This document shows positions 1 to 64,000 of a stretch of 64,000 bases of DNA, in pieces (positions within the stretch are counted from its first letter, which is position 1; each line of letters begins with the position of its first letter). The notes beneath the pieces were generated by a model. That model was not told the origin of the DNA. It did no database searches and saw only the letters and a program-made list of their open reading frames with translations. The DNA is from Deltaproteobacteria bacterium (GTDB lineage Bacteria > Myxococcota > SpSt-1050): contig JAOAFA010000121.1 of the NCBI GenBank assembly GCA_026416535.1, positions 12,153 through 76,152 on the forward strand, given 5' to 3'. A program made the position numbers and the translations under genes.

Positions 1-829
1 CATCTACCACTATTCTCGCTGTTGATGTAATGGAACCACTTGTAATGTACAGATACTGTGCATCATCACACCTATATTCCTCAATCATTGGATAATCACG
101 GCCGAATATTTCCTTGAACTCCCTTTGTGCATCTTTGTATACTTCTACTGCCTGTTCCATTGCCTGCTGCATATTGTATCTTAGCTCGTAATAATGTTCT
201 GGGCTTGTGAGGCCTCCAAAACATGCCGGATTTTCAACATCGAGTTTATATTCGCTCTTGAAAGGAGGTAGGAATTGATCCACCTGTGATTGTTCTGGGA
301 TATCTACTATCTCATAGGTGTGTGATAGTATGAACGCGTCGTAGACCAGCATTACAGGTAATAATACCTTTTCTGCTATCTTGTAACCTATTATTACATT
401 GTCTAGAACCTCTTGATTGTTTTCGCAGTAGAGTTGTATCCATCCACAATCTCTTTGTGATAGAGAATCATTTTGGTCAGACCAGATGTTCCATCCTGGT
501 CCCATTGCACGGTTGACATTTGCAAGCACTATGGGGAATCTACCAAGGCCTGCCCAATGGATTAATTCATGCATGAGTGCTAATCCCTGTGCACTTGTAG
601 CAGTAAAGGCTCTACTACCTGCGAGAGAGGCACCGAGCACGCAAGCGAGGGCCGAATGTTCTGACTCTACTTTTATGAACGTGGCATCTAATTTTTTTGT
701 AGCACATAATTCTGATAATTCTTCAACGACTTGTGTCTGTGGTGTAATTGGATAGGCCGCGATAACCTTTACTCTTGACAACATCACCCCATACGAAACT
801 GAGTGATTACCCATAAGAACACTTTTCAT
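1..829 (-). CDS. 2-oxoacid (pyruvate/2-ketoisovalerate):ferredoxin oxidoreductase alpha subunit, 5' portion (3' end runs off the window start)
   Basis: Minus-strand translation from the ATG at 829 reads MKSVLMGNHSVSYGVMLSRVKVIAAYPITPQTQVVEEL...ESEHSALACVLGASLAGSRAFTATSAQGLALMHE, a typical PorA/VorA N-terminus. The ATG overlaps the upstream stop (ATGA), indicating translational coupling. No stop appears before position 1. Confidence 0.85.
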   Translation of the reverse strand, partial: MKSVLMGNHSVSYGVMLSRVKVIAAYPITPQTQVVEELSELCATKKLDATFIKVESEHSALACVLGASLAGSRAFTATSAQGLALMHELIHWAGLGRFPIVLANVNRAMGPGWNIWSDQNDSLSQRDCGWIQLYCENNQEVLDNVIIGYKIAEKVLLPVMLVYDAFILSHTYEIVDIPEQSQVDQFLPPFKSEYKLDVENPACFGGLTSPEHYYELRYNMQQAMEQAVEVYKDAQREFKEIFGRDYPMIEEYRCDDAQYLYITSGSITSTARIVVD

Positions 830-2619
830 ATCTTGCTCTCCTTTTCCATGCCCATTGCGTTGCGCGGGCACTCTGTAACACAGATCCCGCACCCTTTGCA
901 ATAGTCAAGGTCTATATCGTAACCGAATCCATTCTTTTTGTGACTGATAGCATTATCGGGGCAAAATATATAGCAATTATCGCACATCGTACACCTGCCA
1001 CAATGAAAGCATCTTAGCAAATCGTTCATGGCCTGAGGCTGAGTAAGTCCTAAATTGACCTCTAGAAAGCTGTTACTTCTCTCGGAAAGTGAGATCTTAT
1101 TCATTTGTGAACGATCTGATGGTTGAAAATATGCAGTATTTATACTCTTGGGATCGACAGTCTCCTTAGATAGTCTCACAGTTGGGCTGACAAAATTCTT
1201 GAAGACATATTTTTCTCTGTAAACCAACATCGAAATAGCACCCCATTCTCCCACAGAGATCTCTTTTAAGACCTCCTCAAAATCAAGTTTTCTATATCTG
1301 CAGTCAATTGCGATAGCCGCCTTTTTACCACTCGCTATGGCATCTATGACAGTATGGGGCTGGTCAATTATGTCACCCCCTGCGAAGTAATTTTTGAGAG
1401 ATGTGGAAAGATCTTTCGATACATGGACATTACCCTTTGAAATCTTTATCTCTGGAAGCGCGTCCTCATCAATCTCTTCTCCGATAGCTGAGAGAATCAT
1501 GTCACATTCGATATCGTATTCGGAGCCTTCGATGGGCTCTGGTTTTCTCCTGCCGGATGAATCTGGCTCACCCAATTTCGCTCTCTGGACCTGGATGCCT
1601 ACAACCTTTGAGTCTTTTACTAAGACCTTTTTAGGTATAGTTAGTTCCAGGATTGAAATACCTTCATTTATGGCCTCTTCAATCTCCTCCTCCCATGCTG
1701 GCATCTCCGCCCTGGTCCTCCTATATATGATCTTAACATCAGCACCGCTTCTCCTAGCCACTCTTGCTGAATCCATAGCGGTATTGCCTCCCCCAACTAC
1801 TATTACTTTTTTACCAGTAAAGATCCTTTCCTTAAGATTTACCTTTTTTAGGTATTCTAATCCGCTCATTACGCCTTCAGCCTCTTCATTTGGGATGCCG
1901 AGTCTCCTACTCTTGTGGACTCCAGTTGCTAAAAACACGGCAAAATAGTTTTTAAGTGAGTCATAACTTATGTCTTTGCCTACTCGCTTTCTAGTGTGGA
2001 TTTTTACACCTGCAGATGTCAGTATCTTTATTTCTCTTGAAAGGATGTTCTTTGGAAGTCTATATTCAGGGATACCAATTCTTAGGACGCCACCGGGTGC
2101 ATCTTCGGCCTCGAAGACCTCAACTTCATAACCCAGTCTCAAAAGGTGATATGCACAGGATAGGCCAGCAGGACCACTGCCAACAATAGCGACCTTTTTA
2201 CCAGTTGATCCAGCGATCTCTTCCTTTTTTATTTTATAGTCAGGGTTTGTATGATCGGCAAGAAATCTTTCAAGATTATTTATTGCCACAGATTTGTCAA
2301 AATATGCACGTGAACACTTGAGTTCGCATGGATGAAAGCATACTCTACCCGTTATTGATGGGAATGGGTTTTCTTCTCTTAAGAGTCTGATAGCCTCCTC
2401 ATAATGACCTTCTTCCATCAATCTTATCCAACCTTCTACATTCTGTCCCCCGGGACATCCGGCATGACAGGGTGAGACCTTATGGTCATAATATGGCCTT
2501 AAATACCTCCACGAACCAGTGAAGTTCCAACGCATCGTTGATAGTGACATCGACATAGGAGGCATTTCTCTAAAGTTACTGATGATTACTGGTTTTTTGT
2601 CTTCAAATCTCTTTTTCAT
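826..2619 (-). CDS. GltD-like FAD/NAD(P)H oxidoreductase (glutamate synthase small-subunit fold) fused to a C-terminal 2x[4Fe-4S] ferredoxin (PorD-like) domain
   Basis: The N-terminus has a Cys cluster (CHAGCPGG...CFHPCELKC). Two Rossmann GxGxxG motifs are present (VAIVGSGPAGL and VIVVGGGNTAMD). The C-terminus carries CFHCGRCTMCDNCYIFCP...CKGCGICVTECP. The gene lies between the gamma and alpha OFOR subunit genes. Confidence 0.85.
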   Translation of the reverse strand: MKKRFEDKKPVIISNFREMPPMSMSLSTMRWNFTGSWRYLRPYYDHKVSPCHAGCPGGQNVEGWIRLMEEGHYEEAIRLLREENPFPSITGRVCFHPCELKCSRAYFDKSVAINNLERFLADHTNPDYKIKKEEIAGSTGKKVAIVGSGPAGLSCAYHLLRLGYEVEVFEAEDAPGGVLRIGIPEYRLPKNILSREIKILTSAGVKIHTRKRVGKDISYDSLKNYFAVFLATGVHKSRRLGIPNEEAEGVMSGLEYLKKVNLKERIFTGKKVIVVGGGNTAMDSARVARRSGADVKIIYRRTRAEMPAWEEEIEEAINEGISILELTIPKKVLVKDSKVVGIQVQRAKLGEPDSSGRRKPEPIEGSEYDIECDMILSAIGEEIDEDALPEIKISKGNVHVSKDLSTSLKNYFAGGDIIDQPHTVIDAIASGKKAAIAIDCRYRKLDFEEVLKEISVGEWGAISMLVYREKYVFKNFVSPTVRLSKETVDPKSINTAYFQPSDRSQMNKISLSERSNSFLEVNLGLTQPQAMNDLLRCFHCGRCTMCDNCYIFCPDNAISHKKNGFGYDIDLDYCKGCGICVTECPRNAMGMEKESKI

Positions 2620-2630
2620 AATTATCGTCC

Positions 2631-3188
2631 TTAGTTAAGTAATTTAACATTTTCATAGGCCTTTTTAGCCGCTTCGCAATTTGCCTCAGTCTTTATAGGT
2701 ATCTCTTTTCTTATTCCCTCCTGAATACTCTCAAGCTTGACAAGCCCTGTTTGCGCTGAAAAAGCACCAAGAATTACTGTATTTATTATAGGGCTTGTTA
2801 AAGAGCCCAACTTGAATTCTCGAGCTATTGAATCTGCATCAATTGTAGCAATATTAAACCCAGAATACTTCTCCTTGTATTCCTCAGGTGGTAGGTCAGA
2901 GTTAATGAGGATGGAACCTCCCTTCTTAAGTCCAGCTGCGATATCGACAGTCCGAGTTAGCGTTGGATCGAGCACTATAATGCAATCGGGTGTGTAAATA
3001 TTACATTTCATCCTAACTGGTTTATCATCGACTCTGGTAAATGCGGCGACTGGTGCACCCCTTCGCTCTACACCAAAAAGAGGGAAAGATTGGACATATT
3101 TGCCCTCTGCAAAGAATGCCATTGCGAGTATTTTGGATGCTATCACAGCACCCTGGCCTCCTCTTCCGTGAAATCTAATCTCTATCAT
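2631..3188 (-). CDS. 2-oxoacid:ferredoxin oxidoreductase gamma subunit (PorG/VorG-like)
   Basis: [47 protein letters not shown] is the canonical gamma-subunit N-terminus. Confidence 0.9.
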
Positions 3189-4130
3189 GTCTTCACCTCT
3201 TCCATGAGGTTGAAAAATACCGCCTGTATAATGAGTAATAGTACTCCCCTCTGACTCTTATTGCTCATAACAGCCGGTATAGATTGTTTATAGAATATTA
3301 TCAACACAACGTGTTTTCTACTACCACAAAGAATAGACTATTCAAGCAAAAATGTATTTTTTTTATTTTTTGGCAGGAAATCAAAAATGCCTGCAGGCTT
3401 GATACAAAATATCCGATTTTTATCCTGTAGAGAGTTTTATTGATATGCTGAGTGTTTAGGTAGCTGTTTGCACGTGTATATCTCCATCTGATGTTGTATA
3501 TAAGTACAGTTGATGTAATTAGGATGGAGTGGTTGTTGGGGATCTATTTGAAAATTTTAGCAGTAGGTAAACCGGTTCAAAAGGAGAGATTATCTTTTTG
3601 GGTGAAAAATATAAACCTCGTAAATATTAGGTCCGGTAATAATCACCACCTCCTTGAGAGTCGCTCCATAGATTATTGTAGCTGGCAACAAGGAGACTTT
3701 TATTTAACTTTGTTAAGAATTTACAGTAAGGTCAGCAGAGATGAGCCTATATTTCACCGAAGGTTTTTTATTTGAAATTTAAGATTATTGAGACTGCCTC
3801 TGAAGGCTATGAAATTGACGAGGCATTTATATATCTTTATTGGGATTATCCAAGGCATCCTAATGCTGCAGGAGGTGGCTGGGTAGAGAGACATTTTGTT
3901 CAAAACAATAGCTGAAGTGAGGAATCCATTAAAAAGTTTTGAATCTACCTCCTGTTTTAAGACAATCCAGAAGATTCTCCTAAAATAAAGGAAACCTGCT
4001 TTTTTTATTGATAATTGTGAAATAGGTAGTTATAAAGTAGAACTAATTGGGCCAAAAATGGCTGATTGTTCAAAATGAGTTCTAATTTAAAGACTATTTT
4101 ACAAGACACAGATTGTAGTGGAGGAATAGA

Positions 4131-6533
4131 ATGAGAAATGCTATTTTTGTTTTTCTTTTGACATTGGCATTTTCAATGTGGGGATGTATTGATGAAAAAC
4201 CAAATTTTAAACCTCCATCTATGACTAGGCCTTATGTTGAGTTGACATATATAAAAGATGGATATGGTAGATATCTCAATTTTACAGGGGTAAATCTTGG
4301 TGGAAGCACAAAGGTTCCTCTCAAGAGAGAGGATGGGTCTTATACTTATGTGGGAAGGCCTTTTGCTTTAGAAGAGGCAGATAAATATTTTAAGATTATA
4401 AAAGAGGCAGGTTTCAATACGATTAGGTTACTCTTCATTTGGGAGGCCGTTGAGCCGAATGAAAAGGGGGTTTATGATGAAGAATTTTTGGACTATTTTG
4501 AGAAAATCATATCTAAGGCAGAGGAGCATGGAATCTATGTCTTGATTAATATGCATGAAAATCTTTTCTCCAGACATTTATTTGTTAGATACAATGAAAC
4601 TCCAATATTTGGTAAAAAGGGTGAACTTATGGGTATGATAGGTTCGCTCTTCCCAAGAGATTTTTCAAAGGCTTCAAAACCTTGTGAGATGAATCCTTTC
4701 TCTGATGTTGTTGCAGGTGATGGAGCGCCGTTGTGGGCAGTGAAGGCGGTACTCCCTGAAAAGGCACCGTTTATTGGTAAAAAGAGCTGGGGGACATTTA
4801 AGTCGTTAAAGTTTATTCCTGATGTGGCTGGTGATCTCGCAGGACTTCTGGGAGATGGAGGTAGTGGAGGTCTATCGGATGAGGATATTGCTAAGATATT
4901 GAATTCAATTGCCTATTCAAATCAGTGTGGATTTACTCCGCAGTCTGTTAGGGAGAGCTCAGATTTTCTTCCGTGGACGATGTGGGGTTTAAATATGGTA
5001 TTATCTCTTGATGCACAAAGAGGGTATGCGGCGTTGTTCGCCGGGGATAGGGTTTTTCCTAAGATGAAGGTTCTATATAATGGGCAGGAGTATAATATAA
5101 AAGATTATTTACAGGATTCCATAGTAAATGTATGGAAGAAGGTAGCGAGCAGAGCGAAAAAGTATAAAAATATAATAGGGTATGATCTTTTAAACGAACC
5201 ACCCGGGGCATTTGTTGTTCTATCTGCACTAGCGGCTTATATACAATTGGGGTTGGATAATGGTTTGACAAAATTCCTGGTCGATTTAGTCGGAGATATA
5301 AAAGCAACGCAAATTAAGAATATTATAACCAAATTAAGAATAATCCCAAATTTGCCCGAACTCCCCTCATATTGCGTTAAGCCTTCTGATGAGCAAATGG
5401 AGGAATGTGATAAAATAAGGTCTGAGAGGGAAGATATTATCGCAGAATGGGGTCTCAATGATATTGATTTGATTACTGCAATTTCTATGAATATTGGGTT
5501 TGGCAGGACGTATCTTCAACCTCTGTATGAGAGGATTGGGAAAGGGATACTTGAAGTTGACCCAGATGCGATTATATGGATAGAGGAGGCTATGTCTATT
5601 GATATGGTGTTGGGATCTGGAGGCATTGGAGGACAGTGGGTTCAAGAGATGCTCAAGCCGGAAGGGATAAGGCAGGTTGTCTTTGCACCTCATTGGTATC
5701 CCGATATATACCCCTTTCCGGGATTAAATGTAGATCCAAGAGATATCAAGCTTTCAGAGGTAAGATACAAAGATTACACTCCGGAGTTGAAAAAGAAAAT
5801 AGAGCTATCTAAGAGAGCATTTGAAAATATCCCGGTAGTATTCGGTGAATTTGGGACATACTTCAATTTTGGTGGTATTGAGGAGGCAAAAAAATCAAAG
5901 TATAGGATATCAACTGAAATTCTCGATAATTATTATGAGGCATTTGAGAATCTATTTTTGGGAAAGATACAATGGTGTTTTACTGTGGATAATGATTATA
6001 GATATGGAGACCGATGGAATAAGGAGGACTTTTCGGTTCTTGACCCCGAACAGAAATTAAGGGGTTATTCTGCGTTCTCGAGGCCTACAGCGATCGCCAT
6101 AAGCGGGAAGCCTGTAGAGACACACTTTTATTCAAGTTATCATTACTTTGATCCTGACAAGGGAGTGCCAAACATGCTCCATGAATTCTTGTTAAGATTT
6201 AAGTCAAAAGAGACAGATGCCCCAACTGAGATATTTGTACCTCTCGAACAATACAAATTATGTGGAGACAATATATGCTTTGCTCATAGCGAGGAGTGTA
6301 AACCTTGTGAAGACGGAATTGAAAAATTCAGATATGAGTTTTATGTGTGGGTATCGGATGGCGGTATCTATTATTCGAGAGAGGAAAACAAGATCTATTA
6401 TTATCCCTTTCGGGATGAGCCAGAATGGATTCATTCCGTAATAATAAGACCACCGATTAAGGGTTTTGACCCAAAGGGTTATAGATACCATATTATTGTT
6501 GATGGGAATGAATATAGAGTTATTGAGAGATAA
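4131..6533 (+). CDS. Glycoside hydrolase family 5 (cellulase superfamily) lipoprotein, large with insertions
   Basis: Signal peptide with lipobox-like FSMWGC. GH5 acid/base motif in IIGYDLLNEPPG and nucleophile motif in VVFGEFGTY. An RBS (GGAGG) lies 7 nt upstream of the ATG. Confidence 0.8.
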   Translation: MRNAIFVFLLTLAFSMWGCIDEKPNFKPPSMTRPYVELTYIKDGYGRYLNFTGVNLGGSTKVPLKREDGSYTYVGRPFALEEADKYFKIIKEAGFNTIRLLFIWEAVEPNEKGVYDEEFLDYFEKIISKAEEHGIYVLINMHENLFSRHLFVRYNETPIFGKKGELMGMIGSLFPRDFSKASKPCEMNPFSDVVAGDGAPLWAVKAVLPEKAPFIGKKSWGTFKSLKFIPDVAGDLAGLLGDGGSGGLSDEDIAKILNSIAYSNQCGFTPQSVRESSDFLPWTMWGLNMVLSLDAQRGYAALFAGDRVFPKMKVLYNGQEYNIKDYLQDSIVNVWKKVASRAKKYKNIIGYDLLNEPPGAFVVLSALAAYIQLGLDNGLTKFLVDLVGDIKATQIKNIITKLRIIPNLPELPSYCVKPSDEQMEECDKIRSEREDIIAEWGLNDIDLITAISMNIGFGRTYLQPLYERIGKGILEVDPDAIIWIEEAMSIDMVLGSGGIGGQWVQEMLKPEGIRQVVFAPHWYPDIYPFPGLNVDPRDIKLSEVRYKDYTPELKKKIELSKRAFENIPVVFGEFGTYFNFGGIEEAKKSKYRISTEILDNYYEAFENLFLGKIQWCFTVDNDYRYGDRWNKEDFSVLDPEQKLRGYSAFSRPTAIAISGKPVETHFYSSYHYFDPDKGVPNMLHEFLLRFKSKETDAPTEIFVPLEQYKLCGDNICFAHSEECKPCEDGIEKFRYEFYVWVSDGGIYYSREENKIYYYPFRDEPEWIHSVIIRPPIKGFDPKGYRYHIIVDGNEYRVIER

Positions 6534-6545
6534 GGAGTATTTTGT

Positions 6546-7865
6546 ATGAAAGCTAAGGTTCTATTTTTAATATTGTTGTCCTTCACATCGATTGTTGCAG
6601 GCGCAGAGCAGGTTTCAGATTCTTTGAGGTTGGATTTGGAACTTGATAACTTTTTGTACTACAAGAGCGATTCCGATTTTGATGGCTCTAAAAGGCTGTA
6701 TCAGCCACAGGGTAATTCTGAGGGTATTTTGGGGACATACATGAATTCTAAGTTGACCCTGAATATCACTAGCGATGTCTTGATATTTTATGAGGTTGAG
6801 CTTGGAACCAATATTTGGAGCAAAAATAATCCTGACATTGTGGATCCCATTTCTGAAGATATATTTGTATTAAAGCATAGACAGATTTATGGCAGTGCCG
6901 AGTTTCTTGAAAATAAGCTAAGAGTTAGATCTGGTTATATGAGGATTACTGATCCAACAGGGCTATTCGTTAATCACTGGATAGGTGCATTTCAGTTTGG
7001 TTTTGATGTTCACAGTACAAAGAATTTTATATTGTTTGCACAACTCCCGGATTTTAACTATGAAGGGTTTACCGCTAGTACGAATAATTTTGCAAACGAT
7101 AGATGGTTATTTGCCCTTTCTTCAAGTTTTAGTCTCACAGATAGAGGTGTTGTTACCGTAGGTTGGTATTCTTATTATGATGATGCTTTTATTAAGCGTT
7201 CAAATCTTATTCACGCACCCGTCCTCTCTTATGTATATAGCGATAATTCTTTTAAGGTTATTTTAGATGGAGTTTTTCAGTTTGGTGTCATGCAGAATGC
7301 CTCAATTGGTGGTAATGACGTAAGAGAATTATCATATGGGTTGAATTTGAATATCTCCGAGAAGATTTGGGGTCTCAATCTGGTGTTAAATGGGTTATAT
7401 CTCTCCCCCGATGATAAATATATTTCCAATACATACAATGGCGGATTTTATTACTCTGGAAAAAATAGAAGTTCAACAATAATGCTGTCGGAAGATGAAC
7501 TAAGGGATCAGTATAACAATATTGACGAGAGACTTTCCATTGTTGACGGTCCCTTTTATGTAATGAGGGCAGGGTTGTTTTTGCTTGATGTCAAGGCAGA
7601 ATTCCCAGCGTTAGGAGTGTTTATACCGTCGTTGGTTTTAGGAACTGCGTTTGTTTCTAATAGAGAGAATACAAATGATAGCTCATTCGTTGGTGTTGAG
7701 GCAGATGTATTTTTGAAACTCAATATCTCCCATGGATGGGATGTAACAGGTGTTATCGGCGTTTTGTTTCCCGGAAAAGCGGCCTCGTCTTACATAAATA
7801 TGTATGATATTAACTCCGTAGATACTCAATATTTGGGACAGATTCATATCAATTACAGGTATTAG
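6546..7865 (+). CDS. Predicted outer-membrane beta-barrel protein (porin/channel), co-operonic with GH5
   Basis: Cleavable signal peptide MKAKVLFLILLSFTSIVAGA. Alternating amphipathic beta-strand composition rich in Y, G, S and N. Ends with C-terminal aromatic residues ...HINYRY. The start lies 12 nt after the GH5 gene. Confidence 0.6.
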   Translation: MKAKVLFLILLSFTSIVAGAEQVSDSLRLDLELDNFLYYKSDSDFDGSKRLYQPQGNSEGILGTYMNSKLTLNITSDVLIFYEVELGTNIWSKNNPDIVDPISEDIFVLKHRQIYGSAEFLENKLRVRSGYMRITDPTGLFVNHWIGAFQFGFDVHSTKNFILFAQLPDFNYEGFTASTNNFANDRWLFALSSSFSLTDRGVVTVGWYSYYDDAFIKRSNLIHAPVLSYVYSDNSFKVILDGVFQFGVMQNASIGGNDVRELSYGLNLNISEKIWGLNLVLNGLYLSPDDKYISNTYNGGFYYSGKNRSSTIMLSEDELRDQYNNIDERLSIVDGPFYVMRAGLFLLDVKAEFPALGVFIPSLVLGTAFVSNRENTNDSSFVGVEADVFLKLNISHGWDVTGVIGVLFPGKAASSYINMYDINSVDTQYLGQIHINYRY

Positions 7866-7901
7866 TAGGTTAGCATACTTCAAAATAGAAAGGAGCTTTT
7901 T

Positions 7902-9593
7902 ATGGAAGTGATTCATCTTAGTTTTTGGGATTGGATAATAATAGTTCTTTATTTTGGTTTCGTGATAGGGCTTGGATGGTATTTAAAAAAGTTTGCGGAT
8001 ACCAAAGAGGACTTCTTTTTGGCAGGGAGAAAAAACTCTCTTTGGGTATGTTCTATAGCATTTGTCTCGGCGAACCTTGGCGCCCTTGAAATCTTGGGTT
8101 GGACGGGGGGTACAGTAAAATACGGCATGTTCGTCTCCCATTTTTATTGGATAGGGGCAATACCTGCTATGATATTTTTAGGTCTATATATGATGCCTTT
8201 TTATTACTCCTCAAGGATTCATTCTATTCCGGGGTATCTGCTTTTAAGATTTGACGAAAAGTCAAGGCTCTTAAATGCAATCTCTTTTGCTATTATGACA
8301 GTTCTTATGTCGGGAATAAACCTTTATCTTATGGCGCTTGTGTTTCACACAATACTTGGATGGAATTGGGATGTATGTATGTGGGTATCTGCCGCGGCTG
8401 TTGCCTCCTATATTGCACTGGGTGGACTTTTATCTGCCATTCTCACAGAGACTCTACAGTTTTTTCTTATATGGTTTGGACTCTTTTTGGTATCGATTTT
8501 GGGTCTTTTGGATGTCGGAGGATTTAGTGGTTTGTTCGAAGGGCTTCCAGAAAGGATGACTTCTCTATGGGCAACAGCTGGGAACCCCGGCAATAATCCG
8601 ATGGGAGTTACATGGTATGGTATAGCTATTGGCCTCGGATTTGTCCTCTCTTTTGGATATTGGACAACGGACTTTTTAATAGTTCAAAGGGCATTTGCTG
8701 CAAAGGATCTACAAACAGCTAGACTTACTCCGATTGTCGCCTCATTTTTTAAGATGGCCCTTCCTTTTATCGTAGTTGTTGCAGGTCTTGTTGCATATAA
8801 ACTTGCCCAGACTGGAGTCATAGCTTTTACCCGAGATGCATCTGGAAATGTTAATTATGACTCAGCCCTTCCCTTATTAATAGCGAGATACTATCCATCC
8901 GGTCTTTTAGGGCTTGGGATTACAGCACTGTTAGCAGGTTTCATGGCAGGTCAGGCCGGGAATACATCGGCATTCAATACTGTGTTTACTTATGACATAT
9001 ATAAGGCAGCAATAAAAAAGGATGCGTCAGATCAACACTTAGTATTAGTAGGAAGGGTTATTACGGTCGTGGGTATATTATTGAGCGTCGTAACTGCTTA
9101 TGTGGCAAAGTCATTCCCAACAATTATGGATTATATTCAGGCAATATTTAGCTGGGTAAATGCACCTCTATTTGCTACCATGCTTCTTGGTATGTTTTGG
9201 AAGAGGACTACCTCCGAGGGTGCATTTTGGGGTCTAATAGCTGGGATGCTTACATCTTTTACACTTTTTTTGGCTTTCAAGTTTAAGTGGTTTAGCTGCG
9301 AGTGGTATTATTACTTGACATTTATGCCATCCTCCAGATCCCTCTGTCCTGCGATTCCATCAGATATGACATTAAATTTGTGGCAGGCAGCGTGGGCGTG
9401 GATTGTATGCTTTGTGCTTACAATAATAATTTCACTATTTACAAAACCTAAGAGTGATGAGGAACTTCAGGGGTTAGTTAAGGGACTTACACCGAATCCC
9501 GATTTGGAAAAGGTACCACTGTACAGAAGGCCTTTGACATGGGCAGTAGTATCGATGGCAGTCCTTATATTTCTCAATGTTTATTTCTGGTGA
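7902..9593 (+). CDS. Sodium:solute symporter family transporter (SGLT-like)
   Basis: FLAGRKNSLWVCSIAFVSANLGALEILGWTGGTVKYGM is the SSF signature region. At least 13 TM helices are predicted. RBS AAAGGAG. Confidence 0.85.
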   Translation: MEVIHLSFWDWIIIVLYFGFVIGLGWYLKKFADTKEDFFLAGRKNSLWVCSIAFVSANLGALEILGWTGGTVKYGMFVSHFYWIGAIPAMIFLGLYMMPFYYSSRIHSIPGYLLLRFDEKSRLLNAISFAIMTVLMSGINLYLMALVFHTILGWNWDVCMWVSAAAVASYIALGGLLSAILTETLQFFLIWFGLFLVSILGLLDVGGFSGLFEGLPERMTSLWATAGNPGNNPMGVTWYGIAIGLGFVLSFGYWTTDFLIVQRAFAAKDLQTARLTPIVASFFKMALPFIVVVAGLVAYKLAQTGVIAFTRDASGNVNYDSALPLLIARYYPSGLLGLGITALLAGFMAGQAGNTSAFNTVFTYDIYKAAIKKDASDQHLVLVGRVITVVGILLSVVTAYVAKSFPTIMDYIQAIFSWVNAPLFATMLLGMFWKRTTSEGAFWGLIAGMLTSFTLFLAFKFKWFSCEWYYYLTFMPSSRSLCPAIPSDMTLNLWQAAWAWIVCFVLTIIISLFTKPKSDEELQGLVKGLTPNPDLEKVPLYRRPLTWAVVSMAVLIFLNVYFW

Positions 9594-9601
9594 GGTGAAT
9601 T

Positions 9602-9823
9602 ATGGAAACAACGAAGAAGATGATTCCAGTCTGGTTTTGGGTGGGTTTGATGATGGTTGTATATGGAATTTTAATTGTAGGTATAGGTGTGTATTATTTA
9701 GTTAGTCCTCCACAAGGGTATGCGGCTAAGTGGACAAATCCGAATCTGTGGTGGGGGTTAATTATGCTCGTTGTGGGTGGAGTCTTTATGTTCTTGGGAA
9801 GAAATAAAAAAGAGTCTAATTAG
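9602..9823 (+). CDS. Small 2-TM membrane protein (possible small subunit of the adjacent symporter)
   Basis: 73 aa with two hydrophobic helices. Starts 8 nt after the symporter. RBS GAGGTG. Confidence 0.55.
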   Translation: METTKKMIPVWFWVGLMMVVYGILIVGIGVYYLVSPPQGYAAKWTNPNLWWGLIMLVVGGVFMFLGRNKKESN

Positions 9824-9881
9824 ATTGACTACAGTTTTTTAGTATGCTTATCTCTTTTTGCCTATTTCAAAGGAGGTATCA

Positions 9882-10994
9882 ATGATAATAGGAGTACCTA
9901 AGGAGATCAAAGTTAAGGAATTTAGAGTTGGGATGGTGCCTGCAGGTGTGAAGCAATTTGTGGAGGCAGGACATAAAGTATTTGTTCAAAAAGGTGCAGG
10001 GGAAGGAAGTGGGATATCTGACGAACAGTATATAGCCGCAGGGGCTAAAATTCTTGATACAGCAAAAGAGGTCTGGGAAAAGGCTGATATGATAGTGAAG
10101 GTAAAGGAACCACAGGAGAGTGAATACAAGTTTTTTAGAGAAGGACTGGTAATCTATACTTATTTTCATCTTGCAGCTGAGCCAACTCTGACAAAGGCTT
10201 TGCTAAAGGCTAAGATCACAGCCATAGCTTATGAGACTATTGAGCTTGAGGACCACAGTCTACCTCTTCTGCGCCCAATGAGTGAGATCGCTGGGAGAAT
10301 GTCCATTCAGGTAGGTGCATTATCTTTGCAGAAAGAACATGAGGGGAAGGGTGTGTTATTAGGAGGCGTCCCAGGTGTAAAGAAGGCAAAGGTTACCATT
10401 ATTGGTGGTGGAACTGTCGGGACAAACGCAGCAAAAATGGCGATAGGGTTAGGAGCAGATGTAACCATATTGGATATTGATCTACAGCGGCTTGTGTACT
10501 TAGATGATATATTTGGTTCGAGGGTCCAAACGCTTTATTCCAATCCAACCAATATTGAAGAATCAGTCCTGACATCGGATTTAGTAATAGGAGCAGTTTT
10601 GGTCCCCGGCGCAAGGGCACCTATCCTTGTTCCAGAGTCAATGGTAAAGAAGATGAGTGAAGGCTCTGTAATCGTGGATGTTGCAGTGGACCAAGGGGGA
10701 TGTATTGAGACAGTAAAGCCTACTACACATGAAAATCCAACATTTAAAAAACATGGTGTGGTTCACTATTGTGTTGCTAATATGCCGGGGGCAGTAGCAA
10801 GGACCTCCACATTTGCTCTGACTAATGCCACTACGAGCTGGGGTTTGATCTTGGCAAATCTCGGTGTTGAGAAGGCAATCAAAAGATATAAGCCACTCGA
10901 ACTTGGAGTAAATTGTTACAAAGGCGCATTAGTATATAAGGCGGTTGCTGACTCACTCGGTTTAGAATATACTCCACTTAAAGATGTAATGTAA
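9882..10994 (+). CDS. ald: Alanine dehydrogenase
   Basis: MIIGVPKEIKVKEFRVGMVPAGV...VTIIGGGTVGTNAAKMAIGLGADVTILD is a strong Ald/PntA-type signature. RBS AAAGGAGG 5 nt upstream of the ATG at 9882. The ORF-track start at 9858 lacks an RBS. Confidence 0.9.
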   Translation: MIIGVPKEIKVKEFRVGMVPAGVKQFVEAGHKVFVQKGAGEGSGISDEQYIAAGAKILDTAKEVWEKADMIVKVKEPQESEYKFFREGLVIYTYFHLAAEPTLTKALLKAKITAIAYETIELEDHSLPLLRPMSEIAGRMSIQVGALSLQKEHEGKGVLLGGVPGVKKAKVTIIGGGTVGTNAAKMAIGLGADVTILDIDLQRLVYLDDIFGSRVQTLYSNPTNIEESVLTSDLVIGAVLVPGARAPILVPESMVKKMSEGSVIVDVAVDQGGCIETVKPTTHENPTFKKHGVVHYCVANMPGAVARTSTFALTNATTSWGLILANLGVEKAIKRYKPLELGVNCYKGALVYKAVADSLGLEYTPLKDVM

Positions 10995-11427
10995 TTTTAT
11001 ACAAAACATTATTTGTCGTTTTCTAACGTAAAGCCATTTTACACATTTTAGTAATTTCTTCGGTCTCATAAACAGATACCTGGTAATTCAGTTTTAGTAT
11101 TCGTAAATTAATACACAACCTCATCTGTCCGACATAGATTTTAACTATGATCTCATTTTTTTCCTTCTTAAGTAAATCTTAAGTTGTTAAATGATCTAAA
11201 ACCTTTGTTATAAAAAAATCTGTGAGGGGAGAATAGATATTCTTTTGTGTTACTCTTTGTATGCTTCAAAGAGGTATACAAATGCTTATTTAATTTAAAT
11301 TTAGTTCAAGCAAAAAACTTGACATGCGCTTATTGTGTAATATTTTACATATTGTGTGTAAAAAGATGGTGTAATCTTTACCAGTGAGTGCGTTGATCTT
11401 TTAAGTTAACTAAAGAGGTCATGCCTA

Positions 11428-12987
11428 ATGAAGAAAGTGAATTCTTTTGAGTATCTGTTTTGTGGTGGGGACAGTGTTCTGCTAGAGAATATTCAGAGGT
11501 ATTTAGAGAGTAAAGGTATATACCCTTTTTACAGACAGGTCAGAGATGAGAATGAATTTAAAAAGGCTTTAGATGAAAAATCCTGGGATATAATTTTTAT
11601 CGATAGCGAGAGTCTTGAACAGGATGTTGAGGATTTCCTTAAGTATAAGGACGACACGACATTTTTATCTTTTGTCCTTTTTGTGGAGAGTATAGATGTA
11701 GATAAATTAGTATTTTTAATGAAGAAAGGGTTAGATAATGTTTTGCTTAAAGGTAAAATTATTGAGGACCTTCACAATATAGTGGAAGGTGAGCTCCAAA
11801 ATATTGAAATAAAAAGAAAGGTGTCGCAGCTTAGGCTTTTGGGGGAGAATATTAAAAAATATGAATTAATAAGGAGATTTTCTGGGAATGTCTCTCATAG
11901 AATTAACAATATGCTTATGGTTGTTTTGAACACAGCCGCCTTTATCGCAGAAGATAGGTCACTCCCTTCTCATCTTAAAGAGGATGTAGAACAGATAGTG
12001 AGAATCAGTAAAAAGGGACAGGAGTTTGCCCATAATCTTCTTAAAGTTGCAAGTGGGGCAGTTTTGAATCCTAGTGTTATAGAGATAAATTCCTTCCTTA
12101 AGAGTGTGGCCAATTCCATAAGGAACAATATTGGGAATAATTTGGAGCTTAATATAAAGAGGGTGCAGACATCGGGTGAGATAAAAGTGGATCAAGGCTT
12201 ACTTACCGAGGCATTTGGATATCTCATACAGCATCTAAAGAATCTCATGATCGGCACTGGAACCATAGAGATTGAATGTGAGATCCTCAATTTTGAGGAT
12301 GGAGATGAATTTTTGAAGATGACCGGACTAAAATCTGGTGAATACATTCAAATAGCCATTGGATGTCGTACTAAAGATGTGTCTAGTGATGAGATTGCAC
12401 GGATATTCGAGCCATTTTATGTTGACTCTGAATTGCTAAGGGGTGAAGGTCTTGGCCTCTCTCTAAGTTTTGGAATTATTTGGGAACATAATGGTATTAT
12501 AGATATTGAAGGTGGAAAGGGTAAAGGCACAAGATTTTTGGTGTATCTCCCTCTTTTTAAGAGAGATTCAAAAGAGATATTGATTCCGAGGAGCTCGGGA
12601 TATTTCCATGTCTCAAAAGGGACGGTGTTGATTGTTGAAGATGATGAGGAAGTAAAGAATATTTTGATTAGGATATTTGGTGAAGAAGGATATAATGTGA
12701 TAGACGCAGCAGACGGGCTAGGTGCACTTGTCCTTTTGCAAAGATTGAAACCAACAGATCTATCAATGCTCGTAACTGATGTTATTATGCCAAAGATGGG
12801 GGGACTGGAGCTCGCAAGAGAGGTTAGAAAAAAATATAAAGATTTGAAAGTGGTATTCATATCTGGTTTTCCAGATAACGACCAGGAAATATTGAGATTC
12901 GAGAATTCAATATTTATTCAAAAACCTGTTACCAAAGAGATATTAATGAACAGAATAAGGTATTTTATCTCCACAACTGATAAATAA
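11428..12987 (+). CDS. Hybrid sensor histidine kinase (degenerate N-terminal receiver-like domain, HisKA/HATPase core, C-terminal REC)
   Basis: H-box RFSGNVSHRINNMLMVV. G-boxes GEGLGLSLSF and GKGKGTRF. C-terminal receiver VLIVEDDEEV...DLSMLVTDVIMPKMGGLEL. Confidence 0.85.
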   Translation: MKKVNSFEYLFCGGDSVLLENIQRYLESKGIYPFYRQVRDENEFKKALDEKSWDIIFIDSESLEQDVEDFLKYKDDTTFLSFVLFVESIDVDKLVFLMKKGLDNVLLKGKIIEDLHNIVEGELQNIEIKRKVSQLRLLGENIKKYELIRRFSGNVSHRINNMLMVVLNTAAFIAEDRSLPSHLKEDVEQIVRISKKGQEFAHNLLKVASGAVLNPSVIEINSFLKSVANSIRNNIGNNLELNIKRVQTSGEIKVDQGLLTEAFGYLIQHLKNLMIGTGTIEIECEILNFEDGDEFLKMTGLKSGEYIQIAIGCRTKDVSSDEIARIFEPFYVDSELLRGEGLGLSLSFGIIWEHNGIIDIEGGKGKGTRFLVYLPLFKRDSKEILIPRSSGYFHVSKGTVLIVEDDEEVKNILIRIFGEEGYNVIDAADGLGALVLLQRLKPTDLSMLVTDVIMPKMGGLELAREVRKKYKDLKVVFISGFPDNDQEILRFENSIFIQKPVTKEILMNRIRYFISTTDK

Positions 12988-13015
12988 GATCGGCACGTCC
13001 CACTTTTTTAAAAAG

Positions 13016-13495
13016 TTATTTATTGCAAAGGGGAAGGCAGGAGTTGATCAATGAAAGTATAGTGGCGGCGTATATTGCTGCAATTATGTCATCAAGTAAT
13101 ACATAAATAGGTTTTTTTATGTTGTTAACTCTGTTTATCGGGAAGGGTTTTAGTATATCAAAGATCCTAAATAATGTGAAACCTACCAGCAAATTAAGTA
13201 AATTCGTGGGAAATAGATAGAGTGGAGAGTACGAGATTAGAATTCCCAGAATTTCATCAAGTACAATTTTGGGTGAATCAACATCATTAAAATGGCCACC
13301 AGCTATATCTACTGCCCAGAGTCCAACGAAAAATAAAGTAGTCAAGGTAAAAAGATAGATCCATAAATTTAGGTGAGATAGGCCTGTGAACAAAAATACG
13401 GCAAAGAGTGAGCCCATTGTACCAGGTGCAAATGGGGAGTATCCTATACCCAGGCCAGTTGCGAATATCACTGCGATCTTTTCAGATAATTGCAT
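13016..13495 (-). CDS. pgpA: Phosphatidylglycerophosphatase A
   Basis: FATGLGIGYSPFAPGTMGSL is the PgpA motif. About 160 aa membrane protein. Its start overlaps the upstream MMPL gene by 14 nt. Confidence 0.8.
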   Translation of the reverse strand: MQLSEKIAVIFATGLGIGYSPFAPGTMGSLFAVFLFTGLSHLNLWIYLFTLTTLFFVGLWAVDIAGGHFNDVDSPKIVLDEILGILISYSPLYLFPTNLLNLLVGFTLFRIFDILKPFPINRVNNIKKPIYVLLDDIIAAIYAATILSLINSCLPLCNK

Positions 13496-15950
13496 CTTTC
13501 TTTCTTTCGATTAGAAAGACCAAGGCTGGCAACACAATTAGCGCGTTGAATATACAGGTCAGTTCGCCAATTAGCGCAATCTTGCCAAATCCTCTTAATG
13601 CTAATGAGTCACCTGTTATAAGAACGCCATATCCTATCTGTGTTGTAAGAGAACAGAGTAAGACAGCTACACCTACTCTGGAGATTACCTTTGTTATGCT
13701 GCCATGACCCTCTTGTTTGTATCGTTGGACAATATTAAATGCATAATCTATTGCTACTCCAAAGGTCATTGGGAGGACAACAAAATTGAAAAAATTGAGT
13801 TTTAAGTCGAATAAGGCTATGGCACCTAGCATCCACGCCACCCCAAATATAAGAGCAGAAAAGACTAGGATAAAAAATTTGAAAGACCTTAGGAGTAATA
13901 AGATAAATAAGAGAACTCCTACAAGAGATGCTAGCGTAGATATAGGACCATCTTTTTCGATGAGCCTTAGGAGGTCGGCAAATACAATTGCGTCTCCGCT
14001 TGACGTTACGATCTTCCCGTTCTCTAATTTTACCTCTCTAATCGTGTCGGTAAATCTAAATAGGTTGGTAGCATTCCATAGATTTTTTCCAGCCGCTGGT
14101 GTTACATATACAAATTTTCCAATCTCTCCTTGCTTATCTGTATACTGCCTTTTTATCTTCTCTGGTAGGTTTTCTATCTCGATCCTCTCCGGGTTTAAGT
14201 ATTTCTTAAAGTCTAAGACTTTTTTTCTATCGTCTTCGTTTAATAGGTTAATGGTCTCATCTTTAAGGAGTTTCTTTATATCTCTGATGATTTCCAATTT
14301 GTCATCTTGGTCCTCAGGTATGTATGAGAGTATTGATTTGCAATCGTTTATCCCGTAGTTTTTTCCTTGTTCCTTCTTCTTTTTGTATAGAGCATCGCAT
14401 ATCATCTTCCCTTCTTCAATGGATTCAGCTAGTATTACTGAGGGGGTGAGGGATGTCCCCATGATTTGACTAACTCTGTGATCAAGGACGGCCGTCCCGG
14501 ATTCCATCGAGGATTTTGTCCTTAGATTTGACATATCGTATTCAAGGGCATTGGGGATAAATTTTATTAGAAGATATACTGAGAGTAGAGTGATAATTGA
14601 ACATACTATGAGGAACGGGACCTTTATTTTGTTGAGATATGGGAGAATAGGTATATCATATTCATTGGAGAATACCTCACCAGTTCTTCGAGATGGAAAT
14701 CTCTTTTCTATGAATACAAGTAGGGCAGGCAACAGTGTATAAGAATAGAACCATGCAAGGAATATCCCTGTTAGTCCTATGAAACCGAATTGTGTAAATG
14801 ATCTCACTTCTGCAAATAAGAATATCCCGAAGGCTATTGCAGTAGTCCCTGAGGCACCAATAGTTCCGATCATTGTCTGTGTAATGGAGTTTTTAAGAGA
14901 TGTCTGTGTATCGTTGCCAAGTCTTCTCTCTTCGTAAAAACGGGCAAGCATTATTATCCCATAATTTATCCCAGTGCCCGCTATTATTGCACCCATAAAT
15001 GCTGTGACAGTATTTACATAGCCTATGACGAAGTATGTTATTGCAAATGTAAGAAAGACGGCAAATGTTATATTGATTCCTATTAATACAACAGTTGTTA
15101 TGTTTCTGAAAAATACGAATATTATGAGACCGATTAATGTTAGACAGAGTAGGGCCGTTCCGAATATATCTTTTTTTAGGGTTTCGTATTCTTCAAGACT
15201 TATCTTGTAAGAGCCGGTGAATGCGAATTTGATCTCCTTGTGGTACTTTTGAGGTTCGAGAGAGTTGATGTCCTTTTCGAGTTGATAAAGGAGTTTCTTT
15301 GACTCATTCATGTCTGTTGACTTACCGGTCGGCTTGGCTATAATTGCTAAGAGTCTACCTTCCTCCCCAGTATAGTAACCATCAATGTACTTTTGATATG
15401 ATTCTGTCTTCTTCTTGTACTTCTCCTCGATATCATCAAATCTTATCTTTGAGTCCTCTTCTATACTGCCGGAGATATCTACGAAGAGAGGATTGTTTTT
15501 CATTTTAATCGCGGTTATTTTCCTATTTAACCTGTTATAGATATCTTCCAGTTCTTCGAGGCTCATATAAAGTGCTGCATTCTTCTCATAAAAATCTTTT
15601 AGTTCATCTACTTTATAATCTATGTATCTAAATTTATCGGAGTACCTCTCTCTTAGAAGTTTGACAATGTCATCAGCAAATCTCTGAGAGGCCTTGACAT
15701 CCGGTGATTCAATGGCAATAAACAGATTACCAGTGCCACCTACCCTCTCGAGGATCTTTTTGAGATCGGAGACCGATTTGAAATGTTCCGGAAGAAGTTC
15801 GACAAAGTCACTTACTAGCCTTAGTTTGGAGGTAACATAGGTAGATAGGACAAACAGAATTAGGAAGATTATTATAAGTAGATTGTGGTTTTTGTATATA
15901 AAGTTGCTATATCTTTCGAGTTTTGTATATATATGTTCGGTCCTGTTCAT
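13482..15950 (-). CDS. MMPL/RND-superfamily exporter (two SSD-like 6-TM halves with periplasmic loops; HpnN/MmpL-like)
   Basis: 822 aa with duplicated 6-TM modules, consistent with the MMPL family. Confidence 0.75.
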   Translation of the reverse strand: MNRTEHIYTKLERYSNFIYKNHNLLIIIFLILFVLSTYVTSKLRLVSDFVELLPEHFKSVSDLKKILERVGGTGNLFIAIESPDVKASQRFADDIVKLLRERYSDKFRYIDYKVDELKDFYEKNAALYMSLEELEDIYNRLNRKITAIKMKNNPLFVDISGSIEEDSKIRFDDIEEKYKKKTESYQKYIDGYYTGEEGRLLAIIAKPTGKSTDMNESKKLLYQLEKDINSLEPQKYHKEIKFAFTGSYKISLEEYETLKKDIFGTALLCLTLIGLIIFVFFRNITTVVLIGINITFAVFLTFAITYFVIGYVNTVTAFMGAIIAGTGINYGIIMLARFYEERRLGNDTQTSLKNSITQTMIGTIGASGTTAIAFGIFLFAEVRSFTQFGFIGLTGIFLAWFYSYTLLPALLVFIEKRFPSRRTGEVFSNEYDIPILPYLNKIKVPFLIVCSIITLLSVYLLIKFIPNALEYDMSNLRTKSSMESGTAVLDHRVSQIMGTSLTPSVILAESIEEGKMICDALYKKKKEQGKNYGINDCKSILSYIPEDQDDKLEIIRDIKKLLKDETINLLNEDDRKKVLDFKKYLNPERIEIENLPEKIKRQYTDKQGEIGKFVYVTPAAGKNLWNATNLFRFTDTIREVKLENGKIVTSSGDAIVFADLLRLIEKDGPISTLASLVGVLLFILLLLRSFKFFILVFSALIFGVAWMLGAIALFDLKLNFFNFVVLPMTFGVAIDYAFNIVQRYKQEGHGSITKVISRVGVAVLLCSLTTQIGYGVLITGDSLALRGFGKIALIGELTCIFNALIVLPALVFLIERKKDAII

Positions 15951-15965
15951 AGTTAGTCCATTTTA

Positions 15966-17912
15966 TTATTTGAGAGATCTCAATTTTTGGTCTGCGAGTT
16001 TATATAAATCGGATGATGGAAGCGTTATTGACTTAATGAAATTTAGTTTTTTTATTGTGCTTTGGATGTCGGTCTTACTTATGACCAGATTTTCATATTC
16101 TTCTTGTGCCACCTTTTCAAGTTTTGAGAAGGCCTTAAGCACGTCTGGGTGTTTAGGACTAATCTTATATGCTGACAAGAATGATGAGAAGGCATCTTCA
16201 TATAATCCCTTATTATAATTTTGAAAGCCTATTTTAATATATACATCGATTAATTGTTTTTCTATATCTTCTCTGAATGCTGAGGGAGGATCTGTTGGCA
16301 CTATCTTTGAATCATTCTCAAGGACTTCTTTGAAGGCACTATCAGCCTGTTTGATATCTCCTTGAAGCATTGCGCTCTGACCTTCTCTATATTTACCTTT
16401 AATCTTAAATATCCTGAGTTGTATCTCTTCAATGCGATCTTTTTGTTTTATGTATTCTTTCTTTTTCAAAAGCTTTGACAATTCTAATAAGGCATTATCA
16501 GGTTTCCCAATGTAATAGTAAACTACTGCCTTGGTTATCTCTTCGTCATTATACATGGGATTTATCAGAGTGAAAGGGTCCTTCTTTATTGTGCCAACCT
16601 CGGACCCTTTTTCGCTATATTGTGCGAGATCTATGGGGGTGAACTTTATCTTCTTCTGTTTCATTATTCTTTCGAGTTCGCGCATTTCACTAATTAGGTC
16701 TGATGAAGAGGGGTTGATCTTGGCTAGTCTGGGAATGTAATCATAAGCCTCTTTATATCGTTTCTGCCTCTTCGCCTTTAACATCTCCGAAAATATTTGA
16801 TTGAATAGTTTGGTATTGATATCTTTCAGTTTTTGAGAGGCGCTTTCGTAATATATTGAGTCGGTAGGTATCTTTGAGAGCATTTCTTTTGCCTCATCCA
16901 ATTTACCAATAGAATATTTCATGTCTCCTGACTCGAGCATATCTCTGTACTTATTTTCGTTCTCTAATCTGCCCTTTAATTTTAACCCCTCATCATTGAT
17001 TGGATCCATGTCAAGTAATTCCCTTAAATACAGTTTGGCAGATGCAAGGTCACCTTTGTCTATATTTTGTTTTACTTTTTCTACAAGTTCTGTGAGCTTT
17101 GAATCAATGGGTGGTTTTTGAGTTTTCTCGTTAAGGGCCATTTGATTTAGTATCTTGTTTTGTTCTGCTCTTTTCTTCAGGGAGCCCGCTACAACCATAA
17201 TAAAGAGCAAAATAAATACGATAGATACAGCAATCACCATGTTTTTGGAGAATGTGAGCCCTCCGAGCTTCAACTCCTTTTTCACTCTTGTTTTAGGTGC
17301 AAGGGTATCTATGAATTCGAATTCTACATCTCCAAATCTGATAATATTTCCGTTCTGCAGTATAGCCTCTTTTATTCTCTTCCCATCTACGAATGTTCCA
17401 TTTGAGGATTCTAGGTCTGATATCTTTACTAACTCTTGACTTGAATCAATTTTTATGACTGAGTGTCTCCTTGAAACGGAGTTGTGGGTAATGACTATAT
17501 GATTTTCATCTATCCTTCCTACAAAAATTTCATCCTCCTCCAGAGGAATAATCTCGTCTTTGAATGGTGGCATCCTGCCCTTGAGATAAAATCGCGGTGG
17601 TTTTCCATCTGTCTCTTCTTCATCGGAATAGATTACATTTAATGTAAACTCGCCTATGTTGATAGGTTCTCCAGGCTTAACTAATGCAGCTTCATTTATT
17701 CTTTTACCCTGAACATATATGCCATTCGAGCTTCCTAAGTCTTCAATAAATACCTGAGAGTCCCACATGTAGATTCTCGCGTGCCTTCTAGATACGGCAG
17801 GTGATGGAAGTACTACATCATTGTCCGAGTCTCTGCCTATTAGCAACTCTCCTTTCGATAGCGAGAATTTTTTATGGCTTCCATCAGGGTATGTGACCAG
17901 TAATTCTTCCAT
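15966..17912 (-). CDS. Bitopic protein with two N-terminal FHA domains, one TM helix and a C-terminal TPR-repeat region
   Basis: FHA domain 1: LLIGRDSDNDVVLPSPAVSRRHARIYMWDSQVFIEDLGSSNGIYV. FHA domain 2: IFVGRIDENHIVITHNSVSRRHSVIKIDS...LESSNGTFV. TM helix MVIAVSIVFILLFIMVVAG, followed by TPR-like repeats. Confidence 0.8.
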   Translation of the reverse strand: MEELLVTYPDGSHKKFSLSKGELLIGRDSDNDVVLPSPAVSRRHARIYMWDSQVFIEDLGSSNGIYVQGKRINEAALVKPGEPINIGEFTLNVIYSDEEETDGKPPRFYLKGRMPPFKDEIIPLEEDEIFVGRIDENHIVITHNSVSRRHSVIKIDSSQELVKISDLESSNGTFVDGKRIKEAILQNGNIIRFGDVEFEFIDTLAPKTRVKKELKLGGLTFSKNMVIAVSIVFILLFIMVVAGSLKKRAEQNKILNQMALNEKTQKPPIDSKLTELVEKVKQNIDKGDLASAKLYLRELLDMDPINDEGLKLKGRLENENKYRDMLESGDMKYSIGKLDEAKEMLSKIPTDSIYYESASQKLKDINTKLFNQIFSEMLKAKRQKRYKEAYDYIPRLAKINPSSSDLISEMRELERIMKQKKIKFTPIDLAQYSEKGSEVGTIKKDPFTLINPMYNDEEITKAVVYYYIGKPDNALLELSKLLKKKEYIKQKDRIEEIQLRIFKIKGKYREGQSAMLQGDIKQADSAFKEVLENDSKIVPTDPPSAFREDIEKQLIDVYIKIGFQNYNKGLYEDAFSSFLSAYKISPKHPDVLKAFSKLEKVAQEEYENLVISKTDIQSTIKKLNFIKSITLPSSDLYKLADQKLRSLK

Positions 17913-17932
17913 GGGGATGTCCTAAATTTTAC

Positions 17933-19621
17933 TTATTTGAAGATAGAAAGATCTAATTCAATCCCTCTTTGCCTGAGTTCATCATAAAATTTTGGGATAA
18001 ACCCTGTTGCAACAAATTCTCCCAGGACTCTCCCATTCTCGTCATATCCCTGTTGTTTAAAAACGAATATGTCTTGCATCGTAATTATATCGCCTTCCAT
18101 CCCTGTAATTTCGGATATATGTGTAACCTTTCTTGAACCGTCCGAAAATCTGGCTTGATGTAGTATTATATTTATAGCGGATGAGACCTGTTCTCTTATT
18201 GCCCTGACAGGAATATCAATGCCGGCCATCAGAACCATGGTCTCAAGTCTTGACAGTGCATCTCTTGGGGAATTTGCATGTATAGTAGTGAGGGAGCCGT
18301 CATGACCTGTATTCATTGCTTGTAGCATATCCAGTGCCTCACCTCCCCTGCATTCCCCAACAATTATTCGGTCTGGTCTCATCCTTAAACAGTTTCTCAC
18401 TAAGTCCCTAATTGTAATCTGACCCTTTCCTTCTATATTTGGGGGTCTTGATTCGAGTTGGACCCAATGTTCTTGTTTTAGTTGCAGCTCTGCTGCATCT
18501 TCCACTGTTATAATCCTCTCATCATTTGGGATAAATTCACTGAGTGCATTTAGGGTTGTTGTCTTTCCGGAACCCGTACCTCCGGAGATAAGTATATTCT
18601 TTCTGTAAAATACGCAGACTTTCAAGAATTCAACCATCTCCTCACTTATAGTATTTGACCTTATCAGGTCATCCATTGTGAGCTTATCTTTTCTAAATTT
18701 TCTTATCGTGATTGTAGGACCTTTAATCGCCAGTGGAGGTATTATAGCATTGACTCTGGATCCATCCTTTAGCCTAGCATCTACAAGAGGGCTTGATTCG
18801 TCAATTCTTCTTCCTAGTGGCGCAATTATTCTCTCTATTGCTCCCATGACTGCCTGGTCAGAAGAAAATGTTTTATCAGTCAGGTATAGTTTACCATCTC
18901 GCTCTATGTAAATCTGTTTTGCACCATTGACCATGATCTCTGTTACTGTTTTATCAGCTATGAACTCTTCAAGAGGTCCGAGTCCTAGTGCCTCATCTAC
19001 GATTTCCTGGATTATTTGTGACTTATCAGCACCTGATGGGAATTGACCCTCTCTTTGAAGGAGTTCTACGATCTCTCTTATTTTTTCTCGAGTTCTTTCA
19101 TAAAGTTCGCTTTCTCCTAATTTAGACAGGTCTAGTCTTTTCAGATCCATAGCCTCTATCAACCTGGAGTGAACTTCTCTCTTGAATGCGGAGATGATCT
19201 CCTCGTTAGGTGCCTTTGACGGTGGCTTTTGAGGCATTGAGGCACTGGGTATCTTAGTATTTTTTTGCGCAGGAGGGATTGGAGGTGGTGGAGGAGGGGT
19301 TCTTTGTTTTATATCATCTGAAGATGCCTTATGAGTAGGTGGTAACAGGACAATCTCGTATTCGCCAATAGATATAATATCATTTGGTTTTACTACCACA
19401 GGCCCATTTATCTGTTTGCCATTTACGAAAGTGCCATTGGTGCTTCCAACATCCATGATTACATACCTACCGTCCTTGATGAGCATTCTTGCGTGTCTCT
19501 TACTAACGCTGGGAACTGCTAGTATGAGATCATTTTCTTGTGCTCTTCCAATAAAGATAGAGGTTTTATTGAGCTCTTGAATCTTTTCAACTCCCTGTCC
19601 GATTATTTTTAGTTTGAACAT
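17933..19621 (-). CDS. cpaF: Tad/Flp-type secretion ATPase (CpaF/TadA family) with N-terminal FHA domain and Pro-rich linker
   Basis: FHA domain SIFIGRAQENDLILAVPSVSKRHARMLIKDGRYVIMDVGSTNGTFV. Linker PPPPPPIPPAQ. Walker A ILISGGTGSGKTTTLNAL. The ATG start (MFKLK) has a GAGG RBS. The ORF-track upstream extension uses TTG. Confidence 0.9.
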   Translation of the reverse strand: MFKLKIIGQGVEKIQELNKTSIFIGRAQENDLILAVPSVSKRHARMLIKDGRYVIMDVGSTNGTFVNGKQINGPVVVKPNDIISIGEYEIVLLPPTHKASSDDIKQRTPPPPPPIPPAQKNTKIPSASMPQKPPSKAPNEEIISAFKREVHSRLIEAMDLKRLDLSKLGESELYERTREKIREIVELLQREGQFPSGADKSQIIQEIVDEALGLGPLEEFIADKTVTEIMVNGAKQIYIERDGKLYLTDKTFSSDQAVMGAIERIIAPLGRRIDESSPLVDARLKDGSRVNAIIPPLAIKGPTITIRKFRKDKLTMDDLIRSNTISEEMVEFLKVCVFYRKNILISGGTGSGKTTTLNALSEFIPNDERIITVEDAAELQLKQEHWVQLESRPPNIEGKGQITIRDLVRNCLRMRPDRIIVGECRGGEALDMLQAMNTGHDGSLTTIHANSPRDALSRLETMVLMAGIDIPVRAIREQVSSAINIILHQARFSDGSRKVTHISEITGMEGDIITMQDIFVFKQQGYDENGRVLGEFVATGFIPKFYDELRQRGIELDLSIFK

Positions 19622-19637
19622 ACGTAACCTCAATACT

Positions 19638-21101
19638 CTAATCGAAGATATTAAATTTGACTTCTCCTTTTGCTTTCTTATATCGTGCCTTTATGTCATC
19701 AATCATTTCTTTAACTCTTGGTGTATTTGGGGATACAATCCTTGGTGTTACAAAGATAGCAAGGTCGGTCTTCTTTTCCTGAAAGTTTCTGGATTTGAAT
19801 AATTCACCTAATATTGGTATATGACCCAGCAACGGAAGTTTACTTACATCCTTTGATTCGTCATTATGAAATAATCCTGATAGAATGATTGTCTCTCCGT
19901 GTTTGACTGTGACTTTTGTAGAAATCCTCCGTGTCTTAAAACCCGGTATTGATACTCCAGAATTTGGAAGCATTATAGAAAGGGAGCGGTCCACGTCACT
20001 TATTTCGGCATCAATGCTTGTCTGTATATTCCCCAAGGAGTCCGCATTCGGGGTTATCTCAAGTTTGACTCCGAAATCTTTATATTCCACACTCGCTGAA
20101 TCTCTGGTAATAAGTGGTATAGGTATCTGTCCACCTGATAGGAAGCTCGCCTTCTCGCCACTTGCTGATATCAGTTTTGGTTGTGCAAGAACTCTGGAGT
20201 AGCCATCATTAAACTGAAAGCCAAAGGCAAAGTCCGAACTTGCAGTGGCTATTCCACTCGTAGTAATTGTTCTTGATGATTCTCCAGAGCCTTTAATTAC
20301 ATTTACGTCATCATATCTAATCGTCCCTTGTAGATTTCCCGATATATCCGTTGGGTATTTGATCCCTATCTTATCAAACGAGCCCCTCTTTATCTCCACG
20401 AATTGTACCTCTAAAAGGACCATTCTTTTTATTCCTATTGTCACTAAGTTCTCTACTTGTTCTCCTACAGCCCTTATGATGATATCCATTTTTTTCATAT
20501 CCTCAGCTGATTCGACCGACCCCTCAAGATAAGCGATATTACCAACTACATTTGCATTGACATCTTTAATACCGTTTCTTTTTAGTGTCTCAACAAGTGC
20601 ATTCGCCGAGAGCCTTTTTGCATTGGGGTTTAGTTTGACGTTATTAGTTACATTTCCATAAAGCTTTGTTAGTTGGACAACACGGTCGTAATCTTCAGTG
20701 GTTATGGCATTCCCTTCAATTATCACTAACTCACCAACTTGGTTTACTTTGATACCTTCTCTATCACCAAGGAGTCTCTTTACATCAGCTATTGTCGCTT
20801 TTTGAGAAGAGGGGGTAACCTTTATTATATATTCTATTTGTTTGTTTCCTTTAAATACAACCATATTGGTCTCACCGGGTCCCATGCCTCGCACAATGAT
20901 CTGATTGCCGACTGCAGAGACTGAAGCAACCGATGAATCTCCCTCTACAACCTTTGTGGCGCCAGGTATGGAAAACGTCCTTGATTGACCTACACTAAGT
21001 ACGATTATGTTAGTAGACCCAGGTGGTAAGGAATCTTCAGTAGAGTAAAGATTACTTATTATCATCAGTGAGAAAATCAGGCTCAATAATGCTTTTTTCA
21101 T
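19638..21101 (-). CDS. cpaC: Tad/Flp pilus-type secretin (CpaC/RcpA family) with BON-like N-terminal domains
   Basis: Signal peptide MKKALLSLIFSLMIISNLYS. C-terminal secretin signature GETIILSGLFHNDESKDVSKLPLLGHIPILGELFKSRNFQEKKTDLAIFVTPRIV. Confidence 0.88.
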   Translation of the reverse strand: MKKALLSLIFSLMIISNLYSTEDSLPPGSTNIIVLSVGQSRTFSIPGATKVVEGDSSVASVSAVGNQIIVRGMGPGETNMVVFKGNKQIEYIIKVTPSSQKATIADVKRLLGDREGIKVNQVGELVIIEGNAITTEDYDRVVQLTKLYGNVTNNVKLNPNAKRLSANALVETLKRNGIKDVNANVVGNIAYLEGSVESAEDMKKMDIIIRAVGEQVENLVTIGIKRMVLLEVQFVEIKRGSFDKIGIKYPTDISGNLQGTIRYDDVNVIKGSGESSRTITTSGIATASSDFAFGFQFNDGYSRVLAQPKLISASGEKASFLSGGQIPIPLITRDSASVEYKDFGVKLEITPNADSLGNIQTSIDAEISDVDRSLSIMLPNSGVSIPGFKTRRISTKVTVKHGETIILSGLFHNDESKDVSKLPLLGHIPILGELFKSRNFQEKKTDLAIFVTPRIVSPNTPRVKEMIDDIKARYKKAKGEVKFNIFD

Positions 21102-21203
21102 AATGTAAGCTCCCAAAAACTTTAATGGAAATATAATATATTTAAGTAATAGGAGTTGTCAATTTTTATTACAGAATTTATTTTATAACCCCCTATAAAC
21201 TTA

Positions 21204-21241
21204 TTGATTGCCACTAATGGATTATCATTTTTGATTGGCAC
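21204..21241. promoter_or_regulatory. Two copies of an 11-mer direct repeat, TTGATTGCCAC and TTGATTGGCAC, spaced 27 bp apart, upstream of cpaC
   Basis: Seen directly at 21204-21214 and 21231-21241. Candidate regulator binding sites. Confidence 0.35.
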
Positions 21242-21732
21242 CTTAATTTTTGTTTTGTATATTTATAATCAAGAGCTTTGATTAATAGACACAAAGATGA
21301 TGGACTATTTAATAATCTGGTATTATTCCTAAAGTTAATTTTACTTTTGAAATGTCACATTTACTTAATACTCTTCTCCATGGGTGATTTAATGCTGTTT
21401 GTATCTCTTCTTTCTCTCCAACTTCATCAATCCCAAATACTAAAAATTCTTCTCCTCTCTCTGTTTCTGCCTCAAATTATTCTTTTCCTCTATCTTCTAA
21501 GTATGATAACTCTTTACCTTCCCATAAAATCTCTATCTATCCTTCCATCCAGAAGTTCGCATATCTCTACCCATCTTCCAACAGAAACTCTTTATACTGA
21601 CCAAAGGAAGGAGTTAGTATAGCTCTTCTCGCAAAATCTAATTGTATTCTCCTTGTTTACATTTCTTGTCTGCTTTATTAAAAAGATTCAGAGACCTGAA
21701 CAAAAAGTGACATTTCAACTTAGTAATATCCT

Positions 21733-21757
21733 GTGACATTTTAAAATAGTGATCACA
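21733..21757. promoter_or_regulatory. Inverted repeat TGTGA-N16-TCACA containing the perfect palindrome GTGATCAC, about 100 bp upstream of the RHH gene
   Basis: Seen directly. The related motif GT(G/C)ACATTT also occurs at 21354, 21707 and 21734. Confidence 0.3.
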
Positions 21758-21862
21758 CATTTTCAAATTTTGCTTGATTTATTAAAAATTGATAGTATAT
21801 TATTTACATTATATGTTATGCTTTATATGGTAACATAATTATTCGTTATAAAGGAGCTTGAG

Positions 21863-22051
21863 ATGGAAGGTAAGAAGATTTCTACAACAGTTTATATAAC
21901 TGAGGAGCAAAAGAGGAAACTTGAAATCCTACATAAGAAGACAAATGTGCCTATAGCTGTATACATAAGGAAGGGTATTGATATGGTGCTTGATGCCAAT
22001 AAGGATAAGTTAACCGAGCAGATTAATTTACCGGGGCAAATTGGAAAGTAG
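21863..22051 (+). CDS. Ribbon-helix-helix (CopG/Arc/MetJ-like) small DNA-binding protein
   Basis: 62 aa. TVYITEEQKRKLEILHKKTNVPIAVYIRKGIDMVL matches the RHH beta-strand plus two-helix pattern. RBS AAGGAG. Confidence 0.6.
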   Translation: MEGKKISTTVYITEEQKRKLEILHKKTNVPIAVYIRKGIDMVLDANKDKLTEQINLPGQIGK

Positions 22052-22054
22052 TTG

Positions 22055-22981
22055 ATGAGAGTTTTAGTAACTGGTGGTGCGGGTTTTATAGGTTCTAATG
22101 TAGTTGATGCCTATGTAGAGAAGGGATATGAGGTCTTAATTCTGGATAATCTTTCGACTGGGAAGGAAGAGAATCTCAATAAAAAAGCGAAATTTGTAAA
22201 GGCAGATGTAAGAGATTTTGAGGCGGTTAAGAAGATAGTTAGTGATTTTAAACCTGATGTTGTAAGTCACCATGCAGCACAGATTGATGTAAGAAAATCA
22301 GTAGAAGATCCACAATTCGATGCTGAGGTTAATATTATAGGGATTATCAATCTTCTTCAGGCTATAAAGGATTATAATGTGAAAAAATTTATATTTGCTT
22401 CTTCGGGCGGGGCATCTTATGGAGAACAAATATATTTTCCAGCTGACGAGGAGCATCCACAAAATCCAGAAAGTCCTTATGGGATATGTAAGTTGACATC
22501 AGAAAAGTATTTGAGATACTACAAGAGAGCCTTTGGTCTTTCATATATATCTTTGAGATATTCCAATGTATATGGCCCAAGACAAGATCCTCTAGGAGAG
22601 GCTGGGGTTGTTGCTATTTTTACCAGTAGATTACTGAGAAAGGAGCCTTGTGTGATTTATGGGGATGGCAAACAAACACGGGATTACATATTTATTGCTG
22701 ATGTTGTGGAGGCGAATCTAGCGGCAATTGGCTCAACTTATAATGGGCCTATTAACGTAGGAACCGGTATTGAGACAGATGTAAATACGATTTATTCACT
22801 CTTGTGTGAAATAACTGGATTTAGTGGGGAGGCAGTGTATGCTCCAGCAAGGGTTGGTGAACAGAGAAGATCGGTGATATCAAATAATCTATTAAAAGAG
22901 GTATTAGGTGTAGAAAATCTTACCCCACTTAGGATAGGTCTTGAAAAGACGGTTGAATATTTTAGATCTACTGCTTTATAG
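22055..22981 (+). CDS. NAD-dependent epimerase/dehydratase (extended SDR; UDP-sugar 4-epimerase-like)
   Basis: VLVTGGAGFIGSNVVDAYVEKGYEV is the Rossmann motif. Catalytic YGICK (YxxxK). Confidence 0.85.
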   Translation: MRVLVTGGAGFIGSNVVDAYVEKGYEVLILDNLSTGKEENLNKKAKFVKADVRDFEAVKKIVSDFKPDVVSHHAAQIDVRKSVEDPQFDAEVNIIGIINLLQAIKDYNVKKFIFASSGGASYGEQIYFPADEEHPQNPESPYGICKLTSEKYLRYYKRAFGLSYISLRYSNVYGPRQDPLGEAGVVAIFTSRLLRKEPCVIYGDGKQTRDYIFIADVVEANLAAIGSTYNGPINVGTGIETDVNTIYSLLCEITGFSGEAVYAPARVGEQRRSVISNNLLKEVLGVENLTPLRIGLEKTVEYFRSTAL

Positions 22982-24458
22982 AAACTGATTTTAGGGTTTT
23001 ATATCCTTTTAGTCCATAGAAAACATTGAGAGAAATATTCTGATCGTCGATAAATACAAAGGTTTGCATGAGATTACGGTTTTGTAATGAGTACAAGTCG
23101 AGATTGTAAATCCATGTCCCAGAGTTAATTAGATATTTTAATTCGTCGACCATGAGAAATCGTGGAAAGTGTGTGTGGCCAAAAATAACATACCTGAGTT
23201 CGGGAATTTTTAAAAGCCTCTTTGCTACTTCAATCTCCTCGGGGAATGGTCTATCAATCTCTTCGGGTTGGGATGAGATCTCTTTTGTTATAGAACGATG
23301 GACATCTATTATTAATGCAACTATTAGCAATATTACAATAGGAATCCAAAAGAATTTCATTACTCCATATATTAGAATCCCAAAGGATATTCCGATAAGT
23401 ATTCTAAAGAAGATATTTATTGGATAGGCAATCGTGGGTTTCTTACCAAAGACATTGCTTATGAATTTTCCCACAATGTAAAAACCAGTACTTATGATTA
23501 AGAATATTGAGAATTCTGTGAGGGATGATAGAGTAAAATCTATAGCCTGATCTAAATTCGATTTTTTGCTTACGTCCAAAAAGAATAGTCCTTTTATGAA
23601 GAAGAAGGAGACCATAAATATAATCGTCAATAGAGTCAATCCGCCAAAGTTTAAAAGATTTGTAAGTGATGCAGATATGAGCTCTGGTTTTGAGAGTCTC
23701 TTTTCATCTATGGACTTTCTAATAAGGTTGGAGGGATTGAAATCCCTTTTAGCCATATGGAAGAACATATCTAAGAAATAGTCAAATCTAAATACCCAGA
23801 ATAGGGGTCTTTGAGCTATGGCGAGACTAATCGATGCTGTCATTGGTCTTATCTTGTCAATAAATGGGAACGATTTTTCTAATTTGTTCCAAAGTATCTT
23901 CACAAGGATTGAACCGAATGGAAGCTCAATGTGCTTTTTCTTGATGTCATGAAAAGGCGATTGAAAGTTTGAGAACGAATTTAATTTATCAAACTGGTTC
24001 CCGTGTTCTACATAAACACCTTTTTCTTCAATATAATATCCGTACTCTGGAAATAATATCTGGTCTTTATGCTCTTCTCCTATTAGTTCCCTGAATTTTT
24101 TCTGTACTGTATCGAATGCAAACTCTGCATCGTGATTCCCCTTTAAGACTACGATCTGATTTCTCGGGTTTTTCAGGAAATTTGAGAGTGTGCCAAAAAA
24201 TGTTTGATGTCTTTTGTATACCCTATCAAGTATCTTGGCTGATGAGTCTGAGTCATTGTAGAGTCTCGGGTTCCCTTGCAGCGATGTTTCGGATGGATAT
24301 GATTGTAGAAAATCTATAGTATCACCGTTAAAGATTAGTGTTGTTGGCTCACCCCTACTCATTAGGTTTAGCATCTGTGCAAAATCCTCATCAGAGTAAA
24401 AGTCGTCCAATAATTCCTCTGTTGAGAGGTGTAAATCTGATACAATTATGTAGTTCAA
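22968..24458 (-). CDS. Membrane-embedded calcineurin-like metallophosphoesterase (catalytic motifs interrupted by a 3-4 TM insertion)
   Basis: Motifs in order: SDLHL, GDTIDF, GNHD, EHGN, then hydrophobic helices at roughly residues 265-385, then GHTHFP. The start is TTG with a strong GGGAGGAG RBS. The 3' end overlaps the epimerase 3' end, convergently. Confidence 0.7.
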   Translation of the reverse strand: MNYIIVSDLHLSTEELLDDFYSDEDFAQMLNLMSRGEPTTLIFNGDTIDFLQSYPSETSLQGNPRLYNDSDSSAKILDRVYKRHQTFFGTLSNFLKNPRNQIVVLKGNHDAEFAFDTVQKKFRELIGEEHKDQILFPEYGYYIEEKGVYVEHGNQFDKLNSFSNFQSPFHDIKKKHIELPFGSILVKILWNKLEKSFPFIDKIRPMTASISLAIAQRPLFWVFRFDYFLDMFFHMAKRDFNPSNLIRKSIDEKRLSKPELISASLTNLLNFGGLTLLTIIFMVSFFFIKGLFFLDVSKKSNLDQAIDFTLSSLTEFSIFLIISTGFYIVGKFISNVFGKKPTIAYPINIFFRILIGISFGILIYGVMKFFWIPIVILLIVALIIDVHRSITKEISSQPEEIDRPFPEEIEVAKRLLKIPELRYVIFGHTHFPRFLMVDELKYLINSGTWIYNLDLYSLQNRNLMQTFVFIDDQNISLNVFYGLKGYKTLKSVSIKQ

Positions 24459-24890
24459 TTTAATCTCCTCCCGTATATTTTTATACCAAACACTGAGTTT
24501 ATTACAATTAAAAATGGTTTGGATTTTGGAACTATACCCATTAGTGTTGCTATTGAAAATAACACAGTGTTGATTTGTTCTTTTATGGCCTGACTCGCGA
24601 CTATGGAGTGATAGTTGTTTATAACTTAGATTGGCCTAATACAAATGTGTCTCAGTTTGGAGATATTTTTAGTATATTCAAGGAGATAGGAGTGGGACCA
24701 AGATCTAAGGCTTAAAATCTGGATCTAGATATGTTACTCAATACAGCGAGTGCCTATTTTCGACAGCTTTTGGTCCTAAAAGTGTGGTTACAAAATCATT
24801 TATTGGTAGTATGGTGTAGATATGTAAATAAATTTTTATATTGAAGAATGTAAATATTGGTGGTAATTGAAAATGTTATTGAGGGGTTAT

Positions 24891-26291
24891 ATGAAACGTA
24901 AAGAACTTATTGGAAAGATATTGATAGAGAGGCTAATGATAAATGAGTCTATTGTTATAAACGCCCTTACAAGGCAAAAAACAGATAAGATGAGGATATG
25001 CTCTCAAATTTTGAAGGCTGGGGCGTTATCTGAGGAAGTTCTTGCAAGGGCGCTTAGTTATCAATATGGTATTCCTGCTATTGTTTTGGGTAAGTCTCAG
25101 ATACTCTTGTCGAATCTTGGAATAGTGCCCTATCATATAGCTCGTCAAAATCAGATCTTACCGGTAGCAACTAGCGGGGAGAAGGTTATATTGGCCATGC
25201 GTGATCCTGAAAATACTCAGATAATCTCCGAGATTGAGTTTATCTCTGGGAAGAAGGTAATGCCTCACATCGCACTTGAATTTATGCTTTCTATATCAAT
25301 TGACGAGGCATATAGATTATACAAGTTGAGTCGTGAGGGACTACTGAGAGGGAAGGATATACCATCAAATGCCATAAAAGAGGAACACATCGAAGTTGCA
25401 ATTGCGGAGTTGTCGGTAGAGCCTGAGCTAGCCGGCCCTGATAGATTTGAAGTTGTCTCAATGCAAGATGACATAGAAAATATTACAAGAGGAAGAGATA
25501 TTGCTGATGAGTTCAGAGATAGGAATAAACCTCTTATATGTATAGTTGATGATGAACCAGAGATAAGGACCCTATTGAAGAAGATTGTAATCTCAGAGGG
25601 CTACGATACTGTAGAATTTTCACGTGGTGATGAGGCATTTAGGTCTATCCCTAAGGTCTTACCAGATTTGATCATTTTGGACGCCATGTTGCCAGGTATG
25701 CATGGATTCGATATATGTAAGGCGTTAAAGACGGACTCGAAGTTAAGAAATATCCCAATAATCATAGTAAGTGCAGTTTATACAGGTTGGAGATTTATGG
25801 AAGATATTAAGAAGACTCATGGGGCAGATGATTATATAGAAAAGCCGTTCAGAATAGATATGCTTACTAATAAAATCAAGGCATTGCTTAGAAAGGTGGC
25901 ACCACATTCGGGAACTACAACTGGAGAGTTGAGTATAGATGTAAAGAACCTTTATAATAGTGCAGTGAGACTCTATAAAGAGGGAGATATAGATGGTGCT
26001 ATATACCAATTTAAAAAGGGAATAGAGAAGGACAATTTTTACTATAGGCTTCATTACGGGCTTGCACTCTGCTATCAGAGTAAAAAGGAAGATTATATGG
26101 CCATATCCGAACTTGAAAAGACTGTAGAACTCAAACCCGATTTTTTACCAGCCTTAAAGGCTCTAGCCCTTCTATACCAACAGAAGGGTTTTAGAAATAA
26201 GGCAGTAGAGGCATGGGAGCGGGCATTGAATGTTGCCTCAGATGAGGAGACGAGAACAAAGATTAAGGAATATCTCATCAAGATTTTGTAG
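24891..26291 (+). CDS. Regulator with N-terminal T2SSE_N/MshEN-like domain, central receiver (REC) domain and C-terminal TPR repeats
   Basis: T2SSE_N pattern LIGKILIERLMINESIVINALTRQ...ILPVATSGEKVILAMRDPENTQIISEIEFISGKKV. REC domain ICIVDDEPEIRTLL...DLIILDAMLPGMHGFDICKALK. TPR-like tail. GAGGGG RBS before the ATG at 24891. Confidence 0.75.
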   Translation: MKRKELIGKILIERLMINESIVINALTRQKTDKMRICSQILKAGALSEEVLARALSYQYGIPAIVLGKSQILLSNLGIVPYHIARQNQILPVATSGEKVILAMRDPENTQIISEIEFISGKKVMPHIALEFMLSISIDEAYRLYKLSREGLLRGKDIPSNAIKEEHIEVAIAELSVEPELAGPDRFEVVSMQDDIENITRGRDIADEFRDRNKPLICIVDDEPEIRTLLKKIVISEGYDTVEFSRGDEAFRSIPKVLPDLIILDAMLPGMHGFDICKALKTDSKLRNIPIIIVSAVYTGWRFMEDIKKTHGADDYIEKPFRIDMLTNKIKALLRKVAPHSGTTTGELSIDVKNLYNSAVRLYKEGDIDGAIYQFKKGIEKDNFYYRLHYGLALCYQSKKEDYMAISELEKTVELKPDFLPALKALALLYQQKGFRNKAVEAWERALNVASDEETRTKIKEYLIKIL

Positions 26292-26297
26292 TACCGT

Positions 26298-28049
26298 ATG
26301 AAATTTTCCTGCAATAGTTGCAATGCGAGATATAATCTGCCGGATGAGAAATTTGCTGGCAAGGTTATAACTCTTACTTGTAAGAAGTGTGGAGTTAAGA
26401 TAGTAGTAAAACCATCTAATCCCTCGCATGGTATGCAATCACAAAAAGAGGGCTCTAATTTGGGAACAAGTTTAGTGGCCGCGGATCTGCAGATTGAAAA
26501 ATCGACTAAAAGGCAGGAGTTAAAGAGAAAGGATCTTACAACAAGGTCTACTGTTGGAGAAAAAAGGTATGATAAATCTTTCGAGGGAGATAAGGCATTA
26601 GAGAAGGGTGTGAGTTCTGTTAGAATGGATGTGAAAAAAGTGGGAGAGGTAGATAGTATCAGGTCGGTTGATGAGAGATATAAAGGCGTTAAGGGGAAGG
26701 AAGAGAGGTTAGAGAGGAACCGTGAAGTTAAAAGTGAGAAGTTGGAGGAGGAAGACAAGGAATTAGCAGTTTGGTATTACTCACGTGGTGGTGAACAGAA
26801 GGGACCGTTCACTGATGAAGAAATTAGAGAGTTAGTAGAGAGCAATGTAATAACTCCAAAGACATTTATATGGAAAGATGGGATGTTGGACTGGATGAGG
26901 GCATCGACGGTTGTAGAATTTAAACACTTTTTTGAAGGTAAACCTAGCAAGGAACCTGTGGTAAAAGAGGTTGTAGAATCTTTGGGTTTAGAGGAATTAG
27001 ATAAAAAATTCAAGGATCAAAAGGTTGGGGAGAGGATTCAGGAAGTGGATGTTTTGGGTAGTGAGGGAGCAGATAAGGGTGGGGGAACTCAGGAAGACTT
27101 CTTTTCCATAGGATTTGGTCAAAATACTCAAAAATCTCCTGAGGAGGATTGGACTAAGATACCACTGTCTAATGAGGTGTCAGAAGAGCCTCGTGAAAAT
27201 ACGAGGATCGTGATTATGAAGGCAGGGCTCTCTGAGGCAGCAAAGAAAAAAAGGGTAATAATGGGGATTGTTGTGGCCGTATTTTTGCTTAGTGTATTTT
27301 TGTTCGTATTTATTAGAAATCTTGAACCTATCCTCTCGGCAGTTGGTGTCCAGGTTAAAAGTGGGATCGACCTCGAAATGGAGGATTTAGATAAAGATAC
27401 CCTTTCTAAGATGACACCTGAAGAACAGGAGAAATACAGAAAGGCACTCCTTGGTATAAAAGAGACGAAAAAGCTTACAAAGGAACAAAAGAGGACTATA
27501 GCAATGGCTATTACTCAAAGGAAAGACTCTGATATGGTTAGTATTCTTGAAAGTGCAAAGGTTGATACTTCGAGCATAATTTATGATAACCTTGGGAGAG
27601 AAAGAATGGGGCCTCAAGGAGGTATAACCACTTCAGTGGATATTGATTCAAGGCTCGCTAATTTGGGTATTAACACAAAGATTGAAGGTGTTGATTTGAG
27701 TTCTAGGGGAATCAAGCAGGATGTGGATCTTTCACAGAAATTGCCCGATAAGGTTGATACTCTTAGTGAAGACATAGTTATGAGTATAGTCAATAAGAAC
27801 AGAAGTTCTGTGAAATACTGCTATGAGAGGCACCTTAGGGCTAGTAGTTTCTTGGAAGGTAAGGCGGTCTTCAAGATTACTATTCATAATTCTGGTTCTG
27901 TCTCAAAGGTTGATTCACTCTCCAAACAGATTTCAGGAAGTCTTTTTGAAGATTGTATTATCAAGGAGATTAGAAAGTGGGTTTTCCCAAAGTTTTCTGG
28001 TGACCCTATTGTCTTTGAGATACCGTTTGTCTTGACCTCTGTGAATTGA
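26298..28049 (+). CDS. GltJ-like bitopic protein: N-terminal zinc ribbon, GYF-like (DUF4339) domain, single TM helix, C-terminal TonB-C-like domain
   Basis: Zinc ribbon CNSCNARYNLPDEKFAGKVITLTCKKCG. GYF-like WYYSRGGEQKGPFTDEEIRELVESNVITPKTFIWKDGMLDWMRAS. TM helix IMGIVVAVFLLSVFLFVFI. TonB_C-like end FLEGKAVFKITIHNSGSVSKVDSL...IIKEIRKWVFPKF. Confidence 0.65.
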   Translation: MKFSCNSCNARYNLPDEKFAGKVITLTCKKCGVKIVVKPSNPSHGMQSQKEGSNLGTSLVAADLQIEKSTKRQELKRKDLTTRSTVGEKRYDKSFEGDKALEKGVSSVRMDVKKVGEVDSIRSVDERYKGVKGKEERLERNREVKSEKLEEEDKELAVWYYSRGGEQKGPFTDEEIRELVESNVITPKTFIWKDGMLDWMRASTVVEFKHFFEGKPSKEPVVKEVVESLGLEELDKKFKDQKVGERIQEVDVLGSEGADKGGGTQEDFFSIGFGQNTQKSPEEDWTKIPLSNEVSEEPRENTRIVIMKAGLSEAAKKKRVIMGIVVAVFLLSVFLFVFIRNLEPILSAVGVQVKSGIDLEMEDLDKDTLSKMTPEEQEKYRKALLGIKETKKLTKEQKRTIAMAITQRKDSDMVSILESAKVDTSSIIYDNLGRERMGPQGGITTSVDIDSRLANLGINTKIEGVDLSSRGIKQDVDLSQKLPDKVDTLSEDIVMSIVNKNRSSVKYCYERHLRASSFLEGKAVFKITIHNSGSVSKVDSLSKQISGSLFEDCIIKEIRKWVFPKFSGDPIVFEIPFVLTSVN

Positions 28050-28844
28050 ATGTTCATATTTTATCTGCTTCTAGTCGTATCTTTGATTGATCTTAGGGGG
28101 ATTGAGGAGCTTATAAGTGAGGGCGCTAATCTAACTTTTGATAAGAAATTAGAAGTTATCACCTCTTCATTTTTAAATGTTCCGTTTAAGAAGTCATCAA
28201 TAGGAGAAGAAAATGAGATAGACCCTGACCCTATTATTAATTTGGATTATATGGATTGTGTGACGTTTGTTGAGTATGTGATTGCATTTGTAAATTCAAG
28301 AGATATAAAAGAATTTAAAAAACATGTGTTAAGTTTGAGGTACATTGGAGGTAAGATAGATTTTTATAATCGTCTGCACCTACCAGATTTTCAATGGTTC
28401 CCAAATGCAAGTAAGAACGGCTATATAAGCGATATAACCTTTCAGGTAGGAAAAGGTTATGTAAGAAGGTTTAAGAAGAGGCTGGATAAAGATTTTATCG
28501 TTGATGGATATAAAATAGATAGTTCTAAGTTAATTTCTAGAGATGTGGAAATAGATTATATCCCCAAAGAACATATATTTAATGTTTATAAGGATATTCC
28601 CAAATATTCTATTATAAGAATTTTAAGGAAGGACTCTTATAGACCGTTTGTTACGACCCATATAGGGATTGTTGTGGAAAAGGGGAATAAAAAGTATTTA
28701 AGACATTCCTCTAGGCATTTTGGGGCAAAAGTGACAGATACCCCACTTGGGGCATATTTTTCTACACTTGATAAATATGAAAATTGGGAAGCCCTTGGAG
28801 TTGCACTCTATAAAATTAATGATATAAATGGGGGGACAAAATAA
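28050..28844 (+). CDS. DUF1460-family protein (NlpC/P60-like, amidase-like papain fold)
   Basis: Conserved Cys/His context MDCVTFVEYV ... TTHIGIVVEKG. The start overlaps the upstream stop (TGAATG). Confidence 0.55.
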   Translation: MFIFYLLLVVSLIDLRGIEELISEGANLTFDKKLEVITSSFLNVPFKKSSIGEENEIDPDPIINLDYMDCVTFVEYVIAFVNSRDIKEFKKHVLSLRYIGGKIDFYNRLHLPDFQWFPNASKNGYISDITFQVGKGYVRRFKKRLDKDFIVDGYKIDSSKLISRDVEIDYIPKEHIFNVYKDIPKYSIIRILRKDSYRPFVTTHIGIVVEKGNKKYLRHSSRHFGAKVTDTPLGAYFSTLDKYENWEALGVALYKINDINGGTK

Positions 28845-28853
28845 TTTTGATTT

Positions 28854-29768
28854 ATGAGTGTGATTAACAAAAAAGTCTTTTGGGCAAGATTATCTGTTAT
28901 TTCAAATACTATATTGGCTGTTTTTAAGCTCATCGTGTTTAGTTATACTGGTGCAGTTTCCATATTGTCTGAGGCAATACATTCTGGAATAGATCTCCTT
29001 GCGGCTTTGATTGCCTATTTTTCTGTTAAAAAGTCGTCGGAGCCTCCTGATAGAGAGCATCCATTTGGGCATGGTAAATTTGAAAATCTGTCCGGTTTTG
29101 TAGAGTCACTATTGATTATAGCTGCTGCTTTTTACATTTTTTATGAGGCAATTCCAAGATTTTACAAGGAGCATAGGATAGATTCAATAGATATAGGTAT
29201 ATATGTAATGGCTCTATCTGCTCTAATTAATTTCTTTGTCTCTCGGAAGCTTTACAAGGTTGCCAGAGAGACGGATTCCATAGCTATTGAAACAGATGCG
29301 GCGCATCTCTCCGTAGATGTCTACACATCTTTGGGTGTTCTTATAGGATTATCTCTAATTTATATTACAGGATTGCAAGTTATTGATCCTATTATCTCTA
29401 TTATAATCGCTTTTTATATTTTATATCTGGGGTTCGTGTTGACAAAAAAATCTACTAAGGATTTGTTAGATACCAAATTATCGGATTCTGACAATCAGGA
29501 TATAGAGAATATTATTGCCCAACATATTGGGAAAATAGTCTCGTTTCACAAGTTGGCTACTCGGAAGTCTGGAAGTGAAAAGATGATAGAGGTTCATCTA
29601 CAATTTATGCCCAATATCTCGCTTAAGCAGGCTCATGAGATCGCTCATCACATAAAAGATGATATAAGAGATAAGATATCATCTGCCAGAGTTACAATTC
29701 ATATAGAACCATGTGAGGAGTTGTGTAAAGAGTGTAGTTCTAATGGCTGTACATCTAGAAAGGAGTAG
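28854..29768 (+). CDS. Cation diffusion facilitator (CDF) family metal efflux transporter
   Basis: TM domain with SEAIHSGIDLLAALIAYFSVKK and HGKFENL motifs, plus a C-terminal cytoplasmic domain. Confidence 0.85.
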   Translation: MSVINKKVFWARLSVISNTILAVFKLIVFSYTGAVSILSEAIHSGIDLLAALIAYFSVKKSSEPPDREHPFGHGKFENLSGFVESLLIIAAAFYIFYEAIPRFYKEHRIDSIDIGIYVMALSALINFFVSRKLYKVARETDSIAIETDAAHLSVDVYTSLGVLIGLSLIYITGLQVIDPIISIIIAFYILYLGFVLTKKSTKDLLDTKLSDSDNQDIENIIAQHIGKIVSFHKLATRKSGSEKMIEVHLQFMPNISLKQAHEIAHHIKDDIRDKISSARVTIHIEPCEELCKECSSNGCTSRKE

Positions 29769-29773
29769 TTATT

Positions 29774-29974
29774 TTACTTTATAATCATTTCTTCTCCGCA
29801 GCATATTACCGGATGGTACTCCTCACAACCACATACGTTGTCAACAACGAGGACCATGCCGCACTCACTACATTCAAGTGTTGAACCTGATTTGATTTTC
29901 TTTGTTTCTTTCTCATAGCAACCTTTCACCTTTTTTGTTTCCTTTTTACCTTTTTTTGGTGAATCCTTCTTCAT
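29774..29974 (-). CDS. Small desulforedoxin-like Cys4 metal-binding protein with Lys-rich N-terminal tail
   Basis: LECSECGMVLVVDNVCGCEEYHPVICCGEEMI resembles desulforedoxin (CxxCG...CCG). The N-terminus is K-rich (KKGKKETKKVKG). Confidence 0.5.
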   Translation of the reverse strand: MKKDSPKKGKKETKKVKGCYEKETKKIKSGSTLECSECGMVLVVDNVCGCEEYHPVICCGEEMIIK

Positions 29975-30070
29975 ACTAACCTCCTAAATACTAACCCTTA
30001 TATTTAGATTAAATATTATACCGTAGGATTCCGGGATTCTTGAAAAAGAAAGTCATGATCAGGTAATTTT

Positions 30071-33000
30071 TCAAAAACTGGTGGTTTGTAATTCTTTTAT
30101 TATCGATGTCATCTCCTGATCCTTTATGTTGTTAGTGTCAATATTAGCTAATAATTCTCTTACTTTTTCAAAATTACCTTTATTGTAGTGGTGTTTGATA
30201 ATCAACAATAGGGCATCTTCTTTCTCTTTATCGGTAATTGAATCTGATGAAAGTAGTGTTTGAGTATATAATTCTAGCTTTTCTGTCTCTCCTAAAACGA
30301 AGTATATTTTTTGAATATTTGTGAGAAACTCTTTGTCCCTTGTCTCTTCAAGGCACCTATCTATGTGGGCGAATAATAGTTCATTTTTACTTTTATAAAA
30401 GATCGAAGTGGTTAGTTCTACATATTTTCTTAGGATATGAGATATGTTATTACACTTTGTGGGTGAGTAATTCTCTTTTGATTGAGGATAGTTTTTGAGA
30501 AATGTATGATATGCCAATAATTCAGCATAGTTATTAATTATGTAAATATTTTCTTTGTCTAGGTTGTAATCTAGTATGTACCCGAAACAACTTCTTGCAA
30601 CTTGTTTCTGTCCTCTAGCCTCGCAAGATTTAATAAATTCCAATAATTCTTCAAAATTCATTTTATATATAACGTCTTTTATTAATTCTTTTGTATTTAA
30701 TTTACTATATTCGTGATTTACATTTGTCTCTGCTATAATAGAGATTATATTTGATGTCCTCCCTACAAAAAATGCCTTAGGGGCCTCGTATTCAATGATA
30801 GGGAACTTGTCTTCATTTACTATTAGATCTTCTTCGCCCTTCCCATAATACGTTTTAAACTTATGATGACCTATCATATTCATAGAGACGAATTCAGGAA
30901 TAGTATTTGGAATTCCTAATGAGTGTTTGTCTTCAATTGTCGAAAGAAAAACAGGATCTTTGAACTTTTTGGCTATTCTTTGTTGGTCTATTTTAATGGG
31001 TTTGTTGGAGCCAACAATAAGGAGATCAAGTTGAGCAGGTGCAAACACGTAGGCGTATTCAAATACTCTACCAAACGTATTAAGCATAATGTTTAGTATT
31101 TTATCATTTGTCTCATAGGCCTGAAACCACTGCACAAAAATGCCATTCTCCTTTAGGTGGGATTTAACCTCCTCAAAGTATTGAACAGTAAACAGGTTGG
31201 CCACTCCTGCCATCCATGGGTTTGAAGGCTCCGATATTATTATGTCGTATTTTTTCTGTGGATTCAGTTTTAAATATTCTCTACCGTCAGCATTAATGAC
31301 TCTGACTTTTTTATTGTTTAAGACATCGAGGTTTTCTTCTTTGAATAGTTTGGCTGCCTCAATAACCTCTTTTGATATCTCAAGAAGCTCTATATTCTTT
31401 ATTTCCTCGTGAGTAGCTAATACCCCACCTGTTACTCCACTCCCCATTCCTAATAAAAATACATCCTCGGGATTTGGATGCAATAGTACACCAATGTGCC
31501 CACACCATATTTGGGTCGGCATGTCAAAGCCCGTACTTGCATCTGGTTTTCCGTTTATTCTGAGCGATAATATTCCTTTAGGGGATTTTGTTACTGAAAC
31601 TACCGCATCTTTGCCTTCTTTGAAGAATATAAGGTCTTCATGATCTTTTACCTTCAAAAATTCTTCAAATGATTTTGCATAACGGTTTCTTAGTCTAAAA
31701 TTCCCTCGCTGGATATATTCTTTATCTATAAATTCGTAAGTAAATAATAGGCTGCCTACCAAAATTACTAACAGTAGAGATAAATATTTAAAAAGAGCCT
31801 TTACTCTTATTGTGAATAGTAGTATTATTGCGATAATAAAGTTTATAATAATTCCTGTCTTCATAGATGCTTCCATACCCATGGTAGGTAACATGATAAA
31901 GCCTGCCACAAGAGATCCTACTAAATTCCCCAACGTATTTATTGAGAAGGTGTCGCCTACTCCAATGCCGAGTTTCGTTATACTCTTTGTGTTTATATGG
32001 CTTACAAGAGGCAATGTCATCCCAATAAAGAACGTTGGTAAGAACATAATTGTAAAGCAGATTATTACTTTTGAGATTTCATAAAATATGAACATTGCCT
32101 CTGTCCTTGGAATACTTCCCCCGATAACATTGAAGTAATATGGGAGTCTCATATATAAAGGGAGGGCACAAATGATAGTTATTGCAATGAAAAGTTCGAT
32201 GATGGCGAACCAGAGCAGGTGATTTATCTTTCTATTCAATACCTTGTGGATGAAATATGAACCAACGGCAATTCCTGTTATGAAGGTGAATAACATAATT
32301 GCAAATGATTGAACAGCAGAACCTATTATGAGTGCAAGCATCCTTGTCCAGACGACTTCGTATACCATTGAGACGAATCCACTGATGCCGATTGCTACGA
32401 GTACTACCCTTACTTGAAACTCTGAATATGCCTCTTCATTGCCTACAGTTTTATTGTTGTCAGTATCTTCAATCTGTTGTGGTATAATAGAAAAATCTTC
32501 GCTGATACTTTTACTCATATAATATGTTACTACACCGATTAGGATGTTAACAAAAGAGAAGAGTTGAACAGAGAAATCTAGTCCAATGGTATGGATAACA
32601 AAATAACCACCAATTATTGTCCCAATGATAGCACCTACTGTATTTAAGAAATATAGCAATCCAACTTTTGCTCCTACCTCTCTAATCTGTCTTATTATGA
32701 ATTTACTCATCACAGGGAGTGTTCCACCCATCAGTGTGGTAGGAAGCAGAATTGTCATAACACTAAAGATGAGTTTTAAAATGATGTTCCCCCAGGTATT
32801 TGGAATCGAACCGCTAGCTAGTATAAAATATAGGTTAAAGATGGTGTCAAAATAGAGTGGGAACAGGGCGCAAGTAATCCCAATTCCGAATTCTAAATAA
32901 GAGTAGAGCCGAAGTGGATTTTTATATCTATCAACAAACTTTCCGAATATGTGGTTACCTAATGCAAGTCCGCCCATGAATGTTGAAAGTAAAATACCAG

Positions 33001-33112
33001 TAGAATAAGATGTGGCTCCTAAAAATAGATTAAAATATTTTGACCATACAACTTGGTATATCAGACCTGCCATCCCAGATAGAAAGAAGCAAGCATAGAG
33101 GATGTATTTCAT
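30071..33112 (-). CDS. Fusion protein: polytopic MFS-like membrane domain, spermidine/spermine synthase-like domain, TPR-like C-terminal region
   Basis: About 14 TM helices N-terminally. Spermidine synthase fold motifs VFLLGMGSGVTGG and KYDIIISEPSNPW. 1013 aa. Confidence 0.75.
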   Translation of the reverse strand: MKYILYACFFLSGMAGLIYQVVWSKYFNLFLGATSYSTGILLSTFMGGLALGNHIFGKFVDRYKNPLRLYSYLEFGIGITCALFPLYFDTIFNLYFILASGSIPNTWGNIILKLIFSVMTILLPTTLMGGTLPVMSKFIIRQIREVGAKVGLLYFLNTVGAIIGTIIGGYFVIHTIGLDFSVQLFSFVNILIGVVTYYMSKSISEDFSIIPQQIEDTDNNKTVGNEEAYSEFQVRVVLVAIGISGFVSMVYEVVWTRMLALIIGSAVQSFAIMLFTFITGIAVGSYFIHKVLNRKINHLLWFAIIELFIAITIICALPLYMRLPYYFNVIGGSIPRTEAMFIFYEISKVIICFTIMFLPTFFIGMTLPLVSHINTKSITKLGIGVGDTFSINTLGNLVGSLVAGFIMLPTMGMEASMKTGIIINFIIAIILLFTIRVKALFKYLSLLLVILVGSLLFTYEFIDKEYIQRGNFRLRNRYAKSFEEFLKVKDHEDLIFFKEGKDAVVSVTKSPKGILSLRINGKPDASTGFDMPTQIWCGHIGVLLHPNPEDVFLLGMGSGVTGGVLATHEEIKNIELLEISKEVIEAAKLFKEENLDVLNNKKVRVINADGREYLKLNPQKKYDIIISEPSNPWMAGVANLFTVQYFEEVKSHLKENGIFVQWFQAYETNDKILNIMLNTFGRVFEYAYVFAPAQLDLLIVGSNKPIKIDQQRIAKKFKDPVFLSTIEDKHSLGIPNTIPEFVSMNMIGHHKFKTYYGKGEEDLIVNEDKFPIIEYEAPKAFFVGRTSNIISIIAETNVNHEYSKLNTKELIKDVIYKMNFEELLEFIKSCEARGQKQVARSCFGYILDYNLDKENIYIINNYAELLAYHTFLKNYPQSKENYSPTKCNNISHILRKYVELTTSIFYKSKNELLFAHIDRCLEETRDKEFLTNIQKIYFVLGETEKLELYTQTLLSSDSITDKEKEDALLLIIKHHYNKGNFEKVRELLANIDTNNIKDQEMTSIIKELQTTSF

Positions 33113-33603
33113 ATTTCCTCCAAGATATTAGAAAGTATATATTGTAGTTTGTATTTTTTGTAAATTTAAATTTTTTGTATGTGTTACTGCAGAATAGAAA
33201 TGTTACATTTTATAGGAATGGGGAGAAAGATAAATGTTTCTATATGGGAAATATGAAGACATATCAGGAACTATTTTAATCGCTTCCCGCTTTTAAGATA
33301 AAATCCTAGGGTGTTCAATACTAAGGGGTGAAGATCTATTATCTAGTTAGAGAGGTGTCACAATGTTATCCATATCGTCTTAACTTGTTGAGAGGGGAGG
33401 ATATTTTTAGGAATACAATAGATCCTGCTTTAAAAATGATAAAGTGCCTGACGTTGAAGGTAGATGTGTTGGTTATACTGAATTTGTATAAGAAGTGGGT
33501 AGTGGTAACTTACCTAGGAAAAGGCTTTTGTCTTGTGCAACAGCGGGTGATAGAGGGGTATATTGAAATGGTAGTGTGAAAATCAAGTATTGATTTATAA
33601 CGT

Positions 33604-33621
33604 TGTGATGTTTCAATCACA
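33604..33621. promoter_or_regulatory. 6-6-6 inverted repeat TGTGAT-gtttca-ATCACA about 60 bp upstream of the sigma-54 activator gene
   Basis: Seen directly. CRP/FNR-like half-sites. Confidence 0.3.
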
Positions 33622-33683
33622 GCTCTTAAGTTTTCTCTTTACTTTATGGTGACAAATAAATATTATATGTCCGTTTTAAGAAT

Positions 33684-35132
33684 ATGAAAAGTGTTTTGAT
33701 AATAGATGATCAAGAGACTATACGAATAGGATTGAAGACCGCTATTGAAAGCGATGAGACAAGAAGATTTTTAGGCTTGACTTCCAATATTGAGGTTTAT
33801 ACTGCCTCAAATGGTGAAGAGGGTGTGGCAATTTTTAAACAGAAGTCACCTGATCTCGTTATTACCGATATAAAGATGGATAAGATGTCTGGGATAGAGG
33901 TGATAAGAGAGATAATGGAGGTGGATAAACAGGCCCTCGTAATAGCACTTACAGCATATGCTCAAATACCTGATGTAGTAGAGGCCATTAAGTTGGGTGC
34001 TTATGACTATATTGAAAAACCGTGGCGAGTTCCTGATATAAGAAAGAAGTTGAGGCAGATATGTGGTATTATAAGAGACAGAGAAGAAAAGTCTAGACTT
34101 TCTGAGAAGAATAGGATCCTTACGGAGGAGATAAAGAGCCACTTTTTATTTGAAGATTTCATTGGGAGTTCCAAGAAAATTAAGGAGATTGTATCGATAA
34201 TAGAGAGGGTGGCTAAAACAGACTCGAGTGTCCTTATAACAGGAGAGAGTGGCACAGGTAAGGAAATGGTTGCAAGGTACATACATGAACTTTCTTTTAG
34301 GCGAAATGGTCCATTTGTGAAGGTAAATTGTGGGGCCCTAACTGAGACACTATTGGAAAGTGAGATGTTTGGACATGAAAAGGGTGCTTTTACAGGTGCA
34401 ATAAGACAAAAATTAGGAAGATTTGAACTCGCGGATGGAGGGACTATATTCTTGGATGAGATTGGAGAGCTCTCTCTTTCCACTCAGGTCAAGCTTTTGA
34501 GAGTCTTGCAGGAGAAGGAGTTTGAAAGGGTTGGTGGAGAAAAAACAATAAAGGTCGATTTGAGAATAATTGCAGCGACCAATAGAGATTTGAAAAAAGA
34601 GGTAAAGGAGAAGAGGTTCAGAGAAGATTTGTATTATAGATTATATATAGTTCCGATTGAAATACCACCTCTTAGAGAGCGAAAAGAGGATATTCCGGAA
34701 TTGGCAAGGTACTTTATAAAAAAACATAGAGAGAAGACTCGCTCACATGTGGATGATATCTCTTCAGAAGCATTAGAGATCTTAAAGAAGTATCACTGGC
34801 CGGGGAATATACGTGAACTTGAGAACGTGATCGAGCAGACATTAGTCCTTTCAGCGGGAAGTATAATCAGACCTGAGGATTTGCCTTCCCATATTAGAAG
34901 TCCTTTATGTGACCAGAAGAATGATATAGGGACCGTAGTTGCACGTTTTACACACGGTATGAATCTTGACAACTTTATCTCTGATATAGAGAGACAAATA
35001 ATAAAAGAGACATTATATCTTACTAAAAATAATAAGGCTGAGGCAGCGAAACTGCTTGGTATAAGGTTATCTACTCTCCAATATAAGATTGCAAAATATA
35101 ACCTCACAGAGGATTTTCCTGATGAGGTATAA
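33684..35132 (+). CDS. Sigma-54-dependent response regulator (NtrC family: REC, AAA+ sigma-54 activator, Fis-type HTH)
   Basis: Receiver VLIIDDQETI...DLVITDIKMDKMSG. Walker A GESGTGKE. GAFTGA motif. C-terminal HTH. Confidence 0.92.
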   Translation: MKSVLIIDDQETIRIGLKTAIESDETRRFLGLTSNIEVYTASNGEEGVAIFKQKSPDLVITDIKMDKMSGIEVIREIMEVDKQALVIALTAYAQIPDVVEAIKLGAYDYIEKPWRVPDIRKKLRQICGIIRDREEKSRLSEKNRILTEEIKSHFLFEDFIGSSKKIKEIVSIIERVAKTDSSVLITGESGTGKEMVARYIHELSFRRNGPFVKVNCGALTETLLESEMFGHEKGAFTGAIRQKLGRFELADGGTIFLDEIGELSLSTQVKLLRVLQEKEFERVGGEKTIKVDLRIIAATNRDLKKEVKEKRFREDLYYRLYIVPIEIPPLRERKEDIPELARYFIKKHREKTRSHVDDISSEALEILKKYHWPGNIRELENVIEQTLVLSAGSIIRPEDLPSHIRSPLCDQKNDIGTVVARFTHGMNLDNFISDIERQIIKETLYLTKNNKAEAAKLLGIRLSTLQYKIAKYNLTEDFPDEV

Positions 35133-35150
35133 AACTAATTGGGCTGTCTT

Positions 35151-36083
35151 ATGAAGAGAGGAATAGGAGTAATAGTAAACCCGTTTTCAAGACAAAATAA
35201 AAGGAATCCAGAGAGAATAAACAAACTTGCCTATATTGTAGGCTCAAAAGGCACTCTTGCTGCGACTCGGAATCTTACAGAACTTGAACAAGTTGCTCAG
35301 GAATTTAAACGTCAAGGAATCGAGATTCTTGCATTGTCTGGTGGGGATGGGACCAATCACATTACGCTTACAAAGTTTATTGAGGTGTATGGAGATACTC
35401 CGCTCCCCAAGATTGCCTTGTTGAGAGGCGGAACAATGAACACAATAGCTGATTCTATTGGAGTAAAAGGGGACAGCAATCAAATACTTTTTAACATAGT
35501 TGAGAAGTATCACAACAATATCCCTTTTAAGACGGTTAAAAGGAATGTAATGAATATTGATGGTCGGTATGGCTTTTTGTTTGCAAACGGGGTGGCATTT
35601 AATTTTCTTAAGGAGTATTACTCCGGTAGCACCCCAACCCCTGTGAAGGCAGCAGCAATTCTTGCAAGGGCTGTTGCGTCCGCAATGCGAGGGGGAGATT
35701 TTGCAAAATGGTTGTTTAGAAAGTTTAATGCCAAAATAACCGTAGATGGATGTGAATGGCCTCATAGAGAATATTTTATGATCGTGGCTGCAACCATTGA
35801 TAATCTTGGTTTTAAGTTTAACCCATTTGTAAAGGTATTTGACAAGCCCAATTGTTTTAACATTGTTGGTGTCTTGTGCGAGGCTATTGGTGTTGCTGTT
35901 TCTCTTCCCGCCATAAGATTGGGTCTCCCCTTGAATAAGGAAAAGTATATAGATGCTGCAGCTGAAGAAGTGATATTTGAATCAGAGGAACCTATGAAAT
36001 ACACCATTGATGGAGATATTTATGAGTCTGGGGAAAAGATGATTATTAGGGTTGGGCCAAAATTGGAATTAATTGTAAACTGA
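35151..36083 (+). CDS. Diacylglycerol kinase catalytic-domain family lipid kinase (YegS/DgkA-type)
   Basis: LALSGGDGTNH (GGDGT motif) in an NAD-kinase-like fold. ATG at 35151. The ORF-track start at 35139 is TTG. Confidence 0.7.
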   Translation: MKRGIGVIVNPFSRQNKRNPERINKLAYIVGSKGTLAATRNLTELEQVAQEFKRQGIEILALSGGDGTNHITLTKFIEVYGDTPLPKIALLRGGTMNTIADSIGVKGDSNQILFNIVEKYHNNIPFKTVKRNVMNIDGRYGFLFANGVAFNFLKEYYSGSTPTPVKAAAILARAVASAMRGGDFAKWLFRKFNAKITVDGCEWPHREYFMIVAATIDNLGFKFNPFVKVFDKPNCFNIVGVLCEAIGVAVSLPAIRLGLPLNKEKYIDAAAEEVIFESEEPMKYTIDGDIYESGEKMIIRVGPKLELIVN

Positions 36084-36084
36084 T

Positions 36085-36441
36085 ATGAAAAAAATAAGGG
36101 TCGTAAATTATACAATACAGAAACCAATTTTTGAAAATGCTGTTTTGACAGAAAATTTCTTAGAGAGGGCCTTAGGACTGATGTTTAAAAGCTCACCTTT
36201 AGGCTTTGATGCCCTCGTAATTGATAAGTGTGATGCGGTCCATTCATTCTTTATGCGGTTTGATATAGACCTTATATTCCTGAATAGAGAGAAGATAGTT
36301 ATGAAGATTCAAAAGAGACTCACACCATTTAAGATATCTTCCTTTGTGACAGGAGCATATTACGTAATCGAAACGATTTCCCATGAGAATACGGAAGAAA
36401 ATTTTAGTTGTGGGGATGTAATAGATTTTCTCGAAAATTAA
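36085..36441 (+). CDS. DUF192 family protein
   Basis: ERALGLMFKS...DALVIDKCDAVHSFFMRF...DLIFLN matches the DUF192 pattern. Confidence 0.55.
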   Translation: MKKIRVVNYTIQKPIFENAVLTENFLERALGLMFKSSPLGFDALVIDKCDAVHSFFMRFDIDLIFLNREKIVMKIQKRLTPFKISSFVTGAYYVIETISHENTEENFSCGDVIDFLEN

Positions 36442-36444
36442 AAG

Positions 36445-37107
36445 ATGACCGTATCTACTCTGCTGAATAATATATATAGAGTTCTCAGAGAACACTTTGG
36501 TTATCTAAACTGGTGGCCCGCTGAGACCCCTTTTGAGGTTGTGATTGGTACAGTTCTCACACAAAACGTTGCTTGGAGTAATGTGGAAAAGTCAATCTTG
36601 CAATTGAAAGAGCAAGGATTGTTAGACCTAACCAGGTTGCTTACATCAAAGCCTGAGATTGTCAAAAGATGTATTATGCCTTCGGGATATTACAATGTAA
36701 AATATCACAGATTGATGGAGTTACTCACTTTTATTAAAAATGAGCTTAAAGGGGATATATTAAACTTAAAAAAGTTTGACTTACTAACTGCCCGTAATAA
36801 ATTACTCTCCATAAGGGGGGTGGGTAAGGAGACAGCAGATTCTATCCTTTTATATGCCCTAGATTTTCCTATATTTGTTGTAGATGCATACACTAAAAGA
36901 ACCTTTTATAGAGTAGGTATTCTAAAGAGGAGAGATATGGATTATGATAAGGTTCAGGAGATTTTCATGAAAAATTTAAAGAGGGACGTCAAGCTTTACA
37001 ATGATTATCATGCCCAAATAGTAGAACTTTCAAAAAATTATTGTAAAAAAGTCCCAATCTGCGAGTCTTGCCCCATTAAGAGGTTATGCAGGAGAATCAT
37101 AGATTGA
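36445..37107 (+). CDS. nth: Endonuclease III-like HhH-GPD DNA glycosylase with [4Fe-4S] cluster loop
   Basis: HhH motif LLSIRGVGKETADSILLYAL. C-terminal CKKVPICESCPIKRLC (C-x6-C-x2-C-x5-C). Confidence 0.8.
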   Translation: MTVSTLLNNIYRVLREHFGYLNWWPAETPFEVVIGTVLTQNVAWSNVEKSILQLKEQGLLDLTRLLTSKPEIVKRCIMPSGYYNVKYHRLMELLTFIKNELKGDILNLKKFDLLTARNKLLSIRGVGKETADSILLYALDFPIFVVDAYTKRTFYRVGILKRRDMDYDKVQEIFMKNLKRDVKLYNDYHAQIVELSKNYCKKVPICESCPIKRLCRRIID

Positions 37108-37730
37108 GAGATAAGAAGAGAAGGAAAGAGATAATTACATCCATTGTTGAGTTAATGAAGGATAAGGCCAATTTTCAAGATATAAAAAGAACAATAGAGA
37201 AAAGATATGAACTAACTGAGAATGAAGCTGAGGAGTATGTAAAGATCGCATTTGAGACAGTATCATATCTGGAAAGAGAGATACAACTTACGAGAGCTGA
37301 GAAGATAAGAATAGCAATGACAGGACTCATTGTTTCAGTCATTTTAGCATTGTTATATTCATATATAACAATAAAAACTAAGCTTGGTCTTTATTTTTTA
37401 TACATCGTGTTTGCCTATATAATCTCTGCTTCGCTATACCATATGTCAAACAAGAGGACAGGGATCTTTTTGGAGATACTCTCTGCCATGTTGGTTATTT
37501 TTATCTATGTAACTGGTGAATACATTATCTTTCTTACTATTCTGCTTCAAGGTTTCTATGGTAGAAATATATCCATAGATTTATTTACCGTAGTTGTAAA
37601 CTCTGTTATAACATTCATTACTGATTATATATGGACTAAATCAGTATATGAATTTATTGTTATTATTTGTGCAGTGCTTATAGCGTCTAGTTTCTTTTTC
37701 AAAATAAGGATAAGAAGAATCAAAAATTAA
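37086..37730 (+). CDS. Hypothetical membrane protein (charged N-terminal cytoplasmic segment plus about 5 TM helices)
   Basis: ORF with hydrophobic helices. Overlaps the nth 3' end by 22 nt. The exact start is uncertain. Confidence 0.45.
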   Translation: MQENHRLRDKKRRKEIITSIVELMKDKANFQDIKRTIEKRYELTENEAEEYVKIAFETVSYLEREIQLTRAEKIRIAMTGLIVSVILALLYSYITIKTKLGLYFLYIVFAYIISASLYHMSNKRTGIFLEILSAMLVIFIYVTGEYIIFLTILLQGFYGRNISIDLFTVVVNSVITFITDYIWTKSVYEFIVIICAVLIASSFFFKIRIRRIKN

Positions 37731-37813
37731 TACCTAAAAGTCGAAAGTTATTTACTTTAGCCAATTATAATGTTTTATTATTGCATTATGTAGTAGTACT
37801 CTGCGAGGTTTAT

Positions 37814-39181
37814 ATGAGCCAAAAATATGATTTTCCAAAATCATTTTGGACAGCAAATGTAACTGAATTATTTGAACGTGCGGCCTATTATTCTATGGCA
37901 AGTTTTGTCGTAATCTACTTGGGACAACTTGGACTTGGAGATTATTGGCCAAGCACGCTAAATGGTGTTCTGTGGACCCTCATCTACTTTTTGCCTGTTT
38001 TATCAGGGACTATAGCTGATCAGATAGGTTTTAAGAAGGCCTTGATCATTGCTTTTGTGCTTCTATTTGTAGGGTATTTTATGATGAGTTTTCCGGTCTT
38101 TTTCTTTGGTAAATCGCTCAATCCTATCATAGAGAAGGAGATTACTGCTGGAATTGAGGTGGTCCTTCCTGTTATAATTGCCATATTACTAATTGGAGTG
38201 GGAGGCTCGTTCGTGAAACCCTGTATTTCAGGTACTGTTCAAAAGACATCTGCAGGTAAAGCCACATTGGCCTTTGCCATATTTTATATGGTTATTAATA
38301 TAGGTTCACTAACTGGACGAGGTATAGCTTATTATGTTAGGACGCAATCTTCTCTGACATATATATTTGTTGTAGCCTCTGTCTGTTCTATAGTTGCCTT
38401 GTTTGTGGTTCTATTCTTGTATAATGACCCAGAAAAGGAATTGGGGATAAAAAATGATAAACCAAGAAAGACCATAAAGGAGATTCTTATTAATATGGTA
38501 CTTGTTCTAAAAAATATTAGATTTGCACTCTTTTTATTGGTCTCAAGCGGATTTTTCTTTTTATATGCTCAGGTATATAATGTTCTTCCTCTCTACTTGA
38601 AAAAGACTATTGAAACTAATCCCCCTGTTGATTTATATACTATGGCAAACCCCTTAGTTATTGTATTTTTTCAGCTATTAGTTACTAAAATCTTTGGAAA
38701 GATGAAACCAATAAGGTCAATCATAGTAGGTATAATAATTATAAGTTTGTCTATGATTATCAATGTTATACCGCTCTTCGTAGAGGGGGGAGTCTATAGG
38801 GATGTGTTATCTATATTGCCTCTGGGTTCGTTATTTATAGTAATGACCGTAGCATTAATAGCATTTGGGGAACTATTTGCATCTGCTAGGACCTATGAAT
38901 ACATAGGTGCCCTTGCACCCAAAGGTCAGGAGGGATTATTTCTCGGTTATGCTAATCTGCCTATGGCTATAGGAGCCCTTCTTGGGGGACCTGTTGGTGC
39001 GGCTATCTTTAACGAGATTATGTGCAAAGATGCCACAAGACTTGAAAATGGGTTACTAAGACTTCAACCAGAGAGTGCGATAAAGGGTTGGCTTGTCCTT
39101 ATGTTAATAGGATTTGCATCAACTGTTAGTATGTATATTTACAATAGATGGATAGAAAGACAGAAATTAGCGGAGAGTTAG
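37814..39181 (+). CDS. POT/PTR2-family proton-dependent oligopeptide transporter (MFS)
   Basis: TELFERAAYYSMASFVVIYL is an ExxERFxYY-type POT signature. 12-14 TM helices. GAGG RBS before the ATG at 37814. Confidence 0.75.
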   Translation: MSQKYDFPKSFWTANVTELFERAAYYSMASFVVIYLGQLGLGDYWPSTLNGVLWTLIYFLPVLSGTIADQIGFKKALIIAFVLLFVGYFMMSFPVFFFGKSLNPIIEKEITAGIEVVLPVIIAILLIGVGGSFVKPCISGTVQKTSAGKATLAFAIFYMVINIGSLTGRGIAYYVRTQSSLTYIFVVASVCSIVALFVVLFLYNDPEKELGIKNDKPRKTIKEILINMVLVLKNIRFALFLLVSSGFFFLYAQVYNVLPLYLKKTIETNPPVDLYTMANPLVIVFFQLLVTKIFGKMKPIRSIIVGIIIISLSMIINVIPLFVEGGVYRDVLSILPLGSLFIVMTVALIAFGELFASARTYEYIGALAPKGQEGLFLGYANLPMAIGALLGGPVGAAIFNEIMCKDATRLENGLLRLQPESAIKGWLVLMLIGFASTVSMYIYNRWIERQKLAES

Positions 39182-39403
39182 AGAGGACATTGAGTTTTAA
39201 AAGATAGCCTAATAATCTTATATCTCGTAATGGCTAATAAAACCAAAGTTAGAGAACCCCTGATTAAGTATTTTGCATAATATGAGTCTCTTTGGTTCCT
39301 ACATTAAGGTCATTCTATAATTGAATCTGTTTCTTGTCAAAAATGTTGTTATAGGTTCATATTCTGGATAAGGACCTGGTGAGGGAGTCTTATATGCCAG
39401 TAA

Positions 39404-39913
39404 CTATGGAAATATGTTTATTAAGACGGCTCGTGTAGTCTCATCTATTCTGTATTTGTCAGCCAGTCCAGCATTTATCTCTAAAACATATCTCGAGGGT
39501 TTACCTATGCTTATATTATCCTCAGAGAGTGGTTTTGCGTTTTTATATGTTCCTACTACACTCATATCCGATGCTATAAAAATTAGGTCTAGTGGGATAT
39601 ATGTATTTTTCATCCAAAAATTGTGTATTGATTCATCCTTGAACAAGAATAACATTCCAGAATCTTCAGGGAGGTTCTCTCTAAACATGAGTCCTTTTTG
39701 TCTCTCCTCTTCTGTTATTGCCAGCTCAACCTTAAAGGTAACGATTAATTTATCTCCCCTATAGAATTGTACGAAGTGTGAGATATTGTTTATCTCGTCT
39801 GCAGGTTTATTTTCCGTTTTGAAATCACGTATACTACAGGAGATAAGTAGAATCAAAAATAACTCTATTGAGATGGCTCTTTTCAATATTAAAGGATAAT
39901 TATTCCCCGACAT
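39404..39913 (-). CDS. DUF192 family lipoprotein (second paralogue in the window)
   Basis: Lipobox LLISCS. Conserved GLMFRENLPEDSGMLFLF...PLDLIFI...YVLEINAG. Confidence 0.6.
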   Translation of the reverse strand: MSGNNYPLILKRAISIELFLILLISCSIRDFKTENKPADEINNISHFVQFYRGDKLIVTFKVELAITEEERQKGLMFRENLPEDSGMLFLFKDESIHNFWMKNTYIPLDLIFIASDMSVVGTYKNAKPLSEDNISIGKPSRYVLEINAGLADKYRIDETTRAVLINIFP

Positions 39914-40283
39914 CTTCAATAACTGCTTGACCCACATCCTGGGTTCCTGCTATACACTCTAGGCTCTGTTTTGGAACACAGAATGACGTGTTCTTTAGTT
40001 CAGGGTCAAGTGAGGCAAATCCTTTAAGACATCTGAACCCGGATGGACAATCTGCATTACTTATACAGGTTTTAGAGCAAAAACCGGCTGAACCTAAATA
40101 CGACAGGCACCAGTGGTGGATACAGTCTGAGGCTATGTCGTTAACTGCAATATTGTTTGAACAAGATTGAATGGGGATTTTGATCTCACAACTCTTGCCT
40201 ATGTCATCCTCTGTACAAGCAGCAACCTTTACAAGAATGATGAATATCGTAATCAGTGTAGTTGTTATTATTACTCTTCTCAT
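39900..40283 (-). CDS. Cys-rich secreted lipoprotein (about 12 Cys), unknown function
   Basis: MRRVIITTTLITIFIILVKVAAC lipoprotein signal. GGAGG RBS. Many Cys residues in a roughly 100-aa mature region. Confidence 0.5.
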   Translation of the reverse strand: MRRVIITTTLITIFIILVKVAACTEDDIGKSCEIKIPIQSCSNNIAVNDIASDCIHHWCLSYLGSAGFCSKTCISNADCPSGFRCLKGFASLDPELKNTSFCVPKQSLECIAGTQDVGQAVIEDVGE

Positions 40284-40345
40284 CCTCACTTCCTCCATTC
40301 ATTGGATTAATTACAACAAAGAGAGAAAGAAATCAAATTAATTCT

Positions 40346-40606
40346 CTAATGACACAAATATCTTACTATTGAAAGTCCTAATACCCCTGAGATGCTAAGC
40401 CATATAATATTTTTTGTTGTTGCTGAGTGAGGAAAGATGGTTCCATTTGCAAAAATCTCTGTTATTAAGATGAGAAGAAAAGCGAGATTGAGTCTGATAA
40501 AATTAAGTTTGTAATGTCCTATGTCTTTTACCGCGATGGCAAAGAATGTAGCTCCTATTGCCCATATAATGCTAGCCAAAAGTGCTGAGAATTCACCGAC
40601 ATACAT
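40346..40606 (-). pseudogene. Truncated EamA/DMT-family transporter fragment (about one third of a full-length gene)
   Basis: EFSALLASIIWAIGATFFAIAVKDIG... matches an EamA domain N-terminus. Only 86 codons, with no continuation in other frames. Confidence 0.4.
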
Positions 40607-40711
40607 AAGAGAATGAACGGTTTAGACCAAATTTCTAATTTAGGCAATTAATAAATAAAACCTATTTCTATCTGGCTTGACTTTTTTCAATAATTGTTTA
40701 TTTTTTGATGC

Positions 40712-41224
40712 ATGATTAAGCGAATTATATTTTTGTTTGTAATTGTTTTAATGGCCTGTTCAAACGAGGCAGACTTAAGCATTTGGGATATCAACACTGA
40801 TTGGGACAAGGATGCCGTGAGTGACACATCGGTGACTGATACCTCACTAATACAAAAGTACTACGAGTACGCCTGTACTGAAGTGAGAGAGAATGTAGTG
40901 TCAGTAGAAGGTCTTGTATACTATGATGGGGATGTGCCGGATACAGCGAAGCTCAGCATCGCGATAACTGTCAAACCTCCGCCCGGGGTGCCAACTTGTT
41001 ATTTCACAGTTAAGACGAAGCGATTTCCGTTTGGGTTTAGGTTTACAAATATCGAGAAGGATAGTGAGGTATATATTATGGCAGTCCTTAAAATGGATGG
41101 AGCAGCGATTCCAATCCCCAAAGAGGGGGTAGACTACTACGGGGATTTTGGGAAGACCCCCATAAAACTCACTAGTGATTTGAAAGATATAAAGATCTAT
41201 CTAAAGCTTTATAAGAAGGAATGA
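40712..41224 (+). CDS. Lipoprotein, unknown function
   Basis: Signal peptide plus lipobox VLMACS. Confidence 0.5.
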   Translation: MIKRIIFLFVIVLMACSNEADLSIWDINTDWDKDAVSDTSVTDTSLIQKYYEYACTEVRENVVSVEGLVYYDGDVPDTAKLSIAITVKPPPGVPTCYFTVKTKRFPFGFRFTNIEKDSEVYIMAVLKMDGAAIPIPKEGVDYYGDFGKTPIKLTSDLKDIKIYLKLYKKE

Positions 41225-41231
41225 GGCAGTT

Positions 41232-42815
41232 TTGAGGTTGAAAAAGATTATTCATCTAATTCGTTTGGTCTCTCTTATACTTGTCTCCAGTACTAATTTG
41301 CTTTACAGCTCTGGGATGGAGTCAACGGGTATAGGTATTAGGGCAAATGGGATGTCGAACTGTTGGATAGGAGAAGGGGGTGAGGTCTCCGGTCTCTTTT
41401 GGCAGCCCTCTGGCTTTGCTTTTCAGAGGGAGAGGCTCAAACTTTCGGCAGAGTACAGATTTTCGTATATATACTTTGGTTCGGAATATGGACCAAAAAA
41501 CTCAATGCCCTTCTTCCCCTCAGGGCATGATACTATGCTAACACAATATCGTCTCGAGCCAGAGAGAATACCAAGGGCCGATGAAGTAAAACCTATTAAT
41601 GTGCCTGTCCTTTTCTTCTCATTTAAACGGGATCTTTCTGAGGCGAGGGACCTTTTTAGAACTGTGGCTGTATCGGGTGGATTGATATCTACCACTGGAG
41701 GTGGTGGTGGACTTTCTAAAAGTATGTATTTTGAAAGAGGTGGTGAAAGGTTTCACATTGATACAGAGTATCTCATAAGTACCTTCTCTTTAGGGTTTCC
41801 TCTTGTCCTGTCCACTGAGATTTACAGAAATGTGGCAATAGGTATGGGGCCGGTCTTCAACGTCGGACTCACCATGGGCTCAAATTTTAAGAGGTTTACT
41901 TCAAATAACCCATCTGATAACTATCTGATCGTAAATCAGTATCCGTACAAGGCCTTCTCATTTGGTACAGGATTCATATTAGGCACACTCATTAGGTTTA
42001 GTGAAAAATTCCAATTAGGTCTACTTCTTAAGACGCCTTACAATCAGGTCTCACTGTTTGAGATGCGTTCGTTTAGACAGGGTCCACTCAATAGAATTAC
42101 GGTAGATTCTAAGGGAAATCTCTATAGGACAACTGGAGAGCCAAACAGTGGGAAAAACCCGATAGATAAATTCAATGAGGAAATGAAGTCAATGTTTTCA
42201 GATTTTGACCCCAACAGTATTAATCAGGACTATACAAGAGGTATCTACTACGATGTTGAAGACAAGGTCACTGCAACACTTAGGATACCACTAAGAGTAG
42301 GCTCCGGGCTTACGCTGAAGATAACTGAAGAGCTAAAGTTATATTTTGACTATTATGTTAGTTTCTGGTCACAGACTTTTCAGAAGATAGACTTTAAAGA
42401 TGGTATCCCCGGTATTTTGATGGACATGGATATAATCAAAGAGGGGGACCTCAAAGATACTCAAGAGTTTGCTTTAGGAGGCGAGTATTATGCAACAGAA
42501 CGACTTACCTTAAGGAGTGGTATTAGATTTGTTCCCACGTATTTGAAGAAGAATGGAGTCAAAAGGCTGTTGTTTCCCGAATATGAAGGTGTTATACCTG
42601 AGACAACAGTGAATGGGATCTCTGTATTCTCTGCAAATCCACTTACTTCATGGATGTTCTCTGGTGGATTTTCTTATCTTTTTGGAGATAATATTCGCTT
42701 TGATTACTTTATCCATTATACATATGCCATACCTCAGAAAGGGGCTGATGAAGGTGTGGGTGAGATATCAAGTTACTCTATTTCTACAGGAATAGGTATT
42801 ACAAGGAATTACTAA
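41232..42815 (+). CDS. Predicted outer-membrane beta-barrel protein
   Basis: Signal peptide. Beta-strand-rich, Gly/aromatic composition. C-terminal ...GIGITRNY. Probable TTG start. Confidence 0.5.
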   Translation: MRLKKIIHLIRLVSLILVSSTNLLYSSGMESTGIGIRANGMSNCWIGEGGEVSGLFWQPSGFAFQRERLKLSAEYRFSYIYFGSEYGPKNSMPFFPSGHDTMLTQYRLEPERIPRADEVKPINVPVLFFSFKRDLSEARDLFRTVAVSGGLISTTGGGGGLSKSMYFERGGERFHIDTEYLISTFSLGFPLVLSTEIYRNVAIGMGPVFNVGLTMGSNFKRFTSNNPSDNYLIVNQYPYKAFSFGTGFILGTLIRFSEKFQLGLLLKTPYNQVSLFEMRSFRQGPLNRITVDSKGNLYRTTGEPNSGKNPIDKFNEEMKSMFSDFDPNSINQDYTRGIYYDVEDKVTATLRIPLRVGSGLTLKITEELKLYFDYYVSFWSQTFQKIDFKDGIPGILMDMDIIKEGDLKDTQEFALGGEYYATERLTLRSGIRFVPTYLKKNGVKRLLFPEYEGVIPETTVNGISVFSANPLTSWMFSGGFSYLFGDNIRFDYFIHYTYAIPQKGADEGVGEISSYSISTGIGITRNY

Positions 42816-43195
42816 ACTTTAATAGGGTGGTTAATCTAATAGGCTAAGAGTCTTTTCCTTGAGGTACTTTGACTGATTTTCGTATCCTGGAAGTTATCTA
42901 AGACCGACCCTCCCTTTTCATTATTCATAGTCCACAATCAATAGAAAAGACCTATTCATATAATGGGTTGGGTAGTTCTGTATACATTTTACTTGTATTT
43001 ACCATCTTTAGCTTTTGTAAATTTTGCCAATTAATAAAAATAGATATTTTGTTTATTGTTCGCTCTAAGGAAGATCTAGTCATGCAGTAGAAAGAGGTAC
43101 GAAGTTTATCTCTAAAAGTAAAGTATGTTTGAAAAAATCGATCTATGTAGTTTTGGTTAGAAATACTGAAATAAGGCAATTTGAGAAGATAGTCT

Positions 43196-43222
43196 CTTAC
43201 GTACTTAGTAAGCTGATTTTTT
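43196..43222 (+). terminator. Weak hairpin (CTTAC-gtactta-GTAAG) followed by a T-run
   Basis: Seen directly. The stem is only 5 bp. Confidence 0.25.
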
Positions 43223-43242
43223 CAAAATACTGAAGTTATATA

Positions 43243-45687
43243 TTAATCTTCCTTAATTCTCATTTTGTAAAATGATCTATAGATAAACGCAATTGCTACA
43301 ATAAAGAAACCACCAGATAATATATGTTTAACTAAAATGATCTCCTCAGGGATTGTAATAGCTAACTCTACTGCTAGGAGTCCAAACAGTGTGGTGAACT
43401 TAATGATGGGATTCATTGCCACTGAGGATGTATCCTTAAATGGGTCGCCGACTGTGTCGCCAACTACAGTAGCGGCGTGTAGATCAGTGTTTTTAGCGTT
43501 TAGTTCTGTCTCTACTATCTTCTTTGCATTGTCCCATGCACCTCCAGCATTGGCCATGAATATTGCCTGGAATAATCCAAATACGGCAATGGATATTAGA
43601 TACCCAATGAAGAAATAATGATGTAGACAGGCAAATGCAAGAGTAGCAAAAAAGACAGCTAAGAAGATATTAAACATACCTCGCTGAGCATAATTGGTGC
43701 ATATCTCAACGACTTTTTTACTGTCGGAAATACTTGCCCTTTCTCCACCACCTTCGAGTTTTATATTCTTTTTAATAAACTCAACGGCTCTGTAGGCTCC
43801 TGTCGTAACTGCCTGAGTTGCTGCTCCAGTAAACCAATAAATAACAGCTCCACCTGCTATAAGACCGAGTAAAAATAGGGGATTTAATATTGATAGTCCT
43901 TCATACACAGAGGATTCACCAAACATGCTTCTAAGGACCTGTATTATTGAAAATATTAAAGTTGTCGCACCTACCACAGCAGTTCCGATGAGAACTGGTT
44001 TTGCGGTCGCCTTAAAGGTATTTCCAGCACCATCGTTTTCCTCAAGATATTCTTTCCCTTTCTCAAAATTGGGTTCGAAACCAAAGTTGTTCTTTATATC
44101 CTCTTTAATATTTGGGATATTTTCGATAGTAGATAACTCATAGACAGATTGTGCATTATCGGTTACAGGTCCGTAGGAATCAACAGCTATAGTGACCGGT
44201 CCCATACCTAAAAATCCAAATGCTACTAGTCCAAACGCAAAGACAGCTGGGGCATACATAATGTCACCTAGATCGGCGGTTGAGACCGCATATGCGATAC
44301 TCATTAAGACGATGATCACAAACCCAAGCCAGAAAGATGAAAAATTCCCAGCTACAAAGCCACTCAAGATATTAAGTGATGCTCCACCTTCTTTTGAGGA
44401 GTTTAAGACCTCTCTAACATGACGTGAATTTGTTGAGGTAAAAATCTTTACAAACTCTGGGATGAGGGCTCCGGCTAATGTCCCACAGGTGATAATTGTG
44501 GCCAGTTTCCACCACATAGTGGGATCTGTGGCGAGCTCTGGAATGAGAAGAGCTGATAGTGTGTATGTCATGATGATCGAGAGGATCGACGTTATCCATA
44601 CGAGAGAGGTAAGAGGTGTCTCAAAATTGAGTTTATCTACATTGCTGTATTTTGCCTTTGAGATCAAGCCATTAATCCAATAAGCAAGAGCACTTGTTAC
44701 AATCATTCCAACACGCATAATAAAAATCCATGTAAGAAGCTGAACTTGTGTAATCACATTATTTACGGCAAGTAATATAAATGTAATTAGTGCTACCCCA
44801 GTGACACCGTAAGTCTCAAAGCCATCGGCTGTGGGACCTACAGAATCACCTGCATTATCACCTGTGCAATCCGCAATAACACCAGGATTTCTCGCATCAT
44901 CCTCCTTTATCTTAAACACTATCTTCATCAGATCAGATCCAATATCTGCAATCTTAGTAAAAATTCCACCAGCGATTCTTAAAGCGGCAGCACCGAGGGA
45001 TTCCCCTATTGCAAAGCCTATGAAGCAAGGACCGGCAAGGTCGCCTGGTATTACAAGCATGATAAATAACATTATTATAAGCTCTACGGAGATAAGAAGC
45101 ATACCTATACTTATTCCTGATTTAGCAGGGATCTCATATACTGGGTATGGGTTTCCTTTAAGGCTTGCAAAAGCAGTTCTCGAATTTGCATAGGTATTTA
45201 TCCTCATACCGAACCATGCAACAGAGTATGATCCTAATATTCCGACTATGGAGAAAAGAACGATAATTATGACATGGAATAGGGGTGTATGAACAAGTAT
45301 TCCAAAATATACAACTATGATGACTGCCACAAATACCCAAAGAATAGCTAAAAACTTGCCTTGCGTAATCAGGTATGTCTTGCAGGTTTCATATATAAGC
45401 TCTGAAATTTCAAGCATTGCCTTGTGAACAGGTAACCTCTTTATACTAATAAACTGAACTATCCCGAACAACATGCCAAGAAGGCAAATGACAAAGCCTA
45501 TCCATAGTAGTGTTGCACTGGACATCCCAAAGAATGTGACAATACTTGAATCATACAAGTCAGGAAGTTTTAATTGAGCCTCACTACCAAAAACGGGCGA
45601 GGTTAGAAAGATCGTTAGAATGATCAATGGTAATATGAAAGATGACTTTGCAAATCTCCGTATTAATGATATTACCTTTGATCTCAT
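43243..45687 (-). CDS. hppA: Membrane-bound proton-translocating pyrophosphatase (V-type H+-PPase)
   Basis: Signature motifs GGIFTKIADIGSDL, DCTGDNAGD and VGDTVGDPFKDTS. 15-16 TM helices. ATG with AAAGGAG RBS. The ORF-track upstream extension uses TTG. Confidence 0.92.
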   Translation of the reverse strand: MRSKVISLIRRFAKSSFILPLIILTIFLTSPVFGSEAQLKLPDLYDSSIVTFFGMSSATLLWIGFVICLLGMLFGIVQFISIKRLPVHKAMLEISELIYETCKTYLITQGKFLAILWVFVAVIIVVYFGILVHTPLFHVIIIVLFSIVGILGSYSVAWFGMRINTYANSRTAFASLKGNPYPVYEIPAKSGISIGMLLISVELIIMLFIMLVIPGDLAGPCFIGFAIGESLGAAALRIAGGIFTKIADIGSDLMKIVFKIKEDDARNPGVIADCTGDNAGDSVGPTADGFETYGVTGVALITFILLAVNNVITQVQLLTWIFIMRVGMIVTSALAYWINGLISKAKYSNVDKLNFETPLTSLVWITSILSIIMTYTLSALLIPELATDPTMWWKLATIITCGTLAGALIPEFVKIFTSTNSRHVREVLNSSKEGGASLNILSGFVAGNFSSFWLGFVIIVLMSIAYAVSTADLGDIMYAPAVFAFGLVAFGFLGMGPVTIAVDSYGPVTDNAQSVYELSTIENIPNIKEDIKNNFGFEPNFEKGKEYLEENDGAGNTFKATAKPVLIGTAVVGATTLIFSIIQVLRSMFGESSVYEGLSILNPLFLLGLIAGGAVIYWFTGAATQAVTTGAYRAVEFIKKNIKLEGGGERASISDSKKVVEICTNYAQRGMFNIFLAVFFATLAFACLHHYFFIGYLISIAVFGLFQAIFMANAGGAWDNAKKIVETELNAKNTDLHAATVVGDTVGDPFKDTSSVAMNPIIKFTTLFGLLAVELAITIPEEIILVKHILSGGFFIVAIAFIYRSFYKMRIKED

Positions 45688-45867
45688 ATTAAATCTCCTT
45701 TCTCGATAAAAGTTTGCCAAATCATTGGTGATGGTAATTATGAAATATAACGCAATTAGTCAAGAAATATTATAAGGTTGTTCTATTTTTAACAAACTCA
45801 AAAAATCCTTAGGCTTGATTTTGAAGAATATATATGATATTTTCCTTCACTTTAAGGAGGAAATTTT

Positions 45868-46587
45868 ATGAATAAAGTATTTTTTGTTTCGCTTATTATT
45901 TTAATAGTAGGTTTTAATGTATCTGCGCAAGAGACAAACAAACCAGCACAGGAAACAGATAAACCAGCCGAGTTATCCAAGGATGTAAAAACCACTGAGA
46001 CAAATGTTGTTCCCGATAAAAAAGAGGAGACCCAACAGCCAAAGGATTTAACTGAGAAGACTAAGGGGGTACAGTTAACTGACAATGGTCATAAAGATTC
46101 AAAAGTTGATTTTGAGTACAAGAAATATAGTTCGATTGGTCTGAATATATCCAGTCATTCAGGAATTGGACTCTCTTATAGATCCCATCTCGGTTCACCG
46201 CTGCTTTTTCAAATTTCTGGTGGAGTAATATCAAGGGGACAATCATATTTTTATACAGTAGGGGCAGAGATTCAAAGGGAACTATCGAAGAGTAAGGATA
46301 AAAGGGCATTTGGCTCGATAGCCTTTGGTATTTATGGTGAGAGGGAAAAGAAGGTATATGAAGTGGGATATGGTGTGGAGATGGAGAGGTCAGAAAAATG
46401 GACAATCAGCAATGTTTATTCATTTGCTGTTGGGGTGGGCGGAGAGTTGGCGTTTGGAAGTTCGATAATAGATACTCTCACTATTGGGTGTGAAATATAC
46501 CCTGTTGGAATTTATATAGATGAAAGTGATGACAGTCCATTTAATATGTTCCCAGGTGCATCCTTGTATCTTTACTACAATTTCTAA
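45868..46587 (+). CDS. Small outer-membrane beta-barrel protein (OmpW/OmpA-like 8-strand class) with Lys/Glu/Thr/Gln-rich N-terminal linker
   Basis: Signal peptide ending in an AQE cleavage site. Low-complexity linker, then beta-barrel-like region ending YLYYNF. Strong RBS AAGGAGG. Confidence 0.55.
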   Translation: MNKVFFVSLIILIVGFNVSAQETNKPAQETDKPAELSKDVKTTETNVVPDKKEETQQPKDLTEKTKGVQLTDNGHKDSKVDFEYKKYSSIGLNISSHSGIGLSYRSHLGSPLLFQISGGVISRGQSYFYTVGAEIQRELSKSKDKRAFGSIAFGIYGEREKKVYEVGYGVEMERSEKWTISNVYSFAVGVGGELAFGSSIIDTLTIGCEIYPVGIYIDESDDSPFNMFPGASLYLYYNF

Positions 46588-46619
46588 GAATAACCTTTAT
46601 TGAGGATTCTTATTTTGTT
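46586..46619 (+). terminator. Putative rho-independent terminator (AAGAAT...ATTCTT hairpin followed by ATTTTGTT)
   Basis: Seen directly after the stop at 46585-46587. The stem is 6 bp. Confidence 0.3.
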
Positions 46620-46811
46620 AATTTAGCTGGAAAAATACACACAACAGTGTTGTTTCTTTCCCTCTTTGTTTTTAATCGTACTATTTTATTGATAAGCTAG
46701 CTATTTTGCGGCATCGCGGGGATGATAGGTTTAAAAGAGAAGCTTACTCAGAATGCTAAATAGGTGTAATGTGTTCGGATGATAAATAGTTCTCTACTCG
46801 GTTGAAGGGGC

Positions 46812-47246
46812 TTATGATGGTTTACATGCCAATAGTTGCAAAGTTTTGTTTGGATATTTAAAGATTACCATTTTAGGCACGTTGGTGCTCACTGAACGAA
46901 CTATTCCTTCTGAATCTTTATAAAACAACTCTCCAGAGATGCAATCCTCCTCTAGCTTAGCAAAAAATACACCCCACGGAGGATTGCTTATTAGGTCAGT
47001 ATTACGGGTATGAAGGCTGTCAAGGGATTTGTTTTAATATTTTTATGAGTTCGATGCCGTTAATTTGAGGCATCATAACATCAGATACTATACAATCAGG
47101 TTCTATACTGACAGCCAAGTCAAGGGCATGCTGATCTCTCTTGCAAAGAAGATATCATATATCCCATCTCTTAAAGAGTCTTTGTAAAGACTGAGGTTTT
47201 CCTCCTCATCATCAACAAACAAGATTTTGTATTTTGAGTCTCCCAT
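46812..47246 (-). pseudogene. Degenerate response-regulator receiver (REC) gene with frameshift and premature stop
   Basis: The minus strand reads MGDSKYKILFVDDEEENLSLYKDSLRDGIYDIFFAR. After a frame change it continues DQHALDLAVSIEPDCIVSDVMMPQINGIELIKILKQIP*. This is a classic REC pattern broken after FFAR and truncated after KQIP. Confidence 0.55.
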
Positions 47247-47320
47247 AAATTGCTTCCGATCATTAATGACATAGAAAGCTGTTTTCTATGGGGTATCGAG
47301 TAAAAAATGAATCTACTAGG

Positions 47321-47752
47321 TTAGTCGAGAATTCTGAGTAGACCATCCCTTAAAGTTATCATCTCATCAATTAAAAGCCTCATCTGCTCAGTTAGAAATC
47401 TCAGTTTATCGGCACTACTAGGGGTTAATGCCTCCTCCTTAATTAATTCTCTTGAATCTTTAACTCTGAGTATCCTTTTAGCACCTGATATAGTAAATTT
47501 TTTTACCTTGAGAAGATGTTTAATCTGTAAAAGCATTTCAATGTCGGACTTACGGTAAAGCCTTCTATTACCTCTTCCCCGCATTGGCTTTATAAAGTCT
47601 TTGAATTCTGATTCCCAAAATCTAATTACATATGGTTTCTCTTTGATTATCTCACTAACTTCCTTGATAGCGTAAATAGGTTTTACTTTAAAAAGGGGTA
47701 TAGTGAGGTCCTTAAGGTAAAACTCGGGAATAGTATTTGGTTTATTGATCAT
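47321..47752 (-). CDS. MerR-family transcriptional regulator, immediately downstream of pheT
   Basis: HTH region YAIKEVSEIIKEKPYVIRFWESEF...GNRRLYRKSDIEMLLQIKHLL fits MerR. Confidence 0.65.
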   Translation of the reverse strand: MINKPNTIPEFYLKDLTIPLFKVKPIYAIKEVSEIIKEKPYVIRFWESEFKDFIKPMRGRGNRRLYRKSDIEMLLQIKHLLKVKKFTISGAKRILRVKDSRELIKEEALTPSSADKLRFLTEQMRLLIDEMITLRDGLLRILD

Positions 47753-47774
47753 TTTTTAAATTTTTGAATCTCTG

Positions 47775-50153
47775 TTACCTGAGTTTCCCATAGAACTTTT
47801 TAAGGAGAATGTCAACAATCTTTGTGTGGATTTTTTCTATCTCTTCGTCGGTTAGAGTATATTCGTTAGAACGATATCGTATTGATATACCAATACTTTT
47901 CTTACCTTCTTCGATACCGCTACCTTCATATATGTCAAATATAGATACCTTCTCGACTATTGAACTCTTCAAATTTTCTATCTCTCTTATCATCTCAATA
48001 GATGGAATATCCTTTGGCACAACGATGGCAATATCTCTGTCTATGGCGGGGGAGATTGAAAAGTTTTTAAATTCCGGGGGGGATGAGATAAAACTCTCAA
48101 AAAAGGCATCGAGACTCATTTCAGCGATGATTAAGTTTTGCTTTATATCAAATTTTTTTAGAATCCTTGGATGAAGTTCTCCCAGGAGACCAATCGTCTG
48201 TCCGTCAATTGTCAAAATAGCACTTTTGCCAGAATGCATAAATTCTGGAATCCCGTTTTTTGTAAAGTCAGGGTCCTTTATATTTAAAGTTTTTAGTAAG
48301 TTTTCGATGATCCCCTTTATATCAAAGAAATCATAATCTCTCTGTACATTTGCCCATATTCTTTCGTGTGTTTTGCCTGACAGGAGAATCCCTAAGTGCT
48401 CATTTTCGGTAATTTCTTGATCCCCAAAAAAGACCTTACCTTTTTCAAATATCCTGATATCTCTATTCTGCCTATTTATATTTAGGGTCGCTGTGTGAAT
48501 GAGAGATGGAATTAGAGATTTCCTCATAGATGCCATATTCTGTGCTATTGGATTTTTTAATATTATAGGTTTTTTGGATGAGAAAAGGGCATTGACTTCG
48601 TCAGATATAAATGAGTAATTGATGACCTCATTTAATCCTAAATTGCTGAGAAATCTTAAGATTAATCTCGAAAATCTATCTCTTATATTTGTATTGATCT
48701 CGAATATTTCTGTGTGAGGTAATGTAAACCCAAAATTGTTGTATCCATATATTCGCGCGACCTCCTCTATAATATCCTCCTCCAAAGATATATCGTATCT
48801 ATGAGATGGTATCTCTAATAATATAGAATCTGAATCCTGCATAACTATTTTAATACCCAGATTGGATAGCGTTTGGTCTACAAAGTTTCTATCGATTTTT
48901 CTCCCAAGGATCTTGTCTACTTTCTTGTAGTGAAGTCTCAGTGTCTTTTTCGTATTTATATTGGGATTTTTGATGGTAGTGGTTTTGAAGATAGTTGTCT
49001 CTGGTAGTTCTTGCTTGAGTAAATACATAAACCTCTTTGTTGCGTAATCGACTGTTTCCGGGTTAACACCTCGAGCAAATCTATAACTTGATTCGGAGTT
49101 TAAATTAAACATTGAGGTTGAAAGTCTTATTGTAATGGGATCAAAGATTGCACACTCAAGAAGTATATATTTGGTATCTTTTAGTATGGAGCCGTATTCA
49201 CTACCCATTATCCCTGCTAATGCCAGAGGTGATGATTCATCACAAATTAGAAGATTTTGTGGGGTTAGTGATAATTCTACACCGTTTAGTAGTCTTATAC
49301 GCTCACCATTTCTCGCATTTCTGACTATTATTCTTCCTCCCTTTATATAAGAAAAGTCAAAGGTGTGATTTGGATGACCTGTCTCAAGCATTACGAGGTT
49401 AGATAAATCTACTATATTGTTAATGGGTCTAAGTCCTGACTCTATTAGGACTTTTTGGATTAGTATATCTGATTCCTTGATATTAATACCTTCTGCAAAA
49501 GTCCCTTGGTATAGAGGACAAGCAATTTGATTCTCTACTTCTATGCTTATGGGGGAGTCTTTGTCATTGTGTAGTACCTCTGCCGGTGGAGGTATAACTT
49601 TGGCATTATAATAGGCTGCCAATTCCCTGGCTATACCTATGTATGATAATGCATCTCCTCTGTTAGGGGTTATGTTGAGGTCGATGATGGCTGTATCTTT
49701 CTCCAAAATATCTATAATTGGTGTACCGGCAGGTTTTTTTGAGGAGAATAACCATATTCCTTCAGATTTTTCTTCAAGGTTAAGCTCTTCAAGCGACAGT
49801 AACATCCCAAAAGATTTTATCCCGTTGAAATTCTTCTCCTTGATCTCAAAGCCCAAAATCTTTGTACCAGGCGGTGCCCACACCCCTTTTGCACCGCTTC
49901 TTACATTTTTGGCACCACATACTACAGTGATGTCTTGCCTTCCGTCAGTAATATTGACAATATTTAATTCGGGATTTGATGGATGTCTCTGACTTGAGAT
50001 AATCTCTACTATTAAGATTTTTTCATCTATGTTTTTGTAAGGATAGGATACCCCCTCTACTTCAAACCCTCTGAGGGTGAGATCATTGATGAGTATGGTG
50101 GGATTAAGCTCTTTGCTAAGAAAATTCCTCAAATATGAGAGAGATATTTTCAT
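47775..50153 (-). CDS. pheT: Phenylalanine--tRNA ligase beta subunit
   Basis: 792 aa. tRNA-binding N-terminal domain, B3/B4 and B5 domains, C-terminal FDX-ACB-like domain. Adjacent to pheS. Confidence 0.93.
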   Translation of the reverse strand: MKISLSYLRNFLSKELNPTILINDLTLRGFEVEGVSYPYKNIDEKILIVEIISSQRHPSNPELNIVNITDGRQDITVVCGAKNVRSGAKGVWAPPGTKILGFEIKEKNFNGIKSFGMLLSLEELNLEEKSEGIWLFSSKKPAGTPIIDILEKDTAIIDLNITPNRGDALSYIGIARELAAYYNAKVIPPPAEVLHNDKDSPISIEVENQIACPLYQGTFAEGINIKESDILIQKVLIESGLRPINNIVDLSNLVMLETGHPNHTFDFSYIKGGRIIVRNARNGERIRLLNGVELSLTPQNLLICDESSPLALAGIMGSEYGSILKDTKYILLECAIFDPITIRLSTSMFNLNSESSYRFARGVNPETVDYATKRFMYLLKQELPETTIFKTTTIKNPNINTKKTLRLHYKKVDKILGRKIDRNFVDQTLSNLGIKIVMQDSDSILLEIPSHRYDISLEEDIIEEVARIYGYNNFGFTLPHTEIFEINTNIRDRFSRLILRFLSNLGLNEVINYSFISDEVNALFSSKKPIILKNPIAQNMASMRKSLIPSLIHTATLNINRQNRDIRIFEKGKVFFGDQEITENEHLGILLSGKTHERIWANVQRDYDFFDIKGIIENLLKTLNIKDPDFTKNGIPEFMHSGKSAILTIDGQTIGLLGELHPRILKKFDIKQNLIIAEMSLDAFFESFISSPPEFKNFSISPAIDRDIAIVVPKDIPSIEMIREIENLKSSIVEKVSIFDIYEGSGIEEGKKSIGISIRYRSNEYTLTDEEIEKIHTKIVDILLKKFYGKLR

Positions 50154-50157
50154 AGAC

Positions 50158-51171
50158 TTAAAACTGCCCTAAAAATCTTAGATCATTATCGAAGAACAAT
50201 CTAAGATCGGGTATCTTGTATTTTAACATTGCCATTCTCTCAACACCCATGCCAAAAGCAAAGCCAGTAAACTCCTCAGGATCTATATTAACGTTCTTTA
50301 ACACGTAGGGATTCACCATACCGCAACCCATGACCTCTAGAAATCCGGAATTTTTACATATGTTACACCCCTTACCCATACACATTTGGCATTCTATATC
50401 TACCTCAGCGCTCGGTTCGGTAAATGGAAAGTATGAGGCTCTAAATCTTGTTTTTGTGTTCTGTCCAAAAAATGATTTTAGAAATAAATCTATGGTTCCT
50501 CGTAGATCTTCAAATGAGACGTCTCTATCAACGAGTAATCCCTCAACTTGGTGGAACATAGGGCTATGTGTAGCATCTGAGTCGCATCTGTAGACTGTCC
50601 CTGGGGATATTATTTTGATTGGGGGGGCTTTTTTTAGCATTGTTCTGATTTGAACAGGAGAGGTATGTGTCCTCAAAACTAGCTCATCAGATATGTAGAA
50701 TGTCGCCTGCATATCTCTTGCTGGATGAAGTGGTGGGATATTCAATAGCTCAAAATTGTACTTATCAAGTTCTATATCCGGTCCGTACTCTATGCCGTAT
50801 CCGAGTCTTAAAAAAATGTCGGTTATCTCCTCCATGGTACGAGTAATAGGGTGTATTGAACCTAGGGGTAATCTTCTACCTGGGAGGGTTATGTCTATAG
50901 CCTCTTTCCTTAGTCTCTCATCTGTCTCTTTTTCGAAGAGAATTTCTTTCTTTTCGGATATAGTATTTTCAATAAAGTTCTTTAATTCGTTAACTGTGGC
51001 ACCGAATTTTTTTCTCTCCTCTATTGGAACTCTACTGATCTCTTTTAGGAGTTGGGAGACAATCCCTTTCGAGCCGATATATTTTAGTCTTATTGCCTCA
51101 AGCTCCCTAAGGTTATTTACGGACTTTATATCTTGTATAAAGTCTTCTCGTATTGAAGCAATTTTGTCCAT
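50158..51171 (-). CDS. pheS: Phenylalanine--tRNA ligase alpha subunit
   Basis: Class II aaRS motifs, for example GFAFGMGVERMAML and PSAEVD. Confidence 0.95.
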   Translation of the reverse strand: MDKIASIREDFIQDIKSVNNLRELEAIRLKYIGSKGIVSQLLKEISRVPIEERKKFGATVNELKNFIENTISEKKEILFEKETDERLRKEAIDITLPGRRLPLGSIHPITRTMEEITDIFLRLGYGIEYGPDIELDKYNFELLNIPPLHPARDMQATFYISDELVLRTHTSPVQIRTMLKKAPPIKIISPGTVYRCDSDATHSPMFHQVEGLLVDRDVSFEDLRGTIDLFLKSFFGQNTKTRFRASYFPFTEPSAEVDIECQMCMGKGCNICKNSGFLEVMGCGMVNPYVLKNVNIDPEEFTGFAFGMGVERMAMLKYKIPDLRLFFDNDLRFLGQF

Positions 51172-51184
51172 TTGATACGGAGAA

Positions 51185-51532
51185 TTACGCCTTTACTGCC
51201 TCAACAATCTTGGCAAAACCTTTTGAGTCATTTACAGCAATGTGGGCGAGCATCTTCCTGTCAAGAGAGATATTTGCCTTTTTGATGAGATTCATGAATT
51301 TGCTGTATGTAAGACCCATTTTTGATACCGCAATATTTATTCTCTCAATCCAGAGTCTCCTGTAATCTCTCTTCTTGATCTTTCTACCACTAAATGCAAA
51401 GGCTAATCCTCTGTGGACAGTGTGGAGAGCAATTTTGTATACTTTTGATCGCCCACCGTAGTTTCCTTTGGCGAGCTTTAGTATCTTCTTGTGCCTTCTT
51501 CTCGTCTTTGTTCCACCTTTTACTCTCGGCAT
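51185..51532 (-). CDS. rplT: 50S ribosomal protein L20
   Basis: MPRVKGGTKTRRRHKKILKLAKG... Confidence 0.95.
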   Translation of the reverse strand: MPRVKGGTKTRRRHKKILKLAKGNYGGRSKVYKIALHTVHRGLAFAFSGRKIKKRDYRRLWIERINIAVSKMGLTYSKFMNLIKKANISLDRKMLAHIAVNDSKGFAKIVEAVKA

Positions 51533-51547
51533 ATCTCACCTCCGCTT

Positions 51548-51742
51548 TCAATTGGGTAATAATCTTTTAATTGTCTTCAAATTGGCCTTCGCCACAAGCG
51601 TGGGTTTTTTTAAGTTTCTCTTCCTTTTCCTATCCTTAAAACCCAATAGGTGGCTTTTGTAGGCCTTGAATCTTTTGAATACCCCTGATTTGAGCTTTTT
51701 AATCCTCTTGGCTGCACCTGATTTTGTTTTGATCTTTGGCAT
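51548..51742 (-). CDS. rpmI: 50S ribosomal protein L35
   Basis: [16 protein letters not shown]... Confidence 0.95.
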
Positions 51743-51757
51743 TTTGACATCTCCTTG

Positions 51758-52267
51758 TTACTTTTTTGTTAAAAGCATGACTATGGATCTGCCTTCTAAT
51801 TTAGGTGGGACTTCGACCTTTGCAATGTCCTCTGTCTCCTTAATAATCTTATTAACCATTGGTTGAGCAATCTCAATGTGTTGCATCTCTCTTCCTCTGA
51901 ACACAATGGTCACCTTTGCCTTGTTCCCATCCTGAATAAATCTTCTTATGTGTGCGATCTTAAATTGTAGATCATGATCTTCTGTACGAGGTCTCAACTT
52001 AATCTCCTTAATCTCTACTATTGTCTGCTTTGCTTTCGCAGCCTGGGCCTTCTTTTTCTCCTGATATTTATACTTCCCATAGTCGATAATCTTGCATACC
52101 GGTGGAGATTGATTCGGTACAATCTCTACGAGGTCGAGGCCTTTTTGGCGTGCACTCTCAAGTGCAACCTCTATAGGGACTATACCGACCATCTTCCCAT
52201 CACTATCAATCAATCTCACTTCTCTGACTTTAATCTGTTGATTTACTCTTAATTCCTTGATACTTAT
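51758..52267 (-). CDS. infC: Translation initiation factor IF-3, probably initiating at a non-canonical AUA codon
   Basis: IF-3 core sequence from ISIKELRVNQQIKVREVRLIDSDGKMVGIV. The in-frame ATA at 52265-52267 is preceded by AAGGAGG with a 6-nt spacer. The upstream in-frame ATGs lie inside the thrS coding region. Confidence 0.8.
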   Translation of the reverse strand: MSIKELRVNQQIKVREVRLIDSDGKMVGIVPIEVALESARQKGLDLVEIVPNQSPPVCKIIDYGKYKYQEKKKAQAAKAKQTIVEIKEIKLRPRTEDHDLQFKIAHIRRFIQDGNKAKVTIVFRGREMQHIEIAQPMVNKIIKETEDIAKVEVPPKLEGRSIVMLLTKK

Positions 52268-52286
52268 GGCAAACCTCCTTGAAGAA

Positions 52287-54194
52287 TTATTGACAAATCG
52301 GAATCCTGGCTGCATCGGAGAGTTTCTCAATAAATTCCTCAATTGTCATAGAGCCCAAATCCTCCATTCCTCTCGTTCTGACAGAGACGGTTTGAGATGT
52401 TGCCTCTTTCTCCCCGACTATGATCATAAAAGGGACTTTAAGAAGCTCGGCCTCCCTTATTTTATATGAGAGTTTCTCATTTCTGAGATCAATTATACTT
52501 CTAAAGCCCTTTTCAATCAGCATTGAGTTTAAACTTTTTGCATATTCATTATACTTTTCTGAGACGGGTAGTATCACAACTTGCTCAGGACTAAGCCAGA
52601 CAGGAAACGCACCTGCATAGTGTTCGATGAGAATACCGAAGAATCTTTCCATCGAGCCCAACAATGCACGATGAACTGTGTATGGTCTGTGTTTTTGGTT
52701 ATCATATCCGATGTAGGAGATATCAAATCTCTCTGGTAGGTTAAAATCGAATTGGACAGTTGTGCACTGCCATTCTCTTCCTAATGAGTCTTTTATTTTG
52801 AGATCTATCTTTGGTCCATAAAATGCTCCGCCTTTCTCTTCAATATTTAGCTTTATGTTCATCCTGTCAGCGGCCTCTCTTAGTGAATTGGTGGCCTCTT
52901 CCCACTTTGCAGGATCTCCAACAGCCTTATCAGGCCTTGTTGCAAGATATGCCTCGTATTTATTAAATCCGAATGTCTTAAATAGATCTACGGCGAATTG
53001 GACAACACCCATTACCTCGTCTTTTAATTGTTCGGGAGTACAAAATATATGTGCATCGTCTTGAGTAAAGCCTCTGACTCTAAGAAGCCCATGTAAGACA
53101 CCAGATCTCTCATATCTATATACAGTTCCAAGTTCTGCATACCTAAGAGGTAGGTCTTTATACGAACGGGTTTTAGATTTATAAATTTGGATATGAAATG
53201 GACAGTTCATAGGTTTTACGTAATATTCGAAATTATCTATCTCCATTGGACTATACATATTCTCTTTGTAGAATTCTAGATGTCCTGAGATCTTCCAGAG
53301 ATCAGCCCTTCCTATATGGGGTGAATAGACAATGCTATATCCTCTCTTTAAGTGTTGTTCTCTCCAATAATTTTCGATTTGGGTTCTTACGAAGCCACCT
53401 CTTGGGTGCCATATAATAAGGCCACCCCCGACCTCCTCGGTAGTTGAATAGAGATCAAGGGCAACCCCGAGTCTCCTATGGTCTCTCCTCTTTGCTTCCT
53501 CAAGCCTATTTAAATACTCCTCCAGTGCCTCCTTTGTAGGGAATGCCGTCCCATATATTCTTTGTAGCATTTTATTTCTTTCATCACCTCGCCAGTACGC
53601 CCCAGCAATAGACAATAGCTTAAATGCCTTTACGTATCCTGTTGAGGGGAGATGTGGACCTCTACAGAGGTCGATAAAATTCCCATGTTTGTATAAGGTA
53701 ATGACAGCTCCCTTTAGTTCCTCTAAGAGTTCAAGCTTATAATCTTCACCCCTCTGAGAGAATATCTCTTTTGCCTTTTCATAGGAGACCTCTTCTCTTA
53801 TAAAGGGGAGATCTTCTTTTATAATTTTCTTCATCTCAGCTTCGATTTTCTCTAGATCAGAGGGCTCAAATGGTCTTTCTGTATCAAAGTCATAATAAAA
53901 ACCATCTTCTATACTAGGTCCTATTGTTATTTTTACATTATTGCCAAAGATTCTTTTCACGGCATCTGCCATTATGTGAGCTGTGCTATGTCTGAGGATC
54001 TCTAGACCTTCCGGTGAGTCTATATAGATAGGTTTTATCTCTGAGTTTTCTGGGACTGGGGTCCTTAAGTCTGAGAGCCTCTCTCCTACTTTTAAGGCTA
54101 TTACTGATTTGGGAAGGTTTAGCTTTTTTACGAGATCAATGCCCGTGGTTTTCTCTGTTAGTTCAACAGGATTACCTTCAAATTGAATCTGCAT
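52287..54194 (-). CDS. thrS: Threonine--tRNA ligase
   Basis: 635 aa. TGS domain, editing domain, class II core and anticodon-binding domain, with the typical thrS-infC linkage. Confidence 0.95.
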   Translation of the reverse strand: MQIQFEGNPVELTEKTTGIDLVKKLNLPKSVIALKVGERLSDLRTPVPENSEIKPIYIDSPEGLEILRHSTAHIMADAVKRIFGNNVKITIGPSIEDGFYYDFDTERPFEPSDLEKIEAEMKKIIKEDLPFIREEVSYEKAKEIFSQRGEDYKLELLEELKGAVITLYKHGNFIDLCRGPHLPSTGYVKAFKLLSIAGAYWRGDERNKMLQRIYGTAFPTKEALEEYLNRLEEAKRRDHRRLGVALDLYSTTEEVGGGLIIWHPRGGFVRTQIENYWREQHLKRGYSIVYSPHIGRADLWKISGHLEFYKENMYSPMEIDNFEYYVKPMNCPFHIQIYKSKTRSYKDLPLRYAELGTVYRYERSGVLHGLLRVRGFTQDDAHIFCTPEQLKDEVMGVVQFAVDLFKTFGFNKYEAYLATRPDKAVGDPAKWEEATNSLREAADRMNIKLNIEEKGGAFYGPKIDLKIKDSLGREWQCTTVQFDFNLPERFDISYIGYDNQKHRPYTVHRALLGSMERFFGILIEHYAGAFPVWLSPEQVVILPVSEKYNEYAKSLNSMLIEKGFRSIIDLRNEKLSYKIREAELLKVPFMIIVGEKEATSQTVSVRTRGMEDLGSMTIEEFIEKLSDAARIPICQ

Positions 54195-54243
54195 CTCTTT
54201 TTACCTTCCCTTTGCATAGCTTAGCCCCGAATAATAAAAATAA

Positions 54244-54316
54244 TAGGCACGGACGGTCTCGAACCGTCGACCTCTGCCGTGTCAGAGCAGCGCTCTAGCC
54301 CCTGAGCTACGTGCCT
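54244..54316 (-). tRNA. tRNA-Val (anticodon GAC), no encoded CCA
   Basis: Hand-folded cloverleaf. 7-bp acceptor stem AGGCACG/CGTGCCT. D-arm GCTC...GAGC. Anticodon stem CTGCT/GGCAG with loop CTGACAC. T-arm GACGG-TTCGAGA-CCGTC. Confidence 0.85.
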
Positions 54317-54404
54317 AAAAGGAGCGATTGGTGTTTATAAATGCAAATAAAATGTTTGTCAATTTAAAAATGTGTTAGGGAATAAAGGATCACTTTTCTA
54401 AATT

Positions 54405-55391
54405 CTAATTAGATATCAAAATCTCATCATTTTTCTTTGAACCGCCAAATTCATAATGAGTAAGACCATTATTTTTTAGAACCGTATAGTAAACAAAAGG
54501 TTGCAGAACTGACTCTCGTTTGAAAACTACTATATTTACAGAACCGCATTCTGTATTTGTGCAGAAGACCTCTTTGTTTGAAGGCATGGGATAATTGTAT
54601 TGAACAAAATTCTTCTTTTCGGAGTATAGTTTACCTTCTATTCTATATTTTCTTCCAGTTGCTGAGAATGTATACTCTGGGAAGGCTATGGACTCCTTGA
54701 ACAAGACATTATTTATTGTAATAAAAGAAAAGTCCTCGTCATCAAATCTTAGATATATTCTGGATGAAGAGACTTTCCCAATAGCTCCAAGGTGGGTTTC
54801 CACTGAGATCAGCTCAAGGTATCCTCTGTGATTCTCGAAAGTATCTGTATGTGCCCATACCCATCTGTCCGGCATCTCTCTCCCCCAGATATGGCTATGA
54901 GTACCCTTGCCAGAAATCTCAAATGTCTTATCGTCAATCTCTACTTTTCCTTTGATTTCAAATGATATATTAGGAGATGCAAGATATGAGTGTAGGATGG
55001 GGATACGATACAGTTGAACCGGCAGATGTAAAAATTCATCTCCGCTTTCCATGATTAGATCCCATTTTACATTGTGTGTCTTCCCAAATATATATCCCTT
55101 GGTGTGGTTGGATGTCAGATATGTATCCTTAATCTGAACCTTTTCGTCGGAAAATACACAGTCAGACATTTTGAAATTTTCAGATATAACTGATATGATC
55201 CCATCTTTTGTGAATGCTGTAAACCAGATGTTGAGAAATGGGGACTCCATTACATTTTTGGGAACAACTAATGTAAACCTTATCCAATATCCGTCTCCTG
55301 AATTCGAGTCATTAAACGTAAGGTACCATACTTCAAAGAATCCAGGTTCCTTATTCCATCGAGCCTTTGCAGATTGTCTTAAAGTATTCAT
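54405..55391 (-). CDS. Hypothetical protein (beta-rich; possibly a lipocalin-like, CrtC-like fold), function unknown
   Basis: 328-aa ORF with no recognisable catalytic motif. Trp/His-rich segment HSHIWGREMPDRWVWAHTD. Confidence 0.4.
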   Translation of the reverse strand: MNTLRQSAKARWNKEPGFFEVWYLTFNDSNSGDGYWIRFTLVVPKNVMESPFLNIWFTAFTKDGIISVISENFKMSDCVFSDEKVQIKDTYLTSNHTKGYIFGKTHNVKWDLIMESGDEFLHLPVQLYRIPILHSYLASPNISFEIKGKVEIDDKTFEISGKGTHSHIWGREMPDRWVWAHTDTFENHRGYLELISVETHLGAIGKVSSSRIYLRFDDEDFSFITINNVLFKESIAFPEYTFSATGRKYRIEGKLYSEKKNFVQYNYPMPSNKEVFCTNTECGSVNIVVFKRESVLQPFVYYTVLKNNGLTHYEFGGSKKNDEILISN

Positions 55392-55559
55392 GATACTATG
55401 ATATCAAAAATTCAATCCCTTGCAAGCACAAAGATTACCTTGGAACAAGGTATAATAATTTTAGGTGATAGATAAAAGGCAGAGTAAAAAATCTCTTGAC
55501 ACATTGCGTCATATATGATAGGGGATGCTCAATTAAGGATTTTAAGGAGGAATATTTAA

Positions 55560-56125
55560 TGAACATGGAAACACTGAAGAATTTGAGAAATTTGGTAAAT
55601 GTAGACTTCATTAAGTCTTTGAATAGGGAACAGATAAAGGCATTGGTGGAGTACTATATCCCCAGGGGTATAAAGTTTAATTTGACAATGAGTGGAACCC
55701 ATAGAATGATTAGCGGGAAGGATGATAGGGGAGATCTGCCTTTGACCCTTACTATAAATTGTGTAAGTAATAATGTGTTAAATTTTGTTAAGAGAGACAG
55801 TGGTGAATTTCTTAGAATGGAGATAACGGGGACCATAACTGCCACGGATCTGGTGGAGAATGCAGAGGTAAGAGGTAGTGTTGAATATGACTTTATATCA
55901 AAGAGGCAGTTTGTATACGAATTTTATTTCACTGACAAAAACGGTCGCGAATATTACTTTAACGGTCACAATGACATATCAATATTTCAGCCAATTAAGT
56001 CTTTCAGCACGATGCTCGGGGAGATTGTTGACAGGGAGAGTGGGAAAATTGTATCAACTGTAGTTTTGAAGATTGAGGCGAAGGATATATTTCCGTTAAT
56101 AAAGAGTTTTAGAATTGTAAAGTAA
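55560..56125 (+). CDS. Hypothetical protein
   Basis: The ATG at 55560 is preceded by AAGGAGG. 188 aa, no recognised domain. Confidence 0.4.
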
Positions 56126-56201
56126 AAATTAAAGAATTTATTGTGGACTTTTATAAATTCTATATGTATATGAATATGTGGTTTGGGGGGTTGTATTTGT
56201 G

Positions 56202-56213
56202 CACTAATTAGTG
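56202..56213. promoter_or_regulatory. Perfect 12-bp palindrome CACTAATTAGTG about 40 bp upstream of the OFA transporter gene
   Basis: Seen directly. Followed by a further ACTAAT copy. Confidence 0.3.
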
Positions 56214-56253
56214 TGTACTAATCAAAGTTTGGTACTTACTTAGGAGGAGTACT

Positions 56254-57597
56254 ATGTCAGAGGAGAAAACCTTTAATAGATGGTTGGTGGTAGTTGGTGC
56301 ACTACTTATTCAAATCTCGTTAGGTGCCATATATATATATTCGGTGTTTAAACCTGCTCTTAAGGACAAGTTTCCTAACTGGTCACCTACGGATTTGGCT
56401 TTGCCTTCCCAACTTGTATTGGCATTTTTTGCATTGGGGATGATAATCTTTGGTAGGATTCAGGATAAACTGGGCCCAAGAAAGATCGCTACGCTCGGAG
56501 GTATTCTATTGGGTATAGGTCTGATAATAGCTTCATTTGCTTCAAACTTATTTGTGTTTGTTTTGGGATTTTCCATTATTGGAGGGATTGGGATAGGGGC
56601 GGCTTATGTGTGTCCTATTGCTACTTGTGTGAAGTGGTTTCCTGACATGAGAGGTCTTATAACGGGTTTAGCCGTTGCCGGTTTTGGTGCTGGTGCCTTA
56701 GTATTTACGCCAGTGGCTAAAACACTTATTGCTTCTCAAGGAATAATGGAGACATTTCTTTACTTGGGGATAATTTTCTTAATCACAGTTGTAATTGGTG
56801 CACAATTTATGATAAATCCACCCGCCGGTTACAAGCCCGAAGGATGGAATCCGCCTGCACCCGCCGCATCTACGTCAGGTGCTGTACAGAAGACTGACTT
56901 CACATGGCAAGAGATGCTCAAAACAGTACAGTTCTGGCTCCTGTGGCTTACCTATTTTGCAGGGTGTACAGCAGGTTTGATGATCATAATGAATGCTACA
57001 AATATATGGCAATCTTTTTCATTGCTAAAGATTTTTAGTGGGGTACCTATTCCAAAAGATGTTTATTCGGATATAATTTCCAAGGGGGCCTCTGCCGTCA
57101 TGGTTGTGGCGATTTTAAATGCCCTGGGTAGAATTGCCTGGGGGAAGATTTCGGATGTTATTGGTAGGAGGATGACACTGATAATAATGTTTCTATATGC
57201 TGGGGTTATCATGCTGCTATTAAAATTCTTTACCGCTTACGGGCTATACCTATTTGGTGTTGCATCGATCGGCTTTTGTTTTGGTGGTTTCCTAGCCCTC
57301 TACCCTGCTGTTACGGCTGATTTCTTCGGAACAAAGAATGTAGGAGCAAATTATGGCTGGATGTTTTCAGCCTATGGTGCTGGTGGATTATTTGGTCCTT
57401 GGCTGGCCCCTAAGCTTATGAGTGTTCTAAAGAGTGTTCCATATGAGGCGGTTGAGAAGAGTGGGGAGGTTGTCCAGAAAATATATGAAGCTGGTAATTA
57501 TACGGACGCCTTTGTTATTTCAGGTGGTCTTTGTATTATTTCAGCAATTCTTATTTTTATTCTCAAGGCTCCTAAGATAGAAGAGAAGAATAGTTAA
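56254..57597 (+). CDS. MFS transporter, oxalate:formate antiporter (OFA) family-like
   Basis: 12 TM helices. N-terminal NRWLVVVGALLIQISLGAIYIYSVF and GRIQDKLGPRK loop, typical of the OFA family. Confidence 0.75.
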   Translation: MSEEKTFNRWLVVVGALLIQISLGAIYIYSVFKPALKDKFPNWSPTDLALPSQLVLAFFALGMIIFGRIQDKLGPRKIATLGGILLGIGLIIASFASNLFVFVLGFSIIGGIGIGAAYVCPIATCVKWFPDMRGLITGLAVAGFGAGALVFTPVAKTLIASQGIMETFLYLGIIFLITVVIGAQFMINPPAGYKPEGWNPPAPAASTSGAVQKTDFTWQEMLKTVQFWLLWLTYFAGCTAGLMIIMNATNIWQSFSLLKIFSGVPIPKDVYSDIISKGASAVMVVAILNALGRIAWGKISDVIGRRMTLIIMFLYAGVIMLLLKFFTAYGLYLFGVASIGFCFGGFLALYPAVTADFFGTKNVGANYGWMFSAYGAGGLFGPWLAPKLMSVLKSVPYEAVEKSGEVVQKIYEAGNYTDAFVISGGLCIISAILIFILKAPKIEEKNS

Positions 57598-57704
57598 ATT
57601 TGATTCCCTTTTACAGTTTGAGTGTCAATATTTTTTGGGCGGAGTTAGTGTTTTTGCTTTGAATATAGTTGAAAAAAGAGAATTATTGGTCTAATACCCA
57701 AATC

Positions 57705-59030
57705 ATGGATAGTAGTAAGGCGGATTTTGATGTTGTAATAATAGGATTAGGAGTGGCGGGTTCATTATTGGCTTATAATCTTGCAAGGTCAGGTTTTAAG
57801 GTTGCCGGGTTAGAAAAGGGGGAGAAAGGGTATGTAAGGACAGTTTGGACGAATGAGATACCAATAGATACCTTAAAGAGTAGTTTACTTAGTGATAGTG
57901 AATTAATTTATGAAGTTATGCCAGAGACAATGGCCGTACTTAAACAGTCTGGAGAAACGGCCTTTTACATCGATGTGAGAAGATTTGTCAAAGCAATTGA
58001 TATGGAGGCGTTTGTCAAAAATTATAGAAATGCTGCGAGTAAGCTTGGAGCTAAATTAATGTACAATTCTGAATTCACGGGACTAAGGGCTAATCCAGAT
58101 AATGTTGTATGTGTTTTCAAAGAGGGTAAAAAAGAATTTAGTATAGAAAGCAGGTTCGTTGTTGATTGTTCAGGGGTAGGTTCTATTATTAGGAGAGACA
58201 TCTTCAAAGATCAATTTTCTGAGGCAGATTTCATCTTTGCTTATAGATATAAATACAATGTCCACCCTAAGAAAATTAAGAGATTTTGGTGTAACCGTAG
58301 ACTAGCAGATGGATCTGCTGTTTTGAGTCTCTCGGAACAAGGAGGATTTAATACAATAGCCATATATCCGAATGTTGATGAGGGTTTGGTGGATATTTTG
58401 TGCGGAGGGAGTGATAGAAATATTCAGAAAAGGATAGCAGAGATTGTCCGGAGGGAATTTAATATATTAAAAAAGCCTTTAATGGGTGGAGGTGGAATTA
58501 TACCCATTAGGAGACCATTTTTGAGAATTTATGAGAATAGAGTTTTTAGTATAGGGGATTCAGCCTCTATGGTCTATCCCTTTTGTGCCTCCGGTGTATC
58601 TACGATTATTAATGCCTCAGAGATTCTCATTGATGCATTGAAGAGAGATGATCCTTATAGCTATCAGCGGAATTTTAATTTATTGATATCAAGAAAATAT
58701 GCATTTATGGCATTCTTAAGGAGGATCATTGAGGAATCAGATAAAGATGAGGCTCGGCTCCTCTTTGAACTCTTTATAAACCAGGTGACCATAAAACATG
58801 TCTTCGGTAATAAGGATGTTCTAACTCCTGAGAACGTCTTACTATCTTTGTTTAAGATACCGCTGCTTTTTAAAAGACCTTCTTTATTAAAGAAATTTGC
58901 TATCTATTTGCTTGCGGGGGGACTAAGTTCTGTATTATATTATTTTGGTCATGAGAAGGATGTAAAGCCGATAGACTTGGCTTTTATTGAGAGTAGACTC
59001 CCAAAACTCTTTGAGAGGTTGAGGCTATGA
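57705..59030 (+). CDS. FAD-dependent oxidoreductase (geranylgeranyl reductase-like family)
   Basis: FDVVIIGLGVAGSLLAYNLARSG dinucleotide-binding motif. GDSASMVYPFCASGV resembles the GD(A/S)AG motif of FAD-dependent reductases. Confidence 0.6.
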   Translation: MDSSKADFDVVIIGLGVAGSLLAYNLARSGFKVAGLEKGEKGYVRTVWTNEIPIDTLKSSLLSDSELIYEVMPETMAVLKQSGETAFYIDVRRFVKAIDMEAFVKNYRNAASKLGAKLMYNSEFTGLRANPDNVVCVFKEGKKEFSIESRFVVDCSGVGSIIRRDIFKDQFSEADFIFAYRYKYNVHPKKIKRFWCNRRLADGSAVLSLSEQGGFNTIAIYPNVDEGLVDILCGGSDRNIQKRIAEIVRREFNILKKPLMGGGGIIPIRRPFLRIYENRVFSIGDSASMVYPFCASGVSTIINASEILIDALKRDDPYSYQRNFNLLISRKYAFMAFLRRIIEESDKDEARLLFELFINQVTIKHVFGNKDVLTPENVLLSLFKIPLLFKRPSLLKKFAIYLLAGGLSSVLYYFGHEKDVKPIDLAFIESRLPKLFERLRL

Positions 59031-59725
59031 ACAGGATAGTAATGCTATTAGCATTTGCTTGTTTTACTCAGAATGTTTTTGCTAATGAGGGATTCTATGT
59101 TTCGTTGGGAGTAGGTGCTGACATGTTTTATGGTGAGCAATTCCCCTCTGAGGTAATTTATAAGAATGGCTCTCCTGTAGTAATAATAAGTGGAAACAGA
59201 CAAAAAGAGGCGACAACTGATATTGTCTCGACAGATCTTGGGAATATGCCCGCAGTTGATTTTAATATGGGGTATAATATTTTAAACTATGCTTCGATTG
59301 AGTTGAAGTTGAATTTTACAGGTTCGGATATTTCTAAGAAGGGGGAAAGAAAGGGTGGTGGTTTTATCTCGGGTGTTGCAAAGTACCATCCTATTAATCA
59401 TTGGAAGAAGAATTATTTTGTTGACCCTTATATCTTTTTGGGTGGTGGATATTCTATGATAGGTATGAATGTAGAAGAGTGGGGTTTTGTTGAGAAACAG
59501 TCTAAGGCAATAGCCGGAGGCTTCTTCGAAATGGGTCTTGGGACAGATCTGTATATCAAAAAGTGGTTTTCAATCTTTCTGGATTTAAACTTTTATTTTC
59601 CATCCTATTCAAAGTTTTATTATGACTGGGATAAAGATATTATCCATGAGATGAACACCACACCTGATACAGTAGTATTTTCGATAGTTTTTGGGAGTAG
59701 GTTTCACTTTAACATTAAAGAATAA
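59027..59725 (+). CDS. Outer-membrane beta-barrel protein (OmpA-like or porin-family small barrel)
   Basis: Signal peptide MNRIVMLLAFACFTQNVFA. Gly/Tyr-rich amphipathic strands. C-terminal ...RFHFNIKE. The start overlaps the upstream stop (ATGA). Confidence 0.55.
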   Translation: MNRIVMLLAFACFTQNVFANEGFYVSLGVGADMFYGEQFPSEVIYKNGSPVVIISGNRQKEATTDIVSTDLGNMPAVDFNMGYNILNYASIELKLNFTGSDISKKGERKGGGFISGVAKYHPINHWKKNYFVDPYIFLGGGYSMIGMNVEEWGFVEKQSKAIAGGFFEMGLGTDLYIKKWFSIFLDLNFYFPSYSKFYYDWDKDIIHEMNTTPDTVVFSIVFGSRFHFNIKE

Positions 59726-59748
59726 AATTATAGGGAATGTAAAAGACT

Positions 59749-60798
59749 ATGGTGAGTCCATTTGTAATAATAGCCCTGACATTGATATTACTTGTAGTCC
59801 TCTTTTTTCCATTTATCTTTCGTAAGGTCGAAGAAAATTTGGAGATATTCCTATTTTTTATGGGTGTTATTTCACTTATAGTGACGAATAGCCTTCACTT
59901 ACACATTATTGTTGAGGGTCTGCATGAGCCCATTAAGATTTCATTAGCGGTTTTGTTTGCAGGTCTGCTATTTAAGTATACTCATAAGCATATAAAAGGT
60001 CTTGTATATTTTTCTCTGAAAAAGATCCCTTTCGAACTTTTTATCTTTTTAGTAGTTGTGATACTTGGTCTTTTGTCGAGTATAATTACGGCTATTATTG
60101 CATCGCTCGTTCTTGTTGAGATTATCAATGTGCTAAAAATGGATCGTAAACATGAGGTATTTTATGTAGTAGTCGCGTGTCTGTCTATTGGATTGGGGGC
60201 AGCACTGACACCTATAGGAGAACCGCTCTCTACAATAGCTATTAGTAAGCTCAAGGCATGGCCACAGGTAGACTTCTTTTATCTCTTTAGATTGCTTGGT
60301 CCTTTTATAATACCTTTAGTTATAATCTCAGGGGTGGTTGCCGGTATGTATAAAGGTCATAAGGCGGATGATACACTATCGGAATCAGAAGAGGATGAAA
60401 GGAAGGTTGAGTCGATAAGAGAGATCTTATTTAGGAGTTTTAAGGTGTACCTATTTGTCATGGCACTTGTGTTTTTGGGTTATGGTTTTAAACCGATTAT
60501 TGATAATTATGTTTTGAAACTCTCTCCGCTTGTACTATATTGGGTAAATACAATATCCGCGGTGGTGGATAATGCTACTCTCACAGCAGCAGAGATAAGT
60601 ACTTCTATGACAGAGGAACAGGTGAGGGATCTCTTGCTCGGTTTATTAATTGCCGGTGTGATGCTTATACCTGGAAATATACCTAATATCATCTGTGCGA
60701 GTAAATTGAAGATCAAATCTCGAGAATGGGCGAAGATTGGTGTCCCGATGGGGATTATACTTTTGATAATAGTCTTCATTGTTCTACTTTTTGTTTGA
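59749..60798 (+). CDS. Polytopic membrane protein (DUF1646-like putative cation transporter)
   Basis: About 10 TM helices. Confidence 0.4.
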   Translation: MVSPFVIIALTLILLVVLFFPFIFRKVEENLEIFLFFMGVISLIVTNSLHLHIIVEGLHEPIKISLAVLFAGLLFKYTHKHIKGLVYFSLKKIPFELFIFLVVVILGLLSSIITAIIASLVLVEIINVLKMDRKHEVFYVVVACLSIGLGAALTPIGEPLSTIAISKLKAWPQVDFFYLFRLLGPFIIPLVIISGVVAGMYKGHKADDTLSESEEDERKVESIREILFRSFKVYLFVMALVFLGYGFKPIIDNYVLKLSPLVLYWVNTISAVVDNATLTAAEISTSMTEEQVRDLLLGLLIAGVMLIPGNIPNIICASKLKIKSREWAKIGVPMGIILLIIVFIVLLFV

Positions 60799-60815
60799 CT
60801 TCATTTAAGAGAATT

Positions 60816-62321
60816 TTATTTACAAAAGTATTTGGGAACCTTTAAGTGGATAGGTAAAGAGTTATTGACCTCTTCGGCAATTTTGGCAAAATCGGTTAAA
60901 CTATAATTTGCAATAAAAGTCTCTGTTTTTATTATTCCTATTGATTTATTGGTTTTATTTGATACCGATATACTTAGTTTGCAGGACTCTGGCAGATGTA
61001 ATGTCCCTAAATCGAGATCCTCCTCTATGCAAATTGGCTCTGAGATAAGGTTTGAAATATGTGGTTCATGAGATGCAATCTCGATCCTATATTCTCCTCT
61101 ATGTATATACGTCATAAATTCGCCTCGATCATTAGGTACTAGTGAATTCTCAATATTGACGTTATCTATTTGTTTTTTGGTACATCCACCTAATCGTCTG
61201 ATATTTATCTTTGGAACAATCTTTTCTTGATTCGGTAATAAACTTCCCTTTAGCAGTATTTTTTTGTTGATGTTTGAAAAATTTTTATTGGTAAATGGAA
61301 CGTAGATATTATCTATAGTGGTTATGCTCCAACGACTATTGTGTATATCCTCTGGAATAGTAAGAAATGTGTATTTTCCTTCTCTCAACTCTGCCTCAAA
61401 ATAACCTGTTGAATCAGAAATAAAGCTCTTTGTATAGTTAAAATCGCTACTTTCCATTTTTGCCACTATGCGAATTTTCTCGTTGGATGAGACAGACCCA
61501 GATACATTTCTTAATTGTGGGACGAAACCGAGGTTTATGGTTCCTATTTGTATTATGCCCTCTGATATAATATCTTCAAATTTTATTACTGGCCAATCAG
61601 GATTTTTCTCTGAACCATATAACATAAGTGAGAAGGTATCCTCTTTGTGGGGGATTATGAGTGCAAATCTCCCCTTCTCATCAGTTGTGGAAAAGTTAGA
61701 TTGAAGGGTTATTCCGTTGTAATACTCTTTGAAGGCAACAACATTGATTCCTTCCACTGGAATTCCACTCTTTGAATCCAATGTTATGTTTCCATAGACA
61801 TATCTTATATTATCAGCAGATGGATAATCAATTGTCAGGTCCGAGATATCATTATTTACTTCTATTTTTTTCATGAATTGGGGGGTTGAATCATTCTTAT
61901 GTGGGGAGATCAGAATAGTGTAACTTCCTTTCTTTAGTATTGTGCAGAATTTACCATTTTGGTCGGTTTCGCTTGTGTGTGGATTAGTGAGTGTGTCTGG
62001 TATATCAGGTATGAACCTGATATTTGCGTGAACGGGCGATTCTAAGTATTTGATGGAGCCGCAGACACTGTGTAGCATTGGGAGGGTAATATTTACGTTA
62101 GGGCCATTTGATTTATTATGTGGAATTGTAAGTTGCATTTGAGATTTTCTTTCTATCTCTACAGTTAATCTTATGTAAATCGTCTCAAGATTGTAATACG
62201 ATTTATCACAGCCACCTATTATGAAGCAGTTGTTTTGTGATGAGTCATCTCTTATAAGATCATAACAGGCTATGATAGAAAATAGCATAAGTAAAAACAA
62301 GTAGTTAAAAACAGTCTTCAA
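60816..62321 (-). CDS. Lipoprotein with repeated carboxypeptidase-regulatory-like (CarboxypepD_reg, Ig-like) domains
   Basis: Lipobox IIAC. Repeats of the type G.V....G.P..G..V........TDE.GRF.L....G.Y. Confidence 0.5.
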   Translation of the reverse strand: MKTVFNYLFLLMLFSIIACYDLIRDDSSQNNCFIIGGCDKSYYNLETIYIRLTVEIERKSQMQLTIPHNKSNGPNVNITLPMLHSVCGSIKYLESPVHANIRFIPDIPDTLTNPHTSETDQNGKFCTILKKGSYTILISPHKNDSTPQFMKKIEVNNDISDLTIDYPSADNIRYVYGNITLDSKSGIPVEGINVVAFKEYYNGITLQSNFSTTDEKGRFALIIPHKEDTFSLMLYGSEKNPDWPVIKFEDIISEGIIQIGTINLGFVPQLRNVSGSVSSNEKIRIVAKMESSDFNYTKSFISDSTGYFEAELREGKYTFLTIPEDIHNSRWSITTIDNIYVPFTNKNFSNINKKILLKGSLLPNQEKIVPKINIRRLGGCTKKQIDNVNIENSLVPNDRGEFMTYIHRGEYRIEIASHEPHISNLISEPICIEEDLDLGTLHLPESCKLSISVSNKTNKSIGIIKTETFIANYSLTDFAKIAEEVNNSLPIHLKVPKYFCK

Positions 62322-62871
62322 GTTGGATCACCGTCCATGATATGTAGTCTATGTTTCCCCCCTTCTCGACAGCCTTGAATGGCGGGGGCTCTGTTGAATC
62401 CTGTAGAAAAGGTCTATCTGCTAATATGACTTCCACTGTGTGAATTGATCCTCTTGATTTATGTGGCAAAATAGAATTCTTTATATCCAGTGTAAAACTG
62501 TCTCCACTTCTTGTAATACTCTTTTTATCAGAGGCAGGAATAACGGAGCTTTTTTGGTAGTTTTTAATATATTCATAGTCAATATACCACCGAACATATA
62601 ACATATCATTGGTATCGAGTTCGGTTACTTCTGAAAATGAAAATTCTTTTTTGCAAAGTGAATCAATCTTTACGATGGGAGTCTCTGGACTAATCCTAGC
62701 CTTGTTTATGAGAGGAGGTCTATTATTAGCTTCTAAAACTTTTATCTCCGGCATGTCTAGACACGAAGTCATTAAAACCCAATTGACGACCATACTAAAT
62801 GTTACTACATTATATAGTTGTTTTCTATACATATGGGTTATAGCTGGTGTATGTTGAGGCATTTTAGTCAT
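62305..62871 (-). CDS. Lipoprotein, unknown function
   Basis: Lipobox LMTSC. The start overlaps the stop of the upstream sigma-54 activator (ATGA). Confidence 0.45.
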   Translation of the reverse strand: MTKMPQHTPAITHMYRKQLYNVVTFSMVVNWVLMTSCLDMPEIKVLEANNRPPLINKARISPETPIVKIDSLCKKEFSFSEVTELDTNDMLYVRWYIDYEYIKNYQKSSVIPASDKKSITRSGDSFTLDIKNSILPHKSRGSIHTVEVILADRPFLQDSTEPPPFKAVEKGGNIDYISWTVIQLEDCF

Positions 62872-64000
62872 ATTGTTTCATCTTCTATGTCCTCAAGATA
62901 CCTAAATATTGTTCTTGGATCAACACCCAGCTCTTTTGCTGTCTTTGTTCTATTGCCTCCGTTTCTTCTGAGTGCTTGTAATATGTATCTCCTCTGAAAT
63001 TCTTCTCTCGCTTGAGCGAGAGGTAGAATAGGGGTCTCAGATTCCTCAGATAATTCTAAGTCTTCCTTTTCGATTAGTGTGTGTTTTGAGAGTATGACGG
63101 CCTTTTTGATCCGGTTTTCCATCTCCCTTATGTTTCCGGGCCATGTGTAGTTATTGATAGCTTTTATTGCTCTAATTGAAAACCCCTCTACAGGGGAGTT
63201 ATATTCTTTTCTAAATTTTTCAAGATAATATTTTGCAATCAACATGATGTCCTCACCTCTATCTCTTAGAGGTGGTAAATAGAATTTTACGACATTGATT
63301 CTGTAGTAGAGATCTTGTCTAAACTTCTTGTTTTTGATCAGTTCTTCAAGTTTTTGGTTTGTTGCACAGATTATTCTCACGTCGACCTCTTCTGGTGTGT
63401 TTGAACCTACCTTGGTTACTGTTTTGTCCTGTAGTGCTCGCAGCAGCTTGGTTTGTAAGGTAATAGGCATATCACCTATCTCATCAAGAAAGAGGGTTCC
63501 ACCCGATGCAAGTTGGAACTTGCCTTCCCTTGTGGATATTGCCCCTGTGAAGGCACCCTTTATGTGTCCAAATAACTCACTCTCTAGTAAGTCTTTGGGG
63601 ATTGCAGCACAGTTGATCACTACAAAAGGACCGTTTTTACGAGGTGAGTTGTTGTGTATCTCTCTTGCTAGGATCTCTTTTCCTGTTCCAGTCTCACCTT
63701 CTATAAGGACAGTGACATCTGTTTGAGCAACCTTTTTCATCTTCTCCATTATGTCTGTCATGTAGGGACTTGTATAAATGATGTTATTGAAGTTTTTTGT
63801 GTCTAAATCTTGCTCTAGTCTATTAATATGCAACGCAGATTTTAGAAGGAGAGTTACTTGGGATGCGAAGATAGTTATTATCTCAAGTGAGGATTGATCA
63901 AAAAGATTTACAATGTTATCGTTGCCTAAGTAGATTAATCCAAGGATATTCTCTTGATAAATCAATGGCACACATATAACTGAGCAAAGTTTTAAATTAA
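62868..64000 (-). CDS. Sigma-54-dependent transcriptional activator with N-terminal GAF-like sensor domain (5' end beyond window)
   Basis: GETGTGKE Walker A. GAFTGA motif. C-terminal HTH RTKTAKELGVDPRTIFR. The ORF remains open through to position 64000. Confidence 0.9.
   Translation of the reverse strand, partial: NLKLCSVICVPLIYQENILGLIYLGNDNIVNLFDQSSLEIITIFASQVTLLLKSALHINRLEQDLDTKNFNNIIYTSPYMTDIMEKMKKVAQTDVTVLIEGETGTGKEILAREIHNNSPRKNGPFVVINCAAIPKDLLESELFGHIKGAFTGAISTREGKFQLASGGTLFLDEIGDMPITLQTKLLRALQDKTVTKVGSNTPEEVDVRIICATNQKLEELIKNKKFRQDLYYRINVVKFYLPPLRDRGEDIMLIAKYYLEKFRKEYNSPVEGFSIRAIKAINNYTWPGNIREMENRIKKAVILSKHTLIEKEDLELSEESETPILPLAQAREEFQRRYILQALRRNGGNRTKTAKELGVDPRTIFRYLEDIEDETI

What the first reader, a model, noticed from the sequence alone, without database searches (positions are those of the whole stretch)
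24891..26291. MshEN(T2SSE_N)-REC-TPR regulator, a possible c-di-GMP sensor near the secretin locus
The N-terminal 140 residues match the T2SSE_N fold. The first helix pair retains an LxxALxxQ-type motif that, in MshE-N domains, binds c-di-GMP. This domain normally sits on PilB/MshE/GspE ATPases. Here it is fused instead to a receiver domain and TPR repeats, with no ATPase. That is a stand-alone architecture that could recruit or regulate the neighbouring machinery in response to c-di-GMP and phosphorylation.
Basis: partly seen in the sequence, partly recalled or inferred. Interest (0 to 1): 0.55.

Follow-up and report, generated by a model that had tools for sequence, protein, structure and literature searches.

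The report
MshEN–receiver–TPR regulator paired with GltJ-like gene
This gene encodes an uncharacterised signalling protein with a probable c-di-GMP-sensing domain, a phosphorylation switch and a protein-binding tail; across myxobacteria it almost always sits directly upstream of a membrane protein resembling a gliding-motility component, not next to the secretin locus.

Summary
Window 24891-26291 (+) encodes a 466-aa protein with a complete MshEN domain (res 1-150), a disordered linker, a canonical receiver domain (213-335) and three TPR repeats (349-466). It has no ATPase domain.

The 53-residue MshEN nucleotide-binding register is intact: two 24-residue motifs and a 5-residue spacer. Eleven of 12 ligand-contact positions are kept or conservatively replaced. 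The exception is the motif-II glycine (VcMshE G40), which is Cys here and Ala in 91% of the family. G40I weakens MshE binding 72-fold. c-di-GMP binding is therefore plausible (about 50%) but unproven.

The protein belongs to a large Myxococcota family, with relatives at 563 places among species-representative genomes, all annotated only as "response regulator". The secretin/Tad-like locus upstream is not a conserved neighbour (0 of 80 loci). In 73 of 80 loci the next gene downstream encodes a GltJ-like protein (zinc ribbon, GYF, TM helix, AgmX/PglI TonB-like C-terminus).

My best reading is a cytoplasmic adaptor that integrates phosphorylation, and probably c-di-GMP, to control that GltJ-like envelope protein. 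MshEN-receiver fusions were catalogued in 2016. This domain order, the Ala/Cys-Ser motif variant and the conserved partner appear undescribed. Interest is moderate.

The parts
24881..24886 (+). Shine-Dalgarno-like GAGGGG, 4 nt before ATG 24891
   Evidence: Read directly from the sequence. It supports ATG 24891 rather than TTG 24867 as the start.
24891..26291 (+). Gene for the 466-aa MshEN-REC-TPR response regulator
   Evidence: ORF; Pfam; 100% identical NCBI protein and more than 1000 homologues with the same architecture.
24891..25082 (+). MshEN_N four-helix bundle (res 1-64; helices 7-14, 19-32, 36-42, 48-59)
   Evidence: AlphaFold models; phmmer to 5HTL and PilB; Foldseek top hit 5HTL.
24906..24977 (+). 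Motif I (res 6-29): L-I-G-KI-LI-ER-L-MI-NESI-V-INA-L-TR-Q
   Evidence: Manual register against RLGxxLLxxGLLxxxxLxxxLxxQ. The Gly8 position is Gly in all 185 family sequences compared. The first position, Leu, fits the extended (R/K/L)LG consensus. The turn Gly (VcMshE G18) is Leu15.
24978..24992 (+). 5-residue spacer (K30-M34)
   Evidence: Same length as in VcMshE. It varies from 3 to 10 residues in the family.
24993..25064 (+). Motif II (res 35-58): R-I-C-SQ-IL-KA-G-AL-SEEV-L-ARA-L-SY-Q
   Evidence: The Gly-to-Cys37 change is at the VcMshE G40 position (Ala 91%, Cys 8%, Gly in 1 of 185 sequences). The next residue is Ser in 99%. The L55 and Q58 positions are Leu and Gln in all 185.
25083..25340 (+). 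MshEN_C (T2SSE_N1-like) alpha/beta subdomain, res 65-150
   Evidence: The Pfam MshEN hit covers res 59-142; model pLDDT above 90.
25368..25526 (+). Disordered acidic linker (res 160-212) with a conserved short motif, DRFEVVSMQDDIENI
   Evidence: pLDDT below 50 for res 172-210. Linker length is 45-144 aa across the family. A recurring acidic/hydrophobic motif is seen (E-[IL]-S-[SV]-V in Polyangia relatives).
25527..25895 (+). Receiver (REC) domain, res 213-335; phospho-acceptor Asp264 (nt 25680-25682)
   Evidence: Pfam 4.9e-23; PDB receivers such as MtrA and PhoB at E 1e-19. D220, D221, D264, S294 and K318 are invariant in 34 diverse homologues, as are Y297, G299, W300 and R301 in helix alpha4.
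25935..26288 (+). C-terminal TPR domain (res 349-466; seven helices, about three TPRs plus a capping helix)
   Evidence: Pfam TPR_2 and TPR_11 above cut-off; helices in the model.
26298..28049 (+). Conserved partner gene: GltJ-like protein of 583 aa. It has a zinc ribbon (1-33), a GYF domain (159-208), one TM helix (about 337-356) and an AgmX/PglI TonB-like C-terminal domain (489-579).
   Evidence: Pfam. Best PDB hits are M. xanthus AgmX/GltJ GYF (7Z3C) and ZnR (7ZOK). NCBIfam: AgmX/PglI C-terminal domain 81.6 bits (cut-off 40); GltJ equivalog 118.8 bits (cut-off 450). A homologue lies immediately downstream in 73/80 loci. It starts 6 nt after the stop of the regulator gene, in the same frame.
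28050..29768 (+). AmiA-like amidase-family gene (28050-28844) and cation-diffusion-facilitator gene (28854-29768). They abut the pair and may be co-transcribed in this lineage only.
   Evidence: Pfam. Conserved only in the two closest relatives, L001 and L002. No terminator-like site on the + strand between 24300 and 30100.

Best explanation
The gene encodes a soluble, orphan response regulator that acts by protein-protein interaction, not DNA binding. It has three modules:
- an N-terminal complete MshEN domain that most likely still binds a cyclic dinucleotide (c-di-GMP) through a family-specific variant of the bipartite site;
- a fully canonical receiver domain phosphorylated at Asp264 by an unlinked histidine kinase;
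- a C-terminal three-repeat TPR domain as the output.

Its functional partner is the protein encoded 6 nt downstream. That partner is a GltJ-like bitopic inner-membrane protein whose cytoplasmic zinc-ribbon-linker-GYF region resembles the switch module of Myxococcus GltJ. Its periplasmic end carries the AgmX/PglI TonB-like domain.

The proposed mechanism is as follows. Phosphorylation remodels the alpha4-beta5-alpha5 face, which carries an invariant YxGWR motif. Dinucleotide binding reorients MshEN_N against MshEN_C. Together these changes control whether the TPR domain and/or the conserved linker motif engages the cytoplasmic region of the GltJ-like protein. This would couple second-messenger and two-component signals to a TonB-like trans-envelope transducer.

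Shown: domain identities, intact phosphorylation residues, motif register and conservation, and conserved gene pairing.
Inferred: ligand binding, physical interaction with the partner, and the direction of control.
For: Domains:
- Pfam, PDB sequence hits, AlphaFold and Foldseek agree on the three domains.
- The REC catalytic quintet D220/D221/D264/S294/K318 is invariant in 34 diverse homologues. Helix alpha4 carries an invariant Y297-x-G299-W300-R301.

Binding site:
- The 24+5+24 register is the same as in VcMshE.
- G8 (G11 equivalent, whose G11L mutation abolishes binding), L55 and Q58 are 100% conserved in 185 sequences.
- The 12 ligand-contact positions are the most conserved part of the four-helix bundle. 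Mean column entropy is 0.67 bit, against 1.49 for bundle-core positions and 1.91 for the rest.
- Loss of the first-position Arg is tolerated or even favourable. PilF GSPII-B has K/L there and binds at 6 nM; GSPII-C has Pro at motif II position 1 and binds at 460 nM.
- G40I still binds, with Kd 36 uM.
- Bd1509 carries Asn at the G40 position and was still picked up in a c-di-GMP capture screen.

Partner:
- A zinc-ribbon gene starts 1-516 nt downstream in 73/80 loci from different species.
- Of 58 complete partners, 58 have the zinc ribbon, 55 have GYF, and 54 have the AgmX/PglI C-terminal domain.
- In M. xanthus the GltJ GYF domain docks the receiver-domain adaptor AglZ, and gltJ lies next to the TPR protein GltI (PMC11135422, PMC11761067).
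Against: - The motif-II Gly (G40 equivalent) is Cys here and Ala or Cys in 184 of 185 family sequences. In VcMshE, bulky substitutions at either Gly severely reduce binding. No MshEN with Ala or Cys at this position has been tested in anything I could find.
- The turn Gly of motif I is replaced (Leu here, Lys/Arg in the family). L54 is Ala in half of the family.
- No diguanylate cyclase or phosphodiesterase gene lies in the window.
- There is no direct evidence that the two proteins interact. Gene adjacency is the only link.
- No kinase is conserved nearby.
- The full-length model has pTM 0.41, so it says nothing about interdomain contacts.
Confidence: 0.5

Rival explanations
1. The MshEN domain here is a degenerate version that does not bind nucleotide and serves only as a protein-docking module. 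Examples are the N-terminal domains of X. citri PilB (binds PilZ), GspE (binds GspL), XpsE and PilF GSPII-A. On this view the protein is a phosphorylation-only adaptor for the GltJ-like partner or for a PilM/GspL-like protein.
For: - The motif-II Gly is replaced in 184 of 185 family members and the motif-I turn Gly is lost.
- G40I costs 72-fold in affinity and G11L abolishes binding.
- XpsE and PilF GSPII-A are natural non-binders with the same fold.
- Foldseek finds the PilB-N:PilZ complex (7LKO/7LKM) with scores about as good as the c-di-GMP-bound structures.
Against: - The ligand-contact positions are the best-conserved part of MshEN_N, including invariant G8, L55 and Q58. A pure docking role does not predict this.
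- Known non-binders differ at many key positions (eight in XpsE; motif II is 45% identical in GSPII-A). Here only one of the 12 differs.
Confidence: 0.33
2. The protein regulates or recruits the neighbouring secretin/Tad-like pilus machinery (FHA-CpaF ATPase 17933-19633, secretin 19638-21116), replacing the missing MshEN domain of that ATPase.
For: - MshEN normally sits on secretion or pilus ATPases.
- The nearby CpaF-type ATPase carries an FHA domain rather than MshEN.
- The locus is only about 3.8 kb away.
Against: - The secretin matched none of 80 related loci and the FHA-ATPase matched 4, at positions I did not check.
- The cluster is on the opposite strand. It is separated from the gene by an epimerase gene and a membrane metallophosphoesterase gene.
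- The conserved neighbour is the GltJ-like gene instead.
Confidence: 0.07
3. It is an OmpR/PhoB-type DNA-binding transcription factor, as JGI's automatic name 'DNA-binding response OmpR family regulator' suggests.
For: The receiver domain is most similar to OmpR/PhoB-family receivers such as MtrA, PhoB and RpaA. The JGI names are listed.
Against: - There is no winged-helix (Trans_reg_C) or other DNA-binding domain.
- The region after REC is TPR.
- NCBIfam scores are far below every equivalog cut-off, for example PhoB 97.5 against 296.
Confidence: 0.02

Closest known systems
MshEN domain of Vibrio cholerae MshE (PDB 5HTL) and of PilB-type ATPases
   Same: - Same two-subdomain fold, and the best Foldseek hit.
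- Same 24+5+24 motif register.
- Retained: Gly of motif I, the Leu clusters, both Gln, and Arg of motif II.
   Different: - There is no ATPase; the domain is fused to REC and TPR.
- The motif-II Gly-Asp is replaced by Cys-Ser (Ala-Ser in the family).
- The motif-I Arg is Leu, and the motif-I turn Gly is lost.
- Binding is untested.
Bdellovibrio bacteriovorus Bd2402 (REC-MshEN_N response regulator, binds c-di-GMP with Kd 0.4 uM)
   Same: - A response regulator that carries an MshEN-type c-di-GMP site.
- It has an imperfect motif (Phe at motif I position 1, Asn at the motif II turn Gly) and a shorter spacer.
   Different: - In Bd2402 the REC domain is N-terminal and only the MshEN_N subdomain is present, with both key Gly retained.
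- Here the order is MshEN(N+C)-REC-TPR and the motif-II Gly is lost.
Thermus thermophilus PilF GSPII-A/B/C domains
   Same: They are natural variants of the motif. GSPII-B (K/L at first positions) binds at 6 nM, and GSPII-C (Pro at motif II position 1) binds at 460 nM. This shows that the Arg losses seen here are tolerated.
   Different: - These domains sit on a pilus ATPase.
- GSPII-A, with a strongly degenerate motif II, does not bind. It is the model for the rival explanation.
Myxococcus xanthus GltJ with its cytoplasmic partners AglZ (receiver + coiled coil) and GltI (giant TPR protein, adjacent gene)
   Same: - The downstream gene has GltJ's architecture: ZnR, linker, GYF, TM, AgmX/PglI C-terminal domain.
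- In Myxococcus the GltJ cytoplasmic region docks a receiver-domain protein, and GltJ is encoded next to a TPR protein.
   Different: - The partner scores far below the GltJ equivalog cut-off (118.8 against 450 bits).
- No other glt or agl genes are in the window.
- AglZ and GltI have no MshEN domain.
- None of the M. xanthus MshEN sequences printed in Wang et al.'s Supplementary Fig. 3c alignment shows this family's signature.
E. coli NfrB (glycosyltransferase-MshEN, locally c-di-GMP controlled)
   Same: - An MshEN domain used outside ATPases.
- Its motif I, 'RPLGQILLENQVIT', closely resembles the family consensus 'RPLGKILLQRKLVS'. Both lack Arg at position 1 and lack the turn Gly.
   Different: - NfrB keeps Gly in motif II.
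- Its output is an enzyme, not REC-TPR.
Xanthomonas citri PilB N-terminal domain in complex with PilZ (7LKO)
   Same: Same fold, used as a protein-docking surface.
   Different: It senses c-di-GMP indirectly rather than binding it directly. It represents the non-binding alternative.

Membership tests
MshEN / T2SSE_N domain (Pfam PF05157) | Profile match above the curated cut-off | tested here: met
   55.6 bits against a cut-off of 23.1, res 59-142. phmmer aligns res 6-141 to PilB N-termini at E 1e-17.
MshEN / T2SSE_N domain (Pfam PF05157) | Two-subdomain fold: a four-helix bundle plus an alpha/beta subdomain | tested here: met
   Model with pLDDT 93.9. It has helices 7-14, 19-32, 36-42 and 48-59, followed by a beta/alpha unit. 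The top PDB hit is 5HTL and all 20 best hits belong to this family.
c-di-GMP-binding MshEN (Wang et al. 2016 motif) | Two 24-residue motifs in tandem with a short spacer | tested here: met
   Motif I is res 6-29, the spacer is res 30-34 (5 residues), and motif II is res 35-58.
c-di-GMP-binding MshEN (Wang et al. 2016 motif) | Gly at position 3 of motif I (VcMshE G11; G11L abolishes binding) | tested here: met
   Gly8, 100% conserved in 185 family sequences.
c-di-GMP-binding MshEN (Wang et al. 2016 motif) | Gly at position 3 of motif II (VcMshE G40; G40I weakens binding 72-fold) | tested here: not met
   Cys37 here. In the family it is Ala 91%, Cys 8%, and Gly in 1 of 185 sequences.
c-di-GMP-binding MshEN (Wang et al. 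2016 motif) | Leu at positions 2, 17 and 21 and Gln at position 24 of both motifs | tested here: met
   I7, V22, L26, Q29 and I36, L51, L55, Q58. All substitutions are conservative. The equivalents of L58 and Q61 are invariant.
c-di-GMP-binding MshEN (Wang et al. 2016 motif) | Arg, or Lys/Leu in the extended consensus, at position 1 of each motif | tested here: met
   Leu6 and Arg35 fit the (R/K/L)LG consensus of PMC11731258. Most family members have Gln or Pro at motif I position 1.
c-di-GMP-binding MshEN (Wang et al. 2016 motif) | Measured specific binding of c-di-GMP | not testable with these tools
   This needs ITC, DRaCALA or DSF on purified protein.
Two-component receiver domain (PF00072) | Profile match and the conserved quintet: acidic pair, phospho-acceptor Asp, Ser/Thr, Lys | tested here: met
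   81.9 bits against a cut-off of 30.2. D220, D221, D264, S294 and K318 are invariant; the aromatic switch is Y315.
TPR repeat proteins | TPR profile matches above the cut-off | tested here: met
   TPR_2 34.3 bits (cut-off 27) and TPR_11 27.4 bits (cut-off 26.8). Seven helices span res 349-465.
PilB/MshE/GspE secretion ATPases | T2SSE (PF00437) ATPase domain with Walker motifs | tested here: not met
   No T2SSE hit in the protein. TIGR02538 PilB matches only res 7-143, at 56.5 bits against a cut-off of 675.
OmpR/PhoB transcription factors | C-terminal winged-helix DNA-binding domain | tested here: not met
   No such domain. All equivalog scores are far below their cut-offs.
GltJ (NCBIfam NF033761), for the downstream partner | Score at or above the equivalog cut-off | tested here: not met
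   118.8 bits against a cut-off of 450. The 58 partners in other loci reach E 4.6e-39 at best; their bit scores were not reported.
AgmX/PglI C-terminal domain proteins (NF033768), for the downstream partner | Domain model above the cut-off | tested here: met
   81.6 bits against a cut-off of 40, res 489-579. Found in 54 of 58 partners.

The most novel reading that the evidence does not exclude
The family-wide replacement of Gly-Asp by Ala/Cys-Ser in motif II only, with motif I kept canonical, may create an asymmetric dinucleotide site. Such a site could be tuned to a different ligand, for example the hybrid 3',3'-cGAMP. Myxococcus makes 3',3'-cGAMP, and VcMshEN already binds it weakly.

On this reading the module would be a cyclic-dinucleotide- and phosphorylation-gated adaptor. 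It would switch a GltJ-like TonB-type envelope transducer, giving a second-messenger input into a Glt-like surface machinery in Polyangia and related Myxococcota.
Probability: 0.1. Interest if true: 0.75.

Novelty: new variant of a known kind. Interest (0 to 1): 0.42.

Why it matters
Myxobacteria encode many MshEN proteins (17-22 in M. xanthus), and almost none has a known function. The inputs that regulate Glt-type envelope machines beyond MglA are also poorly known.

This is a conserved two-gene module found at 563 places among species-representative genomes. It joins a probable cyclic-dinucleotide sensor and response regulator to a GltJ-like transducer. That gives a concrete, testable route by which second-messenger and two-component signals could reach a TonB-like trans-envelope protein. 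It also supplies a natural Gly-to-Ala/Cys variant of the MshEN site for testing the limits of the binding motif.

It does not change any established concept unless binding specificity turns out to be new.

Tried and rejected
- Secretin/Tad link: tested by tblastn of all window neighbours against 80 related loci and rejected. The secretin matched none, and the FHA-ATPase matched four at unexamined positions.
- Conserved kinase or other partner: all-against-all clustering of flanking ORFs found only tgt, queA, NtrC-type regulators and a sigma-70 factor. These look like a housekeeping context.
- Other glt/agl genes in the 64-kb window: none found.
- Riboswitch or other RNA element around the operon: no Rfam hit in 21000-30200.
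- M. xanthus orthologue: none of the MshEN sequences printed in Wang et al.'s Supplementary Fig. 3c alignment carries the family signature 'RLAS...ALSEQxGVP'. I could not scan the genome itself.
- Full-length Foldseek search: dominated by receiver domains and uninformative for MshEN. I re-ran it with the N-domain alone.
- AFDB search for named organisms: the library was unavailable.
- Exact-sequence look-up of the window protein in the contig index: not on record.
- Pro-rich linker as a GYF ligand: Pro-rich in only 52 of 190 family members and not in this protein (4% Pro), so it is not a family feature.
- Literature searches for MshEN + TPR/gliding, GltJ + c-di-GMP, and MshEN + Myxococcota: none describes this module.
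Full report
WHAT IS THERE

A GAGGGG Shine-Dalgarno sequence lies at 24881-24886. All homologues begin at the equivalent methionine. The 466-aa product is identical to a GenBank MAG protein annotated only as "response regulator [Deltaproteobacteria bacterium]".

Pfam finds MshEN (res 59-142, 55.6 bits against a cut-off of 23.1) and Response_reg (res 216-329, 81.9 bits). It also finds TPR repeats (res 361-448, with TPR_2 and TPR_11 above cut-off). It finds no T2SSE ATPase domain.

The Pfam MshEN hit covers mainly the C-terminal subdomain. The N-terminal four-helix bundle is established by other evidence. phmmer aligns res 6-141 to Geobacter and Myxococcus PilB N-termini (E 1e-17 to 1e-14). It aligns res 4-108 to the crystallised V. 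cholerae MshEN (5HTL, E 5e-9).

The full-length AlphaFold model has mean pLDDT 81.9 and shows three confident domains. These are joined by a disordered linker (res 172-210) and a short hinge (res 337-347). Its pTM of 0.41 gives no information on how the domains are arranged.

A model of res 1-165 alone has pLDDT 93.9 and pTM 0.87. Its best PDB match is 5HTL, "MshE with cdg" (E 1.4e-8). All 20 best hits are MshEN, GSPII, PilB-N or XpsE-N domains.

THE NUCLEOTIDE-BINDING MOTIF

Wang et al. [quoted passage not shown] The protein fits this register exactly:
- Motif I is L6-I-G-KI-LI-ER-L-MI-NESI-V-INA-L-TR-Q29.
- The spacer is K30-M34.
- Motif II is R35-I-C-SQ-IL-KA-G-AL-SEEV-L-ARA-L-SY-Q58.

Of the 12 ligand-contacting positions, 11 are identical or conservatively replaced.
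- Leu at the first position of motif I is covered by the extended (R/K/L)LG consensus from the T. thermophilus PilF GSPII-B structures. There, non-Arg residues at this position give 6 nM affinity.
- PilF GSPII-C, with Pro at motif II position 1, still binds at 460 nM (PMC11731258).

The real deviation is the motif-II glycine (VcMshE G40), which is Cys37 here. The helix-turn glycine of motif I (G18) is Leu15.

In VcMshE, G11L abolishes binding. G40I raises Kd 72-fold, to 36 uM (Supplementary Table 1).

I compared 185 non-identical family N-domains.
- The G11 equivalent is Gly in 100%.
- The G40 equivalent is Ala in 91%, Cys in 8%, and Gly in one sequence.
- The following residue is Ser in 99% (Asp in MshE).
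- The equivalents of L58 and Q61 are invariant.
- The spacer varies from 3 to 10 residues.

The 12 contact positions are the most conserved part of the bundle. Mean column entropy is 0.67 bit, against 1.49 for the bundle-core positions and 1.91 for the remaining positions. This argues that the pocket is under selection.

Natural MshEN domains with imperfect motifs do bind. Bd2402 binds at 0.4 uM. Bd1509, which has Asn at the G40 position, was picked up in a c-di-GMP capture screen.

I conclude that dinucleotide binding is plausible, at roughly even odds. Affinity is probably lower than for canonical MshEN, or specificity may be altered. It is not demonstrated.

RECEIVER AND TPR DOMAINS

The receiver domain carries D220, D221, D264, S294 and K318, all invariant in 34 diverse homologues. 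It also has the aromatic switch Tyr315. An unusual invariant Y297-x-G299-W300-R301 lies in helix alpha4. It is therefore a genuine phospho-receiver.

No histidine kinase is a conserved neighbour. A hybrid kinase-like gene at 11428-12987 is 12 kb away. I did not test whether it is conserved near the family.

The C-terminus is a short TPR module, typical of protein-protein outputs. JGI's automatic name "DNA-binding response OmpR family regulator" is wrong, because there is no DNA-binding domain.

FAMILY AND CONTEXT

More than 1000 database proteins match. The best 120 all share the MshEN-REC-TPR architecture and come from Myxococcota, Polyangia or "Deltaproteobacteria" assemblies.

A scan of one genome per species found 563 places that encode a relative. 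The best 80 were fetched. Almost all are Polyangiaceae, Polyangiales, Sandaracinaceae, Labilithrix or unclassified Myxococcota MAGs.

In 73 of these 80 loci, a gene beginning with a CxxC...CxxC zinc ribbon starts 1-516 nt downstream of the regulator gene. Among the 58 complete downstream proteins:
- 58 have the zinc ribbon;
- 55 have a GYF domain;
- 54 have the AgmX/PglI C-terminal domain;
- most have one predicted TM helix in the middle, by a crude hydrophobicity scan.

In the window this gene is 26298-28049. It begins 6 nt after the regulator's stop codon. Its best PDB matches are the GYF (7Z3C) and zinc-ribbon (7ZOK) domains of M. xanthus AgmX/GltJ. It passes the AgmX/PglI C-terminal domain model (81.6 bits against 40). 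It falls far short of the GltJ equivalog cut-off (118.8 bits against 450). It is therefore a GltJ-like paralogue family, not GltJ itself. The window contains no other glt or agl genes.

The Tad-like cluster on the minus strand comprises:
- an MMPL protein (13482-15950);
- an FHA-FHA-TPR protein (15966-17912);
- an FHA-CpaF ATPase (17933-19633);
- a secretin (19638-21116).

It is separated from the regulator gene by an epimerase gene and a membrane metallophosphoesterase gene. The secretin matched none of the 80 loci; the FHA-ATPase matched four, at positions I did not examine.

The AmiA-like and CDF genes that follow the pair are shared only with the two closest relatives.

HOW IT PROBABLY WORKS (INFERENCE)

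In M. xanthus, GltJ's cytoplasmic ZnR-linker-GYF region is a switch. It docks the receiver-domain adaptor AglZ through the GYF domain, and it docks MglA-GTP and MglB through the linker and the zinc ribbon (PMC11135422). The giant TPR protein GltI is predicted to bind the GltJ GYF domain (PMC11761067), and gltI is the gene next to gltJ (my recollection of the M. xanthus glt cluster; not checked here).

By analogy, and given the very strong gene pairing, I propose that the MshEN-REC-TPR protein is the cytoplasmic adaptor of the GltJ-like transducer. Phosphorylation of Asp264 and ligand binding to MshEN would together control whether its TPR domain engages the partner's cytoplasmic region. The conserved acidic linker motif DRFEVVSMQDDIENI may also take part.

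Only the domain identities, the site conservation and the synteny are shown. Binding, interaction and output are inferred.

The main rival is that the MshEN domain is a non-binding docking module, as in X. citri PilB-N:PilZ, XpsE or PilF GSPII-A.

COMPARISON WITH WHAT IS KNOWN, AND NOVELTY

MshEN domains fused to receiver domains were catalogued in 2016. One such protein, Bd2402, binds c-di-GMP, although its order is REC-MshEN_N.

The alignment in Wang et al.'s supplement prints 23 rows for M. xanthus MshEN proteins, which the main text numbers at 22. None shows this family's signature. The family thus seems centred on Polyangia and other non-Myxococcus lineages, but I could not scan the M. 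xanthus genome directly.

No NCBIfam model is specific for the family. Literature searches found no paper describing an MshEN-REC-TPR protein or its pairing with a GltJ-like gene. A conserved-neighbourhood figure in Attia et al. 2024 could not be read.

I rate this a new variant of a known kind. It is a well-supported, uncharacterised module of moderate interest, not a new principle.

The most novel reading that remains open concerns the family-specific Ala/Cys-Ser change, which occurs in only one half-site. It could retune the pocket for an asymmetric ligand such as 3',3'-cGAMP. Myxococcus produces this dinucleotide, and VcMshEN already binds it weakly. I give this about 10% probability.

Noticed in passing
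window 13482-21116 (- strand): A Tad-like cluster in which the CpaF-type ATPase carries an N-terminal FHA domain. It is flanked by a secretin with a T2SS-T3SS_pil_N domain, a protein with two FHA domains plus TPRs, and an MMPL transporter. FHA-fused pilus ATPases are unusual. The cluster may be related to the myxobacterial Kil/Tad-like systems.
   Followed up: partly
window 25368-25526 (res 160-212 of the regulator) and homologues: The linker is otherwise disordered and varies in length (45-144 aa). It keeps a short acidic/hydrophobic motif: 'DRFEVVSMQDDIENI' here and '[DE]F..(E)[IL]S[SV]V[ST].LP[DE]' in Polyangia relatives. This could be a docking motif. About a quarter of homologues also have Pro-rich linkers; this protein does not.
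   Followed up: partly
window 25779-25793 (res 297-301): Receiver helix alpha4 carries a YxGWR motif that is invariant across the family. The flanking signature 'LDAMLPxxHGF' surrounds the phospho-acceptor. Both were specific enough to retrieve the family from genomes. This may be the output surface.
   Followed up: no
window 22968-24458 (- strand): A calcineurin-like metallophosphoesterase whose central part looks like several transmembrane helices, with phosphoesterase motifs at both ends. It is divergently transcribed from the regulator gene. It was not found in any of the 80 related loci.
   Followed up: partly
window 28050-29768 (+): An AmiA-like (PF07313) amidase-family gene abuts the GltJ-like gene with no gap, and a cation-diffusion-facilitator gene follows. 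Together they form an apparent four-gene operon, seen only in this lineage and its two closest relatives (L001, L002).
   Followed up: partly
window 30071-33112 (- strand): A 1013-aa fusion of an MFS-type membrane domain with a spermidine-synthase-like methyltransferase domain.
   Followed up: no
window 11428-12987 (+): A protein with HATPase_c and a C-terminal receiver domain (hybrid kinase-like). It is the only kinase-type gene seen in the window and a conceivable, but unlinked, phosphodonor.
   Followed up: no
window 26093-26758 (- strand): A 221-aa antisense ORF overlaps the end of the regulator gene and the start of the GltJ-like gene. It has a low-complexity Ser/Leu-rich translation and is almost certainly not a gene.
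   Followed up: no
loci L005, L011 and about 30 others: In many Polyangia genomes the regulator/GltJ-like pair sits next to tgt and queA (queuosine tRNA modification) and an NtrC-type regulator. This suggests a stable chromosomal position rather than a mobile module.
   Followed up: partly

What the first reader, a model, noticed from the sequence alone, without database searches (positions are those of the whole stretch)
26298..28049. GltJ-like protein (zinc ribbon, GYF, TM, TonB-C) translationally coupled to the REC regulator
The architecture matches what is described for Myxococcus GltJ, an inner-membrane component of the gliding focal-adhesion motor. That protein has an N-terminal C4 zinc ribbon and GYF-like domain in the cytoplasm, one TM helix, a long periplasmic linker and a TonB-C-like fold at the C-terminus. 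Here it sits 6 nt after the MshEN-REC-TPR gene and directly before a DUF1460 amidase-like gene and a CDF transporter. No AglRQS/TolQR-type motor or other Glt genes are in the window. It may therefore be a reduced or repurposed module.
Basis: partly seen in the sequence, partly recalled or inferred. Interest (0 to 1): 0.6.

Follow-up and report, generated by a model that had tools for sequence, protein, structure and literature searches.

The report
GltJ-like membrane adaptor paired with regulator
The gene encodes a membrane-spanning protein built like the Myxococcus gliding-motor protein GltJ, but it belongs to a separate two-gene unit, found across many myxobacterial relatives, in which it always follows one particular response regulator, so it is a cousin of GltJ rather than a leftover piece of the gliding motor.

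Summary
ORF 26298..28049 (+, 583 aa) has a C4 zinc ribbon (Cys5/8/28/31), a GYF_2 domain, one TM helix and an AgmX/PglI tail that models as a TonB-C fold. The best solved-structure matches are the ZnR and GYF domains of M. xanthus GltJ.

It is not a demonstrable GltJ orthologue. It scores 119 bits against the NCBIfam GltJ equivalog (cut-off 450). No Agl/Glt/TolQ-type gene is in the window. The ZnR-GYF linker is unconserved among its orthologues. The periplasmic spacer is a conserved helical region, not a disordered stretch.

The main result is a conserved gene pair. The upstream MshEN(PilB-N-like)-REC-TPR regulator is followed by a ZnR-GYF-TM-tail protein in 69 of 71 informative loci, down to about 36% regulator identity. 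In the closest outgroup loci the pair sits directly after pilD, and in L006 at the end of a full type IV pilus cluster (pilB-pilT-pilC-pilS-pilR-pilD). In the window's lineage it is fused into an operon with an AmiA-like amidase and a CDF transporter.

Best reading: a trans-envelope adaptor working with its co-encoded regulator, perhaps on type IV pili. That target is inferred, not shown. Novelty: new variant of a known kind. Interest is moderate.

The parts
24891..26291 (+). Response regulator, 466 aa from the ATG at 24891 (ORF listing starts the ORF at the upstream in-frame TTG, 24867). It has a PilB-N-like MshEN domain (aa 1-142), a 72-aa linker, a canonical REC domain (aa 216-329) and TPR repeats (aa ~361-466). 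It is the conserved upstream partner of the GltJ-like gene.
   Evidence: Pfam MshEN, Response_reg and TPR hits. The exact 466-aa protein P0160 is in NCBI. The REC residues D220, D221, D264, S294 and K318 are invariant in 27 family members. The N-domain best matches PilB N-domains in the PDB (Geobacter 6olj E 1e-17, M. xanthus PilB 3jc8 E 1e-14), against XpsE at E 0.4.
26298..28049 (+). GltJ-like bitopic inner-membrane protein, 583 aa plus stop codon: ZnR - linker - GYF - cytosolic region - TM - periplasmic region - TonB-C-like tail.
26298..26417 (+). C4 zinc ribbon (aa 1-40; C5, C8, C28, C31).
   Evidence: Pfam Zn_ribbon_4 E 3.7e-10. PDB 7zok, the GltJ ZnR, E 2.7e-6. Nearly invariant among 10 orthologues.
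26418..26759 (+). K/E-rich linker (aa 41-154), predicted disordered and not conserved.
   Evidence: No conserved columns in A1. pLDDT about 30.
26760..26933 (+). GYF_2 domain (aa 155-212).
   Evidence: Pfam GYF_2 E 4.5e-18. PDB 7z3c, the GltJ GYF, E 1.6e-6. pLDDT 84-90. Foldseek hit to 7z3c.
26934..27272 (+). Cytosolic region (aa 213-325) with short motifs conserved only in this lineage (NAIESLGLDELDKKF, EDFF, DWTKIP, PRENTRIVIMKAGLSE).
   Evidence: Conserved in A1. Not conserved among 44 non-redundant regulator-partnered relatives.
27273..27341 (+). Single TM helix (aa ~326-348), N-in topology (KKKR on the N-terminal side). It has no His and no SHLS-type motif.
   Evidence: Sequence. Helix 313-348 in the model, pLDDT about 80.
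27342..27761 (+). Periplasmic region (aa 349-488). It is highly conserved within the lineage, predicted helical, and has only 3 prolines.
   Evidence: It matches weakly in P0013-P0015 only and is not conserved in distant partnered relatives.
27762..28046 (+). AgmX/PglI C-terminal domain (aa 489-583) with a TonB-C-like fold and two invariant Cys (C508, C553).
   Evidence: NF033768 81.6 bits against a cut-off of 40. pLDDT 78-89. Foldseek hits to TonB/FusB C-terminal domains, rmsd about 3.2 A, probability 1.0. The Cys are invariant in A1 and conserved among 44 partnered relatives.
28050..28844 (+). AmiA-like (PF07313/DUF1460) protein with a hydrophobic N-terminus. Its start codon abuts the stop of the GltJ-like gene.
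   Evidence: Pfam E 3.6e-33. Sequence. The same position is conserved in L001, L002, L004, L007 and L013-L017.
28854..29768 (+). CDF cation-efflux transporter, the last gene of the lineage-specific four-gene block.
   Evidence: Pfam Cation_efflux plus ZT_dimer, and TIGR01297 at 237.7 bits. Conserved after the AmiA-like gene in L001, L002, L004, L013 and L015-L017.

Best explanation
The ORF encodes a bitopic inner-membrane protein of the GltJ architectural family. A zinc ribbon and a GYF domain lie in the cytoplasm, followed by one TM helix and a periplasmic region ending in a TonB-C-like AgmX/PglI domain that is probably stapled by a disulfide.

It is a paralogue-level relative of the gliding protein GltJ, not GltJ itself. 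It is the second gene of a two-gene module that is conserved across Myxococcota-type genomes. The first gene is a response regulator made of a PilB-N-terminal-like (MshEN) domain, a canonical phospho-acceptor receiver and TPR repeats.

Proposed mechanism, by analogy with GltJ:
- The ZnR/GYF head is a docking switch for soluble cytoplasmic partners. Here that partner is most likely the co-encoded regulator, whose state is set by phosphorylation and possibly by c-di-GMP.
- The periplasmic tail holds a periplasmic or outer-membrane partner.
- The pair therefore couples a cytoplasmic signal to an envelope machine, or reports in the reverse direction.
- The most plausible target is the type IV pilus apparatus.
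- In this particular lineage the module has also been joined to an exported AmiA-like amidase and a CDF transporter.

Shown: the architecture, the fold, the relationship to GltJ, the conserved pairing and the operon layout. Inferred: physical contact between the two proteins, ligand control, and the target.
For: Architecture and fold:
-.
- The closest solved relatives are the GltJ ZnR and GYF domains.

A large family shares the architecture:
- About 135 of the proteins analysed, which were the ~150 best 50%-identity representatives plus the close homologues, have one each of ZnR, GYF and tail.

Conserved pairing:
- The regulator family has 1137 hits at 36-48% full-length identity, named from Polyangiaceae, Polyangia and Myxococcota MAGs.
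- Of 83 loci anchored on the regulator, 52 have a complete ZnR+GYF+tail ORF immediately downstream on the same strand.
- In 17 more the partner is cut by the contig end.
- 12 loci have less than 280 nt of downstream sequence.
- Only 2 lack a partner, giving 69 of 71 informative loci. The median gap is 79 nt.
- Pfam independently confirms Zn_ribbon_4 plus GYF_2 in three distant partners, and NCBIfam confirms the tail in two.

Operon:
- The intergenic gaps are 6, 0 and 9 nt, and there is no + strand terminator in 24300-30200.
- The four-gene block is kept in L001, L002, L004 and L013-L017 despite different flanks.

Type IV pilus link:
- The regulator's N-domain is specifically PilB-like.
- In the closest outgroup loci the pair follows pilD: L006 (pilB-pilB-pilT-pilC-pilS-pilR-pilD-RR-ZGT), L007 and L093.

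Analogy with GltJ:
- The GltJ GYF domain binds a proline-rich stretch next to the receiver domain of AglZ (PMC11135422).
- Most regulators of this family carry a proline-rich linker (10-20% Pro) next to their receiver domain.

The receiver is canonical: D220, D221, D264, S294 and K318 are invariant.
Against: - No direct evidence exists for contact between the two proteins. No complex model could be run.
- In the window's own lineage the regulator's linker is not proline-rich (1-6% Pro), so the GYF-to-proline-rich-stretch analogy does not transfer directly to this gene.
- The pilus link rests on three loci, two of which (L006 and L093) are close relatives.
- Most distant loci sit in a housekeeping context: a sigma54 activator, queA, tgt, the pair, then dprA and topA.
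- The MshEN c-di-GMP motif is only partly canonical. In V. cholerae MshE numbering, R9, G18 and G40 are substituted.
- The rough NJ tree does not separate the regulator-partnered proteins cleanly from the group nearest GltJ.
- A divergent lineage could score low on an equivalog model built from Myxococcales sequences, so orthology to GltJ is not rigorously excluded.
Confidence: 0.55

Rival explanations
1. It is the true GltJ orthologue of this organism. It works in an Agl-Glt gliding focal-adhesion machine whose other genes lie elsewhere in the genome.
For: The domain order is identical and the Cys positions are the same as in GltJ. GltJ domains are the best PDB sequence matches. In a rough tree the GltJ fragments fall inside the large clade that also holds the regulator-partnered proteins.
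Against: - It scores 118.8 bits against the 450-bit equivalog cut-off, and the main matched stretch is aa 1-223.
- The regulator-partnered proteins tested score 77-119 bits. Five other same-architecture proteins score 144-247 bits; for one of these (P0017) a locus without the regulator was seen, and the partner status of the other four is unknown or undetermined.
- The linker, which in GltJ carries the MglA-GTP site, is unconserved among the window's orthologues.
- The periplasmic spacer is conserved and helical, whereas GltJ's is disordered.
- No Glt or Agl gene lies within 64 kb.
- The constant neighbour is a regulator that is not part of the described Agl-Glt system.
Confidence: 0.12
2. In this lineage the module acts on the cell wall or envelope rather than on pili. 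The conserved periplasmic region and tail position or regulate the co-translated AmiA-like amidase, with the CDF transporter supplying or removing its metal, under control of the regulator.
For: The stop codon of the gene abuts the start of the AmiA-like gene, and the arrangement is kept in all close relatives and in the sister locus L007. The AmiA-like protein has a hydrophobic N-terminus consistent with export. The periplasmic region 351-488 is conserved only where the AmiA-like gene is present.
Against: The amidase and CDF genes are absent from the great majority of loci that keep the regulator/ZnR-GYF pair. They therefore cannot explain the core module. The catalytic competence of the AmiA-like protein was not examined.
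Confidence: 0.2
3. It is a TonB-type energy transducer that couples an ExbBD/TolQR-like proton motor to outer-membrane receptors.
For: The C-terminal domain has a TonB-C fold, and there is a weak Pfam TonB_C hit. A TonB-dependent receptor lies about 7 kb downstream in one related locus, L001.
Against: - TonB_C is below its gathering score (17.5 against 24.6 bits), while the AgmX/PglI-specific model passes at 81.6 bits.
- The TM helix has no His and no SHLS-type motif (the motif itself is from my own knowledge of TonB and TolA).
- The spacer has 3 prolines in about 140 residues.
- No ExbB, ExbD or TolQ gene is in the window.
- The receptor neighbour in L001 is not conserved.
Confidence: 0.05

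Closest known systems
GltJ (AgmX) of Myxococcus xanthus, a component of the Agl-Glt gliding focal-adhesion machinery (PMC11135422, PMC11761067)
   Same: The domain order is the same: N-terminal C4 zinc ribbon with Cys at 5/8/28/31, a flexible linker, a GYF_2 domain, a single TM helix, a periplasmic stretch and an AgmX/PglI TonB-C-like tail. GltJ domains are the best PDB sequence matches.
   Different: - It is far below the equivalog score (119 against 450 bits).
- The linker is not conserved among the window's orthologues.
- The periplasmic stretch is conserved and helical rather than disordered.
- It is not in a glt cluster.
- It is always partnered with an MshEN-REC-TPR regulator, which GltJ is not described to have.
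Bacterial ZnR-GYF 'switch' proteins as a class (Attia et al. 2024, PMC11135422)
   Same: That paper states that ZnR-GYF proteins separated by a variable linker are widespread, are usually followed by a membrane-associated module, and probably bind ligands other than MglA and AglZ outside the gliding system. This protein fits that description.
   Different: No paper in the searchable library contains both 'GYF' and 'MshEN', or 'T2SSE_N' with 'receiver' and 'TPR', so I found no description of the specific, near-obligate pairing with an MshEN-REC-TPR regulator. The paper's supplementary neighbourhood figures could not be read.
TonB / TolA C-terminal domains
   Same: The C-terminal fold matches: rmsd about 3.2 A to the FusB and TonB C-terminal domains, 27-30% identity over about 70 columns.
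   Different: There is no proline-rich spacer, no SHLS/His TM motif and no ExbBD/TolQR neighbour, and Pfam TonB_C is below threshold.
GltG (PglI) and the NfsG-type TonB-like proteins of Myxococcus
   Same: It shares the AgmX/PglI C-terminal domain. The GltG model matches the tail at 54 bits.
   Different: GltG has FHA domains in its cytoplasmic part rather than ZnR and GYF. Only the tail is related.
ZitP of Caulobacter crescentus (zinc-finger pilus regulatory protein)
   Same: It is a bitopic membrane protein whose N-terminal cytoplasmic zinc finger is structurally similar (2nb9 hit; the similarity of the GltJ ZnR to ZitP is noted). ZitP regulates pilus biogenesis at the pole (name and pole-organiser link; the rest is from my own knowledge).
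   Different: ZitP has no GYF domain and no TonB-C-like tail. Its periplasmic domain is a different family, and no Pfam hit to such a domain was found here.
MshEN c-di-GMP receptor domain / PilB N-terminal domain (PMC5013675), for the partner regulator
   Same: The partner's N-domain aligns with PilB and MshE N-domains. It keeps both 24-residue half-motifs with the terminal Gln and most of the hydrophobic positions.
   Different: It has no ATPase domain. Three key positions are substituted (R9, G18 and G40 in MshE numbering), and in family members the spacer between the half-motifs varies. Ligand binding is therefore uncertain.

Membership tests
GltJ (NCBIfam NF033761 equivalog; Agl-Glt component) | N-terminal C4 zinc ribbon (C5, C8, C28, C31) | tested here: met
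   Sequence. Zn_ribbon_4 E 3.7e-10. 7zok E 2.7e-6. The GltJ Cys positions are from PMC11135422.
GltJ (NCBIfam NF033761 equivalog; Agl-Glt component) | Cytoplasmic GYF domain after a flexible linker | tested here: met
   GYF_2 E 4.5e-18. 7z3c E 1.6e-6. Foldseek hit to 7z3c.
GltJ (NCBIfam NF033761 equivalog; Agl-Glt component) | Single TM helix and a periplasmic TonB-C-like C-terminal domain | tested here: met
GltJ (NCBIfam NF033761 equivalog; Agl-Glt component) | Whole-protein score at or above the curated equivalog cut-off (450 bits) | tested here: not met
   118.8 bits, with the best stretch at aa 1-223.
GltJ (NCBIfam NF033761 equivalog; Agl-Glt component) | Conserved central linker motif (MglA-GTP binding site, L86-T107 in GltJ) | tested here: inconclusive
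   The linker aa 41-154 has no conserved column among 10 orthologues. The GltJ motif sequence itself was not available for direct comparison.
GltJ (NCBIfam NF033761 equivalog; Agl-Glt component) | Long disordered periplasmic stretch between the TM helix and the tail | tested here: not met
   aa 351-488 is highly conserved and predicted helical. The GltJ stretch is predicted to be unstructured.
GltJ (NCBIfam NF033761 equivalog; Agl-Glt component) | Encoded with other glt genes, and presence of aglRQS / gltA-K / mglAB in the genome | tested here: not met
   None is in the 64-kb window, and none of the homologue and regulator-anchored loci whose neighbours were annotated shows a glt gene. The rest of the genome could not be searched.
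AgmX/PglI C-terminal domain proteins (NF033768) | Domain model score above the cut-off (40 bits) | tested here: met
   81.6 bits, aa 489-579. C508 and C553 are invariant.
TonB energy transducers | TonB_C (PF03544) above the gathering score | tested here: not met
   17.5 bits against 24.6. The fold nevertheless matches TonB C-terminal domains.
TonB energy transducers | Proline-rich periplasmic spacer, a TM helix with a conserved His (SHLS-type motif), and an ExbB/ExbD partner | tested here: not met
   There are 3 Pro in aa 351-488 and no His in the TM helix. No ExbB/ExbD/TolQ Pfam hit was found in the window. The motif definition is from my own knowledge.
Regulator-partnered ZnR-GYF-TM-tail module (defined here) | Encoded immediately downstream of, and on the same strand as, an MshEN-REC-TPR response regulator | tested here: met
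   6-nt gap in the window. 69 of 71 informative regulator-anchored loci have such a partner.
MshEN c-di-GMP receptors (partner protein) | Two 24-residue motifs RLGxxLLxxGLLxxxxLxxxLxxQ separated by 5 residues | tested here: inconclusive
   Both half-motifs and the 5-residue spacer are recognisable. The first has L instead of R and no Gly at position 10, and the second has C instead of the third-position Gly. Binding was not testable.

The most novel reading that the evidence does not exclude
The regulator/ZnR-GYF-TonB-C pair is an ancient trans-envelope signalling module found widely in Myxococcota. It links phosphorylation and c-di-GMP state to the type IV pilus machine or another envelope machine. 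The gliding protein GltJ arose from it by duplication and was recruited into the Agl-Glt motor, swapping the receiver-containing partner for AglZ/MglA.
Probability: 0.25. Interest if true: 0.65.

Novelty: new variant of a known kind. Interest (0 to 1): 0.5.

Why it matters
GltJ is the only ZnR-GYF-TonB-C protein with a worked-out mechanism, and it is usually discussed as a gliding-specific part.

This work shows that a sister group of the same architecture is locked to a PilB-N-like receiver regulator in dozens of distant genomes. That yields three things:
- A concrete candidate ligand for the ZnR/GYF switch outside the gliding system.
- A testable link between two-component and c-di-GMP signalling and an envelope-spanning adaptor, possibly acting at type IV pili.
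- A plausible evolutionary source for GltJ.

It also gives an annotation rule. These proteins should not be called GltJ on architecture alone.

Tried and rejected
1. Retrieving full-length M. xanthus GltJ for a proper phylogeny. The third homology search, using the GltJ GYF fragment, returned only the 85-aa PDB construct. The tree therefore used only the GltJ ZnR and GYF fragments and is poorly resolved.
2. The genome-contig scan with the family alignment used patterns from the lineage-specific periplasmic region. It found only two loci.
3. The window's exact protein is not indexed for contig look-up, so the extra 18 kb of its 82.5-kb contig could not be read.
4. The context of P0126, the highest GltJ-model scorer among the representatives at 247 bits, was uninformative: a truncated upstream ORF and no DNA.
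5. The supplementary neighbourhood figures of Attia et al. are not held.
6. A conserved short docking motif shared by all regulator-partnered proteins between the GYF domain and the TM helix was looked for and not found.
7. The promoter scan showed no enrichment over shuffles.
8. A link to the upstream Tad-like secretin/ATPase genes was considered. It was rejected as a conserved association because related loci lack those genes.
9. A complex prediction of the regulator with the cytoplasmic head was not attempted. Chimeric or paired sequences are not accepted by the structure tool, and a single-sequence run would be uninformative.
Full report

ORF 26298..28049 (+) starts at ATG and encodes 583 aa.
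- Pfam finds Zn_ribbon_4 at aa 1-33 (E 3.7e-10) and GYF_2 at aa 159-208 (E 4.5e-18). TonB_C reaches only 17.5 bits, below its gathering score of 24.6.
- NCBIfam finds the AgmX/PglI C-terminal domain at aa 489-579 (81.6 bits, cut-off 40). The GltJ equivalog model scores 118.8 bits against a cut-off of 450, and its main matched stretch is aa 1-223.
- The four zinc-ribbon cysteines are at positions 5, 8, 28 and 31, the positions reported for GltJ (PMC11135422).
- A hydrophobic segment at aa 326-348 is preceded by KKKR. This fits an N-in/C-out topology.
- The best matches among all PDB sequences are the GYF (7z3c, E 1.6e-6) and ZnR (7zok, E 2.7e-6) domains of M. xanthus AgmX/GltJ.
- An AlphaFold2 model built on ten orthologues has low overall confidence because of disordered linkers. 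The individual domains are confident: ZnR about 70, GYF 84-90, TM helix about 80, tail 78-89.
- In Foldseek against the PDB, the tail hits TonB-family C-terminal domains (FusB, E. coli TonB), rmsd 3.1-3.3 A over about 70 columns, probability 1.0. The GYF domain hits the GltJ GYF structure, and the ZnR hits the ZitP zinc finger.
- The other proposed test, the GYF pocket residues, is not meaningful. The GltJ GYF domain itself lacks those residues and binds through its beta-sheet face.

**Surroundings**

- The upstream gene is best read as 24891..26291, 466 aa, identical to an NCBI MAG protein. It is MshEN-REC-TPR. Its stop codon ends 6 nt before the ATG of the GltJ-like gene.
- Downstream, with gaps of 0 and 9 nt, come an AmiA-like (PF07313) protein with a hydrophobic N-terminus and a CDF transporter.
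- No + strand terminator-like site lies inside 24300-30200. The four genes look like one operon.
- Every ORF of at least 120 aa in the window was scanned against Pfam. None is MotA/ExbB/TolQ-like, ExbD/TolR-like, MglA/MglB-like or Glt-like.
- The window is low-GC (about 37%) chromosomal DNA from a Myxococcota/'Deltaproteobacteria' MAG.

**Orthologues**

- Nine full-length homologues at 51-61% identity exist.
- In their alignment the ZnR, the GYF domain, several short cytosolic motifs, the juxtamembrane segment, the TM helix, the whole periplasmic region 351-488 and the tail are all strongly conserved. The ZnR-GYF linker (aa 41-154) is not conserved at all.
- This differs from GltJ in two respects. 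In GltJ the centre of the linker binds MglA-GTP, and the periplasmic stretch is predicted to be unstructured.
- The four-gene block (regulator, GltJ-like, AmiA-like, CDF) is kept in L001/L003, L002, L004 and L013-L017 although the flanking genes differ.

**The wider family**

- An exhaustive profile search of 1.84 billion representatives gave 14,247 hits at E <= 1e-3 and 57 at E <= 1e-30.
- About 135 of the proteins analysed, which were the ~150 best representatives plus the close homologues, have exactly one ZnR, one GYF domain, one TM helix and one tail. The architecture is therefore a large family and is not a signature of GltJ alone.
- No listed representative is the M. xanthus GltJ cluster. 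The best identities to the GltJ fragments are 64-71% in the ZnR and at most 44% in the GYF domain. Three of the four top ZnR matches are proteins of about 900 aa with a different layout, and the fourth is the 604-aa P0126, which is below the equivalog cut-off.
- None of the representatives tested reaches the GltJ cut-off. The maximum is 247 bits.

**The key result: a conserved gene pair**

- The nearest outgroup protein, P0014, is also preceded by an MshEN-REC-TPR gene. There the pair closes a type IV pilus cluster: pilB-pilB-pilT-pilC-pilS-pilR-pilD-regulator-GltJ-like (L006).
- P0015 shows pilD-regulator-GltJ-like-AmiA-like (L007).
- L093 shows pilR-pilD-regulator-ZnR/GYF. L093 is closely related to L006.
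- The regulator itself belongs to a large family: 1137 hits at 36-48% full-length identity, with source names from Polyangiaceae, Polyangia and Myxococcota MAGs.
- I anchored on the regulator, using 80 metagenome loci plus three look-ups, and scanned the loci with HMMs built from 135 representatives. The results were:

| Outcome | Loci |
|---|---|
| Complete ZnR+GYF+tail ORF immediately downstream, same strand | 52 |
| Partner cut by the contig end | 17 |
| Less than 280 nt of downstream sequence | 12 |
| No partner (BamA follows instead: L074, L082) | 2 |
| Total | 83 |

- That is 69 of 71 informative loci, with a median gap of 79 nt.
- Pfam and NCBIfam confirm the domains in distant partners.
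- In most distant loci the context is a sigma54 activator, queA, tgt, the regulator, the partner, and then, in several loci, two unknown genes, dprA and topA.
- The regulator-partnered proteins tested score 77-119 bits on the GltJ model. Five other same-architecture proteins score 144-247 bits, but only one of them (P0017) has a locus confirmed to lack the regulator.
- A rough NJ tree of ZnR+GYF+tail puts the window's clade with P0013, P0014 and P0015. The GltJ fragments fall in a neighbouring group. The tree does not resolve whether GltJ branches from within the partnered family.

**The partner regulator**

- Its receiver domain has all the canonical phospho-acceptor residues, invariant in 27 members.
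- Its N-domain matches PilB N-domains far better than GspE/XpsE: Geobacter PilB E 1e-17, M. xanthus PilB E 1e-14, MshE E 5e-9, XpsE E 0.4.
- The two 24-residue c-di-GMP half-motifs defined for MshEN are recognisable, but three key positions are substituted. Ligand binding is open.
- In most family members the linker next to the receiver domain is proline-rich (10-20% Pro). This recalls the proline-rich stretch next to the AglZ receiver that the GltJ GYF domain binds.
- In the window's own lineage this linker is short and not proline-rich.

**Interpretation**

- Shown: this is a GltJ-architecture protein with a TonB-C-like tail. It is not demonstrably GltJ. It is one half of a widely conserved two-gene module with a PilB-N-like receiver regulator. 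In this lineage the module is extended by an AmiA-like amidase and a CDF transporter.
- Inferred: the ZnR/GYF head docks the co-encoded regulator, the tail binds a periplasmic or outer-membrane partner, and the module couples cytoplasmic signalling to an envelope machine.
- Type IV pili are the best candidate target. The evidence is the PilB-like N-domain and the pilD adjacency in the sister lineages. This rests on few loci.
- A cell-wall role through the amidase is a serious lineage-specific alternative.
- A classical TonB role is unlikely: there is no proline-rich spacer, no His in the TM helix, no ExbBD gene, and TonB_C is below threshold.

**Novelty**

- Attia et al. (2024) already noted that ZnR-GYF proteins are widespread and probably bind other ligands.
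- No paper in the searchable library contains both 'GYF' and 'MshEN', or 'T2SSE_N' with 'receiver' and 'TPR', so the near-obligate pairing with an MshEN-REC-TPR regulator appears not to be described there.
- I therefore rate it a new variant of a known kind, of moderate interest.

**Limits**

- The rest of the genome could not be searched.
- Full-length GltJ could not be retrieved.
- No complex model or experiment supports the proposed contact.

Noticed in passing
window 13482..21116 (- strand): A partial Tad/Kil-like gene set lies here. It comprises a secretin with a pilus N domain (19638..21116), an FHA-fused TadA/CpaF-family ATPase (17933..19633; TIGR03819 347 bits, just under the 373-bit cut-off), a double-FHA-TPR protein (15966..17912) and an HpnN-like RND/MMPL transporter (13482..15950). 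No pilin, TadB/C or prepilin peptidase gene was identified among the scanned ORFs of at least 120 aa in the window. The set is not conserved next to the regulator/GltJ-like pair in related loci.
   Followed up: partly
L074 7747..10281 and L082 (same arrangement): In the only two regulator-anchored loci without a ZnR-GYF partner, the MshEN-REC-TPR regulator is followed, 167 nt downstream, by an 844-aa BamA-type protein (5 POTRA domains plus Omp85). L002 also has a POTRA-Omp85 gene a few genes downstream of the block.
   Followed up: partly
L010, L011, L012, L025, L039, L078, L085, L089 and many others: Distant relatives share a strongly conserved synteny: a sigma54-dependent response regulator, queA, tgt, the MshEN-REC-TPR regulator, the ZnR-GYF-TM-tail protein, and then, in several loci, two proteins without Pfam hits (about 288 and 243 aa), dprA and topA.
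   Followed up: partly
regulator family alignment A2; linker between MshEN and REC (window aa 143-214 of the 466-aa protein): The linker is proline-rich (10-20% Pro, with runs such as PPPPPVPGRPPPVP) in Polyangia-type members. It is short, conserved and proline-poor in the window's lineage. A short acidic-hydrophobic motif (for example FEVVSMQDDIENIT, or TSEFGxIxEEISSV) just before the receiver domain seems to be shared by both types.
   Followed up: partly
window 30071..33112 (- strand): A 1013-aa ORF combines an MFS-like membrane region (aa 6-319) with a spermidine/spermine synthase-like domain (aa 538-689).
   Followed up: no
L002 907..2979 (- strand): A 690-aa protein with PilZ and Hsp70/MreB-like Pfam hits (a PilZ-DnaK-type fusion) lies about 5.6 kb upstream of the regulator in a related locus.
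   Followed up: no
window 26093..26758 (- strand): A 221-aa antisense ORF overlaps the start of the GltJ-like gene. It lies opposite the purine-rich K/E linker region (GC skew +0.33 in 26-28 kb) and is most likely spurious.
   Followed up: no
window 33684..35132 (+) and 62868..63971 (-): Two sigma54-dependent activators are present. One has a receiver domain (NtrC/AtoC-like) 4 kb downstream of the operon. Sigma54 activators also recur upstream of the pair in distant loci.
   Followed up: no
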